From Candidatus Oxydemutatoraceae bacterium (GTDB lineage: Bacteria; Pseudomonadota; Gammaproteobacteria; Poriferisulfidales; Oxydemutatoraceae): 64,000 bases of DNA. Position 1 is the stretch's first letter; each line of letters begins with the position of its first letter. Positions 1 to 64,000 of the stretch are shown here, one piece after another. The notes below the pieces were generated by a model, which was given only the letters and a program-made list of their open reading frames with translations, had not been told where the DNA came from and did not search any database. A program made the position numbers and the translations under genes. The DNA lies in contig CBDCOZ010000003.1 of the NCBI GenBank assembly GCA_965220085.1, positions 160,001 through 224,000 of the forward strand, written 5' to 3'.

Positions 1-819
1 GATGTCAGAGCAAATTCCGGAAAGGCTTTTGTGGCAAACTGCAATCGGGACGGGGCCGTCCCCGGCGGTTATCCGCCAAACGAAAACCTCAACGGCGAAA
101 CCGAATGCGCATGCAATCGGGATTCGCACATCGGCGACTGGCCGGACTGCGAGGCCTTTCCGACTGGCTTAACCCGCGCCGAGCGGGAGGGGGCTCACAC
201 ATGTGCGGATCAAGGGTGGACTATTTCCACCGCCACCGCCTTCTTCAAATGCGACATTCCGCTGACCTCCGGCGGGCAACCTTTTATTGACGGGTGCTTT
301 TTCGGCGGTTCGGGTTCGCCGCAGTGCGCGGATGTGTTCGGTACGGAGTTCGACCTGCCGGAAAGGGAAGTTCCGCAGTTGGTTTTGAATCTTGCCAACG
401 CCTTTGACGCGAAGTCCCGCGAACAGATCGGCGATACTCTCAGAGCCGCCGCGGCGGTTTACGCGGAGGCGGTATGGGCGCGATACAACCGCGATTCGGA
501 TTATCTGGACGGCCCTACCAACAACCACAACAGCAGCAGCGATGCCGACAAAAGCAACATTGCCCTGAGAGTTTCGGGTCCGGTTTTCACGGCGCATGGA
601 ATTCCTTTTAATTGGCAACCGGATTTGTTCCGGATACCGGCTGCGATTCGGCTGGCGTACAGTCTTATTCCGGAGGCGGTGCCGTATGTTTTCAATTGCG
701 GGGAGGGCATGTTTCCGACAACGGTCAACACTTACGGCGCGACGGCATGCACTGCCACCGACCCGCGCATGCGCTTGCGGCTACGGCTGCGCATCTTTCT
801 GGAAGGCCCGCTGCGGTAG
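1..819 (+). CDS. Cys-rich probable secreted protein, 5'-truncated by window; C-terminal RLRLRIFLEGPLR tail; paralog of 8168-9594
   Basis: Frame open from base 1 (DVRANSGKAFVANCNRD...), collinear with DVRIGSGKRFVANCNRD... of the 8428-9594 ORF with long identical stretches; stop TAG at 817-819. Confidence 0.8.
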   Translation, partial: DVRANSGKAFVANCNRDGAVPGGYPPNENLNGETECACNRDSHIGDWPDCEAFPTGLTRAEREGAHTCADQGWTISTATAFFKCDIPLTSGGQPFIDGCFFGGSGSPQCADVFGTEFDLPEREVPQLVLNLANAFDAKSREQIGDTLRAAAAVYAEAVWARYNRDSDYLDGPTNNHNSSSDADKSNIALRVSGPVFTAHGIPFNWQPDLFRIPAAIRLAYSLIPEAVPYVFNCGEGMFPTTVNTYGATACTATDPRMRLRLRLRIFLEGPLR

Positions 820-1000
820 GCGCTAAGCGCAGGGGCTCGCACAAGCCGATGCGCTTGTGGGGGAGCCGGCAAGCTCAGGCAAAGCCTTGCAAGTTGCCGT
901 TGCGCCTTTTCCCGGAAGGCCCGCGGCGGCTCGTCGGGCGGTTTGCGCCATTCGTCAATAAGCGCGGTTGCCACGGTCGTTTATCGCTTGTAATAAGGCG

Positions 1001-1930
1001 ATGCATTGCTTGCAAAGACAAAATGGTTTTACGCTGATAGAGTTGCTGTCCGCTTTGGCGCTCGGCTCTCTTTTTATTCTCGGCACTCTGTCGTTGTATC
1101 AGAGTGTTAAGAAAACGCATCTCACCGCAGAGCGGCAGACGGAGTTGGCGCAGAATTTTATTTCTATTCGCACACTGATAAAGAACGCGACCGGCGACGG
1201 CGATTTTTGTCAGTCTGCGGACAGGCGGTTCAACTACACCGTTCACGATGAGATATGGGCGGATATCACGGGCGGCGCTTTTGAAGTGCATCCGGTCGGC
1301 GCGAGCGATCCGGCTTTGAAAGCGGTCGGCAACAGCCGCGGCAGGCGCGCCGCCGATAGCGATGTGTTGTTGATTCGCACTGTGCTCCCGCCGCTTGGCA
1401 TGATCAAGCAACACAGCACCGCTACCGGTCACTTTGTTATCAGCCATGGTATCGGGCTCAGGGAGGGCGGCTTGGCGGCGGTGTGTGACGGTCGCGATGT
1501 GGCGTTGCTCAAGATTACCGCTGTCAACGGCACCGGGGTGGATTATCAAATGGCGACGACCGCGACCGTGAGCGCCGGCGCGCCGGCTTTCGGAGAGGGC
1601 GCGGTAATCGCCGCCTATGCTCCGTTGGTCTTCTATGTCGGGCGGTCGGGGACGGGAAGCGGTTTGTCGCTCTACCGGCAGCGCAGTATCGTGCGCACGA
1701 CAGAGGGCAACAAAGCGCCCGCTTTGCACAGCGAAGAAGTCGTCGACAATGTGGCGCGCATGCGCGCGCGGCTGGCGGTGCGGCAAGGCGATGCGTTTGC
1801 GTTTCAGCACCGCGCCGGCACCGCGACGATCGTCGGCGTCGCGGTCGATATGACTTTGGCGGGGCGGGCGAGCGCCGCGGGTGATGATGAACGGGAACGC
1901 TCCTTTTTCTTCAGCGCGCAAAACTTGTGA
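1001..1930 (+). CDS. pilW: Type IV pilus minor pilin, PilW-like
   Basis: Prepilin cleavage motif QNG|FTLIELL after ATG 1001; first of three overlapping pilin-like genes. Confidence 0.75.
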   Translation: MHCLQRQNGFTLIELLSALALGSLFILGTLSLYQSVKKTHLTAERQTELAQNFISIRTLIKNATGDGDFCQSADRRFNYTVHDEIWADITGGAFEVHPVGASDPALKAVGNSRGRRAADSDVLLIRTVLPPLGMIKQHSTATGHFVISHGIGLREGGLAAVCDGRDVALLKITAVNGTGVDYQMATTATVSAGAPAFGEGAVIAAYAPLVFYVGRSGTGSGLSLYRQRSIVRTTEGNKAPALHSEEVVDNVARMRARLAVRQGDAFAFQHRAGTATIVGVAVDMTLAGRASAAGDDERERSFFFSAQNL

Positions 1931-2417
1931 GCGCGGCATCGTGTTGCCTTTTGTGCTGCTGATGTTGACGCTTGCCAGTTTGATGGCGATTGCCGGAATT
2001 CAGCGCGCGACGCTGCACACGGCGCTGATCCGCTCGCTCAATCTGCATGCGCAGATGGAAGATGTGCTGGGCGCGACCTTGCAGCAGGGGCGGGCCGAAG
2101 TGTTGGCGCTTGCCGAGCAAGCCGATTTTGCCGCCGCCGCGCTGGCGCAATACGCGCGGGCGCAGCGCGACAGTTGGCAAGACTTTGATTGGAGCAATGC
2201 CACCGATGCGGCGAGCACATCGCTTGTCGCGGGCGCATTCTTTGTTGAGCGCTTGCACACGACGGAGGCGCATTGTTGTCATTTCTTGATCAATGCGCGG
2301 GCGGTCAAGAGCGGCGAGGCGACGGCTTTGTTCGGGCAATCGGCGCTGTCGTTTCATGTCGCCAGCACCGCGACCTACGAACTGTTCTCCCATGTTGACC
2401 GGATCATCGTCGAATAG
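1881..2417 (+). CDS. pilX: Type IV pilus minor pilin, PilX-like
   Basis: ERG|IVLPFVLLMLTLASLMAI prepilin-like N-terminus lacking Glu5, typical of PilX; lies between pilW-like and pilE-like genes. Confidence 0.7.
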   Translation: MMMNGNAPFSSARKTCERGIVLPFVLLMLTLASLMAIAGIQRATLHTALIRSLNLHAQMEDVLGATLQQGRAEVLALAEQADFAAAALAQYARAQRDSWQDFDWSNATDAASTSLVAGAFFVERLHTTEAHCCHFLINARAVKSGEATALFGQSALSFHVASTATYELFSHVDRIIVE

Positions 2418-2793
2418 GCGCGGGCGCGGCTTCACGTTGCTTGAGTTGCTGGTCGTCGTCGCGATACTGGCTTTGTTGGTCGGCGGCGCGGTGCCGAGCT
2501 ATATGGCGCACCGGCAGGAGATGCAACGCGCCGAAGTGCGCAACCGTTTGCTTGATTTGATGCGGCTTGAGCAAAACTATTATCTGCTGCGGCTGACGTA
2601 TACGACCGATTTAAGCGGAGAGATCGATGCGGCGCATTTGCTGTCGGGCACGGATTATGCGATTACCGCGGCGGCTTGCGATGATGATATCGCGCAATGC
2701 GTGCGCTTGTCGGCTGTGCCCTCCGATGCCGATGCGCGCACCTTGACGCTTGATTCAAACGGCGCGTATGCGCCTGCCGAATTGTGGCGATGA
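2392..2793 (+). CDS. pilE: Type IV pilus minor pilin, PilE-like
   Basis: RG|FTLLELLVVVAILALL...PSY; C-terminal Cys pair and LTLDSNG motif; ATG at 2392. Confidence 0.8.
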   Translation: MLTGSSSNRRGRGFTLLELLVVVAILALLVGGAVPSYMAHRQEMQRAEVRNRLLDLMRLEQNYYLLRLTYTTDLSGEIDAAHLLSGTDYAITAAACDDDIAQCVRLSAVPSDADARTLTLDSNGAYAPAELWR

Positions 2794-3488
2794 CCGCGCC
2801 GCGGCGCATTTGCTGTCGGGCACGGATTATGCGATTACCGCGGCGGCTTGCGACGATGATATCGCGCAATGCGCGCGCTTGTCGGCTGTGCCCTCCGATG
2901 CCGATGCGCGCACCTTGACGCTTGATTCAAACGGCGCGTATGCGCCTGCCGAATTGTGGCGATGACCGCGCCGCGGCGCATTTGCTGTCGGGCACGGATT
3001 ATGCGATTACCGCGGCGGCTTGCGACGATGATATCGCGCAATGCGCGCGCTTGTCGGCTGTGCCCTCCGATGCCGATGCGCGCACCTTGACGCTTGATTC
3101 AAACGGCGCGTATGCGCCTGCCGAATTGTGGCGATGACCGCGCCGCGGCGCATTTGCTGTCGGGCACGGATTATGCGATTACCGCGGCGGCTTGCGACGA
3201 TGATATCGCGCAATGCGCGCGCTTGTCGGCTGTGCCCTCCGATGCCGATGCGCGCACCTTGACGCTTGATTCAAACGGCGCGTATGCGCCGCCCGAATTG
3301 TGGCGATGACCGCGCCGCGGCGCATTTGCTGTCGGGCACAGACTATGCGATTACCGCGGCGGCTTGCGACGATGATATCGCGCAATGCGCGCGCTTGTCG
3401 GCTGTGCCCTCCGATGCCGATGCGCGCACCTTGACGCTTGATTCAAACGGCGCGTATGCGCCGCCCGAATTGTGGCGATGACCGCGCC
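2629..3488 (+). repeat. Five tandem 172-bp copies of the pilE 3' end (last ~54 codons + stop + 7 nt)
   Basis: Units start at 2629, 2801, 2973, 3145 and 3317; a few SNPs separate copies (CVR/CAR, PAE/PPE, synonymous acggat/acagac). Confidence 0.97.
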
Positions 3489-3502
3489 GTGACGCAACCG
3501 AC

Positions 3503-5809
3503 TCAGGCGGATTTTTTCTTGTGCGGGGCGCGTTTCTTTTTCGCCGGAGCTTCTTCGATCATCTTGACGCATTGCTCCGGCGTCAGCGAGGCGGGGTCGG
3601 TGTCTTTCGGCACCTTGACGTTTTTCTTGCCGTCGGTCACATACGGGCCGTAGTGGCCGTTCAGGACTTTGATTTTTTGCTCGGGAAATTCGCGAATCAG
3701 TTTTTTCGCATCGGCTTCTTTCTTTTCCTCGATGAGATCGAGCGCGCGCGCGCGTTCTATCGTGTACGGGTCGTCTTCTTTTGGCAGCGATACGTATTTG
3801 TCGCCGTATTTGACATAAGGCCCGAAGCGCCCGATGGCGACGCTGATCGGTTCGTCGTCGTCCGTCGTTCCCAACTCGCGCGGCAACTTCAACAGGCCCA
3901 AGGCTTCTTCCAGCGTGATCGTTTCAATGGCTTGGTCTTTCTTCAGGCTCGCAAACTGCGGTTTCTGCTCGTCTTCGGCCTGCCCCATCTGCACATACGG
4001 GCCGTAGCGTCCCAGCCGCGCGCTGATCGGTCGCCCGCTTTCGGGGTGAGCGCCGAGTTCGCGCGCCTGCGCCACATCTTGCCTGGAAACGGTCTCGGTT
4101 TTGTCTTCCACCAACTTTTTGAACGGGCGCCAAAAGTCCGATAACACGGGAACCCACTCTTTTTCGCCGCGGGATATCTCATCCAGTTTGTCTTCCAGCC
4201 GCGCGGTGAAGTCGTAGTTTACGTATTGCGCGAAGTGCTCGGTCAGGAATTTGGTGACGATGCGCCCGGTCGTTGTCGGGTGAAACGCTTTGCTTTCAAT
4301 CACCGCGTATTCCCTGCTCTGCAAGGTTGAGATGATGCTGGCGTAGGTGGACGGCCTGCCGATGCCGTGCTCTTCCAGCGTTTTGATCAGGGTCGCTTCG
4401 TTGTAACGCGGCGGCGGTTCGGTAAAGCGCTGTGTCGGCACGACTTCTTTCAGTGTCACTTCGTCGCCTTGTGCCAACGCGGGGAGCGGCGGGTTTTTGT
4501 CGGAAGATTTGCCGCGGTCGGGGTAGACTTCCAGATAGCCCGCTATCTTGACGGTCGAGCCGGTGGCTCTGAAGATGTGGCCGTCTCCGCACGACAACTC
4601 CGCCGCCACTTGGTCAATCGTTGCGTGTATCATCTGGCTTGCGACCGACCGCGCCCACACCGAACTGTAGAGTTTGAATTGTTCCTCGCTCAGATGCGAT
4701 TTCACTTGGGCGGGCGCGCGCGCCGCCGAAGTCGGGCGGATGGCTTCGTGCGCTTCCTGCGCATTCTTTGATTTGGTCTTAAAGCGCCGCGGCGCGTCCG
4801 GCAGTTTGTCCGCGCCCAGATCGCTCTTGATGTAGGCGCGCAGATCGCGCAGCGCATTTTCGGACAGGGTCACCGAGTCGGTGCGCATGTAGGTAATCAG
4901 CCCGACCGCTCCGCTGCCAAGGTCCACCCCTTCGTACAGTTGTTGCGCGACGCGCATGGTGCGCGATGACGTAAAGCCGTAGCGCCGCGCGCATTCTTGT
5001 TGCAGGGTGGATGTGATCAGCGGCGGCGGCGGGTTGCGCTTGCGTTGCTTCTTTTCGTGGGTATCGACCTTCAGTTTGCCGTTTGCGTTTTCGGTCACCG
5101 CGGCGCATATGTCGGTCGATTGCTTCTCGTTGTTCAGATTAAACTGCTTGAGTTTTTGCTCGCCGATAGCGACCAGATTTGCGACAAAAGGCTGCGTGTC
5201 TTTTTCCAGTCGCGCCTCAATAGTCCAATACTCGCGCGGCTCGAAGGCTTCGATCTCTTCTTCCCGTTCGACCAGCAAGCGCAGCGCCGGGCTCTGCACG
5301 CGCCCGGCCGACAAGCCCGAGCTGACTTTGCGCCACAGCAACGGCGAGAGGTTGAAACCGACGAGGTAGTCAAGCGCGCGGCGCGCCTGTTGCGCGTTGA
5401 TCAGGGTGTCGGACAACTCTCTGGGGTTGTTGACCGCTTCCTGAACCGCCTCCTTGGTGATTTCATAGAAGACGACGCGATAGACCTTCTTGTCTTTTAG
5501 CGCTTTCTTGGCTTTCAATAATTCAAACAGGTGCCACGAGATGGCTTCGCCTTCGCGGTCGGGGTCGGTTGCGAGATACAGGCAGTCCGACTTCCTCATC
5601 ATTTGCACGATCTTGTCGACGTGCTTTTTGTTTCTCGCGACCGCTTCGTATTTCATCTCAAAATCGTTGTCGGTATCCACCGCGCCGCCTTTCGGAATCA
5701 GATCGCGGACATGGCCGTAGGATGCGAGCACCTCAAAGTCCGGGCCGAGGTATTTTTTTATCGTGCGTGACTTTGCCGGGGATTCGACAATTAGGATGTT
5801 GCTGCTCAT
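3503..5809 (-). CDS. topA: DNA topoisomerase I
   Basis: IVESPAK, ASYGHVRDL, ATDPDREGE, SAGRVQS, LITYMRTDS, AHEAIRPT, GIGRPSTY motifs; C-terminal GRYGPY repeats. Confidence 0.98.
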   Translation of the reverse strand: MSSNILIVESPAKSRTIKKYLGPDFEVLASYGHVRDLIPKGGAVDTDNDFEMKYEAVARNKKHVDKIVQMMRKSDCLYLATDPDREGEAISWHLFELLKAKKALKDKKVYRVVFYEITKEAVQEAVNNPRELSDTLINAQQARRALDYLVGFNLSPLLWRKVSSGLSAGRVQSPALRLLVEREEEIEAFEPREYWTIEARLEKDTQPFVANLVAIGEQKLKQFNLNNEKQSTDICAAVTENANGKLKVDTHEKKQRKRNPPPPLITSTLQQECARRYGFTSSRTMRVAQQLYEGVDLGSGAVGLITYMRTDSVTLSENALRDLRAYIKSDLGADKLPDAPRRFKTKSKNAQEAHEAIRPTSAARAPAQVKSHLSEEQFKLYSSVWARSVASQMIHATIDQVAAELSCGDGHIFRATGSTVKIAGYLEVYPDRGKSSDKNPPLPALAQGDEVTLKEVVPTQRFTEPPPRYNEATLIKTLEEHGIGRPSTYASIISTLQSREYAVIESKAFHPTTTGRIVTKFLTEHFAQYVNYDFTARLEDKLDEISRGEKEWVPVLSDFWRPFKKLVEDKTETVSRQDVAQARELGAHPESGRPISARLGRYGPYVQMGQAEDEQKPQFASLKKDQAIETITLEEALGLLKLPRELGTTDDDEPISVAIGRFGPYVKYGDKYVSLPKEDDPYTIERARALDLIEEKKEADAKKLIREFPEQKIKVLNGHYGPYVTDGKKNVKVPKDTDPASLTPEQCVKMIEEAPAKKKRAPHKKKSA

Positions 5810-6005
5810 TTGTTTGTTTTTGTTTGTTTGAAAAGTTTGTTAATGAAAAAGTTTGTAATGAAGTTGAGGTTGTTACCCTTATAAATCTATCACATGCCGG
5901 CGGATTCTTTGTTACCAGCGCCGCCGAACGGTGGCGGATTATATTACATAATCGGCAACATTCGCGAATAGAGTATCGCATCCGCCCGTTCGAATCCCAT
6001 CCGAA

Positions 6006-7425
<1,420 letters not shown>

Positions 7426-7665
7426 TTAACTCGGCAAATAGCGGATAGCATCGGCATATGCGGGATACGCTTGCTCTCCGCCCGGCCGACAACGGAAGCT
7501 GTTGCAAATGGCGATGTTTCATCGCTGTTTTCAGCGGTGAGAGTTTTGTCACGACCGCACATATGCAAGGGCATTTTTTCTTGTAAGCAGGCATTCTGTC
7601 GGATATAATCTGCCAGATTGTATAATCATCTTCTGACTAGAATACTCATTACTACGAGAATACAT

Positions 7666-7941
7666 ATGTCTATATTCACAGTTATAAGTTTGGCTGATGG
7701 CGATCCGGTCTCTTTGCGTCAAAAAATTGAAGAAAAATATCCCGATAATTATATCCCAGCGGCAAGGAGGACATCGCCTTTATACGTTCTAATGAAACGA
7801 CATCCGAAATTGCGGGGAAATCTGGGAATGAACGTAAAAAGCAAGATACTTGGCGTGGTAATTAAGCATGAAACATGGTATGGATTTTCCGATCTCGAAT
7901 TGTGGGATTGGGGCAATAAGGTAACAACAGGTGCGCAATAG
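7666..7941 (+). CDS. Small AT-rich hypothetical protein, possibly with a compensated double frameshift
   Basis: MSIFTVISL...YGFSDLELWDW; an alternative frame in the middle (GKEDIAFIRSNETTSEIAG) looks more protein-like. Confidence 0.45.
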   Translation: MSIFTVISLADGDPVSLRQKIEEKYPDNYIPAARRTSPLYVLMKRHPKLRGNLGMNVKSKILGVVIKHETWYGFSDLELWDWGNKVTTGAQ

Positions 7942-8171
7942 CCGCCTAAAATCTGTTCGGTCATCTCCCGCCGGAGAACCGGGAACGGGCGGCGGAGGCG
8001 GCGGACATGGAAATGGGTTTGCGCAACTTTCCCAGCGGCTGACTGTTATAGAAACAGAAACGAAGTATGTGGCAACCAAAGATGATTTATCCGCCGCTTT
8101 ATCCAAAGCAATCAAAGGAGCAGAAAACAAAAAACATTCGATGGGGATTTGTGATAGGATACGCATCATGA
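7931..8171 (+). pseudogene. Phage-type small coiled-coil protein (GGGGG...RLTVIET...ATKDDL), probably frameshifted before its hydrophobic tail
   Basis: Gly run plus ATKxDL motif; after the A-run near 8130 a shifted frame reads NIRWGFVIGYAS* ending at 8171. Confidence 0.4.
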
Positions 8172-9594
8172 CTCTTGACCTTTTCATTTGCGCGCGCGAT
8201 TCAAATCTTCTTCAGAAGGTTAATCAAATCTTCTGCGGAAGGTTAAAAACCCTCGCCGCGTTTTTTAACGCCGCACAGCGCCGCGCAGCCGCATTAGCGC
8301 CCGTTTCCCCCCCCCCCCCCCCCCCCCCCCTCCCCGTGCGCTTAGAGTCTGTGCGGCGGTAATACTCGCCGGCGCATTTGCAAACAGCGCGTACGCGCAA
8401 ACCGAATGTGCGGCGGACAAGCCGCTGATGAACGAAGGCGTGTGCGTTGCCAGTTGTCCGTCGGGACGGGAAGCTGTTGGCGGAACTTGCCACGCTGTCT
8501 GCGCAGCAGGGGAGACGCGAGTCACGCGTCCGGACATCCCAAGCTCCACCGGATGCTTTGCCGATGCCACGGCCAAAATGCTGAGCGATTGCGAAGCCGC
8601 GGGATGGGGGAGTCGGACGGCTATCTTGTCGGATTTCTTCCAACTCGGAACGGGCTGTCTGATTCCCTCAAGACAGGTGGGCCACACGTCCGCGAGGCAG
8701 TGCAAAACCACTTTGGGATTTGCTTCGTTTCCGTTCTGCACGGACATGTACGGCGACCCGCCGGTCTTTCCGAAAGCGGCGGACCATACCGATGTTAGAA
8801 TAGGTTCCGGAAAGCGTTTTGTTGCAAACTGCAACCGAGACGGGACTGTCCCCGGCGGTTATCCGCCGAACCACAACTTGAACGGCGAAACCGAATGCAT
8901 ATGCCATCGGGATTCGCACGTCGGCGACTGGCCGGACTGCGCGGCCTTTCCGGTCAGTCTGACGGCGGCGGATAGGGCGATGGCGCAGACATGTGTGGCG
9001 CAAGGGTGGACTATTTCCACCGCCACCGCCGCCTCTATCAAATGCGACATTCCGCTGACCTCCGGCGAGGATACTTTTGACGGGTGCTTTCTCGGCGGTC
9101 AGGATTCGCCGCTGTGCGCGGATGTTTTTGGCGCGGGGTTCGCCCTGCCGGAAAGGGAGGTTCCGCAGTTGGTTTTGAATCTTGCCAACGCCTTTGACGC
9201 AAAGTTTAGCGAACGGCTTGGCGATGCTGTCAGAGCCGCCGCGCCGGTTTACGCGGAGGCGGTATGGGCGCGACACAACGGCGATCCGAATTATGCGGCC
9301 GGCCCTATCAACACCCACAACAGCAACAGCGATGCCGACAAAAGCAACATTGCCGTTCAGGTTGCGGCTCCGGTTTTCACGGCGCATGGAATTCCTTTTA
9401 ACTGGGGGCTGGATGTCTCGCGGATTCCGGCTGCGATTCGGTTGGCGTACGGTCGTATTCCGGTGGCGGTGCCGTATGTTTTCAATTGCGGGGAGGGCAT
9501 GATTCCGGCGGGTGCGAATCTGAATGGCGCGACGGAATGCGTTTCAGGCTTGCGCTTGCGGCTGCGCCTCTTTCTTGAAGGCCCGTTGCGATAG
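8168..9594 (+). CDS. Cys-rich secreted protein with LRLRLFLEGPLR tail; frame interrupted by a C24 tract (phase-OFF or sequencing error)
   Basis: The 8428 ORF frame extends upstream through a signal peptide (RALRVCAAVILAGAFANSAYA|QTEC) to the poly-C with no start codon after TAA 8266. ATG 8168 with AGGA upstream is in another frame and joins if the tract is C22 or C25. Confidence 0.7.
8307..8330 (+). repeat. Poly-C homopolymer (C24)
   Basis: 24 consecutive C. Confidence 0.95.
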
Positions 9595-9878
9595 CGCGAG
9601 TGCCGGAGAGATGAGGCGGCCGGTGCAAGCACGAGGCTTCCCCCCACCGCATCGCCGCCCCACAAGGGGAGCGTGTCGTCGGTGCGAGCAACGCCCGACG
9701 AGGGTGGCGGCGCTCCTGCTGCGCTTTTTGATTCGGCGGCGGGAGGAGTTTATGTTGGGGAATTATGTATTTAACTTGACAGAGGCAGATTATGTCAGGC
9801 AGGAAACTTGACAAAGATACCAGTACGCTATATACCTATATCTTAATTCGTTGTTAAACCACTTTGGGGATTAGGACT

Positions 9879-10799
9879 ATGAGTAAGAGAAAAGCAGAAA
9901 TATTAAGCCTATATCAGATTATGGAGCAATACCCGACCGATGAAGCGACCATACGATACCTTGAAAGTCTGGCATGGAGTGATAAGCCGGTATGTTCTAA
10001 ATGCGGATGTGATAACAAAATTACAGAGCAAAAGAAAGCTGGCGATTATTGGTGCGGTAGCTGTCGTTCATACTTCAATGTATTCACCAATACACCGCTA
10101 GAGCGGAATAAAGTAGATGCCAGAAAATGGGTTTATGCTTCCTATACCCTGCTCACTTCACGCAAAGGGATAAGCAGTCTGCAATTAAGCAAAGAGATTG
10201 GAGTGCAACAAAGAACAGCGTGGTATATGCTTCACCGCTTGCGGGTTATATGTGGCGGGGATATGCAGGCGCTGCATGGGCAAGTAGAGACAGATGAAAC
10301 TTATATCGGCGGCAAGGAGAAAAACCGCCATCCCAACAAGAAAAAGCGGGCGGGTCGCGGTGGTGCTGGCAAGACTGCTATACTGGGTATGCGAGAGCGT
10401 AAAGGCAGAGTAAAGGCCATGCCAGTAGAGAACACTACAAAGGAAACACTACAGACCGCCGTACATAAAAATGTCCGCAAGGGTTCTACCCTTTTTACTG
10501 ATGAAAACCCCTCATACAATGGTGTTGCCAATCGCCACTATGCGGTTAATCATTCTGCGAAGGAATATGTAAATGGTATGGCGCACACTAACGGCATAGA
10601 ATCCGTATGGGCTGTACTCAAGAGAGGTTTTAGCGGTGTGTATCACAACTGGAGTAAGAAGCATTGCAGGGCTTATGTCAATGAGTTTTCCTTCCGTCTT
10701 AACGATGGCAATTGTGAGATAGATACCCAAGACAGATTAAACAGTTTGTTTGCCGGTATGCACGGCAAGCAGATTACTTATAAGGAATTGACAGGATGA
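9879..10799 (+). CDS. IS1595-family DDE transposase
   Basis: Zn ribbon CSKC...CGSC, VETDETYIGG, FTDE, HTNGIESVW, YVNEFSFR. Confidence 0.95.
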   Translation: MSKRKAEILSLYQIMEQYPTDEATIRYLESLAWSDKPVCSKCGCDNKITEQKKAGDYWCGSCRSYFNVFTNTPLERNKVDARKWVYASYTLLTSRKGISSLQLSKEIGVQQRTAWYMLHRLRVICGGDMQALHGQVETDETYIGGKEKNRHPNKKKRAGRGGAGKTAILGMRERKGRVKAMPVENTTKETLQTAVHKNVRKGSTLFTDENPSYNGVANRHYAVNHSAKEYVNGMAHTNGIESVWAVLKRGFSGVYHNWSKKHCRAYVNEFSFRLNDGNCEIDTQDRLNSLFAGMHGKQITYKELTG

Positions 10800-10950
10800 A
10801 AACCACCCACAGCATAACTACAGTTTCGGTGAAGGTAGATAATTCAAAAAGGGTTCCTTTGAAATAGATTTATCGGTGGTGCTATCCTTCCTTTGAGTAT
10901 GAAATAGACAATGTAGAGCATGACACATCTAATCAGTCAGATATGCAAAT

Positions 10951-11109
10951 ATGAAACAGAAAGACTTAGACAGAGCGGCTACGGCACTACTTAAAGCAGG
11001 GAAACCGCCGAAGGATAAAGATTGCCCGATACCGACAAAAGCAGACTTAAACCGTAAGTTTGTCATGCGGGTAGACCGTCAAGGCAAACCCACAATTATT
11101 GAGAAATAA
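10951..11109 (+). CDS. Small passenger ORF inside the IS (52 aa)
   Basis: MKQKDLDRAATALLKAGKPPKD...TIIEK*, ending just before the right TIR. Confidence 0.5.
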   Translation: MKQKDLDRAATALLKAGKPPKDKDCPIPTKADLNRKFVMRVDRQGKPTIIEK

Positions 11110-11139
11110 TACCTCTGTCAAGTTAAATACATAATTCCC

Positions 11140-11673
11140 TTATGTTGCCGCCGCAGTCCGGTACAACTTGCAGGCTCCGGCTCCGGCTTTGCTCTCGCGC
11201 CGACATTGCCACTGTGCGCCGACGTCGTATTGCTCCCCCGCTTTTGACTCGATGTAAACCAAAGAGGCATCGCGTAAGAGACGGGGGTGGCGCTCCTGAT
11301 GCGCTTTTTGATTTGGCGGCGCGATGGGTTTATGTTGCCGCCGTTGTCCGGTACAGTTTGCAGGCCACGGCTCCGGCTTTGCTCTCGCGCCGGCATTGCC
11401 ACCGTGCGCCGACTTCGTATCGCTCTCCCGCTTTTGATTCTATGTAAACCAAAGAGGCGTCGTGTAAGAGTTTGGGGCGGCGCTCTGATGCGCTTTTTGA
11501 TTCGGCGGCGGGAGGAGTTTATGTTGCCGCCGCAGTCCGGTACAACTTGCAGGCTACGGCTCCGGCTTTGCTCTCGCGCCGACATTGCCACTGTGCGCCG
11601 ACGTCGTATTGCTCCCCCGCTTTTGACTCGATGTAAACCAAAGAGGCATCGCGTAAGAGTTTGGGGCGGCGCT
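11140..11673 (-). repeat. Three tandem ~190-bp copies of the rsmD 3' end (one is the live gene end)
   Basis: Units start at 11140, 11330 and 11519; the downstream part of the outer unit lies on the other side of the IS (~9705-9757). Confidence 0.93.
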
Positions 11674-12079
11674 CTATCTGCGCCAGAATTTTTGCGAGTG
11701 CGCCGCCGGCGAACGGCGGGTCAAGGAACAAGATGTCAAACGGTTTGGCGTTTGCCACAAACTCAAAAGCGTCTTGGTGCGCGACTTCTATGTTGTCGGC
11801 GTTGAAGCGTTCGGCCTCGGCGCGCAACTTCTCGCACAGCGCGCGGTTATGGTCGACCAGAGTGATGTGTCCCGCGCCGCGCGAGGCGGCTTCAAACCCC
11901 AGCGCGCCGCTGCCGGCAAACAAGTCCAGACAATGCGCGCCGGCGATTGTCGGTTGCAGCCAGTTGAACAGGGTTTCGCGCGCGCGGTCGGGGGTCGGGC
12001 GCACATCGGGGGAAGGGACGAACTCAAGCGTTCTGCCGCGCCAGCGACCGGCTATCAGTCGCACTTTGTTGGTTCGCAT
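11519..12079 (-). CDS. rsmD: 16S rRNA m2G966 methyltransferase
   Basis: RLIAGRWRGR, RPTPDRARETLFNWL, LDLFAGSGALGFEAASRG, FLDPPF. Confidence 0.96.
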   Translation of the reverse strand: MRTNKVRLIAGRWRGRTLEFVPSPDVRPTPDRARETLFNWLQPTIAGAHCLDLFAGSGALGFEAASRGAGHITLVDHNRALCEKLRAEAERFNADNIEVAHQDAFEFVANAKPFDILFLDPPFAGGALAKILAQIERRPKLLRDASLVYIESKAGEQYDVGAQWQCRRESKAGAVACKLYRTAAAT

Positions 12080-12094
12080 CTTGCCGGGCGTCGG

Positions 12095-13384
12095 CTAGCC
12101 GCCGACGGTTACGATGATCAGATTGTCGGGGTCAATGCGGCGCTTGATGGCATCCGCGACCATCGCCGGGGTGACTTGCCCGACGCGCTCGGCATATGTG
12201 TCAAGGTAGTCATAGCCGAGGTTGAAGAACGTGATGCGTCCGACCCATGTTGCGATGCTTTTGTTATCGCCGATTCTGAGCGGGAAGCCGCCGCGCACAT
12301 TGTCTTTTGACAGGGACAGCTCTTCTGCGGCGATGCTTTTTTCGTGCCAGTCTCTGAGCATGGCAAGGACGAGTTCTGTCGCGTCGGCGGCTTGCTCGGT
12401 TTGGGTCTGGAAGTTGATCGCGAAGGCGCCGTTCTCGCGCTGCGGGACGAAATAGCTCCAGATGCTGTAGACATAGCCGCGCTTCTTGCGCACTTCGTCG
12501 AGCAGGCGGGAGCCGAACCCGCTGCCGCCGAGGGCGTGGTTGCCAAGATACAGCGGGAAGTAATCGGCGTCGTTAAAACGCATGCCGGTGTGGCCGATAT
12601 AAACATGCGATTGGGCGGAGTCAAACGGTATGCGGATGTTTTGCGCTTTGCCCGGCGCGACCGGCGGCAGCGGCGGCGCTTTGGCGCCTTGCGGCAGGGC
12701 GGCGGAAATTTGTGCCGCAATCTTTTCGGCCTCGGCGCGCGAGATATCGCCGACCAGCGTGATAACCGCATTTTGCGCCGTGAAGTAGCGCTGATAAAAC
12801 GCCCGCAATTTCTGCGCCGTCAGCGTTCGCACCGTGTCCGCTTCGCCGTTGACCGGATGCGCGTAGGGGTGGTCGCCGTACAGCGCCCGGTAGAATGCGA
12901 TGCTTGCCAGCCGGTCGGGTCTTTGCGCGCGTTTTTTGATGCTGGTGAGTTCCTGATTGATGAGCCGTCGCAATGCTTTGCCTGGAAAGTCGGGTTTGGT
13001 CAGGACGGCGGCGAAAGTCTCCAGCGCCGGCGCGAGGTATGCGCTGTCGCTGAGGCTGCGCAACGACACATTTGCGGTGTCTTTGCCGACTCCGGTTGCG
13101 AACTGCGCGCCGATGGCATCAAGCCGTTTGGCGATCTCATCCGCGCTCAGACCGTCGGCGCCTTGCTCTAACATGGCGGCCGTGAGGTTCGCAAGACCGT
13201 GGTCGTCGCCGTCTCTGGCGCTGCCGCCGTCAAACATGACCGCAAGGTCGAGCATCGGCAATGCGGGACTGTGCACATAGCCGACGCGAGCGCCCTGCGG
13301 CGTGGTCCAGTGTTGTATCTCAAACGCGCCGGCGGCGCTTGCAAACGCCGCGAACAGGATCAGCGATATGGCGCGGCAAACCAT
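12095..13384 (-). CDS. M16 family peptidase, non-catalytic-type subunit
   Basis: GSARD..GLANLTAAML, LGGSGFGSRL..EVRKKRGYVY; lacks HxxEH. Confidence 0.9.
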   Translation of the reverse strand: MVCRAISLILFAAFASAAGAFEIQHWTTPQGARVGYVHSPALPMLDLAVMFDGGSARDGDDHGLANLTAAMLEQGADGLSADEIAKRLDAIGAQFATGVGKDTANVSLRSLSDSAYLAPALETFAAVLTKPDFPGKALRRLINQELTSIKKRAQRPDRLASIAFYRALYGDHPYAHPVNGEADTVRTLTAQKLRAFYQRYFTAQNAVITLVGDISRAEAEKIAAQISAALPQGAKAPPLPPVAPGKAQNIRIPFDSAQSHVYIGHTGMRFNDADYFPLYLGNHALGGSGFGSRLLDEVRKKRGYVYSIWSYFVPQRENGAFAINFQTQTEQAADATELVLAMLRDWHEKSIAAEELSLSKDNVRGGFPLRIGDNKSIATWVGRITFFNLGYDYLDTYAERVGQVTPAMVADAIKRRIDPDNLIIVTVGG

Positions 13385-14751
13385 TACTTTTTTTGCGGCG
13401 CTTGCGGCGAAAGGATCGCAACCGAGCGGTTGTGCGCGGAGAAATAACGGCGCGCGACTTCCATGACCTGTCGCGGGGTGATGCGCTCAATCCTCTCGCG
13501 CAACTTAAACAGCTCTTCCCAGCCGACGCCGATCACTTCCAGACTGCCGAGCATATACGCCTGATGGCGGATGGAGTCGCGGCGGAATACTTCCTGCGCG
13601 ATTATTCCGGCTTTGACGGTCGCCAGTTCTTCGTCGCTGACCGGATGCTCGCGCAACTTTTGCAACTCGTTTTCTATTCCTTGTTCCAGGCGTTTGATGT
13701 CGGCGCCGACCACGGGCGCGGCATTGATGTAAAACAGGTCGTCGTAACGGTTGTACGGGCTGTAAGAGACACCGACATATTGCGCCAGTTCTGCGCCGCG
13801 CACCAGCGAGCGATTGAAGCGCGCGCTACGGCTGCCGCCGAGGATGTCGGCCAACACCCAGAGCGCGTACGGGTGCCACTCCGTCGCTGCGGCGCCGGCG
13901 CGCGGCGCGCGATAGCCGACGGCAAAGTGCGGCTGTGTCGCCGGTATCTCAAGCGCTATGCGTCTCTCGCCTTGTTGCGCGGATTCGTTGCGCTTGCGGT
14001 ATGCGGGCAGCGGGCGGGCGGGGATGTGACCAAAGTATTTTTGCGCTAAGGCATATACTTCATCGGCGTTGACATCGCCGACAACGACGATGGTCGCATT
14101 GTTCGGTGCGTACCAGTTGTCATACCAGACCGCCAAATCGTTGAGCGAAATATTGGTAATGTCATCCATCCAACCGATAATCGGGTTTTGGTAGGGCGAG
14201 TTATCAAGTGCGACACTGAACAGTTGCTCGCGCAGTCTTGATTCGGGTTTGTCCTCAACGCGCCAGCGGCGCTCCTCTTCGACCACCTTGCGTTCTTTTG
14301 CCAAGTCCCCGGGTTTTAGAATCAGGTTAATCATGCGGTCGGATTCCAACTCAAAGCTGACCGGCAAGCGGCTTTTTTCAAACACCTGAAAGTACGCCGT
14401 ATAGTCGTGACCGGTGAAGGCATTATCACGCCCGCCGTAACGCTTGATCGTGCGTGTGAATTCATCGCCGGAATAGTTGGCAGTGCCTTTGAACATCATG
14501 TGTTCCAACAGATGGGATATGCCGGTGATGCCGAGGTGTTCGTCCGCCGAACCGACACGATACCAGACTTGTGATACAACCAACGGTGCGCGGTGGTCTT
14601 CGTTGACTAGCAGCTTAAGGCCGTTATCCAATTCAAACTCGCTGACGCCATGGGCGTGTTTGGCTTGTGTCGTACTTGTCGGCTGATGTGCGCACGCAAC
14701 CAGCGCCAGTGCGATTGCGAGTGCCGAAGCAAAGATTGTCATTTTTTTCAC
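13384..14751 (-). CDS. M16 family zinc peptidase (lipoprotein)
   Basis: HLLEHMMFKGT, NAFT; lipobox LVAC. Confidence 0.92.
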   Translation of the reverse strand: MKKMTIFASALAIALALVACAHQPTSTTQAKHAHGVSEFELDNGLKLLVNEDHRAPLVVSQVWYRVGSADEHLGITGISHLLEHMMFKGTANYSGDEFTRTIKRYGGRDNAFTGHDYTAYFQVFEKSRLPVSFELESDRMINLILKPGDLAKERKVVEEERRWRVEDKPESRLREQLFSVALDNSPYQNPIIGWMDDITNISLNDLAVWYDNWYAPNNATIVVVGDVNADEVYALAQKYFGHIPARPLPAYRKRNESAQQGERRIALEIPATQPHFAVGYRAPRAGAAATEWHPYALWVLADILGGSRSARFNRSLVRGAELAQYVGVSYSPYNRYDDLFYINAAPVVGADIKRLEQGIENELQKLREHPVSDEELATVKAGIIAQEVFRRDSIRHQAYMLGSLEVIGVGWEELFKLRERIERITPRQVMEVARRYFSAHNRSVAILSPQAPQKK

Positions 14752-14908
14752 TGTGCTGCTTGCTTGTCAAACAAGACTGGAATTGTATACTGAAATTGCC
14801 GTTTTGTGCGAAGGATTATGGCGGCGTATGCCCGGATTTGCCGTCAGCGCAAGCGCTGTTTAGAATATATAAGCCTCCGTGCGGGGGATGTTGACAAGGT
14901 AGTATGCA

Positions 14909-15412
14909 ATGAATCGCCATATGAACAGGTTGCTCTGTTGTTTGCTCGCGTTGCTTTTGTGCGGCGGCGCGGGCGCCGGGCAGAAGGAATTGCCGCAAGT
15001 GGATTTGATTCTCGTTGAGAAGGCGAAGCGCAAGTTGCACCTGATGCGCTACTGGCAGCCGGTACGTTCGTTTGATATTTCTCTCGGCGGGTCTCCGGTC
15101 GGACACAAGCAGCGCGAAGGCGATTCGCGCACTCCGGAGGGTTTTTATGAGATTACCTATCGCAACCCCGACAGCAGGTTCTTTCGCTCTCTGCGCATCT
15201 CTTATCCCGATGATCTCGACCGTCGCTTTGCCGCCGCCAAGGGATACCATCCGGGCGCGCACATTATGATTCACGGCGAGCCCAACAATCAGGCGGCGCG
15301 ACAGAACCTCGCTGCGGATTGGACGGATGGTTGTATCGCGTTGCGCAACCGGGATATGGCGGTTGTGTGGGAGTTGGTGAAGGAAGGCACTCCGATCATT
15401 ATTGACCCGTAG
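14909..15412 (+). CDS. L,D-transpeptidase (YkuD family)
   Basis: EGDSRTPEG, IMIHG, WTDGCIAL; signal peptide. Confidence 0.9.
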   Translation: MNRHMNRLLCCLLALLLCGGAGAGQKELPQVDLILVEKAKRKLHLMRYWQPVRSFDISLGGSPVGHKQREGDSRTPEGFYEITYRNPDSRFFRSLRISYPDDLDRRFAAAKGYHPGAHIMIHGEPNNQAARQNLAADWTDGCIALRNRDMAVVWELVKEGTPIIIDP

Positions 15413-15479
15413 GGCTTGGCTGCGGTTATTTCCAAGGGGAAACAATAGTCCCTAAAATCATCTCGGCGAACTTTGTTCG

Positions 15480-15640
15480 CCGGAGAGGGGGAGCGCTTGC
15501 GCGAACATACTCTCCCCTTGTGGGGGAGTCGGCGAACCAAGGGCGAAGCCCGCAGGTTGCCGGAGAGGGGGCAAGCTGCCGGCTTTCTCGGTGAGAGTGT
15601 TAGTTAGTGCGAGGGGTTCTCCCGCGAGGGGAGAGCGGTG
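15480..15640. repeat. REP/MITE-like palindromic intergenic element between convergent genes
   Basis: CTCCCCTTGTGGGGGAG and CTCCCGCGAGGGGAG palindromes; related sequences near 850-870 and 9640-9672. Confidence 0.5.
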
Positions 15641-15667
15641 GTTAGCGCGGTCGGTTGCGGGCGCTGG

Positions 15668-16636
15668 TTACGTTCGCAGATTATCCTGATTTTCCTTAAA
15701 CCACTGACAGGTAGAATGTATCCCGTCGGCAAACGCAATAGACGGTTGCCACCCCAGTTCTCGTAGCAGGGAGATATCAAGCAACTTGCGCGGCGCGCCG
15801 CCGGGCATGGCGGTGTCAAACCGGATTTCGCCGTTGAAAGAAAACTCATTGGCAATGATTTGTGCGCACTCCGCAATGGTCATGTCTTTGCCCGAGCCGA
15901 TATTGATGTGCGAGTTCATCGGGTTGACCCGTTGCCAGTATGTTTCCGGTTCAACGGACAGGATGTGCAGGCACGCAGCGGCGAGGTCATCAACATGTAA
16001 AAAGTCCCGCCGCGCTTTTCCATCGCCCCAGATGGAAACATCGGGGCTGCCGTCACGGGTTGCTTCGTAGAAGCGGCGAATCAGCGCCGGTATCACGTGG
16101 CTGTTTTTGGGATGGAAGTAATCGCCCGGGCCGTAAAGATTGGTCGGCATCAGGGTCCGGTAATCGGTTTTGTACTGGCGGTTATACGATTCGCACATCT
16201 TTATGCCCGCAATTTTGGCAATCGCATACGGCTCGTTGGTCGGCTCTAACTTGCCCGCAAGCAGTTGGTCTTCGCTCATCGGCTGCGGGGTGATGCGCGG
16301 GTATATGCAAGAACTGCCGTGAAAGAGCAGGCGTTTGACGCCGGCCCGCCAGGCGCCGTGAATCAGGTTGTTTTGTATCATCAGGTTGTCGTAGATGAAG
16401 TCGGCCGGAAATGCGGAGTTGGCGTAAATCCCGCCGACTTTCGCCGCCGCGATAATGACATAATCTATTTGCGTGTCAGCATAGAACGCTTCTGCTTGTT
16501 GTTGCGAGCGGAGGTCCAACTCGGCGCGGGCGGTCGTGATGATGTTTTGACAGCCGCAGGCTTCGAGGGCGCGGCGGATGGCGCTTCCGACCATGCCGCG
16601 CGCTCCGGCAAGATAAACGGATTTGTCTTCAAACAT
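15668..16636 (-). CDS. fcl: GDP-L-fucose synthase
   Basis: [36 protein letters not shown]. Confidence 0.96.
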
Positions 16637-17693
16637 CCTTTTTGCTTGCTTTGCTCTTGGCGGCGGCGAGGTCGCTTTCCGTCATCTCATCGACCAACTC
16701 GTCAAAGCTGACTCGCGGTTGCCAGCCGAGTTGTTGCCGCGCTTTTGCCGCATCGCCGTGCAGGCTTTCTACTTCGGCGGGGCGAAAGTAGCGCGCGTCC
16801 ACTTTGATGACCGCGCGGTTTGTGTTGCGGTCTATGCCTTGCTCGTCAACGCCTTCGCCTTGCCACTCGATGTCCATGTCCATGCGCTTTGCCACCGCCG
16901 CGACAAACTCGCGCACCGAATATTGCTCGCCGGTGGCGATGACAAAGTCATCGGGCTTGTCTTGTTGCAGGATGAGCCACTGCGCCTCGACGTAATCGCG
17001 CGCGTGTCCCCAATCGCGCCGGGCGTTCAGGTTGCCGAGGCACACGCTTTCTTGCAGGCCGTATTTGATGCGCGCGAGGCCGCGGGTGATTTTGCGGGTG
17101 ACAAATGTCTCGCCCCGGCGCGGCGATTCGTGGTTGAACAGGATGCCGTTGCAGGCAAATATCCCATAGGCGTCGCGGTAGATCGAGCATATCCAGTATG
17201 CGTAGGCTTTGGCGGCCGCATACGGGGAGCGGGGGGAAAACGGGGAGTTCTCGTTTTGCATTTTGTCGCAGGTGTCGCCGTATAGCTCCGAGGTCGAGGC
17301 TTGGTAGTAGCGGATGTTTTTTTGCTTGTCCAGCGTGCGGATCGCTTCCAACAGACGCAAGGGCCCGAGCGCATCCGAGTCGGCGGTGTATTCGGGTTCT
17401 TCAAACGAAACCGCCACATGGGATTGGGCGGCAAGGTTGTAGACTTCGTCGGGCTGTGTTTTTTCCAGAATGTGTATCAGGCTGCTTGAGTCGGTCATGT
17501 CGCCGTGGTGGAGGCGGAAGTCATAACCGCGGTTGTCTTCGTCGTTGAAGATGTGGTCAATGCGCTTGGTGTTGAACGAGGAAGCGCGTCGTTTTATGCC
17601 GTGAACACGGTATCCTTTTTTGAGCAGGAACTCGGCCAGATAGGAGCCGTCCTGACCGGTCACACCGGTAATTAAAGCGCACCGCTTGGACAT
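16629..17693 (-). CDS. gmd: GDP-mannose 4,6-dehydratase
   Basis: [46 protein letters not shown]. Confidence 0.98.
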
Positions 17694-17815
17694 TTTTGTC
17701 GGATAATAAAGAAGCTATGATGCAATTAAAAGCGGTGCGATTATATCATGCTTATTCTGGTATGCTATGGTTTGGTTGTCGGCGTGCCGCCGATGTTGTT
17801 TGATAGGAGGCGGAA

Positions 17816-18175
17816 ATGACGAGAAATTATGTCGGGATTTATGCGGTGGCGGTTTGCTTTATCGCCGCGGTGGTGCTCAGCGTTACGCTTGCAAAGAGCA
17901 TTTACAATGTGCTTGAGATAAGCGCGCCGGAAATTACGATGCGCGGGCATGTGTATGACCGCTTCCAGAGCAATGAGCGCTTCCTTCGCAGTTGGCCCGA
18001 AGGCAGGCCGGTGCCCGATGCCGCGGAGGCGAAGAGGTTGCGCGAGGAAGGATACCGGATTGCGGTGGCCTCGGAAAAGCGGTCGGGGATACAGGGGCTG
18101 ATTAATTCGCTGATATCGCTGGTTGTGACCGGCATACTCTTTTTCATCCACTGGCGCCTTGTGCGGCGGCGGTAG
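17816..18175 (+). CDS. Hypothetical membrane protein (2 TM)
   Basis: RBS AGGAG; hydrophobic segments at both ends, LFFIHW motif. Confidence 0.75.
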   Translation: MTRNYVGIYAVAVCFIAAVVLSVTLAKSIYNVLEISAPEITMRGHVYDRFQSNERFLRSWPEGRPVPDAAEAKRLREEGYRIAVASEKRSGIQGLINSLISLVVTGILFFIHWRLVRRR

Positions 18176-18204
18176 TTTGTTCGCCCAGAGCAAGGGCCTC
18201 CCTC

Positions 18205-18999
18205 TCACGTGCGGGGACACCCGCACTCGTAGGTAGTGGCTTGTGCTTGCTTATCGCGGGACCCTTTTAATGACCACATCTTTCCTTTTGTTCTTTTTTG
18301 GTCATGAAGATCACCGCCCGCGACCCGATCCCAAAACCGCCCGCCGACAAGTTGCTCAACGTCATATGTTTTTACAAGGTACTTATCCAATTTGCCGCTA
18401 CATTTTTTATTTGGCACCTTGAACGTCCAAAGGCGTAGGGCGCCGTTTCTTCTCTCAGCCAAAACACTTTTAACGAAAGAATGCGGAATCGGAACATCAA
18501 TACCGAGGCCTCCCTCGAGTTCTAATGTTTCAACTTTTTTATTAAAATCAAAGACTGGAGCTGTTAAAACATAGGTTTCAAGCGTATCTTCATCCTCATT
18601 AAGTTTACGAATAGCTTTCTCTAGTTTTAGCCATATCCCCGTATTAAAACTTGGCTTTTGCGGAGACATATTTGATAACAAGAATGTCTCGCTATTTTGC
18701 ACCTCAATTTGATCTTGATTGGCGCTGGCTACAAGATGTCCGCGGTGATAACCGCTATTTTTAAAATGACCTAACCCTGCCCGAAATCGTTCTGGAATTC
18801 GCAAATCGGCTCGGAACATATTCTCGCGTTTCGTCTTCTCATCCATCAGAGGAAGCAGGGGATCAACTATCTCCAGAGCCCATTTGGCCTGCCGGAAATA
18901 CCAACTGTAGCCGATAGTGAAATATCGCCCGGTTAAGATTTGATCGCAAACAGGCGCTCCGTAGCGAAGCTCTCTTTGCATTTGAAATGGATCGTTCAT
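18205..18999 (-). CDS. DNA/RNA non-specific endonuclease (NucA/EndoG-like)
   Basis: GYHRGHL, ETFLLSNMSPQ...FN.GIWLKLE. Confidence 0.9.
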   Translation of the reverse strand: MNDPFQMQRELRYGAPVCDQILTGRYFTIGYSWYFRQAKWALEIVDPLLPLMDEKTKRENMFRADLRIPERFRAGLGHFKNSGYHRGHLVASANQDQIEVQNSETFLLSNMSPQKPSFNTGIWLKLEKAIRKLNEDEDTLETYVLTAPVFDFNKKVETLELEGGLGIDVPIPHSFVKSVLAERRNGALRLWTFKVPNKKCSGKLDKYLVKTYDVEQLVGGRFWDRVAGGDLHDQKRTKGKMWSLKGSRDKQAQATTYECGCPRT

Positions 19000-19268
19000 G
19001 TTTGTCCCTCCCGAAAGGTAATATGAATATGCTCTGTATATATCATTTTTCGGGAGTTGTGTAAATAACTGACAGAAATTGCTTGATAATCCCAGATTTT
19101 AACCGTTCTGGGGATTTCTATAAACGGGCTTAATGCGGCCTGTAAGGCTTTATCAAATTGCCCATATAATCCCGATAGCAAAGGGGAGACGCCTCTTGTG
19201 TTATGGTGTATATAATTGTGGGCGGGACAGGCGCAGCCTCCCCGTTTGTTTATAAGCCTTGAATAATA

Positions 19269-20960
19269 ATGTTTGCTAATTTTTTCTCTAAAGAGAGCAT
19301 CGTCGCGCCGCCGGGTTTTAATCGCTGGCGGGTGCCGCCGGCGTCCATGGGCATCCATCTGTGCATCGGTTCTGTTTATGCGTGGAGCATCTACAATCCG
19401 GCGCTGGTAAAAGCGCTGGGGGTGGCGGTCAGTGCGCCGAACGATTGGACGCTCAATGAGGTCGTTTGGATTTTCACCGTATCGATCGTTTCTCTCGGTT
19501 TGGCCGCCGCGTTTGCCGGTCGCTGGCTGGAAGAAGTCGGCCCGCGCACCGTCGGCGTTGTCGCCGCGGTTTGTTGGGGCGGCGGCTATCTTGTCGGCAG
19601 CGCCGGAATCGCATTGCATCAGTTGTGGCTGGTGTATTTGGGCTATGGCGTGATCGGCGGCATCGGCCTTGGCTTGGGCTATGTGTCCCCGGTCAGCACG
19701 CTCATCCGCTGGTTTCCCGACCGCCGCGGCATGGCGACCGGCATGGCCATCATGGGCTTTGGCGGCGGCGCGATGCTGGCGACTCCGCTCAAAGAATATT
19801 TCCTGCAAACCTTTTACAAAGCGCCCGAATACTTGGGCCGCGTCGCCGACCTTGACATCATCACCAAAGAGGGACATCGCTTTGTCGAGGCGGGCGGCGA
19901 GTTGAAGGAGGTCGTCGTCGTCGGTGTTAACGAGGTCGCCAACATGGTGGTGCCGGGAGAGCCCGGCGCGTACTTGTTGGGTTCGGGTTCTGTCGGCGCG
20001 TGGGAGACGTTTTTGTCGATGGGCTTGATTTATTTTGTCGTGATGATAATTGCCGCGCTGAGTTATCGCATACCCGCCAAAGACTGGCGCCCCGAAGGGT
20101 GGATGCCGCCAAGCGATGATGTCGCCAAGAAAAAGATGATGACGCGGGGTTCGGTGGACATAGATCAGGCTTTGAAAACACCGCAGTTTTACCAACTTTG
20201 GATAGTCCTGTGCTTCAATGTGACCGCCGGTATCGGCGTCATCGGCGTAGCAAAAACGATGATGACCGAGATTTTCGGTTCCACATTGCCGTCGCTGGTC
20301 GATAGCGCGTTTGCCGCCGCCTATGTGTTGATGATCAGCGTGTTCAATATGGTCGGGCGGATTATCTGGGCGAGTTCGTCGGATTACATAGGGCGTAGAA
20401 ATACGTATTGGATATTTTTTGTCGGCGGGATTATTCTGTACTTGTCTATTCCGTGGACGGCGCAACAGGTCAGCATCACGCCGGCGGTTTTCTATCTGGT
20501 TCTCTTTTATGCCGCGACCATGATTATCTTTACATTCTATGGCGGCGGCTTTGCGACCATCCCCGCCTACCTCGCCGATGTCTTCGGCACCCACCATGTC
20601 GGCGGCATCCACGGCAGGTTGCTGACCGCCTGGAGCACGGCGGGGGTTTTGGGGCCGCTGGCCATCACCAGTTTGCGCCAGAATTCCTTGAACGAGGCGA
20701 TTCACGATTTGGCGCAACAGGTTGATCCGCAAAGGTTTTATCAGGCTTTTGGCGCCCGTGTCGGCGAGTTGGAGTTACTGATTGAGAATAAAGTGGTAAC
20801 ATTGGCTAAACTGCTGGAAATTGCTCCGCCGGGTACGGTTGATCCGACGCCGAGTTTATATAATACGACGATGTACCTGATGGCGTTTTTATTGTTTTTG
20901 GCGTTGATCTCCAATGCGTTTATGCGCCCGGTGGCAAGCAAACATCTGATGCAGAATTAA
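19269..20960 (+). CDS. OFA-family MFS transporter
   Basis: HLCIGSVYAWS, WFPDRRGMATGMAIMGFGGG, YGGGFATIPAYLAD. Confidence 0.93.
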   Translation: MFANFFSKESIVAPPGFNRWRVPPASMGIHLCIGSVYAWSIYNPALVKALGVAVSAPNDWTLNEVVWIFTVSIVSLGLAAAFAGRWLEEVGPRTVGVVAAVCWGGGYLVGSAGIALHQLWLVYLGYGVIGGIGLGLGYVSPVSTLIRWFPDRRGMATGMAIMGFGGGAMLATPLKEYFLQTFYKAPEYLGRVADLDIITKEGHRFVEAGGELKEVVVVGVNEVANMVVPGEPGAYLLGSGSVGAWETFLSMGLIYFVVMIIAALSYRIPAKDWRPEGWMPPSDDVAKKKMMTRGSVDIDQALKTPQFYQLWIVLCFNVTAGIGVIGVAKTMMTEIFGSTLPSLVDSAFAAAYVLMISVFNMVGRIIWASSSDYIGRRNTYWIFFVGGIILYLSIPWTAQQVSITPAVFYLVLFYAATMIIFTFYGGGFATIPAYLADVFGTHHVGGIHGRLLTAWSTAGVLGPLAITSLRQNSLNEAIHDLAQQVDPQRFYQAFGARVGELELLIENKVVTLAKLLEIAPPGTVDPTPSLYNTTMYLMAFLLFLALISNAFMRPVASKHLMQN

Positions 20961-20996
20961 ATTTTAGACTTTCCGAACAGGAAAAGGAGGGAAATT

Positions 20997-22508
20997 ATGG
21001 CAGCAACAGCCGAAGTGATCGAATTGAAAACTGGCATCACTCAATTCATCAAAGAACCCAAGAAGATGCTGATTGGCGGCGAGTGGGTCGGCGCAAAGTC
21101 TGGCAAGACTTTTGACGTCGTGAACCCCGCTACCGAAGAGGTCGTCGCCAAAGTCGCGGAAGGCGATGCGGCGGATGTGGATGCGGCGGTGAAAGCCGCG
21201 CGCAAAGCATTTGAGAGCGGCCCTTGGCCGAGCATGAGCCCGTCCGATCGCGGTCGTTTGATTCATAGAATCGGCGACCGGATACTGGAGCGTCTGGAGG
21301 AATTTGCCGAACTCGAGTCGCTGGACAACGGTAAGCCCATTACCATTGCCCGCGTCGCCGATGTTCCGCTATCTGCCGACATGTTCCACTACATGAGCGG
21401 ATGGACGACTAAAATGCACGGTCAGACCATCCCGATTTCGGTGTTGTACACGCCGGGCGCGCAATATCATTCGTATACGCGTCCCGAGCCTGTCGGCGTC
21501 GTCGGGCAGATCATTCCGTGGAACTTCCCGCTGTTGATGGCGGCGTGGAAGCTGGCGCCGGCTCTGGCGACCGGTTGCACGGTGGTGCTCAAAGTCGCGG
21601 AGGAAACTCCGTTGTCGGCGCTGTTGCTCGGCGAAGTGCTGCAGGAAGTCGGCTTGCCCGAGGGCGTGGTCAATATCGTGACCGGCTTTGGCGAGACGGC
21701 GGGCGCGGCGGTGGCTTCTCATCCGGATGTGGACAAAGTCGCTTTCACCGGTTCTACCGAAGTGGGGCGCTTGATCGTCAAGGCGGCGGCAAAGGATTTG
21801 CGCAAAGTCTCTCTGGAGTTGGGCGGCAAATCGCCGAACATCGTGTTGGGGGATGCCGATCTTGAGACCGCAATCCCCGGCGCGGCGAATGCTATCTTCT
21901 TTAATCACGGGCAGTGTTGCGCGGCCGGTTCGCGTTTGTATGCGGACAAGAAAATCTTTGACAAGGTGGTCGAAGGCGTGGCCGATGCGGCATCCAAGAT
22001 CAAGGTCGGTCCCGGGCTGAACCCCGATACCGAAATGGGCCCGATGGTTTCCAAGGTGCAGCACGATCGCGTGTCGGGCTATCTGGATTCCGGTCTGTCC
22101 GAGGGCGCGAAAGCCGCCAGCGGAGGCGGGAAGAAAGCCGGCGACGGCTACTTCATCGAGCCGACTGTTTTGGTGGACACCAACCCCGACATGAAAGTGG
22201 TTCGCGAGGAGATATTCGGGCCGGTGGTCACGGCGTCTCCGTGTGACGGCTTTGATGACAAGTTGGTGGAGGAAGCCAACGCGACCATCTATGGTCTGGC
22301 AGCCGGAATCTGGACGAATGATCTTGCCAAGGCGCATTCGCTTGCGGCAAAAATTCGTTCCGGCACCGTGTGGGTCAACTGCTACAACATCTTTGATTCG
22401 GCATTGCCGTTCGGCGGCTATAAGCAGTCGGGCTGGGGCCGCGAGATGGGCGAAGCGGTGCTTGAGAACTACACCGAGACCAAAGCGGTTACGATCAATC
22501 TGAGCTGA
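20997..22508 (+). CDS. Aldehyde dehydrogenase
   Basis: IIPWNFP, FTGSTEVG, LELGGKSP, GQCC, EEIFGPV, PFGGYKQSG. Confidence 0.97.
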   Translation: MAATAEVIELKTGITQFIKEPKKMLIGGEWVGAKSGKTFDVVNPATEEVVAKVAEGDAADVDAAVKAARKAFESGPWPSMSPSDRGRLIHRIGDRILERLEEFAELESLDNGKPITIARVADVPLSADMFHYMSGWTTKMHGQTIPISVLYTPGAQYHSYTRPEPVGVVGQIIPWNFPLLMAAWKLAPALATGCTVVLKVAEETPLSALLLGEVLQEVGLPEGVVNIVTGFGETAGAAVASHPDVDKVAFTGSTEVGRLIVKAAAKDLRKVSLELGGKSPNIVLGDADLETAIPGAANAIFFNHGQCCAAGSRLYADKKIFDKVVEGVADAASKIKVGPGLNPDTEMGPMVSKVQHDRVSGYLDSGLSEGAKAASGGGKKAGDGYFIEPTVLVDTNPDMKVVREEIFGPVVTASPCDGFDDKLVEEANATIYGLAAGIWTNDLAKAHSLAAKIRSGTVWVNCYNIFDSALPFGGYKQSGWGREMGEAVLENYTETKAVTINLS

Positions 22509-22547
22509 TTGCCCGAGGCGGGGGGCGCATCGTTGCGCAAGCGATAC

Positions 22548-22610
22548 AGGCACACCGCACTGCGCGGTGTGCCGCCCTTTCGCAGTCGCTCCTTTGATCG
22601 GGAGCGGCGA
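22548..22610 (+). terminator. GC-rich hairpins after the aldehyde dehydrogenase
   Basis: GGCACACCGC...GCGGTGTGCC inverted repeat, followed by GTCGCTCC...GGAGCGGC; weak U-tract. Confidence 0.4.
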
Positions 22611-22685
22611 AGGCGCCCGCCCGCACCGGCGCGATCAAGCGGAGTGACAGACCGTTAACGGGCGATTCCCCGAATACTTGCGACC

Positions 22686-24626
22686 ATGACCGACAGCGAT
22701 ATCAAACAACAGCGCTACCCCGCGCCCGCGGACCCGAACGCGCTGGCAGACGCGCAGACCTATCAACGCATGTATCAAAAGTCTGTCGAAGACCCGGAGG
22801 CGTTCTGGGCCGAGCAGGCGCGCGCGTTTCTGGACTGGAAGCGCGAATGGGACAGCGTGCTGGAGTGGGATTACGACAAGGCGATCATCCGCTGGTTTGA
22901 TGGCGGGCGGCTGAATGTCTCCTACAATTGTCTGGACCGGCATTTGGACAAGCACGGCGATCGCGCGGCCATTATCTGGGAGGGCGATGAGCCGTCGCAA
23001 AGCAAAACGTTTACCTATCGCGAGTTGCACGAGATGGTGTGCCGGTTTGCCAATGTGCTCAAAGCGCAGGGGGTTAAAAAAGGCGATCGGGTTTGCATAT
23101 ACATGCCGATGATCGTCGAGGCGACGGTGGCGATGCTGGCGTGCGCGCGTATCGGCGCCATTCACTCGGTGGTGTTCGGCGGCTTTTCTCCGACGGCGCT
23201 GCGTGATCGCATCTTGGATTCCGATTGCACGATGCTCATCACCGCCGATGAGGGGCGGCGCGGCGGCAAGATTGTGCCGCTGAAGGCCAACTCCGATATC
23301 GCCGCCGCCGAGTGCCCGAATGTCCGCGCGGTAATCGTCGTGCGCAATACCGGCGCGGATGTGGCTATGCGCGAAGGGCGCGATGAGTGGTATCACGAGG
23401 CGGTCGCGGCGGCGAGCGCGGAGTGCGAAGCCGAGCCGATGGAGGCCGAAGACCCGCTGTTTATTCTCTACACTTCCGGTTCTACCGGCACGCCCAAGGG
23501 GGTGTTGCATACGATGGGGGGGTATTTGTTGTATGCGGCCATCACGCATCGCTACAGTTTTGATTACCGCGATGGCGAGGTGTATTGGTGTACCGCCGAT
23601 GTCGGCTGGATTACCGGGCATTCGTATATCGTGTACGGGCCGTTGGCGAACGCCGCAACGACTGTGATGTTTGAAGGGGTGCCGACCTACCCCGACGCAT
23701 CGCGCTGTTGGCAAGTGATAGACAAGCACAAGGTCAATGTCTTTTACACCGCCCCGACCGCCATTCGCGCGCTTATGCGGCTGGGGGATGCGCCGGTCAA
23801 GAAGGCCGACCGCGGCAGCTTGCGCGTCATTGCGACCGTGGGCGAGCCTATTAACCCCGAAGCCTGGGAATGGTATTACCGCGTGGTCGGCGAACGGCGT
23901 TGTCCGGTCATCGACACATGGTGGCAGACCGAAACCGGCGGGCATATGATCACGCCGTTGCCCTATGCGACCGATTTGAAACCCGGTTCTGCGGCGCGCC
24001 CGTTCTTCGGCATCTGTCCTGCCATCGTTGACGATGCGGGCAATGAGTTGGACGGCGCGTGCGAAGACAAGTTGGTGATTACCCGCCCGTGGCCCGGGCA
24101 GATGCGCACGGTGTATGGCAACCATCAGCGGTTTATAGATACCTACTTCAAGACCTTCCCCGGCAAATACTTTACCGGCGACGGCTGCCGCCGCGATGAG
24201 GACGGCTACTACTGGATTACCGGACGCGTCGATGACATTATTAATGTGTCGGGGCATCGCATCGGCACGGCCGAAGTCGAAAGCGCGATGGTGTTGCACG
24301 AAAAAGTCGCCGAAGTGGCGGTGGTCGGCTACCCGCACGAAGTAAAGGGGCAAGGCATATACGCGTACGTCACTTTGATGCAGGAAGTCGAGGGCAGCGA
24401 ACCCTTGCGTGAAGAACTGTTGGCACTGGTCAAGCAGGAAATCGGTGCCATCGCGATTCCGGATGTGCTGCAATGGGCACCAGACTTGCCCAAGACGCGC
24501 TCGGGCAAAATCATGCGACGGATCCTGCGCAAAATCGCATGCGGTGAGACCGATGAGATTGGCGACACTTCAACACTCGCCGACCCCACCGTCGTTGAGG
24601 CGATCATCAAAGGCAAAGCCGGCTAG
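22686..24626 (+). CDS. acs: Acetyl-CoA synthetase
   Basis: [41 protein letters not shown]. Confidence 0.98.
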
Positions 24627-24648
24627 CTTGGCTGATGTAACAAGCAGA

Positions 24649-25506
24649 ATGGCAGGCGAAATAAAGTTCGTTGCAATTGATGTTGAGACGGCAAACTCTG
24701 ATCTCAGTTCAATTTGTCAGGTTGGTATTGCCACTTTTGGCGAGTCCGGACTGATTGACGAGTGGCGCAGTCTTGTGAATCCGGGAGTTGATTTTGGCCC
24801 TGATCCTGCTGGGCATGGTATCAAGAAAGAAGATGTTATTGACAGTCCGACCTTCCGTGAAGTTTCAAAAATTATCGGTAGAAAGGTTAATGGACAAGTA
24901 TGTATCGCGCATAACGCTTCTTTTGATAAATCTGCGTTAGAACAGGCTGCTAAAAAGGATAATCTTGAGCCGCTGAATCCAATTTGGCTTTGTTCTGCTG
25001 AGGTGGCTCGCAGAACTTGGAGCGATGTATCTGAGAAAGGGTATAAACTCAAAGATGTGTGTCAGAAGATCGGATATGAATTTGAGCATCACGATGCATT
25101 AGAGGATGCAAAAGCGGCAGGGCATGTCATGATAGCAGCTCTTGAAGAATCTGGTATCAGTCTAGAGGAGTGGCTAGAACAGCCTATTAATTCATCATCG
25201 CGACCGAAGGGAAAGAATATTGAAAGAAGCGGCAATCCTAACGGGAAGTTGCACGGCGAGGTTATTGTATTTACTGGGAAGCTAAGATCATATGAGAAAG
25301 CAGAAGCAGCAGATTTAGCTGCGTCTTTGGGATGCGATGTACAGCTTAGAGTGACAAAGAAAACCACGCTTTTAGTTGTCAAGGATAAAGACTCAGGTAA
25401 GCCTTCAAGGAATCATCAAAGATCTAAGGAGCTAATCGCGAAAGGGGAAAGAATTAAAGTCGTAGATGAGGATGACTTTGTCAAATTGATAAAAGACAAC
25501 TCTTAG
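24649..25506 (+). CDS. DEDDh 3'-5' exonuclease (DnaQ-like) with C-terminal BRCT
   Basis: AIDVET, AHNASFD, HHDALEDA; VFTGKL...VTKKTTLLV. Confidence 0.9.
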   Translation: MAGEIKFVAIDVETANSDLSSICQVGIATFGESGLIDEWRSLVNPGVDFGPDPAGHGIKKEDVIDSPTFREVSKIIGRKVNGQVCIAHNASFDKSALEQAAKKDNLEPLNPIWLCSAEVARRTWSDVSEKGYKLKDVCQKIGYEFEHHDALEDAKAAGHVMIAALEESGISLEEWLEQPINSSSRPKGKNIERSGNPNGKLHGEVIVFTGKLRSYEKAEAADLAASLGCDVQLRVTKKTTLLVVKDKDSGKPSRNHQRSKELIAKGERIKVVDEDDFVKLIKDNS

Positions 25507-25557
25507 TTTACACCTGCTTTTTATTAGCTTATTGAGTCGGATTGCTTAGCTGTATTT

Positions 25558-26256
25558 ATGTATATTATGGAGAATTCGACCAAACATATACGCCGTTCGC
25601 ATGACAAGCCCATTCGGGAAAACCTCTCGTGGGATGAGCAGTGGAAAGCGGCGGACAAAGGGTTGATCGGTTGCTGGGAGACTGGGCGGAAACTTGTCCG
25701 AACGCATCCGGAGTTAGCGGAAAAGGCTAAGAACAGCGAGCTTCCCGCTTTGAATTGGAAGGGCGGGTCGGATACGAAGTATTGCAAGCCGGACTACTTG
25801 GCGCGCTGGCAGGGGTTGCGCGGCGAACCGATGGATATTGATGCGACAAGCGAAAGAGAGCTTGTTTGTTCGCAGACGGGAGTCGCGGTCGTGTTTGCTG
25901 TGGGCGCCGATGCGCGGTATGACCGGCGGCAGTTACAGAACGAATGGCAGATTGGGAAGGAGTTGGCGGAGAAGAGCCCGCAGTTGGCAGAGAGGGCCAA
26001 GCGAGGGGAGTTGCTTGTTTTGCCCAAGCCGGGCAGTACCGCGGGCAACCTCAGCATCGGCGAAAGCATACGATATGGTTCGCTGTTTTATTTGGCGCAA
26101 TGGCAGGGATTGCGCGGCGAAGATTTGAATATTGACACATCGGTCGCGCGCGAGGTTGTTTGTTCAAGAACCGGGATGACGACGATATTTGCCGGCGCTG
26201 CCGAAGGGTTTGAGATGCGGCGCAAAGAGCTTGAGAAGCATCGGAAGCCCGCATAG
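25558..26256 (+). CDS. Hypothetical protein made of two ~100-aa internal repeats
   Basis: PELAEKAK...YLARWQGLRGE...CSQTG repeated as PQLAERAK...YLAQWQGLRGE...CSRTG. Confidence 0.8.
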   Translation: MYIMENSTKHIRRSHDKPIRENLSWDEQWKAADKGLIGCWETGRKLVRTHPELAEKAKNSELPALNWKGGSDTKYCKPDYLARWQGLRGEPMDIDATSERELVCSQTGVAVVFAVGADARYDRRQLQNEWQIGKELAEKSPQLAERAKRGELLVLPKPGSTAGNLSIGESIRYGSLFYLAQWQGLRGEDLNIDTSVAREVVCSRTGMTTIFAGAAEGFEMRRKELEKHRKPA

Positions 26257-26293
26257 TTTTCATTGATGTGACAGGCAAGATGTGACAGGCAAG

Positions 26294-27163
26294 ATGGCAA
26301 GCAAAGTGAAATTTGTCGCGATTGGCGTTGAGACGGTAAACTCTGACCTCAGTTCAATCTGTCAGGTCGGCATTGCCACTTTTGGCAAGTCCGGACTGAT
26401 TGACGAGTGGCGCAGTCTTGTGAATCCGAGAACCTATTTTGGCGAAATGAACCCTGGCCTGCGCGGAGTCAGAAAAGCAGATCTTATGAAGAGTCCGGCA
26501 TTTTATGAAATCTCAGAAATTATTAGTGAGAAGGCGAATGGCCGGGTATGTGTCTACCATTCTCAAGTGCATTTTGAGCAGAAGGCGTTAGAACAGGCTA
26601 TTGAAAAGGATGATCTTGAGCCGCTGAATCTAATTTGGCTTAATTCTACTGAGGTGGCTCGCAGAACTTGGCGCGATGTGGCTAAGGCAGGGTATGGAAT
26701 CGTCAATGTGTGCAAGAAGATTGGGTATGAACTTGAGCATCGCGATGCATTGGAAGATGCAAAAGCGGCGGGGCATATCATGATGGCGGCTCTTGAAGAA
26801 TCCGGTATCAGTCTGGAGGACTGGCTAATATTGACAAAGCAACCTAATTCATTGTTGCACCCGAGGGGAAAGAGTATCAAAAGAAACGGCAATTTCAAAG
26901 GGAAGTTGCGCGGCGAGGTTCTTGTGTTTGCCGGGAGGCTCGGCGCATATAGGAGAGCGCAAGCGGCGGATTTGATTGCGTATTTGGGATGCGATGTGCG
27001 GCCCAAAGTGACACAGAAAACCACGCTTTTGGTTGTCGGGGATCAAGGCGCTGGCAAGCCTTTGAGGAACTATCAAGAGGCTAAAGAGCGAATCAAGGAA
27101 GGGCAAAGAATTAAAATCATAGATGAGGATGGCTTTGTCAAATTGATAAGAGACAACGCTTAG
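26294..27163 (+). CDS. Second exonuclease-BRCT paralog with first catalytic Asp changed to Gly
   Basis: AIGVET instead of AIDVET; collinear with 24649-25506. Confidence 0.85.
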   Translation: MASKVKFVAIGVETVNSDLSSICQVGIATFGKSGLIDEWRSLVNPRTYFGEMNPGLRGVRKADLMKSPAFYEISEIISEKANGRVCVYHSQVHFEQKALEQAIEKDDLEPLNLIWLNSTEVARRTWRDVAKAGYGIVNVCKKIGYELEHRDALEDAKAAGHIMMAALEESGISLEDWLILTKQPNSLLHPRGKSIKRNGNFKGKLRGEVLVFAGRLGAYRRAQAADLIAYLGCDVRPKVTQKTTLLVVGDQGAGKPLRNYQEAKERIKEGQRIKIIDEDGFVKLIRDNA

Positions 27164-27224
27164 TTGGCGCCCGCTTTTTGTTGGCTTATTGAGTCAGACA
27201 GCTTAGCTGTATTTACCGTATATT

Positions 27225-27854
27225 ATGGGCATTATGAAAACGAATGACCCAGAGTTAGTGCGCCGTTTCCACACTGGGAGGTTAAGCGATCGCTCAGTAG
27301 ATGAGCTTATCGGTTTATCCGCAGGCATTATCGCAGATGGTGTTGTTAATCAGAAAGAAGCCGAATTCTTGCATAACTGGTTAGCAAAGTATGCCAGTGT
27401 GGCGAATGAAAACTCAATGACTCGCAATCTTTTAACTCGCATTAGGGAAGTGCTTTCCGATGGTGTGCTGGATGATGAAGAGTCACGCGAACTGCTTGAG
27501 GTGTTGAAAAGCTTTGCCGGCGTGGGTGAGGTTGGGGAGGTTCCGCTTGCGACAGATTTGCCTTTGGATAATCCCCCGCCAAGAATGGTGGCTGACGGTA
27601 AGCGATTTTGTTTTACTGGTTTATTCTTGTTCGGGAAACGCGATAAGTGTGAACAGCACACTAAAGATTCTGGCGGAACAGCAGGAAGCCTGACGCAGAA
27701 AACGGATTATTTGGTTATCGGGTATTATGCGGCCGAATCATGGAAACATACAAGCTATGGCAATAAAATCTTGCGAGCTTTAGAGATGAGAGAGAAGGGT
27801 GTTCCCATTTATATTGTTAGTGAGAAGCATTGGATTAAGGAGTGTCATAGTTGA
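27225..27854 (+). CDS. BRCT-domain protein (phage/island type)
   Basis: GIIADGVVNQKEAEFL N-domain; FCFTG...TQKTDYLVIG...WKHTSYGNKI. Confidence 0.85.
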   Translation: MGIMKTNDPELVRRFHTGRLSDRSVDELIGLSAGIIADGVVNQKEAEFLHNWLAKYASVANENSMTRNLLTRIREVLSDGVLDDEESRELLEVLKSFAGVGEVGEVPLATDLPLDNPPPRMVADGKRFCFTGLFLFGKRDKCEQHTKDSGGTAGSLTQKTDYLVIGYYAAESWKHTSYGNKILRALEMREKGVPIYIVSEKHWIKECHS

Positions 27855-28019
27855 AGGGTGGTGTAAGAAAAGCCACACCATAGCCCGAATAGAAAGCAGT
27901 CCAGCAAAAAGCGTTTGCACTATAGTTGCTAGTGTCAGCATGGCTAAGTAAATGGTATGATTCCGTAAAACCTGCGCCTGCCTGTCCGCCGGATGATTTA
28001 TAAGATTGTAGGTGCGCAA

Positions 28020-28105
28020 CGCTAGGGATGCGCACTTAGTTTTCGCATCAGGATCTCAAGCGAGATTATATGCATGTCGTTTCCTACGGGAAATTCGTCA
28101 TTGAC
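28020..28105 (-). repeat. Degenerate copy of the 3' end of the AAA/DUF4143 ATPase gene (native 40992-41075)
   Basis: CTAGGGATGCGCACTTAGTTTTCGCAT...GCGAGATTA...TTCCTACGGGAAATTCGTCAT matches 40993 onward. Confidence 0.75.
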
Positions 28106-28257
28106 CTGCTATAGACAATATGATGATTCCATAGTGAAATCTGGCGACTGGATGCGCAAGCTACCAGACAACTTCCACATAGGTAGGGTAGAGCAAGGTT
28201 ATATGGTATTCTTTGGAGGTGAGTCATGAAAGCATTACCGAGAGCACATCGAGAGTA

Positions 28258-28320
28258 CATAAAGAGACGCCACCCTAGAGGTGGCGTCGGGCCGAGGATA
28301 CTATCCTCGGGGTGGTTAAT
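28258..28320 (-). ncRNA. Putative ~63-nt small RNA (hairpin + intrinsic terminator), divergent from the NYN gene
   Basis: Stems CCGAGGAT/ATCCTCGG and GACGCCACC/GGTGGCGTC followed by a U-rich tail; preceded by a consensus promoter; second conserved copy at 39290-39348. Confidence 0.65.
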
Positions 28321-28327
28321 GCTTGGC

Positions 28328-28356
28328 AGTTTACTGATATCCAGCATAGGTGTCAA
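28328..28356 (-). promoter_or_regulatory. Sigma70 promoter TTGACA-N17-TAAACT
   Basis: -35 at 28351-28356, -10 at 28328-28333, 17-bp spacing; conserved in the second copy. Confidence 0.75.
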
Positions 28357-28433
28357 GCCCCCCGCAGACCCAAGGTTCGTAGGGCATTGCTTGAGTGCTA
28401 TAGTCTGTCAAAATTGCTAATCTGAGAGATAAT

Positions 28434-29051
28434 ATGACTAAAGTAATCAGTTATATAGATGGTTTCAACCTGTACTATGGCTTACGAGAAAAAGGCTGGA
28501 GGAAATACTACTGGTTGGATGTAGCCAAAGTGTCTAAGGCCATTCTCAAGCAGGACCAAGCCCTGCAGCATTGCTACTATTTCACAGCCCACATTAGAAC
28601 TAATAAACATGGTCAGAACAGGCACAGGCAAACCCTTTGGCTGGATGCACTGAAAACTCGCCCTGATATCACATGTCGCTTTGGGCAATATCTAACCAAA
28701 ACCGTACAATGCAATAGTTGCAAAGCTACATGGAGGCAACCCGAAGAAAAGATGACTGATGTTAATATCGCTACGCAACTCATCGTTGATGCCTATGAAG
28801 GAAACTATGACACAGCACTGATTGTGTCTGGTGACAGTGACTTAACGCCTCCTATTGAGTATATCCGCAAAAGGTTCCCAGACAAGAAGATAGTTGTTGC
28901 GTTCCCACCTAGACGTCACTCAAAACAGCTTAAAAAGGCAGCCAGTAGATATATCATTTTGGGTGAAGACAAACTGCGTAACGGCCTTTTACCAGACAAA
29001 ATTACCGTCGCAAGCGGTCATGTGCTAAAGCGTCCTGATTCTTGGCGCTAG
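28434..29051 (+). CDS. NYN-domain (LabA/DUF88, PIN-like) ribonuclease
   Basis: YIDGFNLYY, EEKMTDVNIA, IVSGDSDL, VAFPP. Confidence 0.92.
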   Translation: MTKVISYIDGFNLYYGLREKGWRKYYWLDVAKVSKAILKQDQALQHCYYFTAHIRTNKHGQNRHRQTLWLDALKTRPDITCRFGQYLTKTVQCNSCKATWRQPEEKMTDVNIATQLIVDAYEGNYDTALIVSGDSDLTPPIEYIRKRFPDKKIVVAFPPRRHSKQLKKAASRYIILGEDKLRNGLLPDKITVASGHVLKRPDSWR

Positions 29052-29105
29052 ATGCCATGCGCCAACATATAACACAATCGCATCAACTGACTGTCAGTGC
29101 GCAGT

Positions 29106-29304
29106 GCTAGGGGTGGGCAGTAATCTTTTGCATCAGCTTCTCAAGCGAGATTACATGTGTGTTCCTCCTGCGGGGAATGCGTCATCGCCTCCGCAGACGA
29201 TGTATTTTTGCATCACTTTGACATCATCGCAAATCCGATTGAGAACTGTCGGCGCTGGTCAAGCAAGCGATTGGCGCTATCGCCATTGCGGATGTGTTGC
29301 AATG
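29106..29304. repeat. Chimeric repeat: ATPase 3' fragment (minus) fused to an acs 3' fragment (plus)
   Basis: 29106-29250 resembles 40992-41140 and 29251-29304 resembles 24423-24475; same junction at ~32010-32237 and ~35150-35474. Confidence 0.85.
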
Positions 29305-29461
29305 CGCCCATGACACACAGCATTTGCCCCATGTATAAATATGTCATGGTATCATGCGCCATACTGCCAAGGTGCTAAGATTAGGTTCGCCTATCCGCTC
29401 TGGCATGGAATGAATCAATCAACGGGATTCACGCGCATCATAATTAATCGGAGAAAATGCA

Positions 29462-29818
29462 ATGCAAAACTTTTTGATGACTTTGTCTCTTGCGCTTGTT
29501 TTTAGCGTGATGTTTCTGCCGTCTGTTTCGTATGCTCAAGGCGCTGACTGCTCGCCCGTGCTCCCTCGGTGCGAGGCTCTGGGGGCCAAAGCGCAAAAAC
29601 TCATGAAATCTTTGCCTGAGCCGGAGGACATGATTGCAGTGCTTCAAGCGCAAGATTGCATGAGCAGGCGCGTAGCAGAAGTAAGCCGCGGATGTGCCAA
29701 GGAATATCGTGCCGCGGGGAACTCTGTGTGCGTTAGTCTTTTGGAAGAACAAGCGAGAACTGCCGAGGAAGAAGCCAAACGATTCGAGAAATCTTGGCGT
29801 GATCGCCGCTCCCTATGA
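29462..29818 (+). CDS. Secreted Cys-containing hypothetical protein
   Basis: Signal peptide ending SYA|Q; RBS GGAG; an internal fragment is duplicated at ~34723-34835. Confidence 0.75.
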   Translation: MQNFLMTLSLALVFSVMFLPSVSYAQGADCSPVLPRCEALGAKAQKLMKSLPEPEDMIAVLQAQDCMSRRVAEVSRGCAKEYRAAGNSVCVSLLEEQARTAEEEAKRFEKSWRDRRSL

Positions 29819-29879
29819 TTGTCCAAAATTGTGAATTACCCTCAATTAAACAACGTAAGCAGCGACTGAAAAAAACCAA

Positions 29880-30851
29880 ATGAAAAAAATTTCTGCGCTG
29901 ATAGCGGCTCTTTTTGTTGCGCTTGCTGTGCAAACCGCACAAGCAGAAAACTGTGACTTTCGCTTTATGTGCTCTGCAAAGCATTTTGCAAAGGAGGCCG
30001 CAAATTTTGTTATGGGGCATGGGGGAATCAGTCTTCTGGAAGCGTTGTCTGACACATCGAAAGGCGCTCACTTTTGCGGAGGAGAGGGAGAGCCTCCGGA
30101 AGGTTGCAGCCTTGATGACGCTTTGGAGCATTACAAAGCTAATCCCGAAGACACTGCTTTTCTAGGAGAGTTTGTCGGCCAAGTGCAAGTTCAAAGAGAA
30201 GACGGAAAAAATTATGGTTATACGGGTTTTATCGCAAGAACAGAAAAATGCGCCGGAAACAATCTTATTTTTACAAATGCTCACGCTCTGTTTAATCGTA
30301 AAACAGGGGAGACTTATGCAAGAAATGCCAAGTTTTGTCTCAAGGGAAAATGTTATGAGTTGGATCTTGATGCCATTTCTAAAATGGAAGAACAAGGACT
30401 GCTTGGCAAAAGAAAGTTCGCGTCCGGAGAAAGATATTTGGATTATATTGCTCTGCCTGTCAAAGGCAAAAAGCCCGCTCCTCAAAGGGTCGCAAAGCTT
30501 GCTCCTTTTAAGAAAGGTTCTTATCTTAATAAGGGTGTGCTATCCGCGGGATATCATATTAAAAACAAAAAAATCCATTCCGTGCGCGGGTGCAAAATTA
30601 CGCATACGCATGCCCATCCATATCCTCTGACTCTTTATCATAATTGCCCCGGCACAAACGGTTTTTCAGGCTCTCCTCTTATAAGCCATAAAGGCGAAAT
30701 TGTGGCTTTTCATGCTGCTAGCGGAAAGAAGGCGAAGGGACAATCCTATGATCCTCGCAATAAGATCTTTAATCGGGGCGGTGGCATTTCACAAACGCTC
30801 ATTGATAATTTAAACCGATATTGCTCTGACTTTTTGGCAAGTAGCGACTGA
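29880..30851 (+). CDS. Secreted trypsin-like serine protease, paralog 1 (long form)
   Basis: Signal peptide; triad motifs TNAH, LDY, GFSGSP. Confidence 0.85.
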   Translation: MKKISALIAALFVALAVQTAQAENCDFRFMCSAKHFAKEAANFVMGHGGISLLEALSDTSKGAHFCGGEGEPPEGCSLDDALEHYKANPEDTAFLGEFVGQVQVQREDGKNYGYTGFIARTEKCAGNNLIFTNAHALFNRKTGETYARNAKFCLKGKCYELDLDAISKMEEQGLLGKRKFASGERYLDYIALPVKGKKPAPQRVAKLAPFKKGSYLNKGVLSAGYHIKNKKIHSVRGCKITHTHAHPYPLTLYHNCPGTNGFSGSPLISHKGEIVAFHAASGKKAKGQSYDPRNKIFNRGGGISQTLIDNLNRYCSDFLASSD

Positions 30852-30861
30852 AAAAAACCAA

Positions 30862-31821
30862 ATGAAAAAAATTTCTGCGCTTATAGCGGCTCTTTTTGTT
30901 GCGCTTGTTGCGCAAACCGCACAAGCAGAAAACTGTGATTTTCGCTTTATGTGCTCTGCAAAGCATTTTGCAAAGGAGGCCGCAAACTTTGTTATGGAAC
31001 ACGGAGGAATCAGTCTTCTGGAAGCGCTGTCCGGCACGTCAAAAGGCGCTTACTTTTGCGGAGGAGAGGGAGAGCCTCCGAAGGGTTGCAGTCTTGATGA
31101 GGCGTTAGAGTATTACAAAGCCAGCACAGAGGATGCTGCTTTTTTAGAAGAGTTTGTCGGTCAATTGGAAACTCAAAAAAAAGACGGAGTAAGTTATGCC
31201 GCCACAGGTTTTATTGTAAGAACGGAAACTTGCGCCGGAAACAATCTTATTTTTACGAACTCTCATGCTTTCTTTAACCGCAAAACAGGGGAGCTTGTCG
31301 CAAAAAATTCAAAGTTCTGTCTCAAAGGAACATGTTATGAGTTGGATCTTGATGCCATTTCTAAAATGGAAAAACAGGGGCTACTTGGCAGAAAACAGAT
31401 AACCCGTAACAAAGAAAGAGCCTTTGACTATATTGTTCTTCCTATTAAAGGCAAAAAAAGGCCTGCCCCTCAAAGGGTGGCAACGCTTATTCCTTTTGAA
31501 AAATCTAATCATTGGAATGTGGGCATACGGTTTGCAGGGTATCATGTTGATAATAAAAAAATCTATTCCCTTCGGCAGTGCAAGATTAAACATATCATGG
31601 CTGAAAATCCTCTTGCTCTTTTTCATAATTGCCCGGGTCAAGGGGGTTCTTCAGGCGCTCCTCTTATAAACTCTGACAATGAAGTTGTGGCGTTTCATGC
31701 TTCCGGAAAGGGGAAGAACGGACAAGCCTATGACCCGCATAATGACAGCTTTAATATGGGCGGCGCTATTTCACAAGAGTTCATTGATAATTTAAACCGG
31801 TATTGCTTTGACTCAAATTGA
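30862..31821 (+). CDS. Secreted trypsin-like serine protease, paralog 2 (long form)
   Basis: TNSH, FDY, GSSGAP; tandem duplicate of paralog 1. Confidence 0.85.
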   Translation: MKKISALIAALFVALVAQTAQAENCDFRFMCSAKHFAKEAANFVMEHGGISLLEALSGTSKGAYFCGGEGEPPKGCSLDEALEYYKASTEDAAFLEEFVGQLETQKKDGVSYAATGFIVRTETCAGNNLIFTNSHAFFNRKTGELVAKNSKFCLKGTCYELDLDAISKMEKQGLLGRKQITRNKERAFDYIVLPIKGKKRPAPQRVATLIPFEKSNHWNVGIRFAGYHVDNKKIYSLRQCKIKHIMAENPLALFHNCPGQGGSSGAPLINSDNEVVAFHASGKGKNGQAYDPHNDSFNMGGAISQEFIDNLNRYCFDSN

Positions 31822-32029
31822 TACGGTTCTAAAAACTCAAGTCTTATGCTTTTTCAGCCGACAGAGCTTTGGTCGCAGGACTCATAGTTGCCTCCTTTGC
31901 GGCGGAAGCAACTATTTCATGGAGACCTCTGATGCCGTAGCTGATGTGTTGATATTGCATGTCGGCTTTTGTTGAAGCCAAGAATCCAGAATGTTTCCGG
32001 CATCATTCACCCGATTGAGAAAACTGCCA

Positions 32030-32237
32030 GCACTGGTCAAGCAAGCGATTGGCGCTATCGCCATTGCGGATGTGTTGCAATGGATGCCGGACTTGCCCAA
32101 GACGCGCTCGGGCAAAATCATGCGGCGGATTCTGCGCAAGATTGCGTACGGTGAGACCGATGCAATCGGCAACACCTCGACACTCGCAGACCCACCGTCG
32201 TTGAGGCAATCATCAAAGACAAAGCCGACTAGCTTGG
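32030..32237 (+). pseudogene. Duplicated acs 3' end
   Basis: [43 protein letters not shown]..., 1-bp deletion near the end. Confidence 0.9.
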
Positions 32238-33575
32238 ACAACGTTTGCCCTCTCCATACCATTCATTAAGGTATTTTAAAGGGACCTCCGTATCCCAATA
32301 TTCAATTATCACATCGGCCATTTTTTCAGATAATGTTCCACAGCGGGCATTATAAATAGAAGCTTCTTTATTTCGACGCGAATCAAGTCGGCCTTCAATC
32401 TTTGACTTTATCTTACCGGGCACCCCATCGGGTAGTTCAGAGATAATCTCCATAATCTCCTCAATATGCCCTGGTTTTAACTCTCCAAAATTGCAACCAT
32501 CTAGACTTGATCGCTTATTAGTGCGTTCCTTTATTCTTGCCTTACCATCATCGTTGCTAGTGTCCTGTGATGAACAAGATGCGCCTTGTAATTGGGCCTT
32601 AGAGAGATTTGCGCCTTGTGATTGGGCGTAAGAGAGATTTGCCCCTTGTAATTGGGCGTAAGAGAGATTTGCGCCTTGTAATTGGGCGGAATCGAGATTT
32701 GCCCCTTGTAATTGGGCGCCAAGGAGATCTGCACCTTGTAATTTTGCCCCATGGAGATCTGCTTCGTTCAGGTGGGCCTGTTGAAAGTCGGCACACCTAA
32801 ATGAGCGGCTATTATATGTCTGATTTGCTAACTGAAGCTGAGGCACGCTAATTATTCCTGGCGTAAATATTCCTGCAATCGGTTTAAAAATTCCTTCATC
32901 TGCATAAGCAGTACAGTCTCCCTGATTTATTTGGTAATAGTTGAATCCTGCGAATACAACAAGCACCGTTTGCAATAACACAAATATCCATGTGACTTTG
33001 TCCTTCCAGAAGGAATACGGTAAATCGTAATAGCGTGTTGTAATGAGAGGCAGGGGTATAAGAATACCGTTCCATAACACAAACCCGAAATTTTGGTAGT
33101 CAATAATCCTGACAAACAAGAAAAGGATAGTTAGCATTGGCAGTATAATCAGTGTGAATGCGCTAAACCGTTGAGCAAACCACTTTCCTCTCCCTTCCGA
33201 AAGCATTACGGAAAAGTCAAAAACAAAAGGTGCCGATGGCATCGCTTTCCTATTTCTTTGTCGTTCCCACTCAAGTTTCTTTTTGTGTTGATTCAAGTTG
33301 AAGCATAAATATAGCTGTAGTCCGATAAGTATCAGAGCGCCAAGCGTATAAAAAACTAAAAATGGGATTGTGGTGCCAGCAAATGGGATAGTGATACCGT
33401 TGCCAGTTAAATCTAACAAATCCGCATCCGATGTGGATAGGGTTGCGAACATGATAAAAAGACAAAGCCCGATAAAGGACATGTAGAGGTGTCTGTTAGT
33501 GGCTACAGATGCATTTAGAGCCTCTGTGAGCTCATAAGGTGGTGTGCTTGAGGTTTGCATTTTTGTGGATATCAA
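32229..33575 (-). CDS. Membrane-anchored pentapeptide-repeat protein
   Basis: N-terminal TM helices; AQLQGANLS repeats. Confidence 0.88.
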
Positions 33576-33869
33576 AATGTATGCTCATCTATATTGGTAA
33601 ATGCCATAGCCTAGCAGGCTCATGTCCATTTAATCATATCCTAAATAATGAGGTTTATAACTTTGGATTGCGCCCGCACAATAGGCAACTACAAAGGCAT
33701 AACTAGCAATATATTGGCCTATATATGACTCTGTATCCTGAGGATAATAAAGAAATCTTTCGTTTTCCTAAGCACAGTTTGCACAGGTTATAACGCTTAT
33801 TATAATTCCGAAAAGGGAGAGAGTGTATGATACCATGACACAATATTTGCCCCATGTGTCCAATATGCC

Positions 33870-34736
33870 ATGGCATCATACAGTCACTTGAAAAAAACAT
33901 TTTTAACCCTGCTCTTGCTGGGGGTATCGCCACTATTGTCGGCTGCTTACTTTTGCGGAGGCGAAGGAGAGCCTCCGGCGGGTTGTGGCTTGGAGGACGC
34001 TTTGAGGCACTACAAAGCCAGCCCGGAAAATGCTGATTTTTTAGGTGAGTCTGTTGGTCTTGTAAGGACTAGAAGAACAGACGGGGAAAATTATGGCGCT
34101 ACGGGTTTTATCGTAAGAACAGAAAATTGCACTGGGAACGATCTTATTTTTACAAATGCTCATAGCTTCTTTGATTGTAAAACGGGGAAGCTTTATGCGA
34201 AGAGCTCAAAGTTTTGTCTTAATGGAAAATGTTATAAGTTGGATCTTGATGCCATCCCCACAATGGACAGAAAGGGAATGCTTGGTGCAAAAAAGTTGAC
34301 TTCTAAGGAAAGATCTTTGGACTATATCGTCGTTCCTATCAAAGGCAAAAAAAGACCCGCTCCTAAAGCGGTGGCAACGCTTGCTGATTTTCACAATGCC
34401 TATAACTTTAATAAGCCTATGATGTTCGCAGGGTATCACATTGACAAGAAAGATGTTTACTTTGTTCAGGGATGTAAGATCACCCATAACCTTGAAGAGA
34501 ATCTTGATGCCATTTTTCATAATTGCCCAGGTAAGGTAGGTTTTTCCGGAGGGCCTCTTATAAACAGGAGAATTATTCACGGCCGTGAACATCATAAAAT
34601 TGTGGCGTTTCATGCTAGTGATGGAAAGGGAAAGAATGGACAGCCCTACAACCCATATGATAAGAGATTCAATAGAGGCGGTGCCATTTCACAAGATCTC
34701 ATTGATAATCTAAACTCATATTGCTCTGAGGGCTAA
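33870..34736 (+). CDS. Secreted trypsin-like serine protease, paralog 3 (short form; start may be TTG 33888)
   Basis: TNAH, LDY, GFSGGP; lacks the ENCDFRFM...SKG segment. Confidence 0.82.
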   Translation: MASYSHLKKTFLTLLLLGVSPLLSAAYFCGGEGEPPAGCGLEDALRHYKASPENADFLGESVGLVRTRRTDGENYGATGFIVRTENCTGNDLIFTNAHSFFDCKTGKLYAKSSKFCLNGKCYKLDLDAIPTMDRKGMLGAKKLTSKERSLDYIVVPIKGKKRPAPKAVATLADFHNAYNFNKPMMFAGYHIDKKDVYFVQGCKITHNLEENLDAIFHNCPGKVGFSGGPLINRRIIHGREHHKIVAFHASDGKGKNGQPYNPYDKRFNRGGAISQDLIDNLNSYCSEG

Positions 34737-34840
34737 AGCGCAAAAATTAAAATTTCTGCCTGGGCCGGAGGACATGTTTCTTGGATGGCTTCAAGCGCAG
34801 GATTGTATAAGCAGGCGCACAGCAGAAGTAAGCCGCTGTT

Positions 34841-35120
34841 TGATGCCATGACGTATCGGACACATGGGCAAATGTTGTGTCATGGCGCTTGAAGCCTCAG
34901 TCTGTAGTGTGGTCGTTGGGTATCAAGCCATACCAGACACTTTATCCGACGATTATGGAATGTCCGCCACATTCGGCCCGCAACAAACCCTCTTCAAATT
35001 CCACAAACTCTTCCCGAAGGGCGCGGTCAAAGCGTTCATTGAACGCATTCATCATTCAAGCGAGGGCGGATTTCGGCGCGGACATTCTTGTCTTTCCGAA
35101 AAGACGATTCGTAATGTTTG
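34841..35120 (+). mobile_element. MITE-like relic: left end plus decayed IS1595-type transposase N-terminus
   Basis: TGATGCCATGAC.. end, then MSATFGPQQTLFKFHKLFPKGAVKAFIERI; homologous to 56107-56350 and 61130-61360. Confidence 0.55.
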
Positions 35121-35264
35121 AAAGAAAAGTGTTCATGTTCCGGTGGCACCCTTCACGAGCAATCATATGTGTGTTCCTCCTGCGGGGAATTCGTCATCGC
35201 CTCTGCAGACGATGTATTTTTGCATCACTCCGACATCATCGCAAATCCGGTTGAGAAAACTGCC

Positions 35265-35474
35265 GGCGTTGGTCAAGCAAGCGATTGGCGCTATCGCCAT
35301 TGCGGATGTGTCGCAATGGATGCCGGACTTGCCCAAGACGCGCTCGGGCAAAATCATGCGGCGGATTCTGTGCAAGATCGCGTACGGTGAGACCGATGAG
35401 ATCGGCGATACCTCAACACTCGCCGACCGCACCGTCGTTGAAGCAATCATCAAAGGCAAAGCCGACTAGCTTGG
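35265..35474 (+). pseudogene. Duplicated acs 3' end, in frame to the stop
   Basis: ...[45 protein letters not shown]. Confidence 0.9.
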
Positions 35475-37212
35475 TGGACAAGGGTTGCCCTCTTTTTTAT
35501 ACCATTTATTAAGGTATTCTGAAGGGACCTCCGTATCCCAATACTGAATTATCACATTGGCCATTTCTTTAGATAATGTTCCACAGCGGGCATATCCAAT
35601 AGAAGCTTTTTCATTTTGATGCAAATTAAGTTGGTCTTCAATCTTTGACTTTATCTCATCAGGCACCCCATCGGGTAGTTCAGAGATAATCTCCTCAATA
35701 TGTTTTGGTTTTAACTCTCCAAAATCGCAACCATATAGACTTGATGGTTTATCAATGCGCTCCCTTATTCTTGCTTTACCATCATTGTAGATAGTGCGCT
35801 CCCATGAGATAGTGCGCTCCCATGAACAAGATGCGCCTTGTAATTGGGCCCAAGCAAGACTTACACCTTGTAATTGGGCGTCATAGAGGTTTGCGCCTTG
35901 TAATTGGGCGTCATAGAGCTCTGCGCCTTGTAATCTGGCCCCATGGAGATTTGCGCCTTGTAATTGGGCTTCATAGAGAGCTGAGCCTTGTAGTTTGGCC
36001 TTAGAGAGATCTGCGCCTTGTAATTGGACGGTAAAGAGAGCTGAGCCTTGCAATTGGGCGTCAGAGAAATCTGCGCCTTGTGATTGGGCGTCAGAGAAAT
36101 CTGCGCCTTGTAATTGGGCGTTAGAGAAATCTGCGCCTTGTGATTGGGCGTTAGAGAAATCTGCGCCTTGTAATTGGGCGTTAGAGAAATCTGCGCCTTG
36201 TGATTGGGCGTTAGAGAAATCTGCGCCTTGTAATTGGGCATCAGAGAGCTTTGCGCCTTGCAATTGGGCATCTTCTAATTTGGCCTTAGAGAGCTTTGCG
36301 CCTTGTAATTGGGCACCTTCTAATTTGGCCTTAGAGAGATTTGCTTTGTTCAGGTGAGCCTGTTGAAAGTTGGCACACCTAAATGAGCGGCCATTATATG
36401 CCTGATTTCTGCTGGCTTTATCCTCTGCTAACTGAGGCACGCTAATTATTCCTGGCGTAAACATTCCTTTTACCCTTGGTATAACAGTTTCTTTTATCCT
36501 TGGTATAACAGTTTCTTTTGTCCTTGGTACAGATGCAGAAGTTTCTTCAGGTGCATACGCAGAACAATCTCCCTGATAGATTGGGAGGTAGAAGGATATT
36601 GAGAGTGCAGGAAGTATAATAACTGGCGGTAATATAAAAAATATCCATGCGAATATGTCCTTCCAAAAAGAATACAGCAACTTGTGATAGCGGTATGCAG
36701 TATACAGAGAGAATACAAAAAAGGCACCGTTCCATGACACAAGCCAGGGCCCCTTGATAATCGATAATCCTGATAAGCAAAAAAAGGATAGTCAGCATTG
36801 GCAATGTTAATAATATGAATGCGTTAAATCGTTGGGCAGATAGCCTTTCTTTCCCTTCCGGAAGTATTATGGAAAAGTCAAAAACAAAAGGTATTGATGG
36901 TTCCCTCCCATTCTTTTCCAGCTTTTCTTTGTGTTGGTTCAAGTGGAAGCATAAATATCGTTGTAATGTGATGAGTATCGGAGCAACAAGCGTATAAAGA
37001 ACTAAAAATGGGATTGTAGTACCGGCAAATGGGATAGTGATACCGTTGCCAACCAAATCTAACAAATCCGCATCTGATGTGGATAGGGTTGCGGTCATAG
37101 TAAGAAGACAAATCCCGACGAAGAGTATATAGAGGCGTCTGTTAGTAGTTATAGATCCTCTTAGAGTCTCTGCGGAATCATCAGATGGTGTGTGCGGTTT
37201 TGTGGACATCAA
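35466..37212 (-). pseudogene. Second pentapeptide-repeat membrane protein, frameshifted near 36750, with expanded repeats
   Basis: ORFs 36547-37212 and 35466-36740 together align to 32229-33575; near-perfect 30-bp DNA repeats at ~35840-36340. Confidence 0.85.
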
Positions 37213-37422
37213 AATGTATGCTCATCTATATTGGTAAATGCCATAGCCTAGTAGGCTCACGTTCATTTAATAATACCCTAAATAATGAGGTCTATGATTA
37301 TGGGATTGCGCCCATGCAACAGCAACTACAGGGGTATAACTAGCAACACATTGGCCTGTATATAATTCTGTATACTGAGGACAATAGAGTGTTTGCAAGA
37401 GGGGGCATTAAGCAGCCGTTAG

Positions 37423-39198
37423 CTACTCTGCATCATCATCGGAGGTTGTTCCAAGGATTGATGTAAATTGTCTTTTGAGGGTTTCCCGGCGCACACTGAC
37501 AAAATCCAGAAAATCTTTGAACTCTAGCGATTGGCCCGGGCTAATGTAATGCTGTTCTAAATACCGGTCTCTTCCCGCTTTGTCAGGAAATTTGCTGTTT
37601 AGCCATTCTTTGAAGGGTTTGTCACGCTTCTCTATATTGTCCGTTCCCTCCAGCAACTGCAGATTGGCAATGCCATTTGCTTTCGCAGTAAACTCCTCAA
37701 TTTGCTGCTCTGAGCATACCGCGGTTCTCATAGAGCGTTTATTGAATTTGGACTTTGGATGAATGTGGTCTTGATGATATTTGAAATTATAGTTCAGCGC
37801 GGGGTATATAAGAGTGAGCGCACAGTATGTCTTGGCCTTGCCATATTGGAGATCGAGCAGATTATCAATCTCATCGCTGCCAAACGAAATAGATTTGGGT
37901 CCGCCCCTGTAGAAGGCGATAGCCTCTTTGAGCGGGAAATGACCAAGGTTGTCATTAACCAACTCACGCATGCGCGGATAGATGGTGTCAGGCTGACCGC
38001 CGAATATTCCTTTTAATAAGGCTCGCGCCAGCCATTCCTTGATGGCTTTTCTGTCATTCTCCAGGCTTCCCGATTGCAGTATCCGGTCTGCGCAATCATT
38101 TTTGTATATAAAGTAGGCAATGGGTATGATGGCGTTTGTGGCTATCAGATTTTCCGCGCTGTAACCAAGTTTTGCCACCAACTCGATAGCGGATCTCAAC
38201 GCCGAAGAAGTTTTCTCCCAAGCCTTTTCAATAATCCTCATGTTTTCCTTATTAAAATTATCGACCTTGAACTTCACATCGGGGAAGTCTGCCAAAACGA
38301 GGCAATTCTTGAGGACGAGGTCTTTGTTAAAAGCGAATCCATCCCCGATATTATTGATGTCATCGACAAACTCATGGATGACCTCTCGCGCATCTCTTTC
38401 GTCCCACTGCGCGGTAGCAATCGAGAGAAGCAAATCGGAATAACTGAGCGTAGTGCCGCCGCTATTGATGCGAATGAATATCTGGAGAACCTTATCCAGC
38501 TCTTCGGATTCTTCAAGATAGGAGCTTATCGTCCCTTTCTGATGGATGGTGTTGAAGAAAGAGTGGAGCGTATTAATGGCATATTCAGATTGCTGTTTAG
38601 TATGGACTGATGTGTCCATCAGTTGGTTCTTCATTAAGTATAGAGACACTTCGTTGATATCCTTGAAGTTCATGATTTCATTACAAGGGAACCAGTGGAA
38701 GTCTTCATTGCGCTTTGATACATCTTCGTCCGTCAGGAAACGGAAGTCGTATTCGGATTCCAACTCATCCGATGGCTTCAATAGGTTCAGATACAGTTTG
38801 CGTTCGGGGTAAGCCTTCGGGTTTTTGCGGGCCATGCGTGGTTTTTTGCAGGCGTAGCTCCCTGTTAGCGCCAAATAAAGCGATGTCATGCGTTGCTGAC
38901 CGTCTAGTATGGCGGTAATATCTTCGTCACCCGCAAGGTTCGCTTTTTGATTATGCCTGCAGTCTTTCTCATGGTATTTTTTCAGGAACTCATAAAACTG
39001 AAAATCTTTGATTTTGTCTTTATCGACTTTCCAGAATAAGAAAGTGCCAATAGGGTAATGGCGCATGAGCGAATCAAACAGTGTCTCAATTTGGTTTGTG
39101 CTCCATACGAACTCACGCTGAATAGAGGGCAACACATAGTGCTGTTTTCTTATTTCCTGAATAACTTCTTTGATTGTTTTTGCGGTTTGATACGACAT
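37423..39198 (-). CDS. GmrSD-like (DUF262 + DUF1524/HNH) modification-dependent nuclease
   Basis: LPSIQREFVW, YPIGTFLFW, LDGQQR, FIRINSGG, DHIHP, NLQLL. Confidence 0.9.
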   Translation of the reverse strand: MSYQTAKTIKEVIQEIRKQHYVLPSIQREFVWSTNQIETLFDSLMRHYPIGTFLFWKVDKDKIKDFQFYEFLKKYHEKDCRHNQKANLAGDEDITAILDGQQRMTSLYLALTGSYACKKPRMARKNPKAYPERKLYLNLLKPSDELESEYDFRFLTDEDVSKRNEDFHWFPCNEIMNFKDINEVSLYLMKNQLMDTSVHTKQQSEYAINTLHSFFNTIHQKGTISSYLEESEELDKVLQIFIRINSGGTTLSYSDLLLSIATAQWDERDAREVIHEFVDDINNIGDGFAFNKDLVLKNCLVLADFPDVKFKVDNFNKENMRIIEKAWEKTSSALRSAIELVAKLGYSAENLIATNAIIPIAYFIYKNDCADRILQSGSLENDRKAIKEWLARALLKGIFGGQPDTIYPRMRELVNDNLGHFPLKEAIAFYRGGPKSISFGSDEIDNLLDLQYGKAKTYCALTLIYPALNYNFKYHQDHIHPKSKFNKRSMRTAVCSEQQIEEFTAKANGIANLQLLEGTDNIEKRDKPFKEWLNSKFPDKAGRDRYLEQHYISPGQSLEFKDFLDFVSVRRETLKRQFTSILGTTSDDDAE

Positions 39199-39289
39199 GC
39201 TGTCCTCACTATAATTCTGCGTTATCTATATGATCAAGTCCCACATCCAATAACATCCTGCCTTTAAGGGCTACGAGGGATTTTTGGAA

Positions 39290-39384
39290 TTAGAGACGCC
39301 GCCCGGAGGCGGCATCGGGCCGAGGATACTATCCTCGGGGTGGTGAATATTTGGCAGTCTACCGCCATCCGGAATAGGTGTCAA
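39290..39384 (-). ncRNA. Second copy of the promoter (TTGACA-N17-TAGACT) + small RNA unit
   Basis: Identical core TCGGGCCGAGGATACTATCCTCGGGGTGGT; terminator stem with a compensatory change; -10 at 39356-39361, -35 at 39379-39384. Confidence 0.6.
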
Positions 39385-39646
39385 GTTTCCGGATGTTGCC
39401 ATGAACCCAGAGGGTCTCTGGCATTATTCAATCTATGAGTCATTAAGACCAAACAGAAACTTGAAGTCTTTGCATTTAAGAGACCGCACTACGGGCTGAA
39501 GCCACAAGCATCAATGACACAGCGCAACATTTGCCCCATATGCTCAACACATGTTGGCATCATGCAATCTTGAGGAGACTAAAAAAGTCTTTCGTTTTCT
39601 TGAGCACAGCTTGCATAAGTTATAATTCCGAGAAAAGGAGAGAGCG

Positions 39647-39871
39647 ATGACTCAGTTAAAGGTAACGACCGTTGGCAATTCGATTGGCGTGGTGCTTCCA
39701 AAAGAGGCGCTGGTCAAGTTGCGCGTTAGAAAAGGCGATACGCTTTATGCCGTTGAAACTTCCAATGGCATTGAATTAAGCGCATGCAATCCGGAAATTG
39801 CCGGACAGATGGACGCGGCAGAAACCATCATGCGCGACAACCGCGATGCGCTGAAAAAACTGGCTGAGTAA
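39647..39871 (+). CDS. AbrB/MazE/SpoVT-family antitoxin (orphan)
   Basis: LKVTTVGNSIGVVLPKE...RDALKKLAE; no intact toxin follows. Confidence 0.88.
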   Translation: MTQLKVTTVGNSIGVVLPKEALVKLRVRKGDTLYAVETSNGIELSACNPEIAGQMDAAETIMRDNRDALKKLAE

Positions 39872-39879
39872 TGACCAAA

Positions 39880-40231
39880 CCTGACTTGGGACACCGAAGC
39901 GTTGGCAACTTGGATTGCATCGCGCTGTTAGTTTGAGGCAAGTGCTAACCCCTTGCAATCGGCAGGGGCGATTGCTCGGGCGCAACGGATGGCAGATGGC
40001 ATCGGCCAAACCCAAGCGGGATATTCTCCCGCAGGAATCACCCAAGCATCAAAACCGGCAAGCCTGACTTGGGACACCGAAGCGTTGGCAACTTGGATTG
40101 CATCGCGCTGTTAGTTTGAGGCAAGCGCTAATCCTCTGCCATCGGCAGGGGCGTTTGCTCGGGCGCAACGGATGGCAGATGGCATCGGCCAAACCCAAGC
40201 GGGATATTCTCCCGCGGGAATCACCCAAGCA
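39880..40231 (+). repeat. Two tandem 183-bp units containing a degenerate fic 5' fragment and the extreme 3' end of the alkB-like gene
   Basis: Units start at 39880 and 40063; CCTGACTTGGGACACCGAAGCG...ATCGGCAGGGGCG.TTGCTCGGGCGCA matches 42453-42545. Confidence 0.88.
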
Positions 40232-40860
40232 AAACGATTCTGAAAGTCAGAGAAACGCGGCGGGCGCGTCTTATTTCCTTGCCATTTTGTTTGTCTGATC
40301 GGCGTGTCGCGATTCCGTGCCGCCATTTTGTCCGGCCTTCGCCGGCGTAGACCATCAGGCTGCGGCGCAGAACGGCGACATCAAAGTTTTTCTTGTCGCT
40401 GTCATCCGGCGCGTGCAAGCGCAACAAACAATCGCCGCCAAGCGACACCGCCGCAACACGGTCGCCAAAGCAATCGCGGTCAATATGCGGCGCGATGCCC
40501 TGTCCCGGTTCGTACTCATTGACAATCAACTGGTCGGGCATGGCCTCCAAATAGTTTTCGTCTTGCAGCCGCTTGGCAAGCGACATCACCCAATGCGGCA
40601 ACGGCGCGATGCGGTCGTTTTCAGAAATCGCGCGCTTTTTATAATCATACCGGAAGCCATAGTGTTGCACGCGCCGGCGCAAATCGGTCAGCCACGGCGG
40701 CATCAATTTCTTGCAAGAGATTTTCTTCTTCCTGCGGCGATACGAAGTCGGGCTCATAGATGATGCCGATGCTTTCCAACCGCCTGTTTTTGTTTGCATC
40801 AACAACAAGGTTCTCAGCCGACAACTCATTGCCAATGGATAAATTTCGTTGCTCAAGCAT
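40221..40860 (-). pseudogene. AlkB-family 2OG-Fe(II) dioxygenase, frameshifted near 40697
   Basis: IIYEPDFVSPQEEENLLQEIDA in one frame; WLTDLRRRVQHYG...VNEYEPGQGIAPHID...WRHGI...RVSLTFR in another. Confidence 0.82.
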
Positions 40861-40992
40861 TTCTTTTCCCCGTAACTTTTTCCATTTGGCTTAGTTTGGC
40901 GGCCACCCGCTGACAATCTTCCAAACCGCTAACAGTGTAACGCATTTTGTCATCTTGTCCCGATTTGTCCGCTGTCCGCAGCGCTTCCCGAA

Positions 40993-42177
40993 CTAGGAAT
41001 GCGCGCTTAGCTTTTGCATGAACTTCGCCAGCGAGATGACACGCGTGTCGCTTCCTGCGGGGAATTCGTCATCGCCTCCGTAGACGATGTATCTTTGCAT
41101 CGCTCCGACATCATCGCAAACCCGATTGAAGCGCTTGCCGACTTTCGGCGCGACGCCGTGTTTAATCTCCGCCGCCCATATGTCTGAGTTCGGCATCCTG
41201 ATAACCAGATCAATCTCCGCGCCGGCAGCCGTGCGATAGAAGCAGGTTTGCGCAAGGCGCGGGAGCGCCGAGTGGATGTTCTCAATCGCAAAGCCTTCCC
41301 AGCTTTTGCCGAGTATGGGGTGAGATAGCAGCGCATCATAGGCGCCGACGCCAAGCAGCCGATGCAGTATCCCGCTATTGCGGACATAATAACGCGGCGC
41401 CTTCACCAGCCTCTTTTTGACGTTGGCGCTCCAAGGTTCCACCCGTCGGACGAGCAGCAACTCCGTCAGGATGTCAATGTAGTGATTGACCGTTTTGCGA
41501 TCGACCTCCAAGTTGCTCGCTAACTTGGAGTAATTCGCCGTCTCCCCCTGCAGATGCGCGAGCATAGTCCACAGGCGGCGCAACCTTGTGGCGGCAACCC
41601 GAAACCCCATTTGAGGAACATCCCGTTCCAGATAAGCGCGGATGATATTTTCAAGCCTCTGCATGGCGATGGCATCGCTCTTTGCAAGATAGCTATCGGG
41701 AAGCCCGCCGCGCAGCCATAACTTGCGGACACTATCGGCGCCATCACCCCCTGTTTCCGAAACATTCAACCCGCTCATTTCCAGATAGCTAATGCGCCCG
41801 GTCAGACTCTCGGAGGATTGGCGCAACAAGTCCATAGACGCGGAACCGAGTAGCAAAAACTGTTCGCCTTCCTTGCCCGCCGCGCGATTCTTATCAATCA
41901 CTCCGCGCAATACCGCGAACAAATCCGGCGCGCGCTGAATTTCATCAAGGATGATGAGCTTGTCGTTGTTGTCTCGCAGGAATCGGTTCGGGTCGGCGAG
42001 CTTTGCCAAATCCTCCGGCGACTCAAGGTCGAGGTAAACGGAAGCCTTTTGCTTTGCGATGGCCTGCGCAAGCGTCGTCTTGCCCACCTGACGCGCGCCG
42101 AGCAAGACCACCGCGGGGGTGCGCTCTATCTCGGCTATGCATATGTCGGTTATCTGGCGGCGTATCATGCCTTGCAT
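40993..42177 (-). CDS. AAA_14/DUF4143 ATP-binding protein
   Basis: GARQVGKTT, ILDEIQ, LLGSAS, GGLP, AEIDL...AEIK. Confidence 0.92.
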   Translation of the reverse strand: MQGMIRRQITDICIAEIERTPAVVLLGARQVGKTTLAQAIAKQKASVYLDLESPEDLAKLADPNRFLRDNNDKLIILDEIQRAPDLFAVLRGVIDKNRAAGKEGEQFLLLGSASMDLLRQSSESLTGRISYLEMSGLNVSETGGDGADSVRKLWLRGGLPDSYLAKSDAIAMQRLENIIRAYLERDVPQMGFRVAATRLRRLWTMLAHLQGETANYSKLASNLEVDRKTVNHYIDILTELLLVRRVEPWSANVKKRLVKAPRYYVRNSGILHRLLGVGAYDALLSHPILGKSWEGFAIENIHSALPRLAQTCFYRTAAGAEIDLVIRMPNSDIWAAEIKHGVAPKVGKRFNRVCDDVGAMQRYIVYGGDDEFPAGSDTRVISLAKFMQKLSAHS

Positions 42178-42414
42178 TATGGGAGTTAATCTCCCGAATT
42201 GCAAGGTATGGGTGGGTAGCACATCAGACCAAGACATTATATAGAGTGGAAGCGAGAGCCTGCGGCTACCTTTTGAAGCCGGTTCCGCAACACATGAGAC
42301 AAGACATCAGGCAAGACATTATATAGAGTGTGAAAGCCTTATAGCATCGCACATCCTGGGCAGTCAGCCTTGACGATGCGGTGAATAGCCTCTACAATCG
42401 CCGCAGATATTGCG

Positions 42415-43545
42415 GTGATTATGTGGATACACGAGCATCAAAACTGGCCAAACCTGACTTGGGACACCGAAGCGCTGGCTTCCAAGTTGGCTGACATACG
42501 CCATCGGCAGGGGCGGTTGCTCGGGCGCATGGATGGCATCGGCTTTGAGTTCAAGCGAGAGGCTTGCCTTCGCACGCTGACTGATGATGTGGTGAAGTCG
42601 TCCGCTATCGAGGGCGAGAACCTCAACCCCAAGGAGGTGCGCTCATCGGTTGCCCGCAGGCTGGGGATTGATGTAGCCGGTCTTGTGCCGGCGGGCAGGG
42701 ATGTGGAAGGCGTTGTCGCAATGATGTTAGATGCTACGCAGCAATTTGCAAAGCCGCTGACGAAGGAGCGCATGTTCGCTTGGCATGCGGCGCTGTTTCC
42801 GACAGGGCACAGCGGCATGAACCGGATAACCGTCGGCGGGTGGCGCACATCGGATGCCGATCCCATGCGGGTCGTATCCGGCCCCGTCGGTCGCGAGAAG
42901 ATTCGCTTTGAAGCCCCCGCCGCAAAGCGGCTGGAAAAAGAAATGCGGGTGTTTCTGGACTGGTTTGAAAATGGTCGCAGCGGGCATGACATTGATCCGG
43001 CGCTCAAAGCGGGAGTCGCCCATGTGTGGTTTGTTACCATTCATCCGTTTGCGGATGGGAACGGTCGCATTGCCCGAACCATCGGCGATATGGCGCTTGC
43101 GCGAGCGGACGGCATCCCCGATCGTTTCTACAGCCTGTCGTCCCGGATTGAAGCCGAGCGCAAAGATTACTATGACCGACTGGAAAAGCAACAACGCGGC
43201 ACACCGGAAATCACGGGGTGGCTGGAATGGTTTTTGGATTGCTTGGGACGCGCCATCGACGGCGCCGAGACTTCCCTTGGCAATGTGCTGTTTAAGGTGC
43301 GCCTGTGGGACAGGATTCATCGCGGTCGCGCGCCCGTCAACGAGCGCCAGCGTCTGGTCATCAACCGCATGTTGGAAGACTCCTTTGAAGGGCATATGAA
43401 CACATCGCAGTACGCCCGGCTGGCAAAGTGCTCCAAAGACACGGCGCTCAGGGACATTCAAAGCCTGAAAGAAAGGGGGCTGTTTGCGCAAAATTCCGCC
43501 GGCGGGCGCAGCGCCGGCTACAGGCTGCCTGCGACGCTGCCCTGA
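42415..43545 (+). CDS. Fic family protein (DUF4172 N-terminus)
   Basis: SSAIEGE, HPFADGNGRIAR, C-terminal HTH (TALRDI). Confidence 0.93.
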   Translation: MIMWIHEHQNWPNLTWDTEALASKLADIRHRQGRLLGRMDGIGFEFKREACLRTLTDDVVKSSAIEGENLNPKEVRSSVARRLGIDVAGLVPAGRDVEGVVAMMLDATQQFAKPLTKERMFAWHAALFPTGHSGMNRITVGGWRTSDADPMRVVSGPVGREKIRFEAPAAKRLEKEMRVFLDWFENGRSGHDIDPALKAGVAHVWFVTIHPFADGNGRIARTIGDMALARADGIPDRFYSLSSRIEAERKDYYDRLEKQQRGTPEITGWLEWFLDCLGRAIDGAETSLGNVLFKVRLWDRIHRGRAPVNERQRLVINRMLEDSFEGHMNTSQYARLAKCSKDTALRDIQSLKERGLFAQNSAGGRSAGYRLPATLP

Positions 43546-43780
43546 GATGACGGGCAATTTTGCCCGATAGCCGTATAATCGCTATCATCAATCGCAATAT
43601 CAAAAGCGCTCCAAAGATACGGCGCTCAGGGACATTCAAAGCCTGAAAGAAAGGGGGCTGTTTGCGCAAAATTCCGCCGGCGGGCGCAGCGCCGGCTACA
43701 GGCTGCCTGCGACGCTGCCCTGAGATGACGGGCATTTTTGCCCGATAGCCGTATAATCGCTATCATCAATCGCAACATCA
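43430..43780 (+). repeat. Tandem 178-bp duplication of the fic 3' end and downstream region
   Basis: GCTCCAAAGA.ACGGCGCTCAGG...ATCAATCGCAA at ~43430 and ~43608; few SNPs. Confidence 0.95.
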
Positions 43781-43787
43781 ACGGGGG

Positions 43788-44372
43788 TTGGCAATGGGAC
43801 TGAAAAACACAAAACACGATTACGGCACGATAGCCAAGTGGCTGCATTGGGGAACGGCGCTGCTGTTCTTGGCCGCATACGTCAGCGTTTACTATCGGCA
43901 ATGGTTTACGGAGGAGAAAACTCCGGAGAATTGGACCGCCCTGCAGATACATTTGTCTGTCGGGGTGACCATCGCCGTTGTCGTGGCGTTGCGCATCATC
44001 TGGCGGATGACCAATCGCCTGCCGGCTCCGGAGCCGGGCAACAAGGCGTGGCAACTGATGATACGCGCCGGGCACTACACGCTTTATGCCGTCATGATTC
44101 TGATGCCGATAACGGGCTATATCGGCACCGGCGCGAATACGGAATATTTCTTTCTGTTTGATATTCCGAAGTTTGAGGACACGCAGTTGTTTGCGCTGCT
44201 GGTTCAAGACGGGATGGGCATGACATTCAAAGAGTTTGAAGAGCCCATTGACTTTATTCACAAGGACGTGATGGGCGCGTGGGTGGTTTGGATACTGATA
44301 TTGGGGCATATCGCAGCCGCGCTGTACCACCACTTTGTCAAGAAAGACCGCACCCTGCGCAAGATGACCTGA
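43788..44372 (+). CDS. Cytochrome b561 family protein
   Basis: YGTIAKWLHW, HLSVG, GHYTLY..PITGY, HIAAALYHH. Confidence 0.92.
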   Translation: MAMGLKNTKHDYGTIAKWLHWGTALLFLAAYVSVYYRQWFTEEKTPENWTALQIHLSVGVTIAVVVALRIIWRMTNRLPAPEPGNKAWQLMIRAGHYTLYAVMILMPITGYIGTGANTEYFFLFDIPKFEDTQLFALLVQDGMGMTFKEFEEPIDFIHKDVMGAWVVWILILGHIAAALYHHFVKKDRTLRKMT

Positions 44373-44452
44373 GTTGCCAGCGCTGAGAAGCCGGACGGTG
44401 TTTGGTTTGTTCTTTTGGCGGGGCATGATTTTTTGGCTTCGGGGGCAGCGCC

Positions 44453-45052
44453 ATGTCTGAGATAGCGAAGCCCACCGCGGCAGAGGTGCGCCGGTATCAA
44501 AAGAGGTGGACATCCGACCGGTACTTCCGCGAAGAAAATGCCCTTGATAAGTTGTTCCGGGCATGCCCTCAAAATCGTTGCGTTAAAGATGTTCTGATCA
44601 AAGTCGCTTCGCTCAATGCCCTTTACAGCGCCGGCGTTTTCCCCGACGAATATGTCGAGATTGCGGATATGATTTGCGAACTGGATATTGACGAGAGGTT
44701 AAAAACGGGTTGTCCCGACCTTGTGGAAGACATTGCCAACGGCGCACGGGAGGCTATAAGCAATCTGGAAGGGCCAGGAGGAAGGCCGCGGGGAAGGAGG
44801 TATGCCTTTGCTGCCAAGTACTGTAGCTTTCACAATGAATGTGCCTACCCCATGAGAGACACATTGGTGGCGGACATGCTCAAGAAGTTCAGGCGGCGCG
44901 GGGATGCGGGCTTTGCTTTTAAGAATCGCGAGTTAGACAGCTATCCGGAGTTTCGTGCGGTGGCGGAACGGTTCAGGGAAGCCTACGGACTGACAGAATT
45001 CTCCTTCAGAGAGATTGACCGCTACCTGTGGCTATTGGGGCGCGGGCGCTGA
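44453..45052 (+). CDS. Hypothetical protein (FAAKYCSFH...YPMRD...IDRYLW); on the + strand although the track labels it -
   Basis: ATGTCTGAGATAGCG at 44453 and TGA at 45050-45052 read directly on the given strand. Confidence 0.8.
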   Translation: MSEIAKPTAAEVRRYQKRWTSDRYFREENALDKLFRACPQNRCVKDVLIKVASLNALYSAGVFPDEYVEIADMICELDIDERLKTGCPDLVEDIANGAREAISNLEGPGGRPRGRRYAFAAKYCSFHNECAYPMRDTLVADMLKKFRRRGDAGFAFKNRELDSYPEFRAVAERFREAYGLTEFSFREIDRYLWLLGRGR

Positions 45053-45360
45053 CAGGTGCAACTATAAGTTGCGCACAGATATAACCTAAGTCGTAAAATC
45101 GCTGACATCAGCCAGAATTGGCAATGGGATTGAAAAACACGTCTTGTTGTATCGTTGCTCTGTCAAGAAAGACCGCGCCTTCTTGCAAGACAGCCCGAAC
45201 TGTGGGGCAGGGTGGGTCATAGCGGATGCCTTGTTCGTCTTAACGGGCATTGTGCGGTTGTCCGCAACTAAGGCAGCGGATGACAGACAGCGCACAGCGC
45301 AAGAACTCACGCCAGACTAAACCATCCGAATAAAAAGATAGCAACTAGGATGAAGAGTTT

Positions 45361-45594
45361 TTAGCATTCCTTTTCAGCAAAATTCTTTTTCACATGTTGA
45401 CTTATATATGCACTGAGTCCTTTGCCAAACCGGGCAAGTCTTTGCATTTCTTTGACATGTTCAGGACCTGGCGCAGAGTGGTCGTAGCAGTAAACTGATC
45501 CCTCCTTAAACCGAATCCGTATGAAGTCGTTACCTGCTTCATAGCCCTTCACGCCTGATCTCCCCGAAATATCTTTGTATGGTGTCATTGTCAT
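45361..45594 (-). CDS. Small KTSC-like protein
   Basis: SGVKGYEAG..IRIRFKEGSVYCY...GKGLSAYI. Confidence 0.7.
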   Translation of the reverse strand: MTMTPYKDISGRSGVKGYEAGNDFIRIRFKEGSVYCYDHSAPGPEHVKEMQRLARFGKGLSAYISQHVKKNFAEKEC

Positions 45595-45710
45595 TAGTCC
45601 TCCGATTGTTAGTTTAGCGGCGAATGTAATCTCGGTAATTTATCTTGTGGAAACAATTATAGCGATGCTTTTAATGAGGCTTATGATTATGGGAATATCA
45701 GAGGCACATT

Positions 45711-45960
45711 ATGTTGCGTGTAACACCACCGGAGTTTCGGAAGAATTTTGGCTAATACAAAGAGCTTGCCCGGCGCGAGCCGGTTGGCATCGCCGGCAAT
45801 GGGCGCGAAAGCGTCGTGTTGCTGTCGGCGACAGAGTATCGCGCATTTCTTGAATATAAAAATAGCCGCTATGCTCATCAGGGCAATCTGATTTATCCCA
45901 AGCGATGTTGACATCTTTATGGACGACCGCGCCGATGTGCTGAAAGGCTTGGCTAAGTGA
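45711..45960 (+). pseudogene. Phd/YefM antitoxin remnant
   Basis: MLRVTPPEFRKNFG*YKELARREPVGIAGNGRESVVLLSATEY with an internal TAA. Confidence 0.72.
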
Positions 45961-46017
45961 GCTCTGGCGAGTGCATCACGCATAAAGACGTTTGGTGCTT
46001 TTATGAATTGCGAATTG

Positions 46018-47211
46018 CTAAAAAAAACTATTGCGCATAGCCACGCCTATCTGTGCTGCCAGTACGGGGGGAATGGCATTGCCGACTTGAGTAAATTGCC
46101 GCGCAGTAGAACCGACAAAGACATAATCGTCCGGAAAGGTTTGTAGCCTAGCACATTCTCTAACACTTAAAGTGCGCGGAATTTCAGGGTGTAGATGTGA
46201 ACGACCTCCGCCATTATTACCGCCTGCAATAATTGTTTTAGATGGGACTGAGGGATCAAGTCTGTCTACCCTGCCAAGGGTATCTCTTTTTCCGTAGTCT
46301 AATTGCGAATACCTTATAACAGAAGGTATTTTGTGTTCGCGTATTTCATTATTTGATGCGCCTTTCTTTATTTTTTTTAATGCGTTGCCGGCGCTGATTC
46401 TTTTGTCAGAAGGGGAAAGGTGCTTAAAAGGTCCGGACAGCCTAGAGCCTATAATGAATAAGCGATTTCTATGCTGGGGAACATTAAAATCTGCGGCGTT
46501 CAAGATAAAAGGGCTTTCAATATGATAATCATTTGCCTCTAGGATTTTTATTGCTTTTGTTAACTGTTTTCCATCATCCAAATCGCGCAAACCCGGAACG
46601 TTTTCAATGAGAAAAGCTCTGGGTTTAAATTCTAAAATCAACTTTATAAAATCAAACATTAAATTTCCAGTAGATCTGTTTGAAAACCCTGTCCGCTTGA
46701 AGTTTTTTCCATATTTTGCAAAGCGCTGATTAGCTGCTATGGAAAAAGGCTGACAAGGAGGCCCGCCGACAAAAACGCCTTCATAGGGCGCTTTGATTAA
46801 ACTTTTTAACGTGTTTGCAATGTCTGAAAATTTTGAAACATCTCCGTGATAAGTCGGGGGTCCAAAGACTTTCCAGTCAGGACGATTTTTTCTTAAGGTT
46901 TTGCAAAACACCGCATTAATTTCAAAAGCAGCCGTATGTTTGTACCCGACAGACTCAAGTCCCAAATCAATTCCGCCGCAACCAGAAAAAAAACTGACAA
47001 AGGAAGGGCAAGAGCCAAGTTTTTTTATTTCTGTAAGCTGGGCAGGATGAGATGTTTTGTATCTTTTAGTTTTTGAATTCTTGTAAACCAAGGAATTATA
47101 TGAGAGTCCGACACTTTCTAGCGCATCGCCAAAAGATGCGCCCTCTCTTTGTGCTATTGTTTCAGCTTTTTTTAGCAATTTAATTTGCTTTTCATACATA
47201 TTATCCGCCAT
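46018..47211 (-). CDS. DNA (cytosine-5)-methyltransferase
   Basis: FFSGCGG, GGPPCQPFS, IENV, PQHRNR, RECARLQTFPD, QVGNA. Confidence 0.96.
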   Translation of the reverse strand: MADNMYEKQIKLLKKAETIAQREGASFGDALESVGLSYNSLVYKNSKTKRYKTSHPAQLTEIKKLGSCPSFVSFFSGCGGIDLGLESVGYKHTAAFEINAVFCKTLRKNRPDWKVFGPPTYHGDVSKFSDIANTLKSLIKAPYEGVFVGGPPCQPFSIAANQRFAKYGKNFKRTGFSNRSTGNLMFDFIKLILEFKPRAFLIENVPGLRDLDDGKQLTKAIKILEANDYHIESPFILNAADFNVPQHRNRLFIIGSRLSGPFKHLSPSDKRISAGNALKKIKKGASNNEIREHKIPSVIRYSQLDYGKRDTLGRVDRLDPSVPSKTIIAGGNNGGGRSHLHPEIPRTLSVRECARLQTFPDDYVFVGSTARQFTQVGNAIPPVLAAQIGVAMRNSFF

Positions 47212-48397
47212 AAACAGCTCCGCGAAATTCTGTTTTTATTTTTTCATACGCTTGCTTAGACTCGTCAATGCCAGAGAAATCTTGTCTTTTTTCTTTTCTT
47301 AGCCAGTTGTCGTAATAGCGATGGACTGCGCGGTGACAATTAGGGCAAAGAGGCACTAAATCGTCGAGTATTGTTCCGTCAAGCATGACTCTTGTGCCGG
47401 AAGATAAAGGCATAATATGGTGCAGTTCTAACACACGCTCTGTCCAGGGATATGTTTCATGAGTATCTAAAATGCATAAATCACACAAGACGGCCGGGCG
47501 CTTGCTAAAAAATTCATGTCGCAGTTTGCTATTACGCTCTATTGTTATGTGAGCCTTTTTTATTTTTCTTCCTTCTGTAAAAGCAAAGCCGCTTTCCAAA
47601 GATTCTGTCATTATACTATTGTTGTAATTCAATTCTTCTGCTGTGCTGAGGGAAGAAAAAAGATTTGCTGTTTTTTGTATCCTTTTTTCTCTGTCCTCTT
47701 CTTCTATATATAAACCCTCTAGCGACTCAAAAATTTGTTCTGCGTCTTTTTTTGACAAAGAAATAAACATTCTGTGATTATTGTTTCTTTTTTGAAAATG
47801 AAGGTATGATATTTGTGACATGGCAATTAAGCTTTCGCGCGCTTGTCTGCTCGCTTCCCTGTCAGTTATGAGACTCTTATAATTTGTCGAAGCGTTAACA
47901 ATCTTTATAAATTTATTGTCCTCTTCTTTGCCCGTAAACCCCGTTTTTTCATAAGCCCCTATAATTTCATATAAGTCTGTTCCCTCGTCCTCCCCTCTGA
48001 TAGCTTTGGTTAATAAATACTTCAAAGAGAACAGAAGAGGGTATCTGATTTCTTGGGCGCCTCTTGAGCTAAGCACAAAGGGAGGATCGGTATAAGTCCG
48101 AACGATGAAATGCATGTATTCATCACAAGTTACTTCGCCTGTTTTTGCCAGTATTTTTGCGAACTCGGTAGGGCAAGCAATGCCATTTTCTTCATAAACA
48201 AGAAGCGATGTCTTTAGGATACGAGAATAATTGCGCCATAAACTATGAGTGTCAGGGGATTTGAAAGGCAACCCTGTTTCTCTTTGTGCTGTTTCTTTAT
48301 CTATGCTCCTGATGTCGTAATTCGTAACGAGTCTGGCAATTTGCACGACATTGCCAAATTGAACATAATCTAAACGTCCTGGATCCCAATTCCACAT
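47201..48397 (-). CDS. HNH restriction endonuclease partner of the methyltransferase
   Basis: CDLC...ELHHIMPL...LCPNCHR; overlaps the MTase start; AT-rich. Confidence 0.85.
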   Translation of the reverse strand: MWNWDPGRLDYVQFGNVVQIARLVTNYDIRSIDKETAQRETGLPFKSPDTHSLWRNYSRILKTSLLVYEENGIACPTEFAKILAKTGEVTCDEYMHFIVRTYTDPPFVLSSRGAQEIRYPLLFSLKYLLTKAIRGEDEGTDLYEIIGAYEKTGFTGKEEDNKFIKIVNASTNYKSLITDREASRQARESLIAMSQISYLHFQKRNNNHRMFISLSKKDAEQIFESLEGLYIEEEDREKRIQKTANLFSSLSTAEELNYNNSIMTESLESGFAFTEGRKIKKAHITIERNSKLRHEFFSKRPAVLCDLCILDTHETYPWTERVLELHHIMPLSSGTRVMLDGTILDDLVPLCPNCHRAVHRYYDNWLRKEKRQDFSGIDESKQAYEKIKTEFRGAVYGG

Positions 48398-48699
48398 GTT
48401 TATTTATACGACTCCGATTTCGTTCCTTGATTCTGCCACTCGAGCATGTCAGATGCCCCAAGTCCATATTCGTCACGTTTCCCACGCTTTTATCCACATT
48501 TTTGGCAGTCCGCTTGGTGGGTGGGAGGCCACGCTCAGAGCGTCTTTGAGCGCGCCGCCCCGCACCCGCCTGCACCGGCAGCCATCCCCCAACTAAAAAA
48601 GTTCAACAGAGGCTAAGATGCTATATCATCGCTGATTTCCCCGCCTGCCGCCATTCAATGACGCAATAGGGACGATGGAGGGGAGCTATGGACCGACTA

Positions 48700-48930
48700 G
48701 ATTTCGTATTGCCCATACGCACAAAGCATAACATGGCGGCACAGACGGTGTGCGCGATATAGGGTTGCTTGAATCGGCATTGCCCGCAACCATGCTTTTG
48801 TGGACGGCAATAAGCGCACTGCCTGTGGCGTAGCCGGTTTGTTTCTTTATGCCAACGGATATAAATTGACAGTCGCTGATGCCGACGCGCACATTGCCTT
48901 TTTGAAAGTGTCGCCGCAGGCCATATCACA
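48700..48930 (+). pseudogene. Doc toxin remnant
   Basis: HGGTDGVRDIGLLESAL, then shifted RNHAFVDGNKRTA...FLYANG. Confidence 0.75.
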
Positions 48931-49223
48931 CAAGACGACCTCGCCGCATTTTATTCCGGGAACACCACCCCTGTTGATGAATGAAGGACGGACTTGGGAG
49001 GCGCAATTCAAATCCATTCCATCGCCGGATTGGGCATGCCGATTGACATCGGTGATAGCTTTTGCCGGATTTGGGAAACCTTTGGAATGACACGAATTAC
49101 ACAGCATTTGCCCTGCGTATCCGGAGTGTTTTGGCATCAATGCGCTTTAATGGTAACTTATCAAAGTCATGGCGGTAGGGTTTGCATCGCTTGCTACCGA
49201 ATAACAAGACAGGAGGGTGAAAG

Positions 49224-50012
49224 ATGGCTGACAAAGAATTCGCATTCCTTGACGAGAAACCATTCTCGTGGGGCAAAGTGATTGGCGTAATTTTCTCTTT
49301 GACTATATTTTTGGTTGTGTGCCATATGTTGCGCGAATATTTTTGGAATTCCGGTCCTCTACCGGAGTTCATTGCCGTTCACCCCGGTGAGCCGTGGTCG
49401 CTACCCGCTATCATTTTGAGCAATTTTTTTCATAGCAATATAGATCACCTAGTGCTTAATCTTATACCATTTTGGTTGGTCGGGCTGTGGGCGTTCAAGC
49501 AGGAAAAAGGCGCCGCTATTGAGGGGATGGGTTATGGTGTGGTTTTTGCCGGACTCGCCATATGGCAATTTGGCGAGAGTGGAAGTATGCACTTGGGATT
49601 TAGCGGAGTCGTCTATTCGTTGGTAGGGATACTCATAATCAGTAGCATTCGGATTTTTGGTACTGCCATTGTGCTTCGGATTGGTGGTGTCGCCATTGTG
49701 CTTATATGTCTTGTTGGTTATTATCTTCTCATTGTGCCAACAGGAATACCGACTCTGCGGCTAAGCGGGATATCCGAAGGTATTGCTTGGCAAGGTCATT
49801 TGGGCGGTTTGATAGGCGGGATGTATTCCCAAATCAAAAATCCAAGACATGCGTTGCGGATTCTTGCCGAAGGCAAATGGGTGACTCCAAAAGAGGCGAA
49901 GGTCATTTATGACAGGATATCTCCGTCGCCAGATATTGACGAGGAAGCGGATGACACAAACAAAGAAGCGGACGATACAAACAAAGAGAAACCCGTACCG
50001 CCCGATTCCTGA
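49224..50012 (+). CDS. Rhomboid-family intramembrane serine protease
   Basis: HSNIDHLVLN, GFSG, WQGHLGG; multiple TM. Confidence 0.88.
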   Translation: MADKEFAFLDEKPFSWGKVIGVIFSLTIFLVVCHMLREYFWNSGPLPEFIAVHPGEPWSLPAIILSNFFHSNIDHLVLNLIPFWLVGLWAFKQEKGAAIEGMGYGVVFAGLAIWQFGESGSMHLGFSGVVYSLVGILIISSIRIFGTAIVLRIGGVAIVLICLVGYYLLIVPTGIPTLRLSGISEGIAWQGHLGGLIGGMYSQIKNPRHALRILAEGKWVTPKEAKVIYDRISPSPDIDEEADDTNKEADDTNKEKPVPPDS

Positions 50013-50130
50013 CGCACTAACTTTCGTTACATCACTCCCCCGATGCATCGTCCATGCCTGTCGGCTCGGACTCTGCTACTCCCCATAAGGGGGGATTGTA
50101 GACTTCGCCATCCTCTGACGTATCACATCA

Positions 50131-50631
50131 CTATTGACCGTGAGACTTGCGGTCTTCTCTGGAATCGTAGGTAAAGGTTTCATCCTGATAGATGCCTTGA
50201 TAATTCACTTGCAGGTCAAGGTCATCAACGAAACTAATGTCTTGATTCGTATCGTATTCAAACGATAGCAATTGGAGATCTTCGCCCACCTGCATCGTTG
50301 TACCTGAGGCATATTTCCCGGCGCGCACATTCTTAAATTCTTTTGTTTTGCTTTCTAGAAAATCATCATGGGTTTTCCAGTTGTTACGAGAGACTTCTTT
50401 ACCCTCAAAAAGCAGCACAAAATCTTTGATGATGGCGGGACCAACGCCGCTATTGGCGAGTTGAAGAGTGAAAGAGTTGCCTGTGTCATTTGTCTTTGCT
50501 GTCAAAATCGGACGCACCTTAAGCTGATTATGTTTATAGTTTTGTTGTCCTTGCCAAATAGTTGCGGCAAGAGCGCAGATTGCAACAATGACAGAGGCCA
50601 AAGCGATGGATGTGCTGGGGTCAATTTTCAC
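50131..50631 (-). CDS. Hypothetical protein with N-terminal membrane anchor
   Basis: TM helix followed by HN.LKVRP...NSGVGPAII. Confidence 0.75.
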   Translation of the reverse strand: MKIDPSTSIALASVIVAICALAATIWQGQQNYKHNQLKVRPILTAKTNDTGNSFTLQLANSGVGPAIIKDFVLLFEGKEVSRNNWKTHDDFLESKTKEFKNVRAGKYASGTTMQVGEDLQLLSFEYDTNQDISFVDDLDLQVNYQGIYQDETFTYDSREDRKSHGQ

Positions 50632-50855
50632 TTATTCTTTTGAAGTCATAACAAAACCATCCCTAATGATACACCTAATATTTGTCCCATATGCCCAATA
50701 TGTCATGGCATCATTCGCTTCCCTGTCATGGGTAGCGCCCCCGCATCCTGATTACCCGCTATCCTATACGCGCAACTATGACTTGCGCGTAGGCTTGATA
50801 CTTGCGCTTACATGTGTTCTAATTTGCGCATAGATTTCAGCACCCTCTATATATA

Positions 50856-52226
50856 ATGACTCGTTCCATATCAGAATCCCAGTTGCAAGCAATAGCGGAG
50901 GCAGTGGCGGCACATCCGCAAGGCGCGGGTATCCGCAACATAGAAAGCGCCCTGCCGGAGCCTATTCCCCGCCGCACCCTTCAGTATCACTTGAACAGGC
51001 TGGCGGCAAGCGGGCGCATCGTCAAAAAGGGCAGCGGTCGCTGGACTCAATACCACTCGGTTTCATCCGCAACAACGGCACAGGGAACCACGTTGCCACT
51101 AACCGGTGCGGCATTGGAAGTGCGACAGTATGTGCGCCAGCCGCTGACAGCGCGCAAGCCTGTGGGCTACGAGCCTGCGTTTGCGGATAGCTACAAGCCA
51201 AACCGCAACGCCATGTTGGACGACCGGCAGCGGCAGCGTCTGACAATGGCCGGAACATTGCCATCGGGCACAACACCGGCGGGAACCTTCGTCAGGCAAA
51301 TACTAAACCGCCTGCTGGCAGATTTGTCGTGGAACTCCAGCCGTCTGGAGGGCAACACCTACTCCCTGTCGGAGACGCAACGGCTGATAGACTTCGGCGT
51401 TGCGGCGCAAGGCAAGACGCCGCTGGAAACGCAGATGATACGAAACCACAGGGACGCCGTGGCATTCCTTGTCGACGGAGCGGCGCATATCGGATTTAAC
51501 CGCCACACCATTCTCAACTTGCATGCGCTGCTGGCGGACAACCTGCTGGCAGACCCGCGGGCAGCGGGACGCCTGCGCTACATTCCGGTTGGCATCGCAA
51601 AATCGGTGTTCCATCCTTTGGAGAACCCGCAACGCATAGAGGACAGTTTTGCAAAGTTGCTGGCGACCGCCGCAGCGATTCAGAATCCGTTTGAGCAAGC
51701 GCTCTTTGTGCTGGCGCACATGCCCTACCTGCAACCCTTTGACGATGTGAACAAGCGCGTCTCGCGTCTGGCCGCGAACATTCCTCTGATAAAAGCGAAT
51801 CTGGCGCCGCTCTCGTTCGTTGATGTCCCCGCCGATATGTATACGGAAGCGATGCTTGGCGTCTATGAACTGCGCCGCGCGGAACTGCTCAGGGATGTTT
51901 TCGTCTATGCCTATGAACGCTCGGCGCAACGATACGCGGCAATCCGCCAGTCCCTTGGCGAACCCGACCCCTTCCGTTTGCAACACCGCGCCGCGCTCCA
52001 AGAGTTGGTGCAATCCGTCGTGCGGCAGAAACGGAGCAGGCAATCGGCATTGGCGCATATCGCCGCATACGCCGCACAGCATATCGCACCCGCCGCACAG
52101 GAGCGCTTCCGCCACACCGCCGAACAGGAACTGCTCAGCCTGCACGAAGGCAACTTTGCCCGCTATCGCATAACCCCGCCGCAATTCCAAACCTGGCAAC
52201 AAGTCTGGAACAGCCGCCCCGATTGA
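50856..52226 (+). CDS. Fic family protein with N-terminal HTH
   Basis: SWNSSRLEGNT, variant motif YLQPFDDVNKRVSR. Confidence 0.9.
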   Translation: MTRSISESQLQAIAEAVAAHPQGAGIRNIESALPEPIPRRTLQYHLNRLAASGRIVKKGSGRWTQYHSVSSATTAQGTTLPLTGAALEVRQYVRQPLTARKPVGYEPAFADSYKPNRNAMLDDRQRQRLTMAGTLPSGTTPAGTFVRQILNRLLADLSWNSSRLEGNTYSLSETQRLIDFGVAAQGKTPLETQMIRNHRDAVAFLVDGAAHIGFNRHTILNLHALLADNLLADPRAAGRLRYIPVGIAKSVFHPLENPQRIEDSFAKLLATAAAIQNPFEQALFVLAHMPYLQPFDDVNKRVSRLAANIPLIKANLAPLSFVDVPADMYTEAMLGVYELRRAELLRDVFVYAYERSAQRYAAIRQSLGEPDPFRLQHRAALQELVQSVVRQKRSRQSALAHIAAYAAQHIAPAAQERFRHTAEQELLSLHEGNFARYRITPPQFQTWQQVWNSRPD

Positions 52227-52367
52227 GATTCCGCGACCCCTGACACGAGAGTTTTGCCTGAGACGCAATGGGGCTAAAGATACGCAACACGATTGCGACA
52301 CAAATTGACAAGGCCGAAGGCAAGGAGCGGATGTGATTCAAGCATGCCCCTTCCCGACTTTACGGCC

Positions 52368-52637
52368 TCACCTGTTTTCCCGGGCTTCTTCCGCCGCTAT
52401 GCAGTCATGGTAATCCTTCAGAGCCGCGCGATATTCCTCTGCCGACCGGCGTTGCATTTTGCGCGCCTTTGCCATGCATTCCGCAGCCTTCATCCCCATC
52501 CCATCGGCGACCCCATCGGGGCAAACCTCATCGTATGCGTCAGCAAGCGTGATCTCTGATGGCAAATGGCAGTTGGCAACATAACCGACTGCGGGAACAA
52601 GCATAGCCATAAAAAATGTCAAAAGATATTTTTTCAT
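52368..52637 (-). CDS. Small secreted Cys-containing protein
   Basis: Signal peptide, RBS GAGGAG. Confidence 0.7.
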   Translation of the reverse strand: MKKYLLTFFMAMLVPAVGYVANCHLPSEITLADAYDEVCPDGVADGMGMKAAECMAKARKMQRRSAEEYRAALKDYHDCIAAEEARENR

Positions 52638-52724
52638 TGTCTCCTCTCCTGTTGTATTGACGGAGTCGCGGGCCGATTAACAAGGTGCCATGGTGCGAAG
52701 CATTATATTATCACCGGATACGAA

Positions 52725-52840
52725 TAATGCCGGAATCGCAAAACATGCTAAAACCACAGGACATGCTAAAATCACAGAACATGCTGGAATTGCAGAACAT
52801 GCTAAAATCGCAGAACATGCTAGAATTGCAGAACATACTA
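52725..52840 (+). repeat. About six degenerate 18-bp tandem repeats (RCAGAACATGCTARAATY)
   Basis: One frame reads IAKHAK/TTGHAK/ITEHAG/IAEHAK/IAEHAR within ORF 52690-52860. Confidence 0.85.
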
Positions 52841-52911
52841 TTGTGTCGCTCATCAGTTAGATATCGCGACCGTTTTTATAAGTATTATCATTTCTACCAA
52901 ATGGAAAGACA

Positions 52912-54738
52912 ATGCAATTGATTTCTCTTCTTTATTCTATTCTTTATTATTTTCTAATTTTTGCGCCGGTTGCGGCAGCTCTTCTTCTTTTCCTTTGGGT
53001 TGCTGAGAAGAAGCTAGGGATTAAAGGGCGCCTCATTGGCGGCAAAAGCAATGTGTTATGGCCATTAGTAGTAGTGGTGCTGGTTTTTGGTTTCATGGAT
53101 AAATACAGCGAGGAGGCAGGCGATTTTTTGGGCCAGATAACAAAAGTAGAATTCGGAAATCTAACACTTGAAGCGCAACAAGAAGTACCAGCAGAGGCAT
53201 TATTTCTTGTACCGCCAAAGGAGGCAGAATCGCAACAGTATCGCGAAGAATCACGGTGTCCACCGCCTACACTAACAGCGATAAACGGAGAATCTAATGA
53301 AGATAACCAGAATAGAATGGAGGCAAAAGCATCAGATAAAAAACTAGAAGGTAACAGAATTGGCGAGAAGGAAAAAGAATCTATACGGCTTCTTGCTAAT
53401 CAGGGAGATGCCGAAGCACAGCAGTCGCTCGGTGTGATGTACGTAGCAGGGCGAGGTGTTCCGCAAAACTACAAAGAGGCAGTGAAATGGTTTCGGCTTG
53501 CTGCTGATCAGGGGGATGCCGAAGCACAACACAATCTTGGTGTGATGTACATAGCAGGGTGGGGTGTTGAGAAAAATGATGAAGAGGCAGTGGAATGGTT
53601 TCGGCTTGCTGCTAATCAGGGGGATGCCGAAGCACAATTCAGCCTCGGTGTGATGTACGAGGATGGAATAGGTGTTGAGAAAAATGATGAAGAGGCAGTG
53701 AAATGGTTTCGGCTTGTTGCTAATCAGGGGGATGCCGAAGCACAATTCAGCCTCGGTGTGATGTACGCAGAAGGGCGAGGTGTTCCGCAAAACTACGAAG
53801 AGGCAGTGGAATGGTTTCGGCTTGCTGCTAAGCAGGGGTTTGCCGAAGCACAATACAATCTTGGTGTGATGTACGAGGATGGAATAGGTGTTGAGGAAAA
53901 TGATGAAGAGGCAGTGGAATGGTTTCGGCTTGCTGCTAAGCAGGGGTTTGCCGAAGCACAGCAGTCGCTCGGTGTGATATACGAGAAAGGAATAGGTATT
54001 TCGCAAAACTGCGAAGAAGCAGTGAAATGGTATCGGCTTGCTGCTAATCAGAAGTTAGCCGAAGCACAATACAATCTTGGTGTGATGTATGCAGAAGGGC
54101 GAGGTGTTCCGCAAAACCACGAAGAGGCAGTGGAATGGTATCGGCTTGCTGCTAAGCAGGGGATAGTTGAAGCACAATTCAGCCTCGGTTGGGTGTACGA
54201 GCATGGAGGAGGTGTTAAGAAAAATGATGAAGAGGCAGTGGAATGGTATCGGCTTGCTGCTAATCAGGGGGACGCCGAAGCACAATTCAGACTCGGTGTG
54301 ATGTACGCAAAAGGGCGAGGTGTTCCGCAAAGCTACGAAGAGGCAGTGAAATGGTATCGGCTCGCTGCTAATCAGGGGTTAGCCGAAGCACAATCCAATC
54401 TCGGTTGGATGTACGCAAAAGGGCGAGGTGTTCCGCAAAGCTACGAAGAGGCAGTGAAATGGTATCGGCTCGCTGCTAATCAGGGGCTAGCCGAAGCACA
54501 ATCCAATCTCGGTTGGGTGTACGCAAAAGGGCGAGGTGTTCCGCAAAACTACGAAGAGGCATATATATGGTTTTCTATTGCAACGGCTAACAGGCATGAA
54601 TATTCAGAATCTTCCCGAGATACTATTGCTAAGGAGTTGTCTGCAGAAGAATTGAAGGAATCGCAACGCAAAGCGCAAGAAAGACACCGGCTGTTGGTTG
54701 AAAAGAGACAAAGAGTCACAAGAAGAGTAAATGGCTAA
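52912..54738 (+). CDS. Membrane-anchored Sel1-repeat protein
   Basis: Two N-terminal TMs; about 11 36-aa repeats AEAQxxLGVMYxxGxGVxxNxEEAVxWxRLAAxQG. Confidence 0.95.
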   Translation: MQLISLLYSILYYFLIFAPVAAALLLFLWVAEKKLGIKGRLIGGKSNVLWPLVVVVLVFGFMDKYSEEAGDFLGQITKVEFGNLTLEAQQEVPAEALFLVPPKEAESQQYREESRCPPPTLTAINGESNEDNQNRMEAKASDKKLEGNRIGEKEKESIRLLANQGDAEAQQSLGVMYVAGRGVPQNYKEAVKWFRLAADQGDAEAQHNLGVMYIAGWGVEKNDEEAVEWFRLAANQGDAEAQFSLGVMYEDGIGVEKNDEEAVKWFRLVANQGDAEAQFSLGVMYAEGRGVPQNYEEAVEWFRLAAKQGFAEAQYNLGVMYEDGIGVEENDEEAVEWFRLAAKQGFAEAQQSLGVIYEKGIGISQNCEEAVKWYRLAANQKLAEAQYNLGVMYAEGRGVPQNHEEAVEWYRLAAKQGIVEAQFSLGWVYEHGGGVKKNDEEAVEWYRLAANQGDAEAQFRLGVMYAKGRGVPQSYEEAVKWYRLAANQGLAEAQSNLGWMYAKGRGVPQSYEEAVKWYRLAANQGLAEAQSNLGWVYAKGRGVPQNYEEAYIWFSIATANRHEYSESSRDTIAKELSAEELKESQRKAQERHRLLVEKRQRVTRRVNG

Positions 54739-54894
54739 AAGCTACGCCAGATTATTTTCGATTGGAACCATCGCCTAATTTGCTTGGCAATTGTAATTGG
54801 CGCCACATAACTTAATGAGTCACCACATAAAATATTTTGCGTCATTTCCGAAACTTATTGTATAATTTTATTTCAGTATCTTAGGAGGTAAGTT

Positions 54895-55224
54895 ATGAAG
54901 CACTTAATATTTTTTATCGTATTGTTAATTTTTCCATTGCCGTATGTATTCGCTGGAGACCTTAGCGGAAGTGCTGATACTAGTATAAAGATTGATGCTG
55001 GATCTGCAAAGGATTCAATAAAGAAAGGTTCAATAAAGGAAAAGGATTTCCTCTCCCGGGGCTTTTCTGAACACGTAAAATCGCTGAGGAGGGGGTCTGC
55101 AAATGGCCGACGACAAAACAAGCTCTTCTCCTCAGACCTTTCTACATACGTAAGCCCGCCGTGGTTTGCATACCAATCGCGAAATTCGCTGCCCCCTTCG
55201 AGTTTTGCACCTAAGGAGAAATAA
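54895..55224 (+). CDS. Secreted hypothetical protein
   Basis: Strong RBS AGGAGG; signal peptide. Confidence 0.65.
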   Translation: MKHLIFFIVLLIFPLPYVFAGDLSGSADTSIKIDAGSAKDSIKKGSIKEKDFLSRGFSEHVKSLRRGSANGRRQNKLFSSDLSTYVSPPWFAYQSRNSLPPSSFAPKEK

Positions 55225-55287
55225 GGCGGCAGAAAAAAGTGTAGCAGTGATTGCAAACTTCAACGATTTTAAAGTGGAGCAAGTGGT

Positions 55288-56034
55288 ATGATAGTTCGGA
55301 GAAATGTGATGTCCACATCTGCCGCCGATGATTTGACCGCCTACGCGGATGCGGTCTTCAAGATGAAAAGTCTGCCCGCTTCAAATCCGATGAGTTGGAC
55401 GGCGCAGGCCGAGATTCACAGAGACTATTGCCCGCACAGAAACGCCTATTTCCTGCCTTGGCACCGTGCCTATCTTCATTACTTTGAGGAGATTTGCCGG
55501 GCCCAGTCGGGTAAGGCTGATTTCGCCCTTCCCTACTGGAACTGGACAAATTATCCACATGTTCCGTCCGCTTTCTGGAAGGGCTCGCTCAACGACAATA
55601 CTCGTATCATCGGGAACAATCAGCTTCCCGATACTGTCGTCGGTGCCGACGCAATCAATAACATTTTGGCAATCAAAGACTTTGAAGAATTTGGGAGTTT
55701 CTATGTCAAAGGATGTCCGAAGGGGACAGCGTGCCAGCGCAAGCACGCGGGGATGGGCACCCTTGAAGGGGAGCCGCACAACAGAGTTCACAATGACATT
55801 GGTGGCAACATGGCGACTGGTATGTCGCCGCTTGATCCGATCTTCTGGATGCATCACAGCAACATTGACCGGTTGTGGGTGGAGTGGAACAAGACTAACC
55901 CCAACGGCGATGATGATGAGTGGAAAAACTTCGTTCTCAGTAGCTTCACCGACAGCAACGGTCAAACTCAGAACCCGACAGTTGCGAGCACTTTTGATAC
56001 TGAAGCGCTCGGCTATCGCTACGACACCCAATAG
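55288..56034 (+). CDS. Tyrosinase/catechol oxidase (type-3 copper)
   Basis: CuA H...CPH..AYFLPWHR; CuB HNRVH...SPLDPIFWMHHSNIDR. Confidence 0.93.
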   Translation: MIVRRNVMSTSAADDLTAYADAVFKMKSLPASNPMSWTAQAEIHRDYCPHRNAYFLPWHRAYLHYFEEICRAQSGKADFALPYWNWTNYPHVPSAFWKGSLNDNTRIIGNNQLPDTVVGADAINNILAIKDFEEFGSFYVKGCPKGTACQRKHAGMGTLEGEPHNRVHNDIGGNMATGMSPLDPIFWMHHSNIDRLWVEWNKTNPNGDDDEWKNFVLSSFTDSNGQTQNPTVASTFDTEALGYRYDTQ

Positions 56035-56106
56035 AAAGCATCAAGATCTTTGTGAAATCAAATATCAAAGAAAGTTAAAAAACGAGTTGAAGAGTTATTG
56101 TGTGTT

Positions 56107-56683
56107 TGATGCCAAGACATATTGGACACATGGGAAAATGTTGTGTGATTCGTGTCATGGGTGTTTGAAGATCCGGTTGTGGTCCCTTAGCGGTGTTTTG
56201 GTGTGAAACCATAACAGATAATTTATCCGACGATTATTGAATGTCCGCATGTTGGTCATCAGCGGGCCTATTCAAGTTCCACAACCCCTTCCCGGATAGC
56301 GCGGCGAAAGCGGTCATTGAATCTCGGCGACTGCCCCGGCGACCAACTACGTCGTCGTTGTCGGCGTGGGACAGCGCTACGACTGGTTCAGCCGTTCGTG
56401 TCATTGCGCTGATATTTTCGTCACGTCGCATACCGTGATGAGCGGCTGACATGGTAAGCATCCATAGCGGCTTTGATGCCGATGTGTTGCTATAGCCTGT
56501 CGGCTATGTTTTTTGCTGATGCCAGAAATCCAGAATATTTCTGGCATTATGCACTAATCAGAATAGATGCCGCGCGAGAATGGCTGAAAAGCATTTTGGC
56601 TAGAATTGCATGCAAACCCCTAAAATTATTGCGTGTCGTGTTGATGCCGGGAATCCGGAATGTTTCCGGCATTATGCACTTAG
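56107..56683 (+). mobile_element. MITE-like element with imperfect TIRs and a decayed IS1595-like N-terminal fragment; right end duplicated
   Basis: Left end TGATGCCAAGACATATTGGA; right ends TCCAGAATATTTCTGGCATTA (~56529-56549) and ~56654-56674; LFKFHNPFPDSAAKAVIESRR inside. Confidence 0.55.
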
Positions 56684-56774
56684 TGCGCCACCGGCGCGCG
56701 TTGCTTCGCGGCGCTCGATCTCGTCTATGCGCAGGGAGAGCAACTCGGCGCTTGTGTCGGTGTGTGCTTCGGTA

Positions 56775-57758
56775 TCAGTTTGAGTCAGAGCAATATCGGT
56801 TTAAGTTATCAATGAGATCTTGTGAAATGCCACCGGCTCTGTTATAGCTCTTATTATAGACATCATAGGCTTGTCCTTGATGGTCTGTAACACCGCCGCT
56901 ATGAAAAGCTACAATTTCACGAACGGTGTAATTTCTATGGATTATAAGAGGACTGCCCGAAAGACCGTCTTGGGTTGGGCAATTATGATAAAGAGCAAGA
57001 GGGTTGCCTTGCTGACCATTTGTAATCTGACATCCCTGCATAAAATGAACCCTTTCGCTAGGGATATCATACCCTGCAAACAACATATCCTTATTAAAGT
57101 CATAATCTTTTGCAAAGGGAACAAGTCTCGCTATCTTTTTAGGAGCAGGCCTTTTTTTGCCTTGTATAGGCAGAACAATATAGTCCAAATGTCTTTGGCG
57201 TCCCGTGAACTCTCTTGCGCCAAGCAGCCCTTGTTTTTCCATTTTAGAAATGGCATTCAGGTCTAACTCATAACAGGGCCCATTAAGACAAAACTTGGCG
57301 CTTTTCGCAACCATCTCCCCCGTTTTGCGATTAAACAAATTATGGGCATTTGTAAAAATAAGATCGTTTGCGGCGCAGTGTTCTGTTCTTACAATAAAAC
57401 CCGTCCCGCCATGCCTCCTTCCGTCTTTTTTTCGCGTTTCTACCAAACCGACAAATTCATCTAAAAAATTAGCATTGTCCGGGCTTGCTTTGTAGTGCTC
57501 CAAAGCGTCCTCAAAGCTACAGCCTGCCGGAGGTTCTCCTTCGCCTCCGCAAAAGTGCCAGCCTTTTGATGTGCCGGACAGCGCTTCCAGAAGACTAATC
57601 CCCCCATGTTCCATAACAAAGTTTGAGGCCTCTTTTGCAAAGTGTTTTACAGAATACATAAAGCGAAAGTCACAGTCTTCTGCCTTAATACAGTTCTCTG
57701 CATCCGCCCACAATGGCGACACCCCCAGCAAAAGCAGAAACAAAAGCAGTTTTTTCAT
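56775..57758 (-). CDS. Secreted trypsin-like serine protease, paralog 4 (long form)
   Basis: TNAH, LDY, CPTQDGLSGSP; RBS AGGAG. Confidence 0.85.
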   Translation of the reverse strand: MKKLLLFLLLLGVSPLWADAENCIKAEDCDFRFMYSVKHFAKEASNFVMEHGGISLLEALSGTSKGWHFCGGEGEPPAGCSFEDALEHYKASPDNANFLDEFVGLVETRKKDGRRHGGTGFIVRTEHCAANDLIFTNAHNLFNRKTGEMVAKSAKFCLNGPCYELDLNAISKMEKQGLLGAREFTGRQRHLDYIVLPIQGKKRPAPKKIARLVPFAKDYDFNKDMLFAGYDIPSERVHFMQGCQITNGQQGNPLALYHNCPTQDGLSGSPLIIHRNYTVREIVAFHSGGVTDHQGQAYDVYNKSYNRAGGISQDLIDNLNRYCSDSN

Positions 57759-57969
57759 AGTCATCTCCTGGTTTGTTAGTGTGGCGGCCTGCGATGCCCG
57801 TGTCCCGCTCTCGGATGCATCATTTGCCACCTTCGTTGAAGGCGATTATAGATCATCCTCGCCGTCGCAGTCGCTCGGCGCGCCGCCGGTGCGCGTTGCT
57901 TCGCGGCGCTTGATCTCGTCTATGCGCTGGGAGATTAGCTCGGCGCTTGTGTCGGCGTGTGCTTCGGTA

Positions 57970-58953
57970 TCAGTTTGAGTCAGAGCAATATCGGTTTAAA
58001 TTATCAATGAGATCTTGTGAAATGCCAGCGGCCGAATTAAATCGATTATTACGCGGGTCATATGCTTGTCCATTATATTGGCGCTTGCTGCCAGTATGGA
58101 GAGCCACAATTTCAGCTTTATCGTTTATAAGAGGGCCGCCCGAAAAACCTTGTTCGCCCGGGCAATTATGAAAAAGAGTAAGAGGATAGCCATCCAGAGC
58201 ATGTGTAATCTTGCATCCCTGAACAAAACGAACCCTTTCCTTTTTGATATGATACCCTGCAAACAACATATCCTCCCGCGTGTCATCGAATTTTGAAAAG
58301 GCGCCAAGCCTTGCTGCCTCTTTAGGAGCGGGTCTTTTTTTGCCTTTGATAGGAAGAACAACATAGTCTAAATATCTGTATCTGGCGCCTTTTCCCGGAC
58401 GCTTTCTTGCGCCAAGCAACCCATGGTTTTCCATTTTAGAAATGGCATTCAGATCTAACTCATAACAGGCGCCATTAAGACAAAACTTTGCGCTTTTCGC
58501 CTTCCTCTTCCCATCAGTTTTCCAATTAAAAATTGCATGGGCATTCATAAAGACAAGATTGTTTCCGGCGCATCTTTCTGTTCTTACAATAAAACCCGTG
58601 CCAGAATGCTTCTTTCCGTCTTTGTGTCGTTTATCTACTGCCCCGACAAATTCCCTTAAAAAAGTAGCATTTTCCGGGCTGGCTTCGTAATGCTTCAAAG
58701 CATCCTCAAGGCTACAGCCCGCCGGAGGCTCTCCTTCGCCTCCGCAAAAGTGATTGCCTTTTGATGTGCCGGACAGCGTTTCCAGAAGACTAATCCCCCC
58801 ATGTTCCATAACAAAGTTTGAGGCCTCTTTTGCAGAGTGTTTTACAGAGCGCATAAAGCGAAAGTCACAGTCTTCTGCCTTAATACAGTTCTCTGCATCC
58901 GCCCACAACGGCGACACCCCCAGCAAAAGCAGAAACAAAAGCAGTTTTTTCAT
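57970..58953 (-). CDS. Secreted trypsin-like serine protease, paralog 5 (long form)
   Basis: MNAH, LDY, GFSGGP. Confidence 0.85.
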   Translation of the reverse strand: MKKLLLFLLLLGVSPLWADAENCIKAEDCDFRFMRSVKHSAKEASNFVMEHGGISLLETLSGTSKGNHFCGGEGEPPAGCSLEDALKHYEASPENATFLREFVGAVDKRHKDGKKHSGTGFIVRTERCAGNNLVFMNAHAIFNWKTDGKRKAKSAKFCLNGACYELDLNAISKMENHGLLGARKRPGKGARYRYLDYVVLPIKGKKRPAPKEAARLGAFSKFDDTREDMLFAGYHIKKERVRFVQGCKITHALDGYPLTLFHNCPGEQGFSGGPLINDKAEIVALHTGSKRQYNGQAYDPRNNRFNSAAGISQDLIDNLNRYCSDSN

Positions 58954-59164
58954 AGTCATCTCCTGGTTTGTTAGTGCGGCGGCCTGCGATGCATGTGTCC
59001 CGCTCTCGGATGCATCATTTGCCACCTCCGTTGAAGGCGATTATAGATCATCCTCGCCGTCGCAGTCGCTCGGCGCGCCACCGGCGCGCGTTGCTTCGCG
59101 GCGCTTGATTTCGTCTGTGCATCGGGAGATTAGCTCGGCGCTTGTGTCGGCGTGTGCTTCGGTA

Positions 59165-59986
59165 TCAGTTTGAGTCAGAGCAATATCGATTTAAATTATC
59201 AATGAACTCTTGTGAAATGCCGCCTCCCGAATTAAAGCTGCTTTTACGAGGGTCATAGGGCTTCCCAGATATATCACTGTCACCGGCATGAAAAGCCACA
59301 ACTTCACGTGCAGTGTTTACAAGAGGCCCGCCTGAAAACCCCCCTGTGCCTGGGCAATTATGAAAAAGAGTAAGGGGGTGCTCGATAGTGTCATGTGTAA
59401 TCTTACATCCCTCGACAAAACGAACCCTCTCCTCTTCGGTATGATATCCTGCAAACAGCATAGGCTCACGAAGGTCACGATTTTTTGCATAGGCGCCGAG
59501 TCTCGCTGCCTCTTTGGGAGCAGGTCTTTTGCCTTTGATAGGAAGAATAATATAGTCTAAATGTCTTTCTCTGTATGTGAACTTTCTTGCGCCAAGCAGC
59601 CCATGTTTTTCCATTTTAGAAATGGCATTAAGATCTAACTCATAACAGGGCCCATTAAGACAAAACTTTGAACTTCTTGCAACCATCTTCCCCGTTTTAA
59701 TGTCAAAAAACGCATGAGCATTTGTAAGAATAAGATTGTTCCCAGTACATCTTTCTGTTCTTACAATAAAACCCGTGGAACTATAATTTTTTCCGTTTTT
59801 TTGTTGTACTTTTACTCGGCCTACAAATTCATCTAAAAAAGCAACATCTCTCGGGTTTGCTTCGTAATGCTTCAAAGCATCCTCCAGGCTGCAACCTGCC
59901 GGAGGCTCTCCTTCTCCACCGCAGAAGTGAGCAGCCCATGCCGGCGACACCCCCAGCAAAAGCAGGGTTAAAAGCAGTCTTTTCAT
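59165..59986 (-). CDS. Secreted trypsin-like serine protease, paralog 6 (short form)
   Basis: TNAH, LDY, GFSGGP. Confidence 0.85.
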   Translation of the reverse strand: MKRLLLTLLLLGVSPAWAAHFCGGEGEPPAGCSLEDALKHYEANPRDVAFLDEFVGRVKVQQKNGKNYSSTGFIVRTERCTGNNLILTNAHAFFDIKTGKMVARSSKFCLNGPCYELDLNAISKMEKHGLLGARKFTYRERHLDYIILPIKGKRPAPKEAARLGAYAKNRDLREPMLFAGYHTEEERVRFVEGCKITHDTIEHPLTLFHNCPGTGGFSGGPLVNTAREVVAFHAGDSDISGKPYDPRKSSFNSGGGISQEFIDNLNRYCSDSN

Positions 59987-60197
59987 AGTCATCTCATGGT
60001 TTGTTAGTGTGGCGGCCTGCGATGCATGTGTCCCGCTCTCGGATGCATCATTTGCCACCTCCGTTGAAGGCGATTATAGATCATCCTCGGCGGCGCAGGC
60101 GCTCGGTGCGCCGCCGGTGCGCGTTGCTTCGCGGCGCTCGATCTCGTCTATGCGCAGGGAGAGCAACTCGGCGCTTGTGTCGGCGTGTGCTTCGGTA

Positions 60198-61028
60198 TCA
60201 GTTTGAGTCAGAGCAATATCGATTTAAGTTGTCAATGAGTTTTTGTGAAATACCGCCCCCCAGATTATAGTTGCCTCCTCGAGGGTTATAGGGTTGTCCA
60301 TTTCCCTCCTTTGCGCCGGAAGCATGAATAGCCACAACTTCGCCCCGAGAGTTTACAAGAGGACCGCCTGAAAAACCATCTATGCCTGGGCAATTATGAA
60401 AAAGATTAAGGGGTGCCCCTTTAGTGTCATGTGCAATCTTACATCCTTCAACAAAGCGAACCCTTTTCTTTTTGATATGATACCCTGCGAACAACATAGG
60501 CTTATTAAGGTCACGCTCTTTTACATAGGCGCCAAGCCTCGCTGCCTCTTTGGGAACAGGCCTTTTTTTGCCTTTGAGGGGCAGAACAATATAGTCTAAA
60601 TATCTTTCTCCCCGTGTGAACTTTCTTGCGCCAAGCAGCCCATGTTTTTCCATTTTAGAAATGGCATTGAGATCAAACTCATAACATTTTCCATTAAGAC
60701 AAAACTCTGAACTTTTTGCCAGACGCTCCCCCGTTTTGCGGTCAAAAAAAGCATGGGCATTTGTAAGAATAAGATTGTTTTTGTTGCAGTCTTCTGTTCT
60801 TACAATAGAACCCGTGGTGCTATAATTTTTTCCGTCTTTCTTTCGTGTGTCCACTTCACCAACAAATTCACTTAAAAAATTAGCATCTCTCGTGTTTGCT
60901 TCGTAATGCTTCAAAGCATCCTCAAGGCTGCAACCCGCCGGAGGCTCTCCTTCGCCTCCGCAAAAGTGATTAGCCGACAGCAATGGCGACACCGACAGCA
61001 AAAGCAAGGTTAAAAGCAGTCTTTTCAC
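60198..61028 (-). CDS. Secreted trypsin-like serine protease, paralog 7 (short form)
   Basis: TNAH, LDY, GFSGGP; GTG start. Confidence 0.85.
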   Translation of the reverse strand: MKRLLLTLLLLSVSPLLSANHFCGGEGEPPAGCSLEDALKHYEANTRDANFLSEFVGEVDTRKKDGKNYSTTGSIVRTEDCNKNNLILTNAHAFFDRKTGERLAKSSEFCLNGKCYEFDLNAISKMEKHGLLGARKFTRGERYLDYIVLPLKGKKRPVPKEAARLGAYVKERDLNKPMLFAGYHIKKKRVRFVEGCKIAHDTKGAPLNLFHNCPGIDGFSGGPLVNSRGEVVAIHASGAKEGNGQPYNPRGGNYNLGGGISQKLIDNLNRYCSDSN

Positions 61029-61129
61029 AGAAATAATTCTCAGCTTTGTTAGTTATTTGCCAGTTCTGGCCGCTGGCATTACAGATTTGCAACTATAGAA
61101 CAGGCAAGGTTTGCCTGTCAAGCAGGCGT

Positions 61130-61500
61130 ATGATGCATGGCATAGGACACATGGGGCAGATGTTGGGTGCGTCATGGGCGCTTGAAGTTTCAGTCTGTAG
61201 TGTGCCCCCTTAGCGGCGCTTTAGTGTTAAACCATGACAGACACTTTATCCAACGATCATTAAATGTCCGCATATTCGGTCCGCAACAAACCCTCTTCAA
61301 ACTCCGCAAACTCTTCCCGAAGAGGCGGTTAAAGCATTCATTGGATGCATTCATTGATGAGCGGCTGACATGGCAAGCATCCATAGTGGCTTTGACATCG
61401 TAGCCGAGGTGTTGCTATGGCCCGTCGGCTTGAAATCAAGCATCTGGAATGTTCCCGGCATTATTCAATTTGCCCACATGTCCAATATGTACTGGCATCA
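61130..61500 (+). mobile_element. Another MITE-like copy, followed by an inverted left-end fragment
   Basis: Collinear with 34841-35055 and 56107-56550. Confidence 0.55.
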
Positions 61501-61652
61501 CACATGAAATTGCAGATGACGCGCTTTTGTGGTAGAGTGCGGAGTACTCATTCAACTGAGTGCTGTTTGGGTACATTAATACGGTTGGTAGCCAAGAAAC
61601 AGTAGCATGATTCGCGAAACTTCTGATATGACCCCCGCACAGCGGGGAGCAA

Positions 61653-62398
61653 CGATGATACGGCGTAGCCTCTGGTCGCTTATGTTGCTCGCTCTGATTG
61701 CCGTCTGCGGTCAAGCGCAAGCACAGACCAACACGACCGCTACCGGCGAACCGGAGGTCACAGCGGCGGACGGCACCAAATGGAGCGTCGCCGACACCTA
61801 CATCGACATCACGATAACCACGGCGACCGCCGCCGTGTTCACCCTGTTGCAGGCCCATGCCGGCAAACTCCTGCACATCTGCGCATCGTTTACCGACAAT
61901 GCCAGCAATGACGAGGAGCGATGCCTGAAAATAGGCCACGCCGTTGTCAATGTCGATGGTAGCGCCACTACAGACTTAAAAAAGATTATTTTGGTTTGCA
62001 TGGTGTTTATTTTTGGATTCGTTGGAGGGTTCATGAGCATGACCCAGAGATATTCCAGAGAGAAAGCAGAAGCAAAAGAAGAAGTGGCAGGAAAAATAAC
62101 TCTTTCAGATTATATACGCTCCTCTATTTTCGGTGGGGTTTTTGCAATTATCTTAATGCTGATATTTCAGGGCGGACTTGGAGTTGCTATAGGGGATTTT
62201 AATCTATTTCCCACCTATCCGGATGCTAAAGATATAAGTCCTATGGGCTTCTTTGAGTTGCTAAGTTATTATCCCGAGACTGGTGCAGATGTTGCAAAGC
62301 TATTGGTCTGGTCTTTTGTAGCAGGGTTTAGTGAGCGAATGGTCCCTGGAGTCCTTGGTAAGCTGAGTAACCGGATTAAAGGAGGAACCAAGAAGTAA
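61653..62398 (+). CDS. Chimeric-looking protein: GC-rich secreted adhesin-like fragment fused to an AT-rich multi-TM domain
   Basis: Signal peptide QAQA|Q; composition switch near 61975; GFVGGFMS...SFVAGFSERMVP TM module. Confidence 0.65.
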
Positions 62399-63429
62399 TG
62401 TCTCCCTCAAATGCCACCTCAACGCCCGCCGATGCCAGCACGGAAGACTCCCCTAAAAAAGGATGATTAAGAAAATATAGCAAAGGCCGCAAGATCAAAG
62501 GCCGTAAGCTTCCGCATTAAGAAGCGCAACTGAGGATTTGATTGCTTAAATATCTTGCTGTGGTGATTCGGCGGAACAGCAAAAATCTGCTCGCCATGTA
62601 ACGAGGCTACAGAGCTTAACCCCTTATGTGAGCATCCGGCAAAGGATAATAAATTGGGGCTGATATACAATTCTAGCAACCGGCTATCAGAACATAAGCA
62701 CTCACTTATTTGTCAGGGGGTTAGGTAAAAGCGTCGCGCCGCTTCCTCGACTCCGGATCACATTTTTCCAATACTAATCCGCTGCCAGTCCGCTTGGATG
62801 TAACGATAGTATGCGCATATGTCTCGATACCTGTGCTCATCTGCGTCCCGCTTTGAGGAGGATTCGCTCCTGCTCACACGCTCCGCCCAATGCAAAGGGC
62901 CGGATACTCCGCGTAGCCAGCCCAACTGTCACCGTTGGCATGAATCGGATGCGTCGACAATCAGTCGTGCGATGATGCGCGGGCCGGGACAAGGCAAGTT
63001 CATGGAAGGCCCGTTGCGGTAGCGCGAGCCATCCCTCGCAGGATTTGCACCGACACGCTCCTTGGGGCTGACTAGCAGGTAACCCGACGGCAACCGCAAA
63101 ACTTTCCGCACACACCCGTGTCCGTCACGCCGTTTTGATTCGCGCACCGGAGACATCCCCGCAACGAATAAATTATCTGTTATGGTTTAACGCCAAAACA
63201 CTACGAAGGAATCACACTACGGACTGAATCTTCAAGCACCCATGACGCACCCCATGTGTCCAATATGTCATGGCATATCAAACAACCATAGAGTTTTTGT
63301 TGATGTCAGAAATCCAGAATATTTCTGGCATTATTCAGTAATATAATGAAGGAATCACTCATAATTTTACTTGTGTCCGTTTTTATGCTAATAATTGTGT
63401 ACTCGTTAACTGACTAGGGGGGTATAACG

Positions 63430-64000
63430 ATGGCACATAAAAAAATTCTTTTTGAAGGCGATTCTTGGTTTGCATATCCTAATCCGGGCGTTTCAAATGT
63501 TTATGAAGCATTTAAGTTTATTAACGGAGAAAGGTCTGCTAAAGAAAGACACGAAATTTATTTCCAAACATATTCAGCAAGACCGCTCCCACCTTTTGGC
63601 GCTCCCAAAGGAAGGCCTCTTTCTAGGAACGGCGATACAATTGCAGAAATGGCAAGCGAAGAAAATGGACAACTTTGGAATATTCTAGATAACAGAAAAG
63701 TAGATGCGTTAGTTCTTTCCGGAGGAGGGAATGATATCGTTGACAGGTTATGTCGAGACAGAGATATATTATCAGGGAAGAAGAAACCGTCAGGATGGAA
63801 ACCGTTGCTAAAACGATGGAACGCGACTGCTACAAAACCAACTGAACTCATTAATGGGGGGCAACTTACTGCATTATTGAAGGGTATTGAAGGTGACTAT
63901 AAGAAAATTTTAGCCAGATTGGGAACGGGTAAGAGTAAAGGGGCTCAAGTTCTGGCACATGATTACACTTTTTTGAAGCCAAGCGGAATACCTTCAAAAG
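63430..64000 (+). CDS. SGNH/GDSL-type hydrolase, 3'-truncated by window
   Basis: MAHKKILFEGDSWFAYP...LSGGGNDIV...AHDY; frame open to the end; purine-rich RBS. Confidence 0.82.
   Translation, partial: MAHKKILFEGDSWFAYPNPGVSNVYEAFKFINGERSAKERHEIYFQTYSARPLPPFGAPKGRPLSRNGDTIAEMASEENGQLWNILDNRKVDALVLSGGGNDIVDRLCRDRDILSGKKKPSGWKPLLKRWNATATKPTELINGGQLTALLKGIEGDYKKILARLGTGKSKGAQVLAHDYTFLKPSGIPSK

Follow-up and report, generated by a model that had tools for sequence, protein, structure and literature searches.

A conserved structured RNA partners an NYN (HEC-09) nuclease gene: a candidate type III-like RNA-antitoxin module with RNA-only copies in phages

The 64,000-nt stretch of DNA analysed here (the window; contig CBDCOZ010000003.1, positions 160,001 to 224,000, of Candidatus Oxydemutatoraceae bacterium assembly GCA_965220085.1) carries a gene for a 205-residue NYN (LabA-like, PIN-like) nuclease at 28434–29051 on the plus strand, back-to-back with a small RNA gene on the minus strand. 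The protein matches PF01936 over residues 7–176 (54.3 bits, cut-off 24.2), and its residues 1–205 align with the PADLOC HEC-09 profile over its full length (1–203 of 203, E = 5.9e-88). A search of the PDB by sequence returns a weak match to 2QIP alone, while the AF2 model (pLDDT 92.3) finds as its top fold matches the LabA-like NYN protein VPA0982 (2QIP, E = 6.6e-11) and the NYN domain of MARF1 (5YAA, 6FDL; E from 5e-5 to 4e-4 and TM 0.67–0.69 on target), both of the PIN-like/NYN fold. Identity to these best matches is 11–22%, the window protein has, unlike them, a beta-hairpin insertion that bears an invariant CxxC (C93, C96), and we know of no RNA partner described for VPA0982 or the MARF1 NYN domain. 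The active-site acids D9, E105, D109, D134 and D136 are kept in 80–81 of 81 sequences. The protein is ribonuclease-like, and metal-dependent RNase activity, a mark of NYN domains, would be expected of it. A candidate extended −10 element for this gene (TGcTATAGT, TGCTATAGT), recognised from the sequence only, is present at 28396–28404 on the plus strand, as had been claimed for it; owing to its weak −35, it is missing from the promoter scan's list.

The minus-strand RNA gene (28258–28324; covariance model R1, 73.1 bits, E = 3e-18) follows a sigma70-type promoter at 28328–28356, with the −35 hexamer TTGACA at 28356–28351, a 17-nt spacer and the −10 hexamer TAAACT at 28333–28328. This TTGACA-N17-TAAACT promoter scores 10/12 in the promoter scan, in a 3.5-kb region that contains 12 promoter-like sites versus 5.1 ± 2.4 in shuffles. 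Taking the ends from the promoter and the U-tract, the predicted transcript runs from ~28320 to ~28260 (~61 nt) and opens with an unpaired 5' segment, AUUAACCAC, which is followed by hairpin 1, the linker CCC and a terminator hairpin. Hairpin 1 (28292–28310, minus strand; arms CCGAGGAT/ATCCTCGG) reads CCGAGGAU-AGU-AUCCUCGG in the RNA and has a conserved apex, G-AUAGYAU-C. The second hairpin (28266–28288, minus strand; GACGCCACC/GGUGGCGUC, then UCUUUAU) has the GC-rich, 10-pair stem and TCTTTAT tail of an intrinsic (Rho-independent) terminator, and most relatives have tails of the UUUCUUUUU type. The 76-nt RNA is predicted to form precisely this pair of hairpins (−30.7 kcal/mol, z = −5.12), and 0 of 200 shuffles are equally stable. 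The sequence-only reading had described a promoter, hairpin and terminator of an RNA unit that contains no ORF; the promoter scan and the fold place all three where it had put them, and no Pfam-matched ORF overlaps the RNA. In the comparison with Rfam that it had also proposed, no Rfam 15 family matches the RNA at E up to 1, either in the window (20000–36000) or at 18 loci.

A second copy of the RNA gene, missed by that reading, lies with its promoter and without an NYN gene at 39287–39384 on the minus strand (RNA 39287–39352, 66.3 bits; −35 at 39384–39379, −10 at 39361–39356). The two promoter-to-terminator blocks are 85% identical, the RNA promoter is kept, and in the terminator stem an A-U pair of the first copy is G-C in the second, which also differs from the first by a G.U pair there. 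This copy ends ~90 nt upstream of a HEC-05/GmrSD-like gene (37423–39198) on the same strand. A general link between the RNA and HEC-05 was rejected, as 0 of 6 other HEC-05 homologue loci have the RNA.

The NYN unit is neighboured in the window by exonuclease-BRCT genes, gene-tail remnants and protease genes, and does not lie inside an Hma (helicase-methylase-ATPase) system. It is bracketed by two remnants of a DUF4143/AAA_14 ATPase gene's 3' end, both on the minus strand, at 28004–28102 (tblastn match 28102–28028, 60% identity over 25 aa) and at 29089–29255; the second abuts a remnant of the acs 3' end (29243–29368, plus strand), and the full copy of this ATPase gene is found at 40993–42237 on the minus strand. 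The direct repeats at 28004–28077 and 29089–29162 are 77% identical, and to this extent the description of the unit as repeat-bounded stands; the repeats are, however, scars of recurrent insertion at the island's acs/ATPase junction, ATPase gene tails left by island accretion downstream of acs. They are not the module's ends, because in other settings it is found within Hma, CRISPR-Cas I-C or restriction loci.

Relatives of the NYN protein were fetched by protein similarity alone, giving 446 confirmed sequences, the best 80 of which (40–65% identity, from many phyla) were kept. We find that the covariance model detects the RNA at 77 of these best 80 NYN loci; at two of the misses the DNA upstream amounts to just 129 and 14 nt, and the third (L061) has no RNA in 997 nt upstream. 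A conserved promoter-hairpin-terminator beside NYN homologues, whose absence the sequence-only reading had named as a refuting result, is therefore present, with covarying stems. The RNA is divergent from NYN at 74 of the 77 loci, upstream on the same strand at two (L048 and L076, where promoter, RNA, terminator and NYN follow one another on one strand) and convergent at one (L091). Because the layout varies, the link between RNA and NYN is not positional. At divergent loci the RNA and the start of NYN are a median of 61 nt apart, a space that at most loci is filled by the RNA's own promoter; gaps of up to 234 nt occur. Six of the 80 loci have two model hits, and at L034 a second copy is found by regex only. 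Among 75 aligned family RNAs (73 linked to NYN, plus the window's orphan and a second copy in tandem), 60 have a sigma70-type promoter directly upstream, compared with 6% in shuffles. Controls that share just the hairpin word are matched by the model at 0 of 8 loci. The pairing of RNA and NYN is near certain. No protein neighbour is conserved at NYN loci, where 111 of 150 flanking ORFs are singletons, in line with the earlier remark that no protein antitoxin is adjacent.

The source genome contains two RNA copies only (covariance model), and of 150 further genomes sampled across the class one alone (G145) gives real matches, two variant copies that each adjoin an NYN of 36–39% identity. More distant NYNs mostly lack the RNA, which occurs at 1 of 35 viral NYN loci; it is absent from both small E. 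coli plasmid NYN loci examined (33–34% identity; 0 of 2, filters off), where a promoter/terminator scan also reveals no analogous unit. The strict word CACCCCGAGGATNNNATCCTCGGNCC gives 0 matches in genome contigs because the hairpin flanks vary and the word is too narrow, and a metagenome word scan gives 12 loci, 8 of which are chance or coding matches with zero model score. An integron attC site, a solitary CRISPR repeat, a tRNA anticodon-arm mimic and lambda boxB were also considered and set aside, since the loop and stem patterns do not fit them.

The 80 sequences of the alignment examined for covariation (A3) had passed a hairpin filter, so that its paired percentages are inflated. Of its cells, 94.6% are paired, versus 74.8% in shuffles and 38–48% with the partner slid, with 98.6% for the hairpin 1 helix and 98.8% for the terminator helix. 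Fourteen of 18 pairs change on both sides, as do six of seven in hairpin 1, and seven of nine in the terminator helix covary; RNAalifold recovers the same fold. An independent viral set, collected by a pattern that puts no constraint on the stem, shows 78% pairing versus 26–44% when slid. Several unpaired parts are also kept across phyla, namely UAAC, the apex G-AUAGYAU-C and GACG...CGU. The terminator basal pair is G.U in 53 of the 80 A3 sequences, where the opposite strand would give A.C. These data bear on whether the palindrome is a mere DNA operator between divergent promoters, with the resemblance among loci due to chance or to shared promoter architecture. Hairpin 1 does form a perfect 8-bp inverted repeat directly after the −10 box, as an operator might, but we consider this explanation very improbable, because the G.U pairs fit just one strand, the one that runs from promoter to terminator, and because the stems covary, their sequences varying with pairing retained. 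Moreover, where the divergent promoter is lacking, as in same-strand, convergent and phage settings, the element still keeps its position with respect to its own promoter and terminator. This NYN clade thus has an RNA partner that is conserved, structured and strand-specific.

The setting of the relatives points to defence. Their NYN genes are found within Hma, in the interval that separates cas3 from cas5d, and next to ResIII; at L030, for example, NYN is flanked by a NOV_C helicase on one side and a DUF1156 methylase on the other. The conservation of unpaired bases, the RNA's own strong promoter, the lack of a protein neighbour, the kept active-site acids and the defence contexts fit a protein-bound RNA. 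HEC-09 (Hma-embedded candidate 09) was put forward as a single-gene candidate by Payne et al. (bioRxiv 10.1101/2024.01.29.577857), in whose available text one HEC-09 representative gives no protection against the phages tested and the terms non-coding, ncRNA and small RNA do not occur. The window protein resembles HEC-09 in matching the profile end to end, in its NYN/MARF1-like fold and conserved aspartates, and in having relatives in Hma-like loci; it differs in that its gene has a conserved RNA partner and is not embedded in an Hma system. Our search of the literature on NYN proteins with an RNA antitoxin, small RNA or defence, and on HEC-09, found no NYN RNA partner. The negative result for the one HEC-09 tested would suit a housekeeping or mobile-element RNA-processing pair whose phage copies are ordinary terminators sharing ancestry, as would the second hairpin, a plain intrinsic terminator. 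We regard such a pair as distinctly unlikely: the module is sporadic (absent by DNA search from 18 other genomes of the family and present in 1 of the 150 class genomes sampled), it is embedded in defence systems and, in the window, in a mosaic island, and the conserved first hairpin and 5' motif are unnecessary for termination.

Could the RNA instead control NYN expression, either as a cis-antisense RNA or through promoter occlusion or collision with upstream transcription, in a type I-like manner or by transcriptional interference? The short gap of ~61 nt at most loci, taken up by the RNA promoter, would allow this. A promoter-like site occurs on the NYN strand at just 16 of 74 loci, with no consistent placement, so that read-through antisense to the RNA gene is possible, and the genes upstream of NYN often share its direction, so that the NYN mRNA may start upstream and carry the complement of the RNA. 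Cis-antisense action needs no conserved fold or sequence, however, yet the bases of loop, linker and stem persist from phylum to phylum, with covariation in the stems; at two loci RNA and NYN share a strand, gaps extend to 234 nt, and the stem sequence differs in phage copies. Pairing of the RNA with the NYN start is not cognate-specific (−16.7 vs −15.9 kcal/mol, rank 5.5 of 12, p = 0.086), which also separates the unit from type I toxin-antitoxin systems, as does a 205-residue enzyme fold in place of a small membrane toxin. Expression control thus appears rather unlikely.

The RNA also occurs in viruses, nearly always alone. A pattern search of IMG/VR yielded 52 matched loci, 49 of which are covariance-model hits and only one of which has an NYN gene within 2.5 kb; a second viral pattern (GUGAGUARC class) gave 3 chance matches, with 0 model hits and 0 with NYN. 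The viral copies adjoin terminase, spanin, endolysin, virion and DarB-like genes, and both fold and conserved bases are retained in at least 33 distinct phage sequences, which lie in unrelated gene contexts. When a viral copy was compared by BLAST with cultured phages, the sole match was one cyanophage that carries the RNA.

NYN and PIN-like RNases, e.g., Regnase-1 and PRORP, recognise stem-loops or minihelices. This would be expected if the RNA were the NYN protein's substrate, target mark or activator, such that NYN cuts phage transcripts ending in the element, and the phage element is indeed often at gene 3' ends, with the stop codon within the UAAC/UAGC motif. The host copy would then be a bait or autoregulatory sponge, or would be processed by NYN into a working RNA. 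Phages should, however, lose a mark that draws a nuclease, and instead the 33 distinct sequences retain it; in addition, the host is not seen to use the motif away from NYN in the source genome or in the 150 other genomes sampled. We hold this explanation to be unlikely.

The type III-like reading of the earlier note is supported, and we infer that the RNA acts as an inhibitor, as antitoxin or sensor. The two-part module would consist of the ribonuclease-like NYN protein (HEC-09) and a dedicated ~61-nt RNA made from its own strong promoter. The RNA would bind the NYN protein directly and prevent it from acting, serving as RNA antitoxin or pseudo-substrate much as in type III systems; upon infection, collapse of host transcription would lead to decay of the RNA and free the nuclease, and phages that carry the RNA alone would use it as a decoy that keeps the nuclease shut. 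We judge it about evenly poised whether the unit is such a type III-like RNA-antitoxin/NYN-toxin module with phage copies as decoys. It is plausible, though short of probable, that NYN/HEC-09 and its 61-nt RNA form a new RNA-antitoxin family in which a pseudo-substrate hairpin holds a PIN-like RNase, and that many phage lineages captured the antitoxin gene as an anti-defence RNA decoy that is widespread in nature. Blower et al. 2012 reportedly described a pseudo-ToxI of Pectobacterium phage PhiTE as a decoy RNA antitoxin, in one lineage under laboratory selection. There, as here, a phage carries a host-antitoxin-like RNA without the toxin; by comparison, we find at least 33 distinct natural copies in diverse viral contigs, for which the decoy role is proposed.

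Among known systems, ToxIN, CptIN and TenpIN (PMC3401426, PMC5086642) are reported to pair a nuclease gene with a non-coding RNA gene next to it, the arrangement of 77 of our 80 loci, together with a strong RNA promoter, an intrinsic terminator after the RNA and a defence-linked setting; L048 and L076 reproduce the exact promoter-RNA-terminator-toxin order. Those systems differ from ours in their toxin fold (ToxN/AbiQ-like rather than NYN), in their 2–5 tandem repeats processed by the toxin, where we find one hairpin-plus-terminator unit, and in their layout, since ours is divergent in the window and at 74 of 80 loci and same-strand with the RNA first at just L048 and L076. We count the divergent layout and the single-unit RNA against the type III-like reading, together with the lack of protection by the HEC-09 representative of Payne et al., the scarcity of promoter-like sites on the NYN strand and the rarity of the RNA beside more distant NYNs. 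That the RNA binds and neutralises NYN, as type III requires, is what the analogy would lead us to expect. AvcID (PMC10511110) provides a precedent in which a toxin other than ToxN is inhibited directly by a single, non-repeat RNA, which is present in excess and disappears once a phage stops host transcription. We propose the same mechanism for NYN and its RNA; the AvcID toxin is, in contrast, a dCTP/dCMP deaminase rather than an RNase-like NYN, and its RNA is ~170–300 nt with no terminator between the genes, whereas ours is predicted to be a 61-nt transcript that ends in a terminator.

HEC-09 has been catalogued as a one-gene defence candidate that showed no activity; if it needs a dedicated RNA, or is restrained by one, that is a reason to retest it with and without that RNA. 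If the proposed module is correct, a PIN-like/NYN toxin and an RNA family absent from Rfam 15 join the few RNA-antitoxin systems, the RNA-only phage copies make up a natural set of candidate RNA anti-defence genes, and an arms race between an RNase and an RNA decoy becomes directly testable. The covariance model lets annotators locate the RNA-NYN module. As for the orphan copy at 39287–39384, it may provide an extra supply of antitoxin, or may be a recombination relic that now drives the HEC-05 gene.

The minus strand of the window carries a compact RNA gene, in which a promoter (TTGACA-N17-TAAACT, 28356-28328, promoter scan score 10/12) is followed by a perfect hairpin, CCGAGGAT-AGT-ATCCTCGG (28292-28310, hairpin 1), and a terminator-like hairpin with the tail TCTTTAT (28288-28266). 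Exactly these two hairpins form when a 76-nt stretch is folded as RNA (-30.7 kcal/mol, z -5.12), with none of 200 shuffles as stable, and the three elements lie where the sequence-only reading had placed them. A transcript that starts ≈7 nt past the -10 box and stops within the U-run is predicted to be ≈61 nt long. No ORF with a Pfam match was found in the window to overlap the RNA gene, in agreement with its earlier description as a unit without an ORF. Back-to-back with it lies an NYN-domain gene (28434-29051, plus strand, 205 aa; PF01936, 54.3 bits).

A back-translated search, limited to one genome per species, gives at least 446 confirmed NYN relatives, and the best 80 of these, 40-65% identical to the window NYN, come from Pseudomonadota, Acidobacteriota, Bacteroidota, Chloroflexota, Planctomycetota, Verrucomicrobiota, Nitrospirota and other phyla. 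We find the promoter-hairpin-terminator unit nearly everywhere in the 230 nt upstream of these 80 genes. An ad hoc hairpin filter picks an RNA in 71 of the 80 loci, and a covariance model (R1), built from an alignment of 80 filter-picked sequences (A3), has 89 matches over both strands of the window and loci L011-L102 (387 kb), with at least one in 77 of the 80 NYN loci. Of the other three, L056 and L081 have just 129 and 14 nt of sequence upstream, and L061 shows no match in 997 nt. The unit first recognized in the window is thus conserved beside NYN homologues. R1 matches none of eight metagenome loci that share only the hairpin word, and it has two matches in the window, the same two found in the whole genome. 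The layout is divergent in 74 of the 80 loci, with a median gap between RNA and NYN start of 61 nt (range 37-234; 109 nt in the window), while two loci (L048, L076) read promoter-RNA-terminator-NYN on one strand and in another (L091) the two genes converge, the RNA lying just beyond the NYN stop. Six loci have two R1 matches, directly tandem in four, and L034 has a second copy by the hairpin filter only.

Searches that start from the RNA agree with the NYN-first search. A metagenome scan with the hairpin word yields four true copies, two of which (L013, L021) adjoin a divergent NYN 42% identical to that of the window and two of which (L018, L011) lie in phage-like DNA without NYN, and the only true matches in 150 other genomes sampled from the class are two variant copies in one genome (G145), both adjoining an NYN (36-39% identical). 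The RNA is also present with a Thermus plasmid NYN (55% identical). More distant NYNs mostly lack it: it occurs at 1 of 35 viral NYN loci (26-46% identical) and at neither of two E. coli small-plasmid NYNs examined (33-34% identical), from 152 plasmid records with a match. These two plasmids (L197, L199) are 3.4 and 4.3 kb long, and one bears a VbhA-family antitoxin gene as well.

In A3, whose percentage paired is inflated by the hairpin-demanding filter that picked its sequences, 94.6% of cells hold standard pairs versus 74.8% in column shuffles and 38-48% with a slid 3' partner; pairing reaches 98.6% in hairpin 1 and 98.8% in the terminator. Both-side changes in 14 of 18 pairs establish covariation of the two helices, which RNAalifold, run on its own, also returns. 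As a bias-free check, 52 viral matches to a pattern with no constraint on the hairpin-1 stem were reduced to 33 distinct sequences, in which 78% of stem positions pair in register versus 26-44% when slid. In 53 of 80 sequences the terminator stem closes at its base with a G.U pair, and further U.G pairs are present; because such pairs would be A.C on the opposite strand, the fold is selected on the promoter-to-terminator strand. Unpaired bases kept across phyla are the 5' UAAC/UAGC, a C-rich linker, GACG...CGU at the terminator base and the apex G-AUAGYAU-C, with variants GAGAGUAUC and GUGAGUARC. A sigma70-type promoter (at least 9/12) lies directly upstream of 60 of 75 aligned family RNAs (73 NYN-linked, one the orphan in the window and one the second of a tandem pair) versus 6% of shuffles. 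No Rfam 15 family matches the RNA in the window or in 18 loci, and the family is new to Rfam. These analyses show that a structured RNA, conserved and with a promoter of its own, is linked to this NYN clade irrespective of orientation.

Three results weaken the alternative that the RNA acts antisense on NYN, namely conservation of the fold, loci with both genes on one strand, and pairing to the NYN start region that shows no cognate specificity; the alternative draws support from the lack of evident NYN promoters. The extended -10 TGCTATAGT that sequence reading proposed for the window NYN is present (28396-28404, plus strand) as a putative promoter, and just 16 of 74 loci have a promoter-like site on the NYN strand.

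The window NYN protein matches the PADLOC candidate defence profile HEC-09 end to end (E 5.9e-88). Its AlphaFold2 model (from 34 homologues; mean pLDDT 92.3) has as top solved-structure matches LabA-like 2QIP (E 6.6e-11) and the MARF1 NYN domain (5YAA, 6FDL), and 80-81 of 81 homologues keep D9, E105, D109, D134 and D136 together with a CxxC pair, C93 and C96, in an inserted beta-hairpin. HEC-09 originates from Payne et al. (bioRxiv 10.1101/2024.01.29.577857), where the available text describes an NYN/MARF1-like single-gene candidate embedded in Hma (helicase-methylase-ATPase) systems, whose clone, carrying the putative native promoter, did not protect against the phages used in the assay; the terms "non-coding", "ncRNA" and "small RNA" are absent from that available text. 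Literature searches returned no description of an RNA partner of NYN. Around the module, 111 of 150 flanking ORFs have no relative among the flanks of other loci, and the two largest groups, of 13 and 11, come from Hma-like loci that are close relatives of one another and encode a NOV_C helicase and DUF1156 methylase; in L021 the module adjoins a ResIII helicase. With no other conserved neighbour, the conserved unit is NYN plus RNA, and it moves among defence loci. In four Desulfobacteraceae-labelled loci (L040, L044, L047, L055) the module is embedded in a type I-C CRISPR-Cas system, flanked by cas3 and cas5d/csd1, and in metagenome contig L013 it directly adjoins a tRNA-Sec gene (2848-2931, plus strand; RF01852, 56.4 bits), which may be an insertion site.

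The second window copy (39287-39384, minus strand, -35 box to terminator end) is 85% identical to the first, with similarity stopping abruptly at both ends, and in its terminator stem an A-U pair is replaced by G-C and a G.U pair is present. No NYN lies near this copy, the genome having one NYN, and the copy ends ≈90 nt upstream of a GmrSD-like gene (37423-39198, same strand; HEC-05, E 8e-229). The RNA is missing from all six other HEC-05 homologue loci found in a sample of 400 genomes of the class, so we read this copy as an orphan rather than as part of another pairing.

In the bacterial genomes searched the RNA occurs almost only with NYN, and in the viral contigs searched almost only without it. 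The IMG/VR pattern GATAGYATC-N8-9-GACGCC-N9-30-GGCGTYT finds 52 loci, 49 confirmed by R1 (up to 76.7 bits), with an NYN within 2.5 kb at one (L141); a cultured Dolichospermum phage, Dfl-JY45, also has a copy (54.6 bits). Neighbours of the viral copies are genuine phage genes, among them small terminase, Rz-like spanin, endolysin, virion structural protein, endonuclease VII and DarB-like antirestriction/methylase genes, with none common to all. Only 4 of 27 viral copies have their own sigma70 promoter, and many begin where the gene before them has its stop codon. With a pattern made for the GUGAGUARC class, IMG/VR gives only three matches, all by chance, which counts against this phage-copy picture; among the 80 NYN loci this pattern covers 10 and the first one 21. 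One viral copy (L112) lies just upstream of a large DarB-like antirestriction/methyltransferase gene (2612-5038, plus strand), a known kind of anti-defence gene.

We infer that the RNA would bind NYN and hold it inactive, with the phage copies serving as decoys. Four observations agree with this: a strong promoter and a terminator would suit an antitoxin made in excess, as in type III systems; gene order at two loci is ToxIN-like; the conserved unpaired bases suggest protein contact; and phages keep the RNA, although they should lose a nuclease target. Two less probable readings are that the RNA is a target or activator of NYN and that the pair serves a non-defence role. Under the inhibitor reading, we file the module as one that may work like the type III system AvcID, in which, according to the available part of PMC10511110, a single small RNA, lost upon transcription shut-off, inhibits a non-ToxN toxin. 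Membership of ToxIN, CptIN or TenpIN was rejected, as their defining layout, repeat array and toxin fold are all unlike the NYN-RNA module.

The repeats once taken to bound a cassette are real, but they are scars of insertion at an acs/ATPase junction rather than ends of the module. The brackets (28004-28102, 29089-29255) and a third piece (35178-35264) are 3'-end remnants, the last ≈30 codons, of a DUF4143/AAA_14 ATPase gene that is intact at 40993-42237, and the last ≈70 codons of acs, whose true end is at 24626, likewise recur three times (29243-29368, 32018-32226, 35254-35463), twice abutting an ATPase tail. The stretch at 24.6-42 kb is thus a mosaic from repeated insertion or recombination at that junction, and the island downstream of acs (24400-42300) looks like repeated single-crossover insertion of circularised segments. 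It also holds three genes that match the PADLOC candidate PDC-S48 (24700-25506, 26282-27163, 27225-27854), two being DEDDh exonuclease-BRCT paralogues with 78-85% identical DNA blocks and the third BRCT-like. A small secreted-looking ORF (29462-29818) precedes three paralogous Trypsin_2 genes with signal-peptide-like N termini (29880-30851, 30862-31821, 33870-34736), two in tandem and ≈90% identical at the 5' end. Paralogous membrane proteins (32229-33575 and 35466-37212, both minus strand, the latter apparently split into two ORFs) have pentapeptide repeats from 30-nt tandem repeats, e.g., 32550-32789. No toxin gene follows a MazE/AbrB-like antitoxin gene at 39647-39871; instead, two ≈190-nt direct repeats, noted by eye, come next (within 39647-40200).
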